A DNA stretch of 23,160 nucleotides. Source: an uncultured virus (IMG/VR IMGVR_UViG_3300030116_005269) (taxonomy: Duplodnaviria; Heunggongvirae; Uroviricota; Caudoviricetes). A program made the translations under genes and the position numbers. Below the pieces are notes generated by a model. It did no database searches and was not told where the DNA came from. It saw only the letters and a list, made by a program, of their open reading frames with translations. The DNA lies in the IMG/VR virus record IMGVR_UViG_3300030116_005269, positions 62,001-85,160 of that record; one strand, 5' to 3'. This document shows, piece by piece, positions 1 through 23,160 of this stretch (positions within the stretch are counted from its first letter, which is position 1; the number at the start of each line of letters is the position of its first letter).

Positions 1-27
1 GCTACCAAGATAGTTGGCTTTTTGTTT

Positions 28-678
28 TTAGCTCGAATATTTTATTTGGAAAACTATTGGTTTGTCGTCATCCGACTTTTCGCTATGTTCTCGTTTAGAC
101 CATTCTTTAGGATTTGATCGTTCAAGAAACCATGCACTAGCTTGCCATATACCATTTGAGGCAGCATCCGTGATTACAGCTAGGTGTGAGATCTCCCCAT
201 CTACCTTTGCTTTTTTTATAGACTCCCAAAATTCCCATAATTCCAGATCTTCAACATTTTTTATGTTATCTGGATTACCAGAACACGCTTCATCTATCTT
301 TGTTGCTTCTTGTTGCCAACGATAAAAGGTTGTAGAACTTATACCTGCAAAGGTTGCAGCCTTATTATTCGACAATCCAAGCTTTAGAGCCTTTACTAAG
401 TCCGTAAGCGTTTCTGTGGTCAATTTACTAGGTCTCCCTACTTCGTGTCCTACAATCTCAACCTCGACGGCGTCGTGATCAACTATATCGGTTTCCGGAA
501 GATCTACCTCTAGTTCATCAAATCCAATATCGTCGTCAATTACAACTTCGCTATCGGTTAGATCGGCCACTTCCTTACCGGAATAATCATTATCATTATT
601 ATCATTATTAGATAATCCTTCTACAACATCTCGTCTTTGATCAGGATCTTTGAACATATCTCTTATGTCATTATTCAT
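28..678 (-). CDS. Terminase small subunit-like HTH protein with acidic N-terminal extension
   Basis: GRPSKLT...AATFAGISSTTFYRW HTH followed by WQASAWFLERSNPKEW, a pattern typical of phage TerS-like proteins. Confidence 0.7.
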   Translation of the reverse strand: MNNDIRDMFKDPDQRRDVVEGLSNNDNNDNDYSGKEVADLTDSEVVIDDDIGFDELEVDLPETDIVDHDAVEVEIVGHEVGRPSKLTTETLTDLVKALKLGLSNNKAATFAGISSTTFYRWQQEATKIDEACSGNPDNIKNVEDLELWEFWESIKKAKVDGEISHLAVITDAASNGIWQASAWFLERSNPKEWSKREHSEKSDDDKPIVFQIKYSS

Positions 679-1245
679 ATAGTTAATAATACATTTATAC
701 TTGGATATTTAGTGCATATCTGCCGTTAGTCATAAAACCATTATTAATGTCGCGCGCTGCATAGAAAATTGGGGCAAAAAAATTTTTTTTGGTAAATATT
801 GGGCTATATGAGGGGAATAATGGGGGCTAGTAAGGAAAAAATCACAAGCCGGCTCGATTGTGAAAGGGGTGGCTAGAGTTAAGGTAAAGGAGGCCAAACC
901 CTCAACCCTAGCCAATATTGGTCGCAAGATGATCCTATTCTACTAGCTAGTAAGTGGGGTTATGGTATAGAAAAGGGGGTGTGTCCATGTACCCCCTCTT
1001 CATAACTTCCGTGACTGAAAGTTGATTCAATTATAAGATCAAAAAGCAAAAACAACAACAACTAAAGCATTTTTTATATGCGCATTTGCCGTTGCACTCA
1101 ATTTTCATTAAAAATTCTCGAGGGGTTATTTTAGATCACTATCGATTTCGGTAGCGATTTTTTAATGTACCCCCCCTATACCATAGGGGCTACGCCAAAG
1201 AATAAAAAAAAATATTATTATAAATTTTGTTTTATTGCGTATATG

Positions 1246-1265
1246 TGATATGCTTTTAGCAAGTA
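1246..1265 (+). promoter_or_regulatory. Putative extended -10 promoter of module 1
   Basis: TGaTATGCT-N6-AAGTA; same -10-N6-AAGTA geometry as the other module promoters. Confidence 0.45.
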
Positions 1266-1285
1266 TCGTAATTTGAAAGGAAATT

Positions 1286-1558
1286 ATGAAAGTAAGCAAA
1301 GGTCGGGGGCGACCTAAAAAATACCCTAATAAATTTATTTGGGTAATAGCCCCAAATAATGTGCTAACTCTAAAAATGGTGCGTTGGAACTCTTTTCGTA
1401 AAGCGTTTGTCGAAGTTTCCATTTTAGAAAATGGGGCGACCTATTTTGGAAAGCAAAAGCCAAAAGGCGTTGTTGTCTTTGAAAGTGTTGAACAAGCATT
1501 AGCTAATCAACCACGAGTAGAAGTTAATACGGAATATGTGCAAGTGGTGGGGCTATGA
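1286..1558 (+). CDS. Hypothetical protein with N-terminal AT-hook-like motif
   Basis: 90-aa ORF, RBS AAAGGA, KGRGRPKK motif. Confidence 0.75.
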   Translation: MKVSKGRGRPKKYPNKFIWVIAPNNVLTLKMVRWNSFRKAFVEVSILENGATYFGKQKPKGVVVFESVEQALANQPRVEVNTEYVQVVGL

Positions 1559-2031
1559 GTTCCACCACCCGCAAAGCTCATAAGAGTAATAAAAAGCTCA
1601 AAGCATATATTCCCGAGCTACGCCAACAATTCTACAATGTGGAACAATTCAAAGACCATAAACCACATATAGCAAATGAGGAATTTTTTAGAAATATGAA
1701 AAGTTCTAAAGTCCGTACTTTGTCTATGCAAAGGGTGGGGCTTATGGGTTGTGCTATTAAGGTGACATATTTTGGTTATATAAATGTTAAAGGGGAACAA
1801 ACAACCCCCGATAGCGTTTATATGTACGAAGTCCCTACTTTATCCGTTTGGGTTGATATTAGAAAAGCAATCTTGAACGGCTCTAGTATCGGGACAACAC
1901 TTGGGCGACACTTAACAAATATGAGAGAGATTGAAAGAAACGGGGAAATAATAAAAGAATATCCTTTTAAATATTCCAAGTTCAACAATGAAACTCAATC
2001 TTGGGAAGTTGGGAAACAATGGAAATCTTAA
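1555..2031 (+). CDS. Hypothetical protein, possible divergent KTSC-like domain
   Basis: ATGA overlap with upstream gene; SSKVRTL...YMYEVP..VW...A...SSIGTTL resembles the KTSC pattern. Confidence 0.6.
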   Translation: MSSTTRKAHKSNKKLKAYIPELRQQFYNVEQFKDHKPHIANEEFFRNMKSSKVRTLSMQRVGLMGCAIKVTYFGYINVKGEQTTPDSVYMYEVPTLSVWVDIRKAILNGSSIGTTLGRHLTNMREIERNGEIIKEYPFKYSKFNNETQSWEVGKQWKS

Positions 2032-2201
2032 CCGACCAAGAATTTCTACAATGGTACGGGCGAACTCTTTTAAAGGGTTTGCTCGGTATCTCTTTCGCTT
2101 GGGTGCTTATTGAGTACCTTTGGGAAAATAGAGAGTACTTTAAATTAATGGCTAAGGGGGATTATCATGGGGCTATTCGCCACAATAAAAATTCTAATTG
2201 A
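2019..2201 (+). CDS. Small membrane protein
   Basis: ATG at 2019; one hydrophobic segment LLKGLLGISFAWVLIEYLW. Confidence 0.6.
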   Translation: MEILTDQEFLQWYGRTLLKGLLGISFAWVLIEYLWENREYFKLMAKGDYHGAIRHNKNSN

Positions 2202-2248
2202 GCCAAACAAAAGACCACCTAAGAAAAAAAAGAAGTAAGCACAAAGAC

Positions 2249-2285
2249 AAACCCCCCGAGAAAATCGGGGGGTTTTCTTTTTTTT
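2249..2285. terminator. Bidirectional intrinsic terminator
   Basis: AAACCCCCCGA-GAAAA-TCGGGGGGTTT plus T tract, between convergent genes. Confidence 0.85.
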
Positions 2286-2313
2286 CTAGGGATCTAGATC
2301 TAGTTCCGCTAAA

Positions 2314-2703
2314 TTACCAACCTATGTCGTACTTATCAAATAAGTAATCGTAAGCCAACCCGCCAAGCTCTAGCCATTTCTCGTGAGTGACTAGGGTTTT
2401 AATTAAGTAGCAATCTTTTAATTTGTTTTCTCGGCTAAGCTCGGCGTAAGGTACGCACATTAAACGGTGGCTTTCTCTTTTCTCTTTTGTATATCCACCC
2501 TTTACCTCGTAGCCCTCACTAAGTAAAAACCACAACTCGTTAACCGCACCAATCCAAAAAGAGTGTATACGGTCGGCTAGTTGTTCCATTGTGGCGTTGT
2601 CCTCACTTGTTAGGATTGCTTCCAAACTGTATTCCGTTGAGAACGCCCCCCAATCGATTACATTTCCTTTTATAGTCTTTTTTAGTCTTTTGTCCATATT
2701 CAT
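2314..2703 (-). CDS. RyR (ryanodine receptor repeat)-like domain protein
   Basis: EQLADRIHSFW ... H.LMCVPYAELSRENKLKD matches the LA..H..W / VPY.EL....K.KD pattern. Confidence 0.65.
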   Translation of the reverse strand: MNMDKRLKKTIKGNVIDWGAFSTEYSLEAILTSEDNATMEQLADRIHSFWIGAVNELWFLLSEGYEVKGGYTKEKRESHRLMCVPYAELSRENKLKDCYLIKTLVTHEKWLELGGLAYDYLFDKYDIGW

Positions 2704-2831
2704 TATTTTTGTTTCCTTTTCTCTCTTGTACTTATTACTAGCGACAAGTTTTTAAAAATTTGGCGAAAATACCAAATTATTTTAAATTTTTTTGTACTTC
2801 TTAGACTTTCGCCTAAAATGTTCATTTTCAT
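2703..2831 (-). CDS. Possible 42-aa basic peptide (MKMNILGESLRSTKKFKIIW...)
   Basis: RBS AAGGA; open frame ending in a TAATG stop/start overlap with the RyR-like gene; below ORF-track cutoff. Confidence 0.35.
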   Translation of the reverse strand: MKMNILGESLRSTKKFKIIWYFRQIFKNLSLVISTREKRKQK

Positions 2832-2880
2832 AATTTCCTTATTTTTATTGTTTCCTTACTAATTACTAGTGACAAGTTTT
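2729..2880 (-). repeat. Duplicated 24-bp promoter-like element AAAACTTGTCRCTAGTAATWAGTA
   Basis: Copies at 2729-2752 and 2857-2880, 22/24 identical, each directly upstream of an RBS and ATG. Confidence 0.7.
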
Positions 2881-2950
2881 AGAGAATTTGAGCTTTTTTT
2901 TAAATTTTTTTAAATTTTTTTTTTGATATATTTTGTAGGTCTTTTCATTT

Positions 2951-3020
2951 TCAATGTAGGCATTTTCAATCTCGTATTTTTATTTATTTTTTTGTTCATT
3001 AACGGAAATTTTCAATCTCG
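2951..3020 (+). repeat. Junction motif, two tandem copies
   Basis: TCAAT-GTAGGC-ATTTTCAATCTCG (2951-2974) and CATTA-ACGGAA-ATTTTCAATCTCG (2997-3020). Confidence 0.9.
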
Positions 3021-3065
3021 TTTTTTGTTTAGTAGATTCCCGGAAATAATAATTTTGTTAAAAGC

Positions 3066-3094
3066 TTGACGATCTAGCTTCGCTAGATCATAAT
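3066..3094 (+). promoter_or_regulatory. Sigma70-type promoter with palindrome in the spacer
   Basis: TTGACG-17-CATAAT; perfect inverted repeat GATCTAGC-TTC-GCTAGATC at 3071-3089. Confidence 0.65.
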
Positions 3095-3123
3095 TTTTAT
3101 ATGGTATCGAATAGGAGGAAAAT

Positions 3124-3690
3124 ATGAAACCATTAGGCGACTTAATAGAAGTCGGCGAAGAACTAGATGGGGCAACTATTTGTGATTGGTGCAACGGTGT
3201 CTTTAAAGGGGACGGAAATCTAGAGCGTTGTAATGAGTGCTTAATTCAAAATATGGATGAAAAAGATATTTTGAGATTGTATTTTAGGCGTTGTGATTAT
3301 TGTTCAGGTGGTGCATCCAATATCGGTGTTGTTGATGGTTGTCTTTATGTTTGTGAAAATTGTTTTACAGATTGGATAATTGATGAAACTATATCTCACA
3401 CTAAAGATAACAATAAATCATTTTTGGAAAGTGATAAAAAACAAGATTGGATATTAGATGTTAATGACCAAATCCGTTCCGGGTATAATATCGAAGACAC
3501 ATGGGAATGTGAACTTTACTCTAAAAACGGAGCAACATTTAACTGCCATGAAATTAGGTATAAAGTCCGTAAAGGCAAAGTTGTAGTTATAACTCAATAT
3601 GAAGAAGATGACCAAATACAAGATTTTGTTTGGCATAATCATGATGAGTGTTGGGGCGAATATCTAAATTTCGGTTGTTCAAATACATGA
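3124..3690 (+). CDS. Cys-rich putative zinc-binding hypothetical protein
   Basis: RBS AGGAGG; four CxxC pairs (CDWC, CNEC, CDYC, CENC). Confidence 0.8.
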   Translation: MKPLGDLIEVGEELDGATICDWCNGVFKGDGNLERCNECLIQNMDEKDILRLYFRRCDYCSGGASNIGVVDGCLYVCENCFTDWIIDETISHTKDNNKSFLESDKKQDWILDVNDQIRSGYNIEDTWECELYSKNGATFNCHEIRYKVRKGKVVVITQYEEDDQIQDFVWHNHDECWGEYLNFGCSNT

Positions 3691-3717
3691 TCACAATCAG
3701 CTAAATTGTAGGGGGGG

Positions 3718-3727
3718 NNNNNNNNNN
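3718..3727. other. Assembly gap (10 N), probably inside a terminator hairpin
   Basis: G7 run, then Ns, then a T tract just after the 3124-3690 stop codon. Confidence 0.8.
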
Positions 3728-3743
3728 TCTTTTTTTTCAAAGA

Positions 3744-3767
3744 CATTATTGCAAATTTTCAATCTGC
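3744..3767 (+). repeat. Junction motif copy
   Basis: CATTA-TTGCAA-ATTTTCAATCTGC. Confidence 0.85.
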
Positions 3768-3804
3768 TTTTTGCAGGGATCAATTTTTTACACCAAAAGA
3801 AAAA

Positions 3805-3822
3805 CCCTGCACAATGGCAGGG
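3805..3822 (-). terminator. Intrinsic terminator of the ArdC-like module
   Basis: CCCTGC-ACAATG-GCAGGG with an A tract on the left (U tract on the minus strand). Confidence 0.75.
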
Positions 3823-3847
3823 CTTCTCTTATGTCAGGGCACGGGGG

Positions 3848-4747
3848 TTAAATTTTTAACTCATCAATTATTTTTGTAGCTGTTTCAAAAATGTCATTTA
3901 ATGAATTTCTAAATAAAGATTTAGTTTTGCCGTCTCCCCAGCCATCAATATATTTGATGTTAAAGTCTTCACAGTCAAGCCCATAAAATTGGCTAACAAT
4001 ATAAGCTACACTTTCAGCTTCAACTTCAGCAATATCTCGGCATTCTTTATAATTAATTTTTTCATGCATCAATTTGTGGGCTAACTCGTGCAATGAAACT
4101 GATGCTTTCATTTTCATATCAAGCCCTTCTTGAATTTGAATTAATTTATTTTCAAAAAGTGTAAAGCCGTTGGAAGCATCACGGTAATTTTTAACAATGA
4201 ACTGCCAACCATCAGCTTCAACATAATTTTTTACGGCATTGAATATGTCAGCCCCTTCTGTACCTTTTAATTTTTTTGGTAGTCGTGGGTCTTCAACTGC
4301 TATGCCATCATCGTTTAATGGCTCAGTGTCGGTTATGTCAAACACATGATATGCCCAGAAGGTTGTATAGCTAACCTGTAGGTCTTCCTCTTCCTTCTTG
4401 CTCTCAACTTTTATATTTTTTTGAATTGGTCTAATTTGTTCAATTCTTGTTGGTCGGGTACGCTCAACGCATGAGCAGTCAACATTTTTAAATGCCCTGC
4501 AAACAGTACAAGCTACAACAATACGGTTTTTTTCAATCCATTGTTTATAAGTAGCTACTATTTGAGCATCGGGCTTCGTAAAGTAAATTAACATTGTATT
4601 GTTAAAACTTCTGCCCTGATAAAAGCCCGACATATAATTTAAAAATTGTTTTAGCTGTTCCTGATCAACAACAACGGAAGACAGTTTTTTGTCTAAGCCA
4701 TCAACAATTCCTTTTACAATTTCCTTATTGGAAACTTTATTTTTCAT
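3848..4747 (-). CDS. ArdC-like protein: ssDNA-binding N-terminal domain plus ImmA/IrrE-type metallopeptidase domain (putative anti-restriction)
   Basis: SFNNTMLI...VATYKQW...R and VFDITDT; HELAH zinc motif followed by EVEAESVAY and YIDGW; RBS GGAGG. Confidence 0.8.
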   Translation of the reverse strand: MKNKVSNKEIVKGIVDGLDKKLSSVVVDQEQLKQFLNYMSGFYQGRSFNNTMLIYFTKPDAQIVATYKQWIEKNRIVVACTVCRAFKNVDCSCVERTRPTRIEQIRPIQKNIKVESKKEEEDLQVSYTTFWAYHVFDITDTEPLNDDGIAVEDPRLPKKLKGTEGADIFNAVKNYVEADGWQFIVKNYRDASNGFTLFENKLIQIQEGLDMKMKASVSLHELAHKLMHEKINYKECRDIAEVEAESVAYIVSQFYGLDCEDFNIKYIDGWGDGKTKSLFRNSLNDIFETATKIIDELKI

Positions 4748-4764
4748 AGTTCCTCCCTGAACAA

Positions 4765-4804
4765 TACTTAATTAAATTATAAACTAACTAAGAATTATTT
4801 GCAA
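4765..4804 (-). promoter_or_regulatory. Module promoter
   Basis: TTGCAA-17-TATAAT-N6-AAGTA on the minus strand. Confidence 0.8.
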
Positions 4805-4829
4805 ATCTCGGCTATGCAGTTTTAAAAAC

Positions 4830-4853
4830 CGAGATTGAGATTAAATTTTAATG
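4830..4853 (-). repeat. Junction motif copy, inverted
   Basis: Plus strand reads CGAGATTGAGATT-AAATTT-TAATG. Confidence 0.8.
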
Positions 4854-4897
4854 TTAATGAGTAGTTGTAAGCCCGTATTTATTTTTCTCTTTAGTTT

Positions 4898-4921
4898 CAT
4901 TAATGCACATTTTCAATCTCG
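4898..4921 (+). repeat. Junction motif copy
   Basis: CATTA-ATGCAC-ATTTTCAATCTCG. Confidence 0.9.
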
Positions 4922-4930
4922 TTTTGGCAC

Positions 4931-4958
4931 AAAAAAAACGGGGAGCAAAGTCCCCGTT
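4931..4958 (-). terminator. Intrinsic terminator
   Basis: AACGGGGA-GCAAAG-TCCCCGTT preceded by an A tract. Confidence 0.85.
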
Positions 4959-4973
4959 AATTTTTTTAATTAT

Positions 4974-5609
4974 TTATGCACACTTATTGCATACTTCATC
5001 TTGATACTCTAACCCAAACATTGTACGAATAATTTTATTCGGCACAAATGACACTTCGCAACGCATACAATCAGTTAGATCATTGTCCGTAGTTTTCTTT
5101 GGTAATTCTAAGATCGTATGTGTGTACTTTGCACTAGACGGATAAAAGAAAGATTTTGCAACTTCTCTATTTAAAAAGATACAATTTTTATCCATACCTA
5201 ACATTATGGATATACCTTCTCTTCTATACGGCATAATGTATTTATCAGGTGCCACTTCAATAACTGCTTTTCTTAGCTTTCTTTTATTGCTTTTATACTC
5301 TTTGTATCTATCAAGCAACATATCGGCTAATACATTATTTTCAACATTGCGAATATCTAACCGCTTCCAATCCCAATCGTACAACGCACTTCTAAAAACA
5401 ATATTAAAATCGTTTTTGTTATTACGGGTAAATTGAAACTCTCCTGATAATATACCTGTAAATATACTACGGATAGCATCATCTTTGCTATCAAAGTTGC
5501 CACCTAGTAAATGTGTTTTTACTGGTACGGTATCGTTATTAACTTTACCTCTAGCTACTATTTGATTATCTTTATTTACACTTATGTATTGTGTTTTAAA
5601 ATGACTCAT
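4974..5609 (-). CDS. Hypothetical protein with C-terminal CxxC pair
   Basis: Start moved to ATG at 5609 (MSHFKTQ), which follows RBS AGGAG and the promoter. Confidence 0.8.
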   Translation of the reverse strand: MSHFKTQYISVNKDNQIVARGKVNNDTVPVKTHLLGGNFDSKDDAIRSIFTGILSGEFQFTRNNKNDFNIVFRSALYDWDWKRLDIRNVENNVLADMLLDRYKEYKSNKRKLRKAVIEVAPDKYIMPYRREGISIMLGMDKNCIFLNREVAKSFFYPSSAKYTHTILELPKKTTDNDLTDCMRCEVSFVPNKIIRTMFGLEYQDEVCNKCA

Positions 5610-5629
5610 TTTAACTCCTAACTTTTCAA

Positions 5630-5668
5630 TACTTATAAACATTATAACTGCATATCGCACTTATGCAA
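5630..5668 (-). promoter_or_regulatory. Module promoter
   Basis: TTGCAT-16-TATAAT-N6-AAGTA on the minus strand. Confidence 0.8.
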
Positions 5669-5688
5669 CTTAAATATAAAAATGGGAT

Positions 5689-5828
5689 CGGGATTGAGTT
5701 TTAATGTTAATGAGATGGTCATGTACTTTGACGGCCATATTTGCATATCTTTTTGGTTTCATTAATTGAGATTCTCAATCTCGTTTTAGGGATCACGATC
5801 CAAATGGGATTGAAAAAATCTTTTAATG
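5689..5828. repeat. Three junction motif copies (inverted, forward, inverted) between divergent promoters
   Basis: CGGGATTGAGTTT-TAATGT-TAATG (5689-5712); CATTA-ATTGAG-ATTCTCAATCTCG (5760-5783); TGGGATTGAAAAA-ATCTTT-TAATG (5805-5828). Confidence 0.85.
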
Positions 5829-5831
5829 TAT

Positions 5832-5870
5832 TTGCATATCTTTGCTATGCGACTACTATAAGAGTAAGTA
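5832..5870 (+). promoter_or_regulatory. Module promoter
   Basis: TTGCAT-16-TACTAT-N6-AAGTA. Confidence 0.75.
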
Positions 5871-5892
5871 TTGGACGAAAGTTAGGAAAACA

Positions 5893-6150
5893 ATGTTAAG
5901 TGCAAACGGACTTTTCATAATGTTTATCTTTGGTATAGGTGTTGGAATCGCTATTGAGGGATTCCTTAACCTAAGAAAGCTTAGACAAATTGAAAAACAA
6001 AATGGAATGACTATTGAAGATCTACAAGATAGCTATAACTTTGCTATCGGTCTTTTATACGAAAACGATGTAGAAAAATTACAAAACTATGTATTTATGA
6101 CTACACAAGAGGAAAAAATTGCTTATAGAAAAGAGATTGGAAATGAGTGA
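5893..6150 (+). CDS. Small protein with N-terminal transmembrane helix
   Basis: ATG at 5893 after AGGA; LFIMFIFGIGVGIAIEGFL. Confidence 0.75.
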   Translation: MLSANGLFIMFIFGIGVGIAIEGFLNLRKLRQIEKQNGMTIEDLQDSYNFAIGLLYENDVEKLQNYVFMTTQEEKIAYRKEIGNE

Positions 6151-6352
6151 TAATGACAACCTAAAAACTTTCCACTTTGAAATCAAGTACACGGACTTTT
6201 ATCAAGCCCGAGCTAGATCTAAAGAGGAAGTACAAAAAATGATTGATGATGGTGTTTTAGAGCCATACGATAGCCAATCAAGTACAACGGACATTGAACA
6301 ACTCAAATGTCAAGAGTGTATTGAGGAAGTTAAGGAGCGAGAAGATCAATGA
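6143..6352 (+). CDS. Hypothetical protein
   Basis: ATG at 6143 overlapping the end of the upstream gene; ATGA overlap with the downstream gene. Confidence 0.7.
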   Translation: MSDNDNLKTFHFEIKYTDFYQARARSKEEVQKMIDDGVLEPYDSQSSTTDIEQLKCQECIEEVKEREDQ

Positions 6353-6810
6353 AATACTTTAGAAAACTTTTTAAAAAGATTCAAAAGGGGTCTTTGAGGG
6401 ACTTATCTATCTATTGGAAAGAAAGCGACTTAGATGCCGTTGAGGATAGAGTTGACTACATTACTAACCAACGAGATAATAGTGAAGAGTTTGATGCAGG
6501 TTATTATCAGGGTCAAAAGAATATGATTCGTGTTATTAATGAGTTGCTTAAATTCTATCAAACTCCAATAGATAACATTATTGAGTATATGTATCGTGAT
6601 GAAAAGAAACATAGTCAAGAAGAGTGTGGCATGGACTTTGACGATCAAGATCTAATTAACGCCGTAGTTAATTATAAAAACCATAGCGAGTGGGTTATGA
6701 GTGGTCTAGTTGAAGTAGAAGATCACATTTTCATATCCATATTGAAATTAAAATATCCACAAGAGTTTGTAGATATGAATTTATTTAAAGGGTACGGGAT
6801 AGAAGTTTAA
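6349..6810 (+). CDS. Hypothetical protein
   Basis: 153-aa ORF, translationally coupled, followed by a terminator. Confidence 0.8.
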   Translation: MKYFRKLFKKIQKGSLRDLSIYWKESDLDAVEDRVDYITNQRDNSEEFDAGYYQGQKNMIRVINELLKFYQTPIDNIIEYMYRDEKKHSQEECGMDFDDQDLINAVVNYKNHSEWVMSGLVEVEDHIFISILKLKYPQEFVDMNLFKGYGIEV

Positions 6811-6840
6811 TCATCTATCCTAACGGAACGATACTAAGAG

Positions 6841-6870
6841 AGTGGGGGTTAATTCCCCCACTTTTTTTTT
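6841..6870 (+). terminator. Intrinsic terminator
   Basis: AGTGGGGG-TTAATT-CCCCCACT plus T tract. Confidence 0.9.
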
Positions 6871-6905
6871 GCTTTGATTTTCTCTTTTGCTTTTTTTTTC
6901 CATTT

Positions 6906-6929
6906 CATTATGGCAAATTTTCAATCTCG
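6906..6929 (+). repeat. Junction motif copy
   Basis: CATTA-TGGCAA-ATTTTCAATCTCG. Confidence 0.9.
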
Positions 6930-6978
6930 TTTTCCAGATCAATCGAATCTATGGATTACAAGAAATCTAAAACTTGTG

Positions 6979-7017
6979 TTGCATATCGTTGTAATGCGTC
7001 TAAAATGGTTTTAAGTA
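6979..7017 (+). promoter_or_regulatory. Module promoter
   Basis: TTGCAT-16-TAAAAT-N6-AAGTA. Confidence 0.8.
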
Positions 7018-7038
7018 TTGTTTAGGAAAGGACAAATA

Positions 7039-7710
7039 ATGAAACTAGTAGTTAAATACATAGTTGAAATTGACGGACAAATTAAAGAGGAAAAAAATAT
7101 TGTTGAAGTTGATTTACCTTATGGACAAATTGACGAGGACGATAGCCGTAAAATAAATCCCGAAACTTCTAACGACTTATTAAGCGTTATGAGTAGAGGA
7201 AATATTTATGTGGGCGACGATATTGAGTTTCAAAATCTTACAAAAGAAATTGAAAGTCAAGAAATAATACCCGACTTAAAAATTGGTTTGTGTTCTAACG
7301 GACATATATTGAGAGCCGATTATGGAACGGGTGACTATTTCCACCTCTTTAAAGAGGATAGAGAGTGGTTTGATAAGATTGAACATATTTGGAATAGGGA
7401 ATTTAATTATGTTCACGAGGTTAAGAACAAAGCCGACGATTATTTAGTAGATAATCCAAACCCGACCAAAAATTGCTTACCTACAAATGTTATGGATTGT
7501 GCTTTTTGTGGTTGTAATGAGTATTACTTATTAAAAGACCTAATGACACAAGATTTCCAAGATAATGGTTTTGATAATATCCAAAGCTATAACGAGGTAT
7601 CTTTGGACGAGATTAAGGGTGAGTGTCTTACTTTTCACAAGTACGATAGTGCTATTAGTGAGAGTGGTTATTTGGAAAGAATTAGGAAAGAAAATGGCTT
7701 TAAAGAATAA
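7039..7710 (+). CDS. Acidic hypothetical protein
   Basis: ATG at 7039 after AAAGGA; CSNGH and CAFCGC motifs. Confidence 0.8.
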   Translation: MKLVVKYIVEIDGQIKEEKNIVEVDLPYGQIDEDDSRKINPETSNDLLSVMSRGNIYVGDDIEFQNLTKEIESQEIIPDLKIGLCSNGHILRADYGTGDYFHLFKEDREWFDKIEHIWNREFNYVHEVKNKADDYLVDNPNPTKNCLPTNVMDCAFCGCNEYYLLKDLMTQDFQDNGFDNIQSYNEVSLDEIKGECLTFHKYDSAISESGYLERIRKENGFKE

Positions 7711-8041
7711 TCTTAAATTACAACACACTTGCTTGGGTTGTCATAAAAAGATAAGTACCAAGCAAATCAATACCCATACTCAAATGGGATTTTGTGATCA
7801 TTGTGGCGAGTACCCTTATGTTGTTGCAAGAGTAAATGCAAAAGGGGAATTACTAGGTGAGTACAACGATATAAGTTGTTCTTTTTGTAAAAAGAATAAT
7901 CGTTTCTACTTTCCTTATCGCATTATGGAACAAGTAAAAAAATGTAAGGGTTGTGGCGAGATAGCCGTAATCATTGACGAAACTTTTGTGCAAGAGTATC
8001 TCAATGACCTACAAGAGAATTTGCACATTATAAGGGGGTGA
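7694..8041 (+). CDS. Double zinc-ribbon-like hypothetical protein
   Basis: ATG at 7694 after AGGAAAG; CLGC, CDHC, CSFC, CKGC. Confidence 0.75.
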   Translation: MALKNNLKLQHTCLGCHKKISTKQINTHTQMGFCDHCGEYPYVVARVNAKGELLGEYNDISCSFCKKNNRFYFPYRIMEQVKKCKGCGEIAVIIDETFVQEYLNDLQENLHIIRG

Positions 8042-8352
8042 ATATGGGACAAAACACAATAGGAATTGATAAAGGTGTTTATAAAGCGAACATTGAAAAT
8101 GACATTGAGGAATTAAATTCATTAATCGGCTCTAGGATTTTAGAAGTAAAAGCTTGTAAGAGTGATTATGGATTTGACTTCACTATGTTAAAGACCGATA
8201 AGACTTGGGAACAAGACGGAAAACCCGTCTATCTCATAATTAGCCAAGACGCCGAATTAAATGGTGGTGGGTTTATTGGTTTCGCCAATGTTGAGAAAAA
8301 GAACTCGCCTTTTGAGTTGGTAAAGTTTAGCGACAAGAAACGAGGTTTTTAA
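8038..8352 (+). CDS. Hypothetical protein
   Basis: 104-aa ORF (start may be ATG 8044), followed by a terminator. Confidence 0.75.
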   Translation: MNMGQNTIGIDKGVYKANIENDIEELNSLIGSRILEVKACKSDYGFDFTMLKTDKTWEQDGKPVYLIISQDAELNGGGFIGFANVEKKNSPFELVKFSDKKRGF

Positions 8353-8373
8353 CCCCTATACGATACGGAAAAA

Positions 8374-8401
8374 GCCCCCGACTAGTTCGGGGGTTTTTTT
8401 T
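8374..8401 (+). terminator. Intrinsic terminator
   Basis: GCCCCCGA-CTAGT-TCGGGGGT plus T tract. Confidence 0.9.
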
Positions 8402-8451
8402 ATGTCTATTGATCTAGCTCGCAGATCAGTATTTTCGTTTATTTTTTATTG

Positions 8452-8475
8452 CATTATGTCGCATTTTCAATCTCG
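8452..8475 (+). repeat. Junction motif copy
   Basis: CATTA-TGTCGC-ATTTTCAATCTCG. Confidence 0.9.
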
Positions 8476-8555
8476 TTCCTATGGGACTTAGTCCCACTCT
8501 CATTTTTTTGAATCGTCTAAGAGCGTTTAAATGGCCTCTTTTTTTGGAAATTGGG

Positions 8556-8594
8556 TTGCAAACGACCGAAATGCGATTATTATTGAATCAAGTA
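8556..8594 (+). promoter_or_regulatory. Module promoter
   Basis: TTGCAA-16-TATTAT-N6-AAGTA. Confidence 0.75.
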
Positions 8595-8616
8595 TCAAAT
8601 AAAGGAAGGAAAGAAA

Positions 8617-9279
8617 ATGCCTAGTTGGTGCAGTAATGATATAACTATCATTGGAACAAACGAGCAACTTACCAAGCTCAAAAAAAAGGTAAAGAATACT
8701 AAAAAAGAAATAAAAGAACGATGGGATAGTGCTGAATTGGATTTCAATAAGTGCTTTCCGTGTCCCGAGATTCTAGAAAAGATACACTCGGGTAGTTCTA
8801 ATATAAATGGAAAACAATATCGTAATTGGATAGAGTTGGATAGCAAAGGAAACTTTGTGGACTTCTTATCGAAAGAGGGTTTCACTTTGTCCATTGGGTT
8901 AGAGGATTTCCATATAGAACAACTCGTAGAGGAATATGGTGCAAGTTGTAGTTATGATTGGCAAGTCGCTAACTACGATACCAAATGGGGTGCTACGGGT
9001 TTCTTTGGTGCAGATAACGACTTCGAGCTAATCAAAAAAGACAAAGACAACACATTTAACGATTTGTATAAGTGGGAAGTCTTTGGTGATACGGCTTGGG
9101 GCGTTGCTGAGGGATTGTGGCAAAAGATTTGCAACGACTTTAGTGTGTCAATGAAAATCCAATTTGGTGGCGAGGTTGAGGCAGGAATATATGTTTGTGT
9201 TCCCGAATCACACAAAACCAAAGAAAGTGGTTATGTCGAAATAGACATAAGCGATTTAAGTGTCGGGGCTACTAGTTAG
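8617..9279 (+). CDS. DUF1281/YubB (Api92-like) ferredoxin-like family protein
   Basis: MPSWCSN.ITIIG, LDFNK..P.P, YDW.VANY.TKW and DTAW match the MPNWCSN...WGTKW...TAW family pattern. Confidence 0.75.
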   Translation: MPSWCSNDITIIGTNEQLTKLKKKVKNTKKEIKERWDSAELDFNKCFPCPEILEKIHSGSSNINGKQYRNWIELDSKGNFVDFLSKEGFTLSIGLEDFHIEQLVEEYGASCSYDWQVANYDTKWGATGFFGADNDFELIKKDKDNTFNDLYKWEVFGDTAWGVAEGLWQKICNDFSVSMKIQFGGEVEAGIYVCVPESHKTKESGYVEIDISDLSVGATS

Positions 9280-9302
9280 CCCCACACGGAAAAGGATCTG
9301 AA

Positions 9303-9470
9303 GTGTTAAAAAAAATAATTAAAGCAATTTATAAAAGTCTTGAAAAAGACATTAAGAAAATGTTTGAGAGCAAATGGGAATACATGGAGCTTGGTAGTAG
9401 CCAAACCGATTTAGTAGAATCTTATGTTCTTAAAACAATAAAAGAAACATTAGAAAGGGAATTGAAGTAG
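9303..9470 (+). CDS. Small hypothetical protein (55 aa)
   Basis: GTG start after AAAGGA; open to TAG at 9470; below ORF-track cutoff. Confidence 0.6.
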   Translation: MLKKIIKAIYKSLEKDIKKMFESKWEYMELGSSQTDLVESYVLKTIKETLERELK

Positions 9471-9628
9471 TGCCGTATATAAACAAAGAAATAATACGAG
9501 ATTTACAAGCCGTTGCGAAGTCGAGCGAATCAATGATCATTGAGGAACTAAGAAAAGATTTAACGCAACTTTTAGCAAGAACTTATGAGAAAGGTGCAGA
9601 TAGGCGTTCTCATAATGATCTCGTTTAG
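9470..9628 (+). CDS. Small hypothetical protein (52 aa, MPYINKEIIRDLQ...)
   Basis: TAGTG stop/start overlap with the upstream ORF. Confidence 0.6.
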   Translation: MPYINKEIIRDLQAVAKSSESMIIEELRKDLTQLLARTYEKGADRRSHNDLV

Positions 9629-9767
9629 TGTTAGGGCTGTATCGCATAATTTATAATTTTTTAGATGAAAGCGAAAACAAGAAAGATTTTTGCAAACACG
9701 GAAAACATAAAATTATGATTTGTGTGAAATGCGAAAAAGACTTACGCACTAAAGGTAGGTAAAGAAT

Positions 9768-9801
9768 CCCCAGACATCAGATCAATGTCTGGGGTTTTCT
9801 T
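9768..9801 (+). terminator. Intrinsic terminator
   Basis: CCCCAGACAT-CAGATCA-ATGTCTGGGG then TTTTCTT. Confidence 0.85.
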
Positions 9802-9822
9802 ATTGCCGTTTGTTTTTTTGTA

Positions 9823-9846
9823 CATTAGTGCAGATTCTCAATCTCG
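9823..9846 (+). repeat. Junction motif copy
   Basis: CATTA-GTGCAG-ATTCTCAATCTCG. Confidence 0.9.
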
Positions 9847-9864
9847 ATTATGCCTATGAGTGAT

Positions 9865-9903
9865 TTGCATTAATATTTAATATGTGTATAATTGAATCAA
9901 GTA
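9865..9903 (+). promoter_or_regulatory. Module promoter
   Basis: TTGCAT-16-TATAAT-N6-AAGTA. Confidence 0.85.
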
Positions 9904-9926
9904 TTGGATAAATGAGAGGATAAGAA

Positions 9927-10547
9927 ATGGGAAATAGAGCAAATACTGTTTTATGGACTAAAGATTCCAACGGACGAATAGAAACAAGCCCAGCGATTTA
10001 TACGCATTGGAGCGAAGATCTACAAGTCGGTATTAAAAAGCTTAGAGATTATTACGAAAGTAATAAAGATAAGGACGCAGGTTGGCATGTCGAGTATCGT
10101 TTAGAGATTCCAAGAGTGTTCCCTAAATTAGTCAATATATTAAGCGAAATGGGTATGAATCCCCAAGTGGAAATGTTTGACTTTAATAAGGACGCAAGAG
10201 ATCTCCCAACGGCTAACGATATGAGAACAATAGCCGATGATCAAGGGCTACACCTTATAGAGATTCCCTCTTTCGAGGTGACTAATAGCGAATATAAACA
10301 CGATAGGCGTATGGACTTAGATTATTCACTTAATCTATTGTTTGAGCCAAACGAAGTCGATTTTTATTCCGTTAAGGTCGATAGAGAGAACGGAACGGAC
10401 TTTGATCTAGAGGAAAACTATAAGATATTAAAAGATTTAATCAAAGGCGAGATAGATTCTTGGCTCGGCGATTTAGGTATCGAAGTTAAATTAGAACTAA
10501 AGAAAGCACATAGGGGGTGGAACGACATAACCGATAAATTTAATTAA
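9927..10547 (+). CDS. Hypothetical phage protein
   Basis: 206-aa ORF, RBS GAGGA; MGNRAN...AIYTHW N-terminus. Confidence 0.8.
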   Translation: MGNRANTVLWTKDSNGRIETSPAIYTHWSEDLQVGIKKLRDYYESNKDKDAGWHVEYRLEIPRVFPKLVNILSEMGMNPQVEMFDFNKDARDLPTANDMRTIADDQGLHLIEIPSFEVTNSEYKHDRRMDLDYSLNLLFEPNEVDFYSVKVDRENGTDFDLEENYKILKDLIKGEIDSWLGDLGIEVKLELKKAHRGWNDITDKFN

Positions 10548-10566
10548 AAAACTGAAAGATAGAAAG

Positions 10567-10592
10567 AGGGGCAGAAATGCCCCTTTTTTTTT
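10567..10592 (+). terminator. Intrinsic terminator
   Basis: AGGGGCA-GAAA-TGCCCCT plus T tract. Confidence 0.9.
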
Positions 10593-10642
10593 GCCCTAAT
10601 TGTTAGATCTTGATCACTCGTATCACCATATCTTTTTTATTA

Positions 10643-10770
10643 CATTAGTGGACATTTTCAATCCCGTTTTTTTGTAATTTTATTATTGCTGATTCTCAAT
10701 CCCTTATGACGCAGATCTAATCCCGTTTTTTATATTTTTTTTAAACCATTATTGCATTTTTTCAATCTCT
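10643..10770 (+). repeat. Cluster of junction motif copies closing the array
   Basis: CATTA-GTGGAC-ATTTTCAATCCCG (10643), TATTA-TTGCTG-ATTCTCAATCCCT (10681), CATTA-TTGCAT-TTTTTCAATCTCT (10747), plus a partial copy ending AATCCCG near 10725. Confidence 0.85.
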
Positions 10771-10784
10771 GTTATAGTAAAGAC

Positions 10785-10858
10785 GAAAGCTAAATTTCTT
10801 TCTCTCTCAAAGATAATTTGCTAATCCAATAGAAAACCCACCTTAACGGTGGGTTTTC
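10785..10858 (+). ncRNA. Candidate small RNA (hairpin with CU-rich loop plus terminator)
   Basis: Extended -10 TGtTATAGT at 10770-10778; imperfect hairpin 10788-10822; terminator 10832-10858; no ORF. Confidence 0.35.
10832..10858. terminator. Bidirectional intrinsic terminator
   Basis: GAAAACCCACC-TTAAC-GGTGGGTTTTC, where the array meets the leftward operon. Confidence 0.85.
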
Positions 10859-11074
10859 AATTTTGTCGTTGGCGACAAGTTAAAAATTGCAGGTTAGAAG
10901 TATTTTACTTCTAAGTACCCTCTTAAATTTACAACTAGTTGATCATAAATTGTGAGCATCTCCCTGCAAACTAAAGGGCTAGGTTTTCTTATACTATACA
11001 CTACATTTAGTATTCAAATTTGTACACATAATACAAATAGTCATCATTATCTAAATAACTTTGTCTAGCCCTAG

Positions 11075-11150
11075 TGGAGCAGGGGGGAATTGCACCCCCG
11101 TAGTAAAGGTTGTTAATTGGGAACACCCTAAACTCGACTATCACTGCCCC
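11075..11150 (-). ncRNA. tRNA-like RNA resembling the tRNA-like domain of tmRNA with no tag reading frame
   Basis: Acceptor stem GGGGCAG/CUGCUCC with G3:U70 and discriminator A; T arm GGGGG-UGCAAUU-CCCCC; no D stem; UCGA before the central helix. Confidence 0.65.
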
Positions 11151-11791
11151 TATAAATCTAGTTGTTCTTTAATCCACGAGATTAACTCTTGTGGACTATT
11201 AGTCCCTAGATCTTCTAATTTTTTTGACTCCCAATCATAAAAATAATCGGCGTCAACACCAAACTTATATCTACCGAACTTAAATCTAACGGTAGTTTCG
11301 TCCTCTTCGTCCTCGATCTCTTCATCTTCAAAGACTTTAGACTCCATATTCTTTAAAATTCCGTCAATATCGTCTAAATCAAAGCCCGTACCCGACAAAT
11401 CGGTTGTTTCAGTTGCTACTCTTTGTAGAAGATCAACTAACTCACCCTCTTTCCAACCACCTGCAATGGTAAGTTGGTTTGACGCAATCAAGTATGCTTC
11501 TGCCTCTTCGTCGCTTTCAAAACTTATACCACAAATAACAGGTACTAACCAATTACCCTCGTCATCAACTTTTATGTTTTTAGGAACAATAGAGTCACTT
11601 TCGCTTGATAATTGTTTTAAAGTTTCTAAACGACCGTGACCTGCTACAAGTTTACCCGTAGTTTCGTTCCTTACGGGTGGCTCAGTAAACCCAAATCTTT
11701 TAATAGACATATAGATCTCCCCAATGTCATGATCTTTTGGATTTGCGTCAGCAGGTAATATTTCGTCTAATTTTAAATATTCTAATTTCAT
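11150..11791 (-). CDS. ParB/Srx N-terminal domain protein
   Basis: NPKDH...SIKRFGFTEP...LVAGHGRLE and AYLIASNQL. Confidence 0.85.
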   Translation of the reverse strand: MKLEYLKLDEILPADANPKDHDIGEIYMSIKRFGFTEPPVRNETTGKLVAGHGRLETLKQLSSESDSIVPKNIKVDDEGNWLVPVICGISFESDEEAEAYLIASNQLTIAGGWKEGELVDLLQRVATETTDLSGTGFDLDDIDGILKNMESKVFEDEEIEDEEDETTVRFKFGRYKFGVDADYFYDWESKKLEDLGTNSPQELISWIKEQLDL

Positions 11792-12217
11792 TTAAAATGG
11801 AGCTTCTCCTTCGGCGATCTCCTCTACGGGTCTAGCTTGTGGTTGTGTAGGTTGTTGATTATTTTTTAAAATACCAACAGCACCAAACACGGTAGATACA
11901 GCAACCTCGTCGGCTATTACTGTATAATTTTTAGCTTTAGTTCCGTCTTTTTTTTCATAGGTTGATTGTTCTAACTTACCTTTTATTATTACAGGTAAAG
12001 ATTTAACACCAACCTCAAAACAATCTGCGACATGATCTGCTAAATTGCTATTTCTATTTGGATTATTGAAAACAACAATATCATACCAAGCGTCGTCTTT
12101 ATCGCTACCCTGATAGATCTTCAATGCTCCTTTAGTGAAAAAGTTTCCACTATTTGCTTGTTTATATTCTATGTTGCATAAAGTACCACTCAATACAACT
12201 TCGTTAGGAAACGCCAT
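11792..12217 (-). CDS. ssb: Single-stranded DNA-binding protein
   Basis: OB-fold pattern (VVLSG.L, WYDIVVF, VIIKGKLEQSTYEKKDG, VIADEVAVS) and acidic tail ending in PF. Confidence 0.9.
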   Translation of the reverse strand: MAFPNEVVLSGTLCNIEYKQANSGNFFTKGALKIYQGSDKDDAWYDIVVFNNPNRNSNLADHVADCFEVGVKSLPVIIKGKLEQSTYEKKDGTKAKNYTVIADEVAVSTVFGAVGILKNNQQPTQPQARPVEEIAEGEAPF

Positions 12218-12704
12218 TACTATCCTCCTCGCTTACTCGTTCCATTACTCTTGTTAAAGTACTGTTAGCCATACCAAACTTTTCAATGTATTTTTCTTTA
12301 CCACCATTGTTCCACTCCAAATCATATTCAAAGTCCTCGTGCTTTTCTTGTGTACCTTTTAGGTATCTTTCCCTACCAAAATGATACATACCCTCTGCGA
12401 CACTTTCCCAACCCTGTGACTCAATATACTCTTGTAAAGAACAAGAGTGTTGTTCAAGTCTTGGGACATCTTCTACACTAAGGTCATATCTTTGTATTTC
12501 CATAGCAGATGAAAATATTTGACTAGGGTTTGGTGGAAAATTAGCACCACTTTTAAAAGATTGCTCAATAGCTTTTTCTACATAAGTTGCACTAATACCT
12601 TTTAAATCGTTATAAACATTTTTGATCGTGTCGTCTGTCCAATTAAAATTCGGCCATTTTAATTTCATAACATGAACTATTTGCGTCCATTCATTAGCAG
12701 TCAT
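12204..12704 (-). CDS. Putative replicative helicase loader/inhibitor-like protein
   Basis: MT..EW..I......WP N-terminus and FPP.PSQI motif; lies directly after the initiator-like gene. Confidence 0.5.
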   Translation of the reverse strand: MTANEWTQIVHVMKLKWPNFNWTDDTIKNVYNDLKGISATYVEKAIEQSFKSGANFPPNPSQIFSSAMEIQRYDLSVEDVPRLEQHSCSLQEYIESQGWESVAEGMYHFGRERYLKGTQEKHEDFEYDLEWNNGGKEKYIEKFGMANSTLTRVMERVSEEDSNGVS

Positions 12705-13429
12705 GAGTTATCAACCTCCTTAGCCCACTCTTGCAATTCGTTGTGACTTTTGTAATGTCCAACTCTTTTTATATTCTTTTGGCGATCTTGATCTGTTATT
12801 ATTTCAGCATATCTATTCCAACCACCACTTAACGCTTGTGGGGTTGGTCGCTCACCATATTTTATAAAATAATTTAAACCTCTTGTATGTATGTCATCAG
12901 CATTACCACCTGCGTCTTGTATTTGCTTTATAGCGTTGTTTATACGCCCTCTTTCGTCTTTAGCAAGACTTTGTTTAAGTTCTTCGTAAGACTTTCCATA
13001 AACAACCTCACACATTGCTTTAAACATTTCTGCTAAGTCACTAGCATCTAATTCTTTATTGACTTTAGTTATTTCACTCTTTTGAGTTCTATAAGCCCTT
13101 TGTCGTTCTTTATTTTTAGTCCTTTGCTCTAACAAAGCACCGTGATAATCTTCCCAATCGTGTACGATTAAAGATTTTTCTTGTTGGTCTAACCAACCTG
13201 TTTCGACTAATGCGTTTACATATTTGTCATTATCGCCATCAAACCTACTAGCTTTAGCAATCATATTTTTGTATCGTGTAAGATCTCCTGTTTCAGCATA
13301 ATTTAGACACCACCACCATAAATAATGTAAATGCCCTATTGCTTGTGCAGGATGAATTTCTAACAGATTGCTTAGTAAGTCAACTTTTGGATGTTGCGAT
13401 AGCGTTTCATCACTCTTGATCCAAGCCAT
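12701..13429 (-). CDS. Putative replication initiator
   Basis: Start ATG 13429 (MAWIKSDETLSQHPKV); LVETGWLD...IVHDWEDY..RTKNKERQRAYR resembles phage replisome-organiser N-termini. Confidence 0.65.
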   Translation of the reverse strand: MAWIKSDETLSQHPKVDLLSNLLEIHPAQAIGHLHYLWWWCLNYAETGDLTRYKNMIAKASRFDGDNDKYVNALVETGWLDQQEKSLIVHDWEDYHGALLEQRTKNKERQRAYRTQKSEITKVNKELDASDLAEMFKAMCEVVYGKSYEELKQSLAKDERGRINNAIKQIQDAGGNADDIHTRGLNYFIKYGERPTPQALSGGWNRYAEIITDQDRQKNIKRVGHYKSHNELQEWAKEVDNS

Positions 13430-13784
13430 GTTGTTCTTTCTCCTTTTCCCAATTACAAAGTAGTCCCTCAACAACTTTTTCTAAATCACTAATCCGTGTT
13501 AATAAGATTCCGTCGCCTGTTCCACTTGGCATACATATCATAGCGAAAGGTTTATCGTTTGTCATGCCTTCCGTGTTATTAATTTTTTTTCTTACTTCGT
13601 CCTCAACACGAAAAAAGTGACTTGCTATTGTATTTACTTGCTTACCACTTTTAACTTCAAATTGCACCTCCGAGTTCCAAAGCTCTTCATCTAAATTAGA
13701 CGCACCAAATTCTCTATCGGGTACTTTTAAAAGCTTTCTTGCTCGTTCTTGTAATTTGAATCCTGATTGTTTTGCATCACTCAT
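13410..13784 (-). CDS. Holliday-junction-resolvase-like PD-(D/E)XK protein, paralog B
   Basis: G..LQER, FEVKSGKQ, KPFAMI. Confidence 0.55.
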   Translation of the reverse strand: MSDAKQSGFKLQERARKLLKVPDREFGASNLDEELWNSEVQFEVKSGKQVNTIASHFFRVEDEVRKKINNTEGMTNDKPFAMICMPSGTGDGILLTRISDLEKVVEGLLCNWEKEKEQHGLDQE

Positions 13785-14011
13785 ACGAAAAAGTTTCCCT
13801 GATTTTTAGGTTTTTCTACAACAAGCTCCATAAGAGGTTTTTTACTTAGGATCATACTCTTGTTAAAGTCTTCGGTCATTTTTAATTCGTCGTCGTCTGT
13901 AATCAAATCTTCTTCGTCAACCCATAAGACCGTACAATCGCTTACATAAGCCCAATCTTTGTCTTGTATATTATGTCTATCGTGGAAAACTATAATTGGA
14001 GTCAAACTCAT
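13781..14011 (-). CDS. Hypothetical protein
   Basis: ATG 14011 with ATGA overlaps on both sides. Confidence 0.7.
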   Translation of the reverse strand: MSLTPIIVFHDRHNIQDKDWAYVSDCTVLWVDEEDLITDDDELKMTEDFNKSMILSKKPLMELVVEKPKNQGNFFV

Positions 14012-14517
14012 TCGTAGATCTCCCAATTTTCTATAAATCCCTGAACAACATTTTCTATATCACTAATTCTAAACATAACTAAACCGTCACTTGTACCGTC
14101 AGGTTTTAAAACTGCTACAAAAGGTTTGCTACCGTGTCCGTATTCACTTAGGTTTGCGTTAGATTGTTCCTCTAACTTTAAAAATTTAGTCCAATGAGTT
14201 TGTATTTGTTTACCTGCTTTTACTTCAAACCTTAACGATCCACGCCAATTTTCCTCATTTCCCATATTTGATCGAAACTTTGCATTAGGAATTTTAAGTT
14301 GCTTACGGGCTTCATTTTGTTTACGCATACCTTTATTACGAGATCTCTTTCCTCTTTTTTGTGCCTCCGTCCAATTAGAAGTATCTTTTTTATTTTTTTG
14401 GCCGATACCTGATCCTTTTCCTTCTTCTTCAGCTTTACGCCTTTTCCAATCGCTGTAAGTTTCGTCAGGTCTTATGTCAAATTCTCTATTGTTCGGTTTC
14501 CTTACTTGTCCTGCCAT
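14008..14517 (-). CDS. Holliday-junction-resolvase-like PD-(D/E)XK protein, paralog A
   Basis: RSRNKG, FEVKAGKQ, KPFVAV; aligns by eye with 13410-13784. Confidence 0.55.
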   Translation of the reverse strand: MAGQVRKPNNREFDIRPDETYSDWKRRKAEEEGKGSGIGQKNKKDTSNWTEAQKRGKRSRNKGMRKQNEARKQLKIPNAKFRSNMGNEENWRGSLRFEVKAGKQIQTHWTKFLKLEEQSNANLSEYGHGSKPFVAVLKPDGTSDGLVMFRISDIENVVQGFIENWEIYE

Positions 14518-14974
14518 CACTATCCTTTTTCTTTTTATGCTTTAAAATATTTTCAAACATTTCCCAATGTTTTGTTTGTGGTACAGTTGGGCTACCCATT
14601 TCTGTCCATAATAGGAAAATATCATTTTTTTGACTTGGTTTTTCAATAAAATTTATAAGATCGTCAACATTTTTAAAGTGATCTATTTCCCTTAAAACTT
14701 TTACAAATGTAATAAAAGTATTCCATTCTTTCATTACACTCTCGACACGCTCCATTAACATTCCGTTATACCAATCATATTGCTTACGCTCGTAGATGTA
14801 TTCAGCTTGTTTTAACAATTCGTTTGTAATTAAACCTCTTAAAGACTCGGGTAAAACACTACCAAACGCTGAGAATTGTGAGGGGCAGTCAGCAACGCAA
14901 TCAACAAACTCACTAGCATTACAATAGTGGCACTTCTCACTCTCTTTGCGTTCAAACTTATCTTTACTACTCAT
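14486..14974 (-). CDS. Hypothetical protein
   Basis: 162-aa ORF in a tightly packed operon; N-terminal Cys cluster. Confidence 0.75.
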   Translation of the reverse strand: MSSKDKFERKESEKCHYCNASEFVDCVADCPSQFSAFGSVLPESLRGLITNELLKQAEYIYERKQYDWYNGMLMERVESVMKEWNTFITFVKVLREIDHFKNVDDLINFIEKPSQKNDIFLLWTEMGSPTVPQTKHWEMFENILKHKKKKDSDGRTSKETEQ

Positions 14975-15440
14975 TACCTAATTCTTTTAACAAATCCTCT
15001 GCCGTGTTTATGTCTTCAAACTTTGCTTCGTAATATCCAAATGCGTCAAGAATTTTATTAAATTCTACAGTTAAGCCGTCGTCCTCAACCTCTTGTTTGA
15101 TTCTTTGTATTTGATCATCGTCTTCGGGTAGTTCATTAAACATTGTTGCATACTCTACTAAGTGAGGATTACGAGTATCGATAACTAAACCTGTTCTTTT
15201 ACCATTAGCTTTGTCTTGCATAAACTTTTCATACCAATCAAAATTATTATCTTCAAGAACATTGAACATACTTAAACTTTGCAAAAACATTTTAAAACCG
15301 TCTAAAGCTATTTGCATACCTTTACTTCTTATAATTTGATCGAGTATGTCCTCGTCGTATTCTAAATCATCTTGCAACGGATCATAATCTTCATTGCTAT
15401 CGTCACTTTCAAATTCAAACGCTTCGTTTGGGTCAAACAT
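14967..15440 (-). CDS. Acidic hypothetical protein
   Basis: 157-aa ORF, RBS GAGGA. Confidence 0.8.
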   Translation of the reverse strand: MFDPNEAFEFESDDSNEDYDPLQDDLEYDEDILDQIIRSKGMQIALDGFKMFLQSLSMFNVLEDNNFDWYEKFMQDKANGKRTGLVIDTRNPHLVEYATMFNELPEDDDQIQRIKQEVEDDGLTVEFNKILDAFGYYEAKFEDINTAEDLLKELGNE

Positions 15441-15603
15441 TTAATCCTCTTTCTTTCCAACAATTATCGCAAAAATTTGTGTTATGTGTTTTACCACAAA
15501 AAACACACTTTCCTTTATTAAACCTAGACTTTAGCTTACCTTTGCTTATAAGCTCGTCATACCACTCGTCTGTACCGACTCGGGCTTTAGTTTTGTATGA
15601 CAT
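15433..15603 (-). CDS. Small zinc-finger-like protein (56 aa)
   Basis: Hand translation MSYKTKARVG...CVFCGK...FCDNCW; fills an operon gap. Confidence 0.65.
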   Translation of the reverse strand: MSYKTKARVGTDEWYDELISKGKLKSRFNKGKCVFCGKTHNTNFCDNCWKERGLNV

Positions 15604-15619
15604 ATATTCATACTACTAC

Positions 15620-15742
15620 TTATTTTAAAAAATTTTTAACTCTTATCTCAATACCAGCATCTAATTTTTTCCACATATCATCAACTTGTGCTGAATACCA
15701 ATCGTTTCTTTTTTTTCTTTTTATAAACATTTTTAATATCAT
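15620..15742 (-). CDS. Small hypothetical protein (40 aa)
   Basis: TAATG overlap with the upstream gene, RBS AGGAG. Confidence 0.55.
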   Translation of the reverse strand: MILKMFIKRKKRNDWYSAQVDDMWKKLDAGIEIRVKNFLK

Positions 15743-15927
15743 TAATCGTCTCCTACAAAATTTGGATTACCTTTATAGTCCCCCAAATATTTTTTTTCGT
15801 ATAGATCTTCCATTGTTAAATAAACTCTTTTAGAAGTATCTAAAACTAAAACTATACCTTTTTTTACTAGCCACCTATAAGGAGCAGTAAACAATCTTTG
15901 TTCTAATTGTTTAAGTTTCTCTATCAT
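15742..15927 (-). CDS. Small hypothetical protein
   Basis: Likely start ATG 15927 (MIEKLK). Confidence 0.6.
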   Translation of the reverse strand: MIEKLKQLEQRLFTAPYRWLVKKGIVLVLDTSKRVYLTMEDLYEKKYLGDYKGNPNFVGDD

Positions 15928-16011
15928 TTTCAAACCACTCTTTTGGGAAACCCTCTTTTCTTTTAAGTCTTTCCCACCTCCATAGTTCAAACCAATATTT
16001 GATCCTTAGAA

Positions 16012-16551
16012 TTAATAACTCAATTCTCTTTGCCATCTATTCCTCCAATCGCTTTCATTTTCCCAACACCACTTACTACTATTCCAATCACGCCATTGTG
16101 TTCTGCCGTAAATATCTTCGGCAAGAATTGACGCCATGAGTATATTGTAATATGGGGTAAATTGGACTTTTGTTTGTTCAAACCCAATATCGTGTTTGTA
16201 AGTTTTGTTTTCCGTGTATGGTCGTCCCCAACGCATGATTACCCACTCGTCCCACATTGGTAGATCATACTCTTCGGCTACCCAATTCCATGTCCAAGAC
16301 ACAAATTGCATAACACCTGAGTCGCCGTTGTCTTTACGATAAGCAACAGATTTACCTCTGCTCTCACACCAACCTATGCGAACTGCCGTGTCAATATTTT
16401 CTTTATCGAAATGCTCTACATATAAGTCTGCATATTGTTGCATTGACTCGGGAACATATTGGTTGCATTGTAAGTGATTGCTAATTACTTTTGACTCGTC
16501 AAAACCAAGTGGTAAGACACTAGCCAAAAATATCATACACTCGGCAATCAT
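16012..16551 (-). CDS. Lytic transglycosylase (SLT/lysozyme-like) domain protein
   Basis: Catalytic motif CES, SGVMQF...TW, C-terminal W..W; hydrophobic N-terminus. Confidence 0.8.
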   Translation of the reverse strand: MIAECMIFLASVLPLGFDESKVISNHLQCNQYVPESMQQYADLYVEHFDKENIDTAVRIGWCESRGKSVAYRKDNGDSGVMQFVSWTWNWVAEEYDLPMWDEWVIMRWGRPYTENKTYKHDIGFEQTKVQFTPYYNILMASILAEDIYGRTQWRDWNSSKWCWENESDWRNRWQRELSY

Positions 16552-16558
16552 ACCTTTA

Positions 16559-17080
16559 TTATACTCGTCTTTCCCCGTCGCCTAGATTTATAGCCCACTT
16601 TGGAGCATTACCTAAGTTTGTATCGATAACTTGTAGCTTTGGCTCACTATCCCACTCTTTATGTGTAAAAGTATCTCTTGCTAATTCTTTATCCATACCT
16701 TTTTTGTTAGCAACGGCGTCAAGACCTCTAAGTTTTGGTACAAAAGTATTACCTACTATTGCAATCAAATTGTCTAAAGCGTCGTCACTTAACTCTTTGT
16801 TTGTCGCCCATTGTAAAAGTTTGCGAACATCTTGGCTTGTAGTCTTATAACCTTTACTAAAATTAAAAACTTTATCGCCGATCTTTAATGCTCCTTTTTC
16901 CTCTACATCGTTAGCCATTTTATTATCTACAAATTTATTAATTTTTGTAGTGCTATCTTTTGCTTCAAGACTTATACCTCTTGCTACAAATAATTCTTTT
17001 GGCTCTTGTATGGCTTGTAGTTCCGTGTTTGACAGATCCTCTTCGCCACTTTTAGCAATATCCCAAATCAAATCTCTCAT
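16559..17080 (-). CDS. Hypothetical protein
   Basis: 173-aa ORF in the operon. Confidence 0.8.
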   Translation of the reverse strand: MRDLIWDIAKSGEEDLSNTELQAIQEPKELFVARGISLEAKDSTTKINKFVDNKMANDVEEKGALKIGDKVFNFSKGYKTTSQDVRKLLQWATNKELSDDALDNLIAIVGNTFVPKLRGLDAVANKKGMDKELARDTFTHKEWDSEPKLQVIDTNLGNAPKWAINLGDGERRV

Positions 17081-17220
17081 TGTTCTTTGACACCTGCTAT
17101 ATCTAAGTTCAATGAATAATGGCTTGACTTCATAGTTTCCTCAACACCTTTTATTGCATTTTCCTCACTATTTGCTAATACAGTTTTATGTCCATTTATG
17201 AATACTTTGTATTGTTTCAT
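17077..17220 (-). CDS. Small hypothetical protein (47 aa, MKQYKVFINGHK...)
   Basis: ATGA overlaps on both sides. Confidence 0.7.
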   Translation of the reverse strand: MKQYKVFINGHKTVLANSEENAIKGVEETMKSSHYSLNLDIAGVKEQ

Positions 17221-17477
17221 TGGAAGACCTTTCGTGTATGCCAATGTCTTTTATCTAACTTAGGGAGCATTGGTCTTATGCTAACTAATTTCATAGTATC
17301 GCAACCGTCCCACTTCATATTATTTTCGCAATAATAGTCAGCTATTGACTTCCTATTGCCCTCAAATGTATAAACGGTAATTAGATCACTATCTTTACTA
17401 TTCCAATAATGATAAGTAAATTTAAACCAAATGACTCTCTTACCATTTATACGCCAATTTAATATTTTCTTTTTCAT
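17217..17477 (-). CDS. Hypothetical protein
   Basis: 86-aa coupled ORF. Confidence 0.7.
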   Translation of the reverse strand: MKKKILNWRINGKRVIWFKFTYHYWNSKDSDLITVYTFEGNRKSIADYYCENNMKWDGCDTMKLVSIRPMLPKLDKRHWHTRKVFQ

Positions 17478-17641
17478 TACTCTCTACCTATTAAGAGAAC
17501 TTCAAAATCGTTTTGATCTCGTCGTTCATCAACTTCCTCAACCCAAAAGTTAGGATCGCCGTTGTCAATTTCCTCGACAACACGAACACTAGCGTTTGGA
17601 TTGCACTTGCTTAATTGTTTAATTAAGTCTTTAACTTTCAT
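17477..17641 (-). CDS. Small phage protein (MKVKDLIKQL type)
   Basis: ATG 17641 after AAAGGA; common phage N-terminus M.V.ELI..L. Confidence 0.7.
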   Translation of the reverse strand: MKVKDLIKQLSKCNPNASVRVVEEIDNGDPNFWVEEVDERRDQNDFEVLLIGRE

Positions 17642-17843
17642 TGTTTCCTTTCCAACAATCATTACAAATGTTTTGTCCTGCGAACAAACCTTTTATTTGT
17701 AAAAAATGTTTATGCTCAAAATGAATCATTGAGCCACACGCATAGCAATTATGAAACCAACCACAACCTTTGTGCTTGACAAAGAAATCCTTACGACCTA
17801 GATCGTTTTTTCTTTCAATTACTTTTGTGTTTTTTATGTCCAT
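17631..17843 (-). CDS. Small Cys/His-rich protein
   Basis: CYAC and CNDC; coupled ORF. Confidence 0.7.
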   Translation of the reverse strand: MDIKNTKVIERKNDLGRKDFFVKHKGCGWFHNCYACGSMIHFEHKHFLQIKGLFAGQNICNDCWKGNNES

Positions 17844-18334
17844 TACTCACTTCCAAAATAGTCAACAAACTCTTCTTTTGCAATTTGTTCACCAACTATC
17901 CAACGATTAGCCATACCATATTCTAAATCTTTGATATAGCCGTGTGAGTCACTTACAAACTCGTCAATCGCAAATTGTGTAAGCTCGTCACGATTTTTAC
18001 CTTTAGACGCAACCCTAAAAGTAAATTCCATCATAAATGCTTTATCCTCTTCGGGTTGTTTCATTGCACGATCAAATGCTCCATTGTAAGTGTCGCCGTC
18101 TTGCACTTGGTCTAAGTCAATAGTTGCAACTTGGTTTAAGTCCCAATGTTTTTCTAATTCCTCAAACTTAGTTGCAGTTTCCTCAGCAATCTCTTCGTCG
18201 TCAAAATTACCACTTTCATTCAACCAATTATTGTGAGCTTTTATAAGAGATGACTTAGTACCTGTTTCATAGACACATCTTTCCCCTGCGTTTCCGTAGT
18301 GGATTAATTCCCATATTTCTAATTGTTGACTCAT
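17843..18334 (-). CDS. Acidic hypothetical protein
   Basis: 163-aa ORF, RBS GGAGG. Confidence 0.8.
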   Translation of the reverse strand: MSQQLEIWELIHYGNAGERCVYETGTKSSLIKAHNNWLNESGNFDDEEIAEETATKFEELEKHWDLNQVATIDLDQVQDGDTYNGAFDRAMKQPEEDKAFMMEFTFRVASKGKNRDELTQFAIDEFVSDSHGYIKDLEYGMANRWIVGEQIAKEEFVDYFGSE

Positions 18335-18711
18335 GCACCCTCCATAACTTCTTCATTAGCAAGTAAATGCTTTTGATTTTGTTTAAGAAGATCAAACATT
18401 GATCTGCTATTGTGAGCAATTAGGTTTACACCCGTTGAGTACTCAGCGAAAAAATACACATTGTCGTCGCTATCGTCGGTATGAAAACCGAATATACAAT
18501 ATGTATCTAATTTTATTTTTGTTAAATCCATATCAACATCATCGTAGTAGCCATTTATTAGCCAATAAGATTCAGCGATATGTCCTGCTTTTTCAAAGTG
18601 AACACAACCACCACCACTACCATAGATACCGATGTCATTGCGTTCATTTAAGTCTTTTACGGCAGGGTCTAAAGCTTTAGACTCTTTGTCGTAAATAGGT
18701 TGTTTTTTCAT
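18331..18711 (-). CDS. Hypothetical protein, first gene of the leftward operon
   Basis: Start moved to ATG 18711 (MKKQPIY) after AAAGGA; SGGGCVH motif. Confidence 0.75.
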   Translation of the reverse strand: MKKQPIYDKESKALDPAVKDLNERNDIGIYGSGGGCVHFEKAGHIAESYWLINGYYDDVDMDLTKIKLDTYCIFGFHTDDSDDNVYFFAEYSTGVNLIAHNSRSMFDLLKQNQKHLLANEEVMEGA

Positions 18712-18825
18712 ATTTTTCCTTTGTTCTATACTTAGTGCTAAATAACTGCCTATGGGTAGTTGCCTAACACATAAGGGTAGTATATAATGTATATGAGAAA
18801 TAGGCAAGTATTGGAGGAAGAAAAA
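18712..18825. promoter_or_regulatory. Divergent promoter region
   Basis: Rightward TTGCCT-17-TATAAT (18760-18788); TGCCTA half-sites at 18747, 18761 and inverted at 18801; AAGTA leader on both strands. Confidence 0.65.
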
Positions 18826-19056
18826 ATGCCAAATAAACCAAATGAATGGGAAAGTCCCGATCAACCATTGGGCGTACAAGAGATAGCAGATCTTCTTGGA
18901 TATTCAAGAACAACTGTATCAAGTTGGCGTCAACGCAAACAATTTCCACAACCAGACGCAGTTGTTTCTGGTGGAAATGTAGCACTATGGAAAAAGTCTA
19001 GTGTAATTACTTGGGCTAATGCTACGGGAAGAAACAAGTTAAAAGTATCTTGTTAA
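18826..19056 (+). CDS. AlpA/excisionase-like winged HTH regulator
   Basis: LGVQEIADLLGYSRTTVSSWRQRKQFPQPD...LWKKSSV.TWA; RBS GGAGG. Confidence 0.85.
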   Translation: MPNKPNEWESPDQPLGVQEIADLLGYSRTTVSSWRQRKQFPQPDAVVSGGNVALWKKSSVITWANATGRNKLKVSC

Positions 19057-19159
19057 AAAAGTGTCGTACATTAAAACTAATATTAAGGACGCAATGGACA
19101 CCGTCTTTGGTCAACATGGTTGGCGAGATGTTAGTTATAGATTAGGAGAGAATAATCAA

Positions 19160-19975
19160 ATGAGCGAAAGCAATGAAATTGTCGTTGAAGAGGTTGTCAA
19201 AGTAGATGACCAAACCACCGACATACAAGTAGTAGAGGAATCAAATACATTAACTCAAAATATATTTGGTACAACAAATCCTGCTGACTTTGTTAAGAAG
19301 TCACAAGAGTATGCTAAAGCACTTGTTGATGTAGTTGAAAATCAACAACTCTACGCAAATATACAGAATAAAAAATATGTGACCTTTGAGGGTTGGCAGT
19401 TCTTGGGATCAATGCTCCCGACAGCAATAACACCTCAAACTGAATATGTTAATGAAATAAAAGACGAGAATACAGGGGAGATCTTAGGATTTAAAGCTCG
19501 TGTTCTTGCTCTTGATGTAAACGGTAATCAAAGAGGGGCTAGTGAATCAGTATGTATGTATGCTGAAAGAAATTGGGCAGGTAAAGATGCAAACCATCTT
19601 ATGTCTATGGCACAAACTCGTGCTAGTTCTAAGGCGTTGCGTATGGCTTTATCCTCAATAGTTAAACTTGCAGGGTACGAGCCAACACCAAAAGAAGAGA
19701 TGGACGGTATTGATAGCACAAATAATTTTGCTAAAACACAAACACCAACTCAACCTGCACCGACTCAACCTGTAGCACAACAAAGTGACACGAGTGATAT
19801 AAAAGCGAGTCCAAACAAAGCAGGAAGTGAAGCACAATTAAGGTGGGTTAAAAGTTTAATCAACTCTAATAGTGAGAGCGACTATGCAAATGATGTTGAA
19901 TTGCTAAAACAAATAGCCGACGGATCAATATCAAGTGCAAAGTGTGACGAGATTATCAAAGCGTTAAGAAAATAA
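19160..19975 (+). CDS. Putative single-strand annealing/recombination protein
   Basis: ATG 19160 after AGGAG; KKYVTFEGWQ and SMAQTRASSKALR helix, Pro/Gln linker, small C-terminal SEAQL domain; family not resolved. Confidence 0.5.
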   Translation: MSESNEIVVEEVVKVDDQTTDIQVVEESNTLTQNIFGTTNPADFVKKSQEYAKALVDVVENQQLYANIQNKKYVTFEGWQFLGSMLPTAITPQTEYVNEIKDENTGEILGFKARVLALDVNGNQRGASESVCMYAERNWAGKDANHLMSMAQTRASSKALRMALSSIVKLAGYEPTPKEEMDGIDSTNNFAKTQTPTQPAPTQPVAQQSDTSDIKASPNKAGSEAQLRWVKSLINSNSESDYANDVELLKQIADGSISSAKCDEIIKALRK

Positions 19976-19976
19976 A

Positions 19977-20519
19977 ATGGTCGGCTCAAACGATAGCTTT
20001 GAGCAACGAAATGTAAATAATAAAGTTGATCGTGCTGATCAAAGTATGATCAACTATTTACATAGTAGAAACTTTGTAGCTAATAAAGAATTAAACGAGC
20101 TAACCGATGAACAACAGGGTAGCTACGCTAAAACAGGGTTTGACCCCAAGACTAATTACTTACCAAGATATTGGGACTATGTTGATTTATGGGAAATACC
20201 CGATTACATAATTGTCCCAAAGTTATCACACAAAACATTTTTTAGTGAAGTAAAAGGAACTAATAAGTTTAAGTTAAGTGACTTTGAGGGCATGACTCGT
20301 CTATATAATGATGTTCAACATTTAAACGACACTATTAAATATAGAAAAAGATATATTGAAGTTGGAGTATTTTTGTTTTTAACTAGAGAAGATCAACCGA
20401 CTAAATATTTAGATTATGAAGATTTAAAGCTAATGTGGGATAGTATCGACGAATTAAAAAGTTATCCCGAAAAAGATAAAGACGGAAATACAAAACACTA
20501 TAAGGAATTAAAAATATGA
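19977..20519 (+). CDS. PD-(D/E)XK nuclease-fold protein
   Basis: IPDYII...FFSEVKG. Confidence 0.55.
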   Translation: MVGSNDSFEQRNVNNKVDRADQSMINYLHSRNFVANKELNELTDEQQGSYAKTGFDPKTNYLPRYWDYVDLWEIPDYIIVPKLSHKTFFSEVKGTNKFKLSDFEGMTRLYNDVQHLNDTIKYRKRYIEVGVFLFLTREDQPTKYLDYEDLKLMWDSIDELKSYPEKDKDGNTKHYKELKI

Positions 20520-21250
20520 TTATAAATGCTGATTGTTTTGAAATATTACCTGATATACCCGACGAGTCTATACAACTTATTTATAGTGACTTACCGTATA
20601 ACGAAACGGGTAATAAGTGGGACAAAGACATAATTGATCTTGATCTGTTGTTTAAAGAGTATTTAAGAATACTTAAACCCGACGGAACTATTGCAATGCA
20701 CTCAACTATGAGATTTGCAAACAAATTGATCAATACTGTTCCCGAGTACTACAAGTATGAATGGGTTTGGGAAAAAGATAATGGTACAAACTTTGTAAGC
20801 TCCAAGTATCAACCTCTTCGAGTACACGAATTTATTTTAATATTTACTAAGGCAAGAGTGACTTATGGAAAGACTCTTGGCGTAAAGTACAACCCACAAA
20901 TGACAAAAGGTAAGCCGTATAGTCAAGTTTCGGGTAAAAGTAGTGAGAATTGGAAAGGTAAACCACTTAAAAATGTTCGTACACACAATCCTACGGGCGA
21001 TAGACACCCAAGAACTGTAAAATTTTTTAAAAGAGATACCCCAAAAGTTCACCCGACACAAAAACCCGTAGCTTTAGCAGAGTTAATTGTTAATAGTTAT
21101 ACTGATAAAGGTGACATAGTTTTTGATAGTTTTATGGGTAGTGGGACAATAGGAGTAGCAACAAAGAAAAATAAGCGTAAGTTCTTAGGTATAGAGTGGA
21201 ACTTAGATTATTTTAACATTGCAAAAGAAAGGTTGAATGGGACTTTATAA
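20516..21250 (+). CDS. N4/N6 DNA methyltransferase (beta order) 1
   Basis: DLPY, HPTQKP, DSFMGSGT. Confidence 0.92.
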   Translation: MIINADCFEILPDIPDESIQLIYSDLPYNETGNKWDKDIIDLDLLFKEYLRILKPDGTIAMHSTMRFANKLINTVPEYYKYEWVWEKDNGTNFVSSKYQPLRVHEFILIFTKARVTYGKTLGVKYNPQMTKGKPYSQVSGKSSENWKGKPLKNVRTHNPTGDRHPRTVKFFKRDTPKVHPTQKPVALAELIVNSYTDKGDIVFDSFMGSGTIGVATKKNKRKFLGIEWNLDYFNIAKERLNGTL

Positions 21251-21992
21251 CGGGGATTGTTTTGATTATTTCAAAACTCTTGATAGTGAATCTATCGATT
21301 TAGTATTTACTGACTTACCTTATGGTACGACAAATTGTAAATGGGACACAATTATTGACTTAGATTTAATGTGGTCGGAGCTTGATCGGTTAGTAAAAGA
21401 TAACACACCGATACTTTTTACGGCGTCACAACCATTTACAAGTACGCTAGTAAGTTCTAACTTTGAATGGTTTAGACACGAGTGGATTTATCAAAAGATT
21501 GCAGGTAGCAACTTTGCACAAGCTAAGTATCAACCAATGAAAGAACACGAATCAGTTTTAGTATTTGGTAGAAAAAAACCTAATTATTACCCGATCAAAG
21601 AAGAACGACGAGGATCTGGAAGTCAAAGAGCCAAATACAAATATAGCGACAAATCGAGAAAAGCCGTTGGTGAGTTTATTAGTTCGGGTATAAACGAGGG
21701 TACTTACAACCCTGATAAAGATTCAGGTAATGAAAAGCTTAGATACCCAAGCTCCGTACAACTATTTAACAATCGGGCTAAAGGAGATCGAGGACTACAC
21801 CCTACACAAAAACCACTAGCAATGGCCGAGTATTTTATTAAAACATATTCGCAAGAGTTAGATAATGTTTTAGATTTTACTTTTGGAAGTGGCACTACTG
21901 CTTTAGCTTGTTTGAATCTAAATAGATATTTTTATGGAAGTGAAACCGACAAAGAATATTATGATATAGCAGTTGAAAGATTATGGAATTAA
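21237..21992 (+). CDS. N4/N6 DNA methyltransferase (beta order) 2
   Basis: DLPY, HPTQKP, DFTFGSGTT. Confidence 0.92.
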   Translation: MGLYNGDCFDYFKTLDSESIDLVFTDLPYGTTNCKWDTIIDLDLMWSELDRLVKDNTPILFTASQPFTSTLVSSNFEWFRHEWIYQKIAGSNFAQAKYQPMKEHESVLVFGRKKPNYYPIKEERRGSGSQRAKYKYSDKSRKAVGEFISSGINEGTYNPDKDSGNEKLRYPSSVQLFNNRAKGDRGLHPTQKPLAMAEYFIKTYSQELDNVLDFTFGSGTTALACLNLNRYFYGSETDKEYYDIAVERLWN

Positions 21993-22885
21993 ATTTAATT
22001 AACAAAGATGTTTTTAAAGGATTGAAAGATTGTGAGTCTAAATCCGTCGATATGGTTTTACTTGACCCACCTTACTATCGTGTAGTTGATCAAACTTGGG
22101 ACAAGCAATGGTTTACTTTTGATGAATATAGAGAGTGGTTTATCTATTTTTTAAATGACTTAGACAAAGTTGTTAAGCAATCAGCTACTTGTTGGGTATT
22201 CGGTATGCCTTATCAATTAGCAAAACTTTTACCAGACTTTGAATACTATGGTTGGACATTCAAGCAACAAATTGTCATTGATAAAGGTTTAAAGAGTGTG
22301 GCAGGAAGATCTGGTGAGTCTTTAAAACAATTTCCTACTGCTACCGAGCATATTTATATGTTTTTCAAAGAGAGCCGACCGATAATTAGAAATATATTAC
22401 AACATGAGAGAAAAGTTATGGGTATGAGTGGCGTAGAAGTAAATAAACATTTAGGTAAAGCGACAAGTGGAGGTGGTACATTTAGCACGATTGCTTCAAC
22501 CAAAAAGCCACTAGAGTATTTAAACTACCCAACAAGAAAAGATTGGGTCAAGCTACAAGAAATCTTTGATCTTCCCGAGTATGACGATTTAGTTTACACA
22601 TTTAATTCTTTTTCAGGTTTTACTGATGTTTGGAATGATTTTGATTTTTACAAAATTAAAAACAAAATACATCCGACGCAAAAGCCCGTTGAACTTTATG
22701 AACGAATCATAAGAACAGGACGAGCCGATCAAGTCGTGTTAGATTGTTTTTTGGGTAGTGGATCTTCTTTGATAGCAAGTCAAAATCTTGAAGTTAGCAA
22801 GTTTATAGGTATCGAAATAGATGAAACTATGATAAATAAAGCAAAGGACAGATTCACCCTGCATATCACCGATTTGCAATCCTAA
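21983..22885 (+). CDS. N4/N6 DNA methyltransferase (beta order) 3
   Basis: DPPY, HPTQKP, DCFLGSGSS; longer central insertion. Confidence 0.92.
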   Translation: MELNLINKDVFKGLKDCESKSVDMVLLDPPYYRVVDQTWDKQWFTFDEYREWFIYFLNDLDKVVKQSATCWVFGMPYQLAKLLPDFEYYGWTFKQQIVIDKGLKSVAGRSGESLKQFPTATEHIYMFFKESRPIIRNILQHERKVMGMSGVEVNKHLGKATSGGGTFSTIASTKKPLEYLNYPTRKDWVKLQEIFDLPEYDDLVYTFNSFSGFTDVWNDFDFYKIKNKIHPTQKPVELYERIIRTGRADQVVLDCFLGSGSSLIASQNLEVSKFIGIEIDETMINKAKDRFTLHITDLQS

Positions 22886-22902
22886 CTCTTTTCTGCTAAA
22901 CT
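22874..22902 (+). promoter_or_regulatory. Putative promoter
   Basis: TTGCAA-17-TAAACT with extended TG. Confidence 0.6.
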
Positions 22903-22927
22903 TAAAAAGAGAGAGAAAGGAGACACA

Positions 22928-23160
22928 TTGGCGAAACCTCGTTTAGTGCAATTTACCTGTGCAGGTAGTCGTTGGGACGAAAATGATTGTGATGAAAAAA
23001 CAGTAATCAACATGAATGACCCTGACGAAGCCAAGACGGTAGATAACGGGTATGGACGAAACTTCTATACTTGTGAGTCGTGTAAGGAGATCATTGATCT
23101 CAAAGTTAAGTTAATGGAACAAAAAGCACAAAAGTTGTTTTTAGAAATATTTAACAAATA
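22928..23160 (+). CDS. Partial hypothetical protein (runs off the window)
   Basis: TTG start after AAAGGAG; open frame MAKPRLVQFTC...CESC. Confidence 0.65.
   Translation, partial: MAKPRLVQFTCAGSRWDENDCDEKTVINMNDPDEAKTVDNGYGRNFYTCESCKEIIDLKVKLMEQKAQKLFLEIFNK

Follow-up and report, generated by a model that had tools for sequence, protein, structure and literature searches.

The window analysed here is a stretch of 23,160 nucleotides from an uncultured tailed phage (IMG/VR IMGVR_UViG_3300030116_005269). It begins with the gene for the terminase small subunit, terS, on the minus strand (28–678; phrog_4102, E 5.6e-30), followed by a conserved non-coding element on the plus strand (865–945; GGCTAG..GGTAAAGGAGGCNAAACCC..CTAGCC..GTCGCAAGAT). 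This element is common to all seven array phages compared, its exact pattern was found in IMG/VR in five array phages only, and its fold z is −1.1. No Rfam match was obtained for it, and nothing exceeded the threshold across 600–11200; it is a candidate packaging or RNA signal. ARAGORN detected no tRNA in the window or in ten loci. An accessory array follows, starting with a plus-strand operon (1286–2290, terminator at 2249–2275) whose second gene is KTSC-like and kept in five of seven phages; the KTSC identity is a lead only, from Atlas feature matches to KTSC clusters at 0.82. A sequence-only reading of the window had described about nine units, each with its promoter and terminator. Seven are bounded by a bipartite motif, CATTA-N6-ATTYTCAATCYCG, while this first operon and 2314–2703 have none in front. 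Terminator-like hairpins are enriched in 1000–11200 as that reading implied (24 versus 6.5), but generic sigma-70 matches are not (38 versus 38.9); a phage-type promoter, TTGCAW-N16-18-TAnnnT, recurs ahead of units.

An exact plus-strand copy of the motif (2997–3020) opens unit 1 (gene 3124–3690, plus strand). The next plus-strand copy, with two mismatches (3744–3767), is followed by a terminator and a minus-strand ArdC-like gene (3848–4747; PF06114, E 1.6e-4; phrog_7245, anti-restriction, E 8.7e-4; both matches weak), and a degenerate inverted copy (4830–4853, minus strand) lies upstream of that gene's leftward promoter. The arrangement recurs with an exact plus-strand copy (4898–4921), a terminator, a minus-strand gene (4974–5609) and a degenerate inverted copy (5689–5712, minus strand) upstream of a leftward promoter. 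A motif pair (5760–5828; exact forward copy at 5760, inverted copy at 5805) stands ahead of the unit at 5893–6810, and exact plus-strand copies at 6906–6929, 8452–8475 and 9823–9846 belong to the units at 7039–8352, 8617–9750 and 9927–10547, respectively. The motifs end in a plus-strand cluster (10643–10770) of three copies, at 10643, 10681 and 10747; in the relative L111, the first two are separated by an additional unit of 590 bp. The last copy forms part of a plus-strand terminal element (10747–10865) together with a −10 box at +27, a CTCTCTC tract and a terminator. This layout is identical in six of seven aligned phages, and the seventh has the −10 box, tract and terminator but no overlapping motif. 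A −10 box at +27/28 accompanies a CTCTCTC tract in 10 sites, and among 262 sites there are two other such −10 boxes. The terminal element is a candidate origin with a short RNA.

A directional motif at the unit junctions

The motif has 14 matches in the window at up to three mismatches, versus 0.14 expected in shuffles, which bears out the claim that it exists. Every copy previously listed is present, except that the one at 2951–2974 (plus strand) is half a motif, the right arm only. One inverted match missing from that list lies at 6132, inside coding DNA. The scan of the whole genome and of relatives that had been proposed confined the motif to the array: all matches with at most two mismatches in the 85,160-bp record fall within 2997–10770 of the window, and corresponding arrays in six IMG/VR phages and some 50 marine contigs also carry it. 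Its right arm is the only 12-mer present at least three times in each of three complete genomes. Among 257 distinct sites, the T-rich tract noted before forward copies is part of the signal, as is a TTT tail. The 6-bp spacer does differ between copies but is not free, position 4 being C or G in 90% of these sites. Conservation is limited to 24–28 bp and is separate from promoter and terminator.

Orientation is the most constant property of the motif: there are 322 forward and 8 reverse sites, though 16 gene families occur on both strands, and the motif is always directed from terS toward segment M (defined below), regardless of gene direction. It is retained before convergent terminators, and its distance and phase to promoters are not fixed. 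Units have a median length of 1,146 bp, so that strand-specific sites recur about every 1.1 kb, densest at the far end. Doublet spacings are mostly 38, 54 and 62 bp, and the tightest tandem, in G008, has six copies at a 22-bp period. Several identities were rejected. Internal copies lack a −10 box at the right distance for a sigma-70 promoter; there is no activator phasing (Rayleigh p about 0.28 at 10.5 bp and 0.07 at 10.0 bp); and a Zur/Fur box does not fit an invariant left arm, a non-palindromic sequence and a fixed orientation, despite a right arm that resembles a Zur half-site. Most likely, the motif would be a binding box with a direction, recognised by a single phage protein. This agrees with the second option of the sequence-only reading, an array of sites for one phage or host protein, with binding as a candidate function.

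Actinomarina is the presumed host, from the WhiB protein, low GC and marine origin; WhiB is 63–65% identical to proteins of small genomes, no better than to those of larger ones. Across 401 Actinomycetota genomes, none has more than three matches to the motif at two mismatches. A set of 61 genomes of about 1 Mb has 21 matches versus 5 in the control, and of eight fetched, six lie in long ORFs and two at a gene overlap. Exact matches listed in GTDB are scattered singles in unrelated taxa. A host regulon was rejected as the source of the motif, the 61 genomes having no conserved intergenic copy. In 26 genomes, matches to a dif core were no more numerous than control matches, so that they pick out no host dif.

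The array as a large inverted repeat

The array had been seen as a single run of modules; outside the view of that reading, it is duplicated as a large inverted repeat. With high confidence, the assemblies give a circular map L-R-M-R' of about 97 kb in total, comprising a structural segment L (about 64 kb), R (10.4 kb), a replication segment M (12.3 kb) and R', the inverted R. In the window, R (503–10881) holds the terS 5' end, the late promoter region and the entire accessory array, and M (10882–23160) is the single-copy replication region. The left end of R connects to both ends of L and its right end to both ends of M. Homology of L033, L034, L035 and L107 switches at 503; that of L111 switches at 10881, which L111 joins to the reverse complement of 23160. 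In every phage examined, R is about 10 kb, starts at terS and carries early accessory genes. The repeat border cuts terS at codon 58–59, so the second copy has a stub only: L033 encodes terS residues 1–58, then 29 unrelated residues and a stop.

R assembles as one 10,409-bp unitig (503–10882 plus 29 bp hidden by the N gap of the window) that ends at 10882. Its depth is about 1.8x that of M, a ratio below 2.0 that is taken against M in two runs that are only possibly source samples: 41.2 versus 21–25 in X5 and 16.8 versus 7.7–10.5 in X2. The dose is roughly twofold but patchy in X9 and uninformative in X11. Inverted copies occur at the record ends in 7 of 13 related records, including phages without the motif: they are perfect in G001, G002, G005, G007 and G013 and at both ends of G006 and G009, G006 being an M segment with 205-bp inverted ends. 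The other six records tested (G000, G003, G004, G008, G011 and G012) have no end repeat. Two unique regions, each between inverted copies of the same repeat, and a repeat at about double dose are the features of a quadripartite genome. Recombination between the two R copies would flip both M and L while keeping the repeats identical in sequence.

It is very improbable that R is single-copy and that its junctions reflect either a mixture of strains differing by segment inversions or assembly errors. The architecture does come from short-read assemblies throughout, the depth ratio is below 2 and summed contig depth is not copy number; but inversion polymorphism of a single-copy R predicts equal depth of R and M, the repeat end stands at both termini of single contigs (G006, G009), and seven records, drawn from different samples and lineages, show the pattern. 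Each R end joins two different sequences, which hairpin read-through would not give.

Candidate functions of the motif

We favour, at a probability of roughly 45%, a combined explanation in which the genome has the inverted repeat above and the motif is a directional box with the replication initiator as its likeliest binder. The initiator (12701–13429, minus strand; phrog_9474, E 3.5e-38) is tentatively the best candidate. It lacks the repeat-bearing linker of its relatives. Initiators of the six motif phages are short and show no clustering of internal repeats, whereas in four motif-less relatives the initiator linker carries a purine tract and, in three of the four, repeats of 21–22-bp period. 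The motif phages retain an initiator and have no other repeat array for it to bind. This correlation represents one evolutionary split. The 22-bp period of the tightest motif tandem may be compared with that of the repeats in motif-less initiators. Iterons would have moved out of their usual place inside the initiator gene, making the motif a set of relocated initiator boxes. Together with its promoter and pyrimidine tract, the dense terminal cluster would serve as an origin, of which the genome would hold two, one on each side of M. Copies that stand singly at junctions would be auxiliary sites or fork-pausing sites of the SPP1 oriR type. Units would be gained and lost by ordinary recombination, sometimes with the motif as homology.

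Several observations bear on this. The same inverted repeat is found in sister phages that lack the motif, and their junctions carry unrelated elements of their own (GC-rich hairpins in G007; hairpin repeats of other kinds in G011 and G012), so junction elements may have a general role unrelated to the initiator. Most doublet spacings differ from the integral helical turns expected of classic iteron arrays, and the pyrimidine tract is on the side opposite to that in the intragenic repeats of G007. A fold model of the initiator (pLDDT 74.6) matched nothing in the PDB at E ≤ 0.001. No account of intragenic iterons in phages was found in the literature searched, so the intragenic rule rests on an SPP1 review and on general background. 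GC skew was rejected as an origin locator, since it tracks the coding strand and places no origin.

The window also encodes a probable single-strand annealing recombinase (19061–19975, plus strand), presumably RecT/Bet-like by motif and a candidate in that role; its only match is phrog_19042 (function unknown), and it is 58–70% identical in G001, G002, G004 and G005. Double rolling-circle amplification is known from the yeast 2-micron plasmid; a literature search found no phage using it by such a route. It is a speculative and rather unlikely extension that, in a widespread group of marine actinobacterial siphophages with this plastid-like genome, twin origins and initiator roadblocks in R drive flip-flop recombination during replication, switching theta replication to a double rolling-circle mode that supplies packaging.

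The main rival to an initiator box is a transcriptional operator, which we consider possible but unlikely: an HTH_17, WhiB or LmbU-like regulator would bind head-to-tail and shut off or insulate early units, the terminal cluster controlling a small RNA. The HTH_17 (Xis/BldC-like) protein (18787–19056, plus strand; PF12728, E 2.6e-6) is the rival candidate binder, with homologues adjoining the array in four other phages. Sites lie between terminator and promoter, 8–130 nt upstream of the −35 box; a promoter of the −10 and CTCTCTC type described above overlaps the last copy, and two inverted copies in the window face leftward promoters. BldC-type HTH proteins bind direct repeats directionally, in the part of the study drawn on here (PMC5859096), but the motif lacks BldC's 9-bp AATT-N4-C period. 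Its orientation is, moreover, independent of gene direction; 11 of 60 distinct junctions keep a site without a rightward or divergent promoter, 23 gaps of at least 70 nt (five of them divergent) have no site, and G002 retains the terminal promoter without an overlapping motif.

Less probable still is a reading of the motif as the mark of a directional step in incoming or packaged DNA, either programmed single-strand nicks or staged T5-like ejection of a first segment. The position of R at terS, its early genes and its strand-specific sites, densest at the far end, would suit this, and phage tf is reported to have strand-specific nick motifs in the portion of that work cited here (PMC3517423); however, the proteins scanned include no HNH nuclease, and entry does not need an internal second copy.

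The shuffling platform first proposed for these cassettes mostly fails, and a site-specific system is highly improbable, whether it acted through XerCD of the host or through some unrecognised recombinase able to accept unmatched spacers. The arm-6-arm layout, the direct orientation, three clean whole-unit indels between motifs and the two tyrosine recombinases in each of three probable hosts speak for it. The recombinase search, extended beyond the window, found no tyrosine recombinase (PF00589) in six records, three of them complete, and no serine recombinase (PF00239) in the three complete ones. The Xer core is ATAA-N6-TTAT, which the invariant CATTA and ATTTT do not fit, and the 61 small actinobacterial genomes hold no conserved intergenic copy. 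Spacers match at 2.56 of 6 positions between adjacent sites and 2.52 in doublets, versus 2.27 at random. Unit content and order vary between aligned relatives, but breakpoints are not concentrated at the motif: gene neighbours change at 17/106 motif junctions versus 63/279 positions inside units, and 9 of 30 breakpoints between close relatives fall in motif zones, no excess over the 97 of 321 gene boundaries at which a site is present. Among 15 indels that separate close relatives, three have both ends at motifs, three one end and nine neither, and the L111 deletion leaves both flanking sites rather than fusing them. Loss of a few whole units between motifs is as expected of ordinary recombination on repeats. 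As to excised circular units, the contig joints observed have a short side of 20–52 letters, compatible with repeat cross-matching.

Comparison with known systems

Integron attC sites, pdif modules and shufflons are arrays of gene units between arm-spacer-arm sites. The array shares this look, but unlike them it has no recombinase, no hairpin, unmatched spacers and no enrichment of breakpoints. For asymmetric direct repeats, the comparison systems are plasmid iterons and phage SPP1. The excerpted SPP1 review describes oriL and oriR as bound by gp38, with one origin that can be intergenic, and proposes that initiator-bound repeats stall forks and trigger recombination-dependent concatemer formation (PMC6316719). 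Direct asymmetric repeats adjoining a skewed tract are common to both, as far as that review goes; here the copies extend across 8 kb, are doubled by the inverted repeat and leave no intragenic origin, and the binder is a candidate. The PeSLs of T4-type phages, in the excerpts used, conserve promoter and terminator over about 100 bp, with 10 of 14 indels PeSL-associated (PMC2839356, PMC4122927). As there, repeated terminator and promoter junctions flank orphan genes in variable regions, and units are gained and lost without a dedicated recombinase. Unlike PeSLs, the conserved part here is a separate 24-bp asymmetric box in fixed orientation, promoter and terminator are not conserved over such a length, and only 3 of 15 indels are motif-bounded, versus most in the PeSL excerpts. 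The motif is directly tractable, with a single oligonucleotide and three or four proteins as candidates.

Plastid genomes are quadripartite, with a large unique region, a repeat, a small unique region and the inverted repeat. In the section cited, the alphaherpesvirus layout UL-IRS-US-TRS is classed as Arch-1 (PMC12096621). The phage genome shares with both the four-part order, the predicted isomers and a border-cut gene that leaves a stub in the second copy. The sequences are unrelated, and here, in a bacteriophage, the repeat cargo consists of variable accessory genes; the repeat doubles the dose of the most variable genes. To our knowledge, long repeats in tailed-phage genomes have been assumed to be direct terminal repeats only. 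Database records of these phages are called complete yet miss about 12 kb and contain false rearrangements. Further cases can be sought by a simple rule, contig ends that are a short inverted copy of an internal site together with a two-fold depth step. The layout also raises the testable question of how such genomes replicate and package.

The closest phage precedent, and by the excerpts of a recent preprint the first characterised exception, is the Burkholderia jumbo phage Matilda, which is linear, 267 kb long and has kilobase inverted repeats (bioRxiv 10.64898/2026.10.21.760668). The segments between its repeats are found in both orientations, the repeats are coverage peaks with early expressed genes, and its authors expect more cases to be hidden by collapsed assemblies (bioRxiv 10.64898/2026.10.21.760668). 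The excerpted main text does not use the word 'motif'. Both are tailed phages with inverted repeats flanking segments, which here too probably occur in both orientations. Matilda, as excerpted, carries two repeat pairs, unrelated to one another, at its two ends and lacks a circular junction, whereas in this phage one pair joins both unique segments into a circle of about 97 kb (both ends of L join R), the core would flip and the repeat consists of an accessory array punctuated by the motif. The plastid and herpesvirus layout here spans a group of ordinary-sized marine phages.

The junction motif and its setting

The sequence-only reading had described a 24-bp asymmetric motif at the unit junctions of the accessory gene array, and this observation is confirmed, as is the restriction of the motif to the array. 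If up to three mismatches are allowed, the window contains 14 matches (0.14 in shuffled sequence), and all matches of the 85,160-bp record at up to two mismatches fall within window 2997–10770. The copies listed in that reading are present, except that the one at 2951 consists of the right arm only. A scan of IMG/VR for the exact motif found 25 loci over nine contigs, with arrays of 11–14 sites on six and single matches on three, and a metagenome scan returned 119 stretches, of which the 76 listed were analyzed. Before counting, 25 of 83 sequences were left out (14 loci with a single hit and 11 overlapping or duplicate sequences); near-identical contigs were partly kept, and the motif counts are therefore non-independent. 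In all long contigs (7/7) the array occupies the same genomic place, which in the window lies between terS (28–678, minus strand) and the replication region (M, 10882–23160), and its gene content is largely different.

The logo derived from 257 distinct sites is CATTA-W-K-D-S-W-V-ATTYTCAATCYCR-TTT, preceded by a T-rich lead-in. In contigs oriented by their majority strand, forward sites number 322 and reverse sites 8, and despite this fixed orientation 16 of 120 gene families are found on both strands. Sites are often paired, the doublets being spaced by 38 bp (26 cases), 54 bp (34) or 62 bp (11), and one phage carries six copies at a 22-bp period. The two inverted copies at window 4830–4861 and 5678–5714 have a longer stretch in common, within which 6-bp duplications give each copy two overlapping frames of the motif, 6 bp apart. 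A polarity is seen in five of the eight complete arrays, where the tail of the arm reads mostly CTCG on the terS side and CCCA on the M side; in the complete arrays the number of sites per junction also increases toward M.

The record is that of a tailed phage encoding an HK97-type capsid, WhiB, SAM synthetase and many methylases. WhiB, the GC content of 36.6% and the marine origin of the runs point to a marine actinobacterial host, which may be Actinomarina (PMC7771536). Two clusters of DNA methyltransferases are present, at window 20516–22885 and at 56909–61871 of the longer record G000. M ends with a tandem of three of these genes, and several others, along with the SAM synthetase, adjoin terS; G000 and G002 differ in where the genes sit within M.

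Gene turnover in the array

The array was also proposed to be a platform for cassette shuffling by recombinase-type sites, a reading that is largely rejected. A search of six records, of which three are complete, found no tyrosine recombinase, and the three complete ones yielded no resolvase either. Spacers of neighboring sites agree at 2.56 of 6 positions, compared with 2.27 of 6 in random pairs. Among 15 distinct indels between contigs of at least 85% identity, three have both ends in motif zones, three have one end and nine have neither; the 9 of 30 breakpoints in these zones (6 of 30 in an earlier pass) compare with 97 of 321 gene boundaries that hold a site. For orthologues sharing at least 70% identity, the gene that follows is a different one at 17 of 106 motif junctions vs. 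63 of 279 boundaries inside units, a comparison of non-independent pairs based on automatic ORF calls. The predicted gain, loss and reordering of genes does occur, without concentration of breakpoints at the motif. For instance, gene order is reversed in 51 pairs and kept in 356, some of the reversals being due to paralogues, and whole units are occasionally lost between sites, as seen between loci L053 and L084 and between L111 and the window. In the second of these comparisons both flanking sites are still present, which is unlike a crossover inside the core. In T4-type phages, 10 of 14 differential genes adjoin a PeSL element (PMC2839356); the tie between motif and indels is weaker here. 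The array is mostly not a shuffling system.

Candidate binders of the motif

The motif copies may instead be relocated iterons, that is, putative sites of the replication initiator (window 12701–13429, minus strand), a reading given a probability of about 0.4. It is favored because the initiators of six motif phages (236–252 aa) lack clustered internal repeats and because no 12-mer other than the motif's right arm is repeated at least three times in all three complete genomes. The initiators of four motif-less relatives are longer (284–327 aa) and keep a purine-tract linker, with repeats of 21–22-bp period in three. Initiator boxes would thus have moved from the initiator gene into the array junctions. 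SPP1 has one origin within the initiator gene and another between genes, and the initiator bound at the latter is proposed to stall forks, leading to concatemer formation (PMC6316719). The last motif copy of the array stands apart from the others: it lies 110–230 bp from the repeat border and is followed by a -10 box at +27 or +28, a CTCTCTC tract and a terminator.

Against relocated iterons, the initiator correlation represents one evolutionary split, most site spacings are not those of iterons, and sister phages carry unrelated oriented junction elements. The main rival is that the motif is a candidate operator for the HTH_17 protein (window 18787–19056, plus strand), for WhiB or for an LmbU-like protein. 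A simple promoter element is disfavored, because sites are kept before convergent terminators at 10 of 60 distinct junctions (an eleventh junction lies between minus-strand genes), are absent from 23 other gaps and stand 8–130 nt from the next -35 box with no helical phasing. That the motif marks a host regulon or dif is unlikely given the lack of enrichment in 401 actinobacterial genomes; in 61 small genomes, the motif matches among those fetched are only coding or at a gene overlap.

An inverted repeat carrying the array

The array lies in an unusual genome architecture with a large inverted repeat, which is well supported. Relatives at 95–100% identity diverge from the window at two exact points, 503 and 10881. 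At 503, inside terS, loci L033, L034 and L035 continue into 0.7–1.9 kb of new sequence and then into structural region L at its far end (G000 position 1); the terS stub of L033 keeps residues 1–58, followed by 29 unrelated residues and a stop. At 10881, L111 runs into the reverse complement of 23160, the last base of the record. Thus, the 10.4-kb segment R (503–10881) joins both ends of L and both ends of M, and its motif sites point toward M in both copies. In Logan unitigs, depth at 10882 drops from 41.2 to 21–25 in run X5 and from 16.8 to 7.7–10.5 in X2, a step measured between R and M in runs that are possibly the source samples, where contig depth is no strict copy number; X9 is patchy with a similar step, and X11 is a strain mixture. 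An X5 unitig of 10,409 bp corresponds to 503–10882 plus 29 bp concealed by an N gap in the window, over which the site spacing is 776 in L107 vs. 747 in the window. About 39 bp of terminator sequence are missing from view in this 10-N gap (3718–3727), where L107 is 29 bp longer. Because the R unitig is free of bubbles, the two copies are identical; the segments would flip-flop and the copies would be corrected by recombination. The rebuilt genome measures about 97.5 kb (64.4 + 10.4 + 12.3 + 10.4).

The inverted-repeat layout is family-wide. A perfect inverted copy of the record's own array right end stands at the record start or end in G001 (83 bp), G002 (79 bp) and G005 (43 bp). Two records consist of a single segment, M in G006 (15.6 kb, inverted ends of 205 bp) and L in G009 (58 kb, inverted ends of 91 bp that lie inside terS); both are labeled 'inverted terminal repeats' in IMG/VR. 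The motif-less sister phages G007 and G013 have the same end copies (70 and 60 bp) and, between terS and M, a region of roughly 10 kb whose cargo is different. This signature was found in 7 of 13 records tested; the other six end elsewhere or, as G000, exactly at the border. The longest contig of initiator cluster P0010 (G001 type) has 95,096 bp, near the length that an uncollapsed genome would have.

Several non-coding features accompany the repeat. Inside R, just upstream of terS, a hairpin element (window 865–945) conserved in 7/7 array phages is a candidate cos/pac signal or small RNA. Two 34-bp direct repeats (2729–2762 and 2857–2890) resemble leftward promoters (TTGTCG/TTGTCA), and a related stretch occurs at the repeat border (10862–10890). 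A candidate RNA of 70–80 nt (10785–10865) has a conserved CUCUCUC tract, lengthened to CUCCUU in two phages, like an anti-Shine-Dalgarno tail. On the minus strand, a 79-nt tRNA-like element (11072–11150) scores below threshold on the tmRNA model (E 8.8e-6), in the same range as host tRNAs, and is missed by ARAGORN; a comparable element follows the SSB gene of G007. The array of G007 (15850–23900; loci L305 and L306) is punctuated by an oriented element differing from the window motif: a T tract, CCAAGT and two or three GC-rich tetraloop hairpins. A third type of junction repeat, with ACCCTAGAGC..GAGCTCCGAGCTATTAGC hairpins, separates small genes in both G011 and G012 (L310:11156–12117; L311:11288–12286).

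The array and motif were not found in the literature on Actinomarina phages and modular repeats searched, which excluded subscription journals. For the layout, the phage literature provided one relevant work, the Matilda preprint (bioRxiv 10.64898/2026.10.21.760668), in which a linear genome carrying two unrelated pairs of repeats is called a previously undescribed architecture. In contrast, the phage studied here has one pair on a circular map, L-R-M-R', where R' is the second, inverted copy of R. This one-pair circular map matches the UL-IRS-US-TRS layout of herpesviruses (PMC12096621), and likewise that of plastids.

Follow-up and report, generated by a model that had tools for sequence, protein, structure and literature searches.

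The DNA analysed here, a stretch of 23,160 nucleotides (the window) at the end of a virus record of 85,160 bases that is rated as complete, carries on its minus strand what its sequence identifies as a phage gene for a tmRNA without a coding sequence (CDS-less), made of the tRNA-like domain (TLD) alone. We assigned the TLD identity because the element matches the Rfam tmRNA model end to end with the interior deleted, because its helices covary among relatives, and because its layout is common with that of the element of Mycobacterium phage DS6A. The first-pass annotation had described a tmRNA tRNA-like domain with alanine identity and without an mRNA-like domain, and these three observations sustain that description. 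The kind has already been published from one phage, DS6A, of which the window element would be, by its sequence, a divergent and somewhat aberrant further member. What the window adds is a marine family that covaries strongly, has a constant neighbour gene and overlaps a stop codon in an unusual manner. The identity, structure, conservation and gene context of the RNA are secure; its processing, charging, SmpB binding and inhibitory effect we infer from reports on a DS6A-like molecule. Competition for SmpB, and thereby inhibition of host trans-translation, would be the best account of its function, and commands about half of our confidence.

The predicted mature RNA spans positions 11075-11150 of the minus strand, 76 nt from G1 to the discriminator A before CCA addition. 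The 5' strand of the acceptor stem, GGGGCAG (11144-11150), pairs with 11076-11082 over 7 bp, starting with G1-C72, G2-C71 and G3:U70, and the 3' strand CUGCUCC together with the discriminator A73 occupies 11075-11082, the A standing at 11075. Between the two strands lie a stemless D-loop analogue of 10 nt, UGAUAGUCGA (11134-11143), which ends in UCGA; a P2-like interrupted hairpin (11103-11133), in which GUUUAGGGUGUU and AACAACCUUUAC form a 12-nt/12-nt helix around the 7-nt loop CCCAAUU; the linker UAC (11100-11102); and a T arm (11083-11099) with a perfect 5-bp stem of GGGGG and CCCCC and the 7-nt loop UGCAAUU. All these parts are on the minus strand, as is the 3' trailer CUA (11072-11074), which stands where CCA would be. 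Only 31 nt separate the D-loop analogue from the linker, and the element is devoid of a resume codon, a tag reading frame and pseudoknots. The unconstrained minimum-energy fold is exactly the proposed structure, with a free energy of -27.7 kcal/mol (z = -2.07; 6 of 200 shuffles were equally stable). We rechecked each detail of the annotated 76-nt minus-strand fold (G3:U70, A73, the perfect T stem, the missing D stem and the CCA that is not encoded), and all of them hold. The annotated replacement of pseudoknots and tag frame by a helix closed with a 7-nt loop was likewise borne out, both by the fold and by the covariation in the family. The alanine identity conferred by G3:U70 and A73 makes the RNA a likely substrate of alanyl-tRNA synthetase (AlaRS).

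Searched with permissive thresholds, the window element aligned with the Rfam tmRNA model (RF00023) from position 1 to position 374 of 374, about 326 interior positions being deleted, at 30.7 bits (E = 1e-10 in a search of 551 bases, 4e-12 in one of the 85-kb genome). No Rfam family reached its gathering score on the element, the curated cut-off of RF00023 being 47 bits; the kinship with tmRNA claimed from the letters alone is thus recovered over the whole model, though below the cut-off. Two sister elements scored 41.4 and 41.2 bits with the same model. The mitochondrial tmRNA model RF02544 is not among the matches listed for E values up to 10, a list from which two lower-scoring matches of the same clan are left off. 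ARAGORN called no gene, tRNA or tmRNA, in the window or in the whole phage genome. Standard tRNA and tmRNA finders overlook such genes, which are therefore left unannotated.

Relatives were sought with the ParB-like protein encoded next to the element, followed by an aligned set of three proteins of this type. This search gave 5 viral and 12 metagenome contigs with a ParB-like gene 66-100% identical to that of the window, and in all 17 of these contigs (ParB-like identity of at least 66%) the element lies directly at the end of the gene. Together with the window, the 18 contigs contain 12 distinct element sequences of 78-82 nt, counting the 3-nt trailer. We built a covariance model, R1, from this ParB-linked marine family; it found no match at 15 loci with ParB-like genes 27-52% identical, and none in the rest of the phage genome. 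Over the 12 sequences and 21 base pairs, standard pairing was observed in 96.8% of the 252 alignment cells, and in only 54-61% when the 3' partners were slid by 1-3 columns. Changes on both sides of the pair occur in 15 of the 21 base pairs, values that none of 500 shuffles reached; the alignment had been fitted to the structure, a bias in the structure's favour, although the acceptor and T stems, with their anchors at the ends, are unambiguous. Acceptor pairs 1-4 (G-C, G-C, G:U and G-C) and the discriminator A are invariant in all 12 distinct sequences, and acceptor pairs 5, 6 and 7 show both-sided changes, as do all nine modelled pairs of the P2-like helix and three of the five pairs of the T stem. 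The length of the central loop ranges between 7 and 16 nt, and a CC(N)AAUU motif recurs in it. Alignment columns A50 and C51, the AC immediately 5' of the T stem, are invariant in the family, and the same AC precedes the T stem in the DS6A element and in the Rfam tmRNA consensus. The trailers are CUA in 10 of the 12 distinct sequences, CAA in one and CUU in one; none is CCA. This covariation among homologues, for which the first-pass annotation had suggested a check, confirms from aligned sequences that the window element is a real, conserved RNA gene with selection on its fold.

Within its family, the window variant is the most degenerate. The T loop UUCGAnU and the GG doublet of the D loop are each present in 10 of the 12 members, the two others being the window element and that of its closest relative, L033 (ParB-like protein 93% identical), both of which have the T loop UGCAAUU and no GG doublet. 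The D-loop analogue of the window keeps UCGA. Where most short forms have GGAC, the marine family has GAAC, AAAC or UAC, and the window CUAC. Between the window and L033 elements, the acceptor stem (where U7-A in L033 replaces G7-C) and the hairpin differ by compensatory changes, and the divergent window-type variant is therefore itself under selection for its fold. The degenerate D loop, T loop and linker and the low Rfam score make SmpB binding less certain for the window member than for DS6A.

The DS6A element (JN698994: 28478-28560; tmRNA Website tmID 11587), which is unannotated in the GenBank record JN698994, scores 43.2 bits with the Rfam tmRNA model, also below 47 bits, and 39.7 bits with R1. 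Like the window element, it is about 80 nt long and phage-encoded, is sited beside replication genes, and has a GGGG acceptor stem with G3:U, a discriminator A, a CUA trailer, a stemless D-loop analogue, a single central hairpin and AC before a 5-bp T stem. In contrast to the window element, it shows traits that typify most short forms, namely an inner mini-hairpin and the motifs UGGUGGUCGAC and GGCAC, whereas the window has a plain loop with the CC(N)AAUU motif, no GG doublet and the T loop UGCAAUU. The DS6A element also lies 10 nt behind its upstream ORF, whereas G1 of the window element lies inside a stop codon, and DS6A has a tyrosine integrase, whereas none was found in the phage of the window. 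Hudson, Lau and Williams (2014), who enter the phage as "Mycobacterium phage DS6A (TLD only)", describe its sequence as hardly more than the tRNA-like domain; citing Mao et al. (2009), they state that a DS6A-like molecule has a strong inhibitory effect on tmRNA whether or not it can be charged, and that titration of SmpB is perhaps the cause. The 2025 tmRNA database paper (PMC11915505) reports for E. coli an inhibition of the cell's own tmRNA by the DS6A form; in its statements on such forms, DS6A is the sole phage named, beside CDS-less mitochondrial tmRNAs and two plastid ones. DS6A is also the sole phage example named among open-access papers and bioRxiv, where we found no report on a phage family of TLD-only, mini- or truncated tmRNAs.

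Other tmRNAs resemble the window RNA in part. The CDS-less tmRNAs of jakobid and oomycete mitochondria and the plastid forms of about 65 bp in Mallomonadaceae are also reduced to the TLD and have no tag frame, as described in the database paper (PMC11915505), which states that the SmpB partner of these organellar RNAs is encoded in the nucleus and imported, and that they presumably assist in rescue. In contrast to these organellar forms, the window RNA would be brought by a virus into a cell with its own full tmRNA. Full-length phage tmRNAs are reported as one-piece molecules in Bxz1-like mycobacteriophages and Bacillus phage G, and as two-piece molecules in the OM43 phage Melnitz and pelagimyophages. 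These RNAs are, like the window RNA, phage-borne ssrA homologues with an alanine-type acceptor end; however, they keep the tag frame and pseudoknots, so that trans-translation is possible in principle, which it is not for the window RNA.

Short forms of this kind are evidently common in phages and viromes, to judge from two pattern scans of IMG/VR, whose counts are lower bounds. The first scan, with the CTA trailer fixed, gave at least 117 loci, and the matches listed comprise 26 ARAGORN tRNAs, 10 ARAGORN tmRNAs, 23 short-form candidates and 58 unresolved loci. The second scan, with the trailer left free, gave at least 118 loci, with 51 short-form candidates (46 distinct), 35 tRNAs, 15 ARAGORN tmRNAs and 17 others among the matches listed. 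The loci were sorted with ARAGORN, a closure rule and Rfam. R1 was rejected as a classifier; phage tRNA-Ala genes score with it too, for example L191 with 43.3 bits. The matches listed, when pooled, contained 112 distinct closed forms; after removal of 5 forms that were tRNA-like by eye and 41 ARAGORN tRNAs, at least 66 distinct short forms were left, which ARAGORN does not call. A typical short form consists of an acceptor stem, a D-loop analogue of the xUGGUUUCGAC type, a P2 of 7-9 bp, GGAC and a T arm. In most of them, P2 encloses AAA and a mini-hairpin of 3-5 bp, and the DS6A element aligns with these; the ParB-linked marine family, unlike most short forms, has neither the inner AAA and mini-hairpin nor GGAC. 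In a sample of 20 short forms, tmRNA was the best Rfam match at the site in all 20, with 13 end-to-end matches over about 80 nt, and 4 passed 47 bits. In a second sample of 20 candidates, the tmRNA match had an E value of at most 0.001 in 13, and 3 passed the cut-off, so that 7 of these 40 other short forms reach the cut-off of RF00023. Among cultured phages, blastn with the short form L404 found nothing, and blastn with the DS6A element found T-arm matches only. Five unannotated matches were inspected: permuted full tmRNAs account for three, a fourth is a partial tmRNA match cut short by the end of the locus, and the fifth proved to be nothing. The apparent frequency of the kind in viromes makes a systematic study worthwhile.

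The fixed neighbour of the marine family is a ParB-like gene, which in the window encodes 213 aa on the minus strand (11150-11791), matches PHROG 620 (E = 6.7e-32) and has no match in Pfam. It belongs to a replication module with a replication initiator and SSB. G1 of the RNA (11150) is the last base of the TAG stop codon of this ORF, as had been annotated. Among the 18 contigs, the last base of TAG is G1 in 12, a TGA stop coincides with RNA bases 6-8 in three, the stop abuts G1 in two, and a 1-nt gap separates them in one. Because the stop thus overlaps the RNA in 15 of the 18 contigs, an RNase P cut at G1 would leave the ParB-like mRNA without a complete stop codon; that such a non-stop mRNA would arise follows from the sequence and hinges on the predicted RNase P processing. 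No promoter-like site was found within about 300 nt upstream of the element, so co-transcription with the replication module is likely. TAG also ends on G1 in 3 of 18 unrelated short forms, with a frame open across the whole available flank, and the other 15 show no such overlap. In public runs, small shares were found in two marine metatranscriptomes and in one run of unspecified kind. One RNA-library contig of 164 nt is identical to 11095-11252 and bridges the junction of ORF and RNA; it fits an unprocessed precursor, could also be DNA carry-over, and is silent on the mature ends.

The phage itself has a siphovirus-type genome with genes for tape measure, major tail, HK97-type capsid, portal and terminase proteins, and also codes for a WhiB-like regulator, a SAM synthetase and at least nine DNA methyltransferase ORFs. 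Its large terminase and capsid are less than 31% identical to those of any isolate, and blastn of the region matched no phage record. Scans of the 114 called ORFs against PHROGs and of 81 of them against Pfam gave no match to the SmpB, ArfB or peptidyl-tRNA hydrolase families, which indicates that the RNA must use host factors; the same scans found no release factor and no integrase.

Trans-translation is the main bacterial route of ribosome rescue and protein tagging. In the mechanism that we consider about evenly balanced between right and wrong, the RNA would come last in the transcript of the replication-module operon (replication initiator, SSB and ParB-like protein) and would be cut by host RNase P at G1 and trimmed at the 3' end up to A73, and its end would be finished by the host CCA-adding enzyme. 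G3:U70 and A73 would then probably lead to charging with alanine by AlaRS, and the tmRNA-like elbow to binding of host SmpB. The RNA, which cannot complete trans-translation because it has no resume codon or tag frame, would compete with host tmRNA for SmpB, perhaps also for EF-Tu and stalled ribosomes, and fewer proteins from broken or processed phage messages would be tagged and degraded. This reading of the RNA as an SmpB decoy, one of three functions put forward in the first-pass annotation, agrees with the statements of the two papers on the DS6A-like molecule. If it is correct, a small phage RNA that blocks or hijacks trans-translation would serve as a compact device for host takeover and as a naturally occurring inhibitor of a pathway under study as a target for drugs. 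Trans-translation helps several phages, and the gain from blocking it is therefore not self-evident.

A possible but rather unlikely alternative is that the RNA would rescue ribosomes without tagging. Charged with alanine and bound to SmpB, it would enter the stalled ribosome and accept the nascent chain, and the peptide would be freed untagged or with alanine only, by drop-off or another release factor, so that ribosomes are recycled and the product is spared. A pure sponge for SmpB would not obviously need G3:U70 and A73, which are constant in 12 of 12 sequences, and the processing of the RNA would itself create non-stop ParB-like mRNA, in need of rescue, in 15 of 18 contigs. The CDS-less tmRNAs of mitochondria, found together with an SmpB targeted to the organelle and credited with a likely role in dealing with incomplete mRNAs (PMC11915505), point in the same direction. 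However, an RNA without a stop codon offers no evident exit for the ribosome, none of the release factor, ArfB and peptidyl-tRNA hydrolase families was found in the phage, and the DS6A-like molecule is reported to inhibit whether or not it can be charged (Hudson, Lau and Williams 2014).

Of all its features, only the stop-codon overlap could lead to something new. We can envisage, as an unlikely but attractive elaboration of the SmpB decoy, a self-timed switch in which the ParB-like protein made from the non-stop mRNA would survive only once the excised RNA has stopped host tagging; the RNA may also blind defences that sense tmRNA through SmpB-like domains, and mini-tmRNAs would then be a widespread takeover tool. 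The logic of the proposed switch would resemble that of the arfA message of E. coli.

We regard it as quite unlikely that the RNA is a decoy or sponge that acts outside trans-translation, on a defence nuclease that cuts tRNA-like RNAs, on a defence system with an SmpB-like sensor domain, or on RNase R. Such targets have some precedent, in that CoCoNuT restriction systems are reported to have SmpB-like domains predicted to bind tmRNA, and a staphylococcal phage anti-CRISPR (AcrIIIA1) to make tRNA and tmRNA fragments that bind RNase R; the methyltransferase ORFs and the SAM synthetase of the phage also represent a heavy investment in counter-defence. Nevertheless, the fixed neighbour is the ParB-like gene of a replication module, no link to a known defence or counter-defence gene was seen in the genome or among the relatives, and the strictly kept tmRNA-specific features and alanine identity point to the translation machinery.

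Improbable, too, is a purely cis-acting role, in which the tRNA-like fold would serve as punctuation, recruiting RNase P to set or stabilise the 3' end of the ParB-like mRNA, and the freed RNA would have no job of its own. The stop that overlaps or abuts G1 in 17 of the 18 contigs, the lack of a promoter-like site within 300 nt upstream, the RNA-library contig across the junction and the three unrelated short forms in which TAG ends on G1 all fit this idea. Any tRNA-like fold would do for such punctuation, yet tmRNA features and alanine identity are kept and P2 covaries in nine of nine pairs; moreover, the DS6A element lies behind its ORF at a distance, and 15 of the 18 other short forms have no overlap.

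It is hardly credible that the element derives from host ssrA as a remnant or attachment-site copy, or that it belongs to a small protein gene or is an unusual tRNA-Ala: phages are reported to integrate often into ssrA, carrying its 3' end, the T arm and acceptor 3' strand of the sister elements are identical to bacterial tmRNA 3' ends, and a 45-codon GTG frame overlaps the element, but both acceptor strands are present and covary, the phage has no integrase among the ORFs scanned, a search of 185,579 bacterial and archaeal species, each represented by one genome, gave no exact match to the 3' 25-mer of the window element, a tRNA is contradicted by the missing D stem, the central loop of 7-16 nt across the family and the silence of ARAGORN, and the GTG frame is broken in the relatives, L033 having no open same-strand frame across the element and the others just short, unrelated ones. 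The annotation had itself named a canonical tRNA, the GTG frame and a host attachment site as ways in which it might fail, and each of them came out negative.

Several further identities were tried and set aside. A tag frame behind the element was sought in a 22-nt block (11037-11058) that contains a triple stop and is identical in some relatives; the block is missing from L033, L016, L017, L018 and L042, where no frame is kept, and among the relatives compared no conserved reading frame was found in or behind the element. A two-piece tmRNA is contradicted by the upstream GGGGCAG, which already closes the stem, by the absence of the downstream block from L033 and by the permuted (two-piece) tmRNA model RF04321, whose match of 17.3 bits (E = 0.2) is insignificant. 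Pairing of the CC(N)AAUU loop with an AAUUGGG in the terminal part of the ParB-like gene is possible in some relatives and not in the window, L012 or L018, and this complementarity is a by-product of coding.

The CUA trailer was likewise rejected as a special trait. In the scan with a free trailer, the at least 46 distinct short forms among the matches listed encode CCA in 14 cases, CTA in eight, CGA in seven, CAA in five, and others. We also scanned bacterial genomes with a 26-mer comprising the T arm and acceptor strand of the sister elements (L016/L035 type), and most of its matches were tmRNA genes of full length (351-442 nt), among others from Bacteroidales and Acidimicrobiia. CCA is encoded by 14 of the 80 bacterial tmRNA genes that share this T arm and acceptor 3' strand, and because so few genes of the type encode it, the missing CCA of the phage element is unremarkable. 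The GGGGGUG/CACCUCC acceptor of the L003/L035-type elements occurs in 2 of these 80 loci, both in Acidimicrobiales assemblies, and these two tmRNAs are similar to the phage RNAs at their 5' ends too. WhiB-like genes are typical of phages of Actinomycetota, and these are weak hints at a marine actinobacterium as the host.

Two pattern scans of IMG/VR (loci L172-L406) yielded at least 66 distinct RNAs, tmRNA-like, about 73-85 nt long and lacking a tag frame, on many unrelated viral contigs; most of these short forms carry an inner AAA and a mini-hairpin, as in the RNA of mycobacteriophage DS6A. ARAGORN made no call on the short forms among these loci, and the Rfam tmRNA cut-off was passed by 7 of the 40 tested. 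Among the matches listed, three of 18 unrelated short forms (L197, L230, and L242) are preceded by a TAG whose G is the first base (G1) of the RNA, the same stop/G1 overlap as that of the ParB-like gene and the RNA gene in the window. For all three, the upstream frame ending in that TAG is open across the entire available flank of 47 codons.

Other alanine-type sequences were also observed. An RNA-like sequence of 118 nt, present at five or more loci (at least L186, L207, L222, L257, and L288), combines an alanine-type acceptor stem and a T arm with a long, conserved insert and was called neither as a tRNA nor as a tmRNA. Possible readings are a tRNA-Ala that bears an intron and a tag-less form of greater length. 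The 69-nt alanine-type tRNA-like sequence at L236:153-221 has a normal D arm and lacks the anticodon arm; it scores 48.6 bits with the Rfam tRNA model and was not called by ARAGORN. A closed form of 69 nt in a Rhodobacterales assembly (L089, genome_contigs) encodes its CCA and combines the same T arm with an acceptor stem of the alanine type; it is either a prophage-borne short form or an odd tRNA. Permuted two-piece tmRNA genes, unannotated in the GenBank records, were detected in three phage isolates with Rfam RF04321 (cut-off 47): Tunturiibacter phage Tunturi_5 (L410, PP885688; 79.7 bits), Bordetella phage PHB04 (L408, MF663786; 72.8 bits), and Caulobacter phage CcrPW (L409, MH588545; 68.6 bits).

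The related contig L032 is identical to the window in the ParB-like gene and the RNA gene and diverges a few bases past the 3' trailer of the RNA, after CUAGGG (window 11060-11075 compared). A mosaic junction therefore falls at the point where the RNA gene ends on its 3' side. Directly 3' of the gene lies a 22-nt block (window 11037-11058, minus strand), which is exactly the same in L003, occurs as close variants in L012, L035, L036, and L037, and is missing from L033, L016, L017, L018, and L042. A promoter-like site, TTTAGA-16-TATTAT, overlaps this block, which holds no conserved reading frame.

Further downstream, about 120-260 nt 3' of the RNA gene, a module on the minus strand (window 10894-10981; counterparts L003:3900-3975 and L012:1470-1550) is retained in all 12 relatives compared. 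It comprises a promoter-like site (TTTGCA-17-TATGAT), a perfect palindrome of 10-12 bp (ACAACTAGTTGT in L012 and L033), which looks like an operator, and, 3' of the palindrome, a hairpin with a covarying stem, UUAGAAG/CUUCUAA in the window versus GGGGG/CCCCC elsewhere. In the relatives, the hairpin precedes a ribosome-binding site and then the next gene; in the window, it precedes a terminator instead. Each of the three conserved blocks of the module is single-copy in the phage genome.

The phage also has a SAM synthetase gene (L049:3503-4591) and at least nine ORFs for DNA methyltransferases, located at 55-61 kb of the whole phage record G000 (L049:1909-6871) and at window 20516-22885. This gene set represents a heavy investment in self-methylation, presumably directed against restriction. 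A WhiB-like transcription factor is encoded amid the head and tail genes (L048:8544-8834, corresponding to G000 45544-45834, minus strand; PHROG 472, E 2.4e-25). This ORF is the main pointer to the host, hinting at an actinobacterium.
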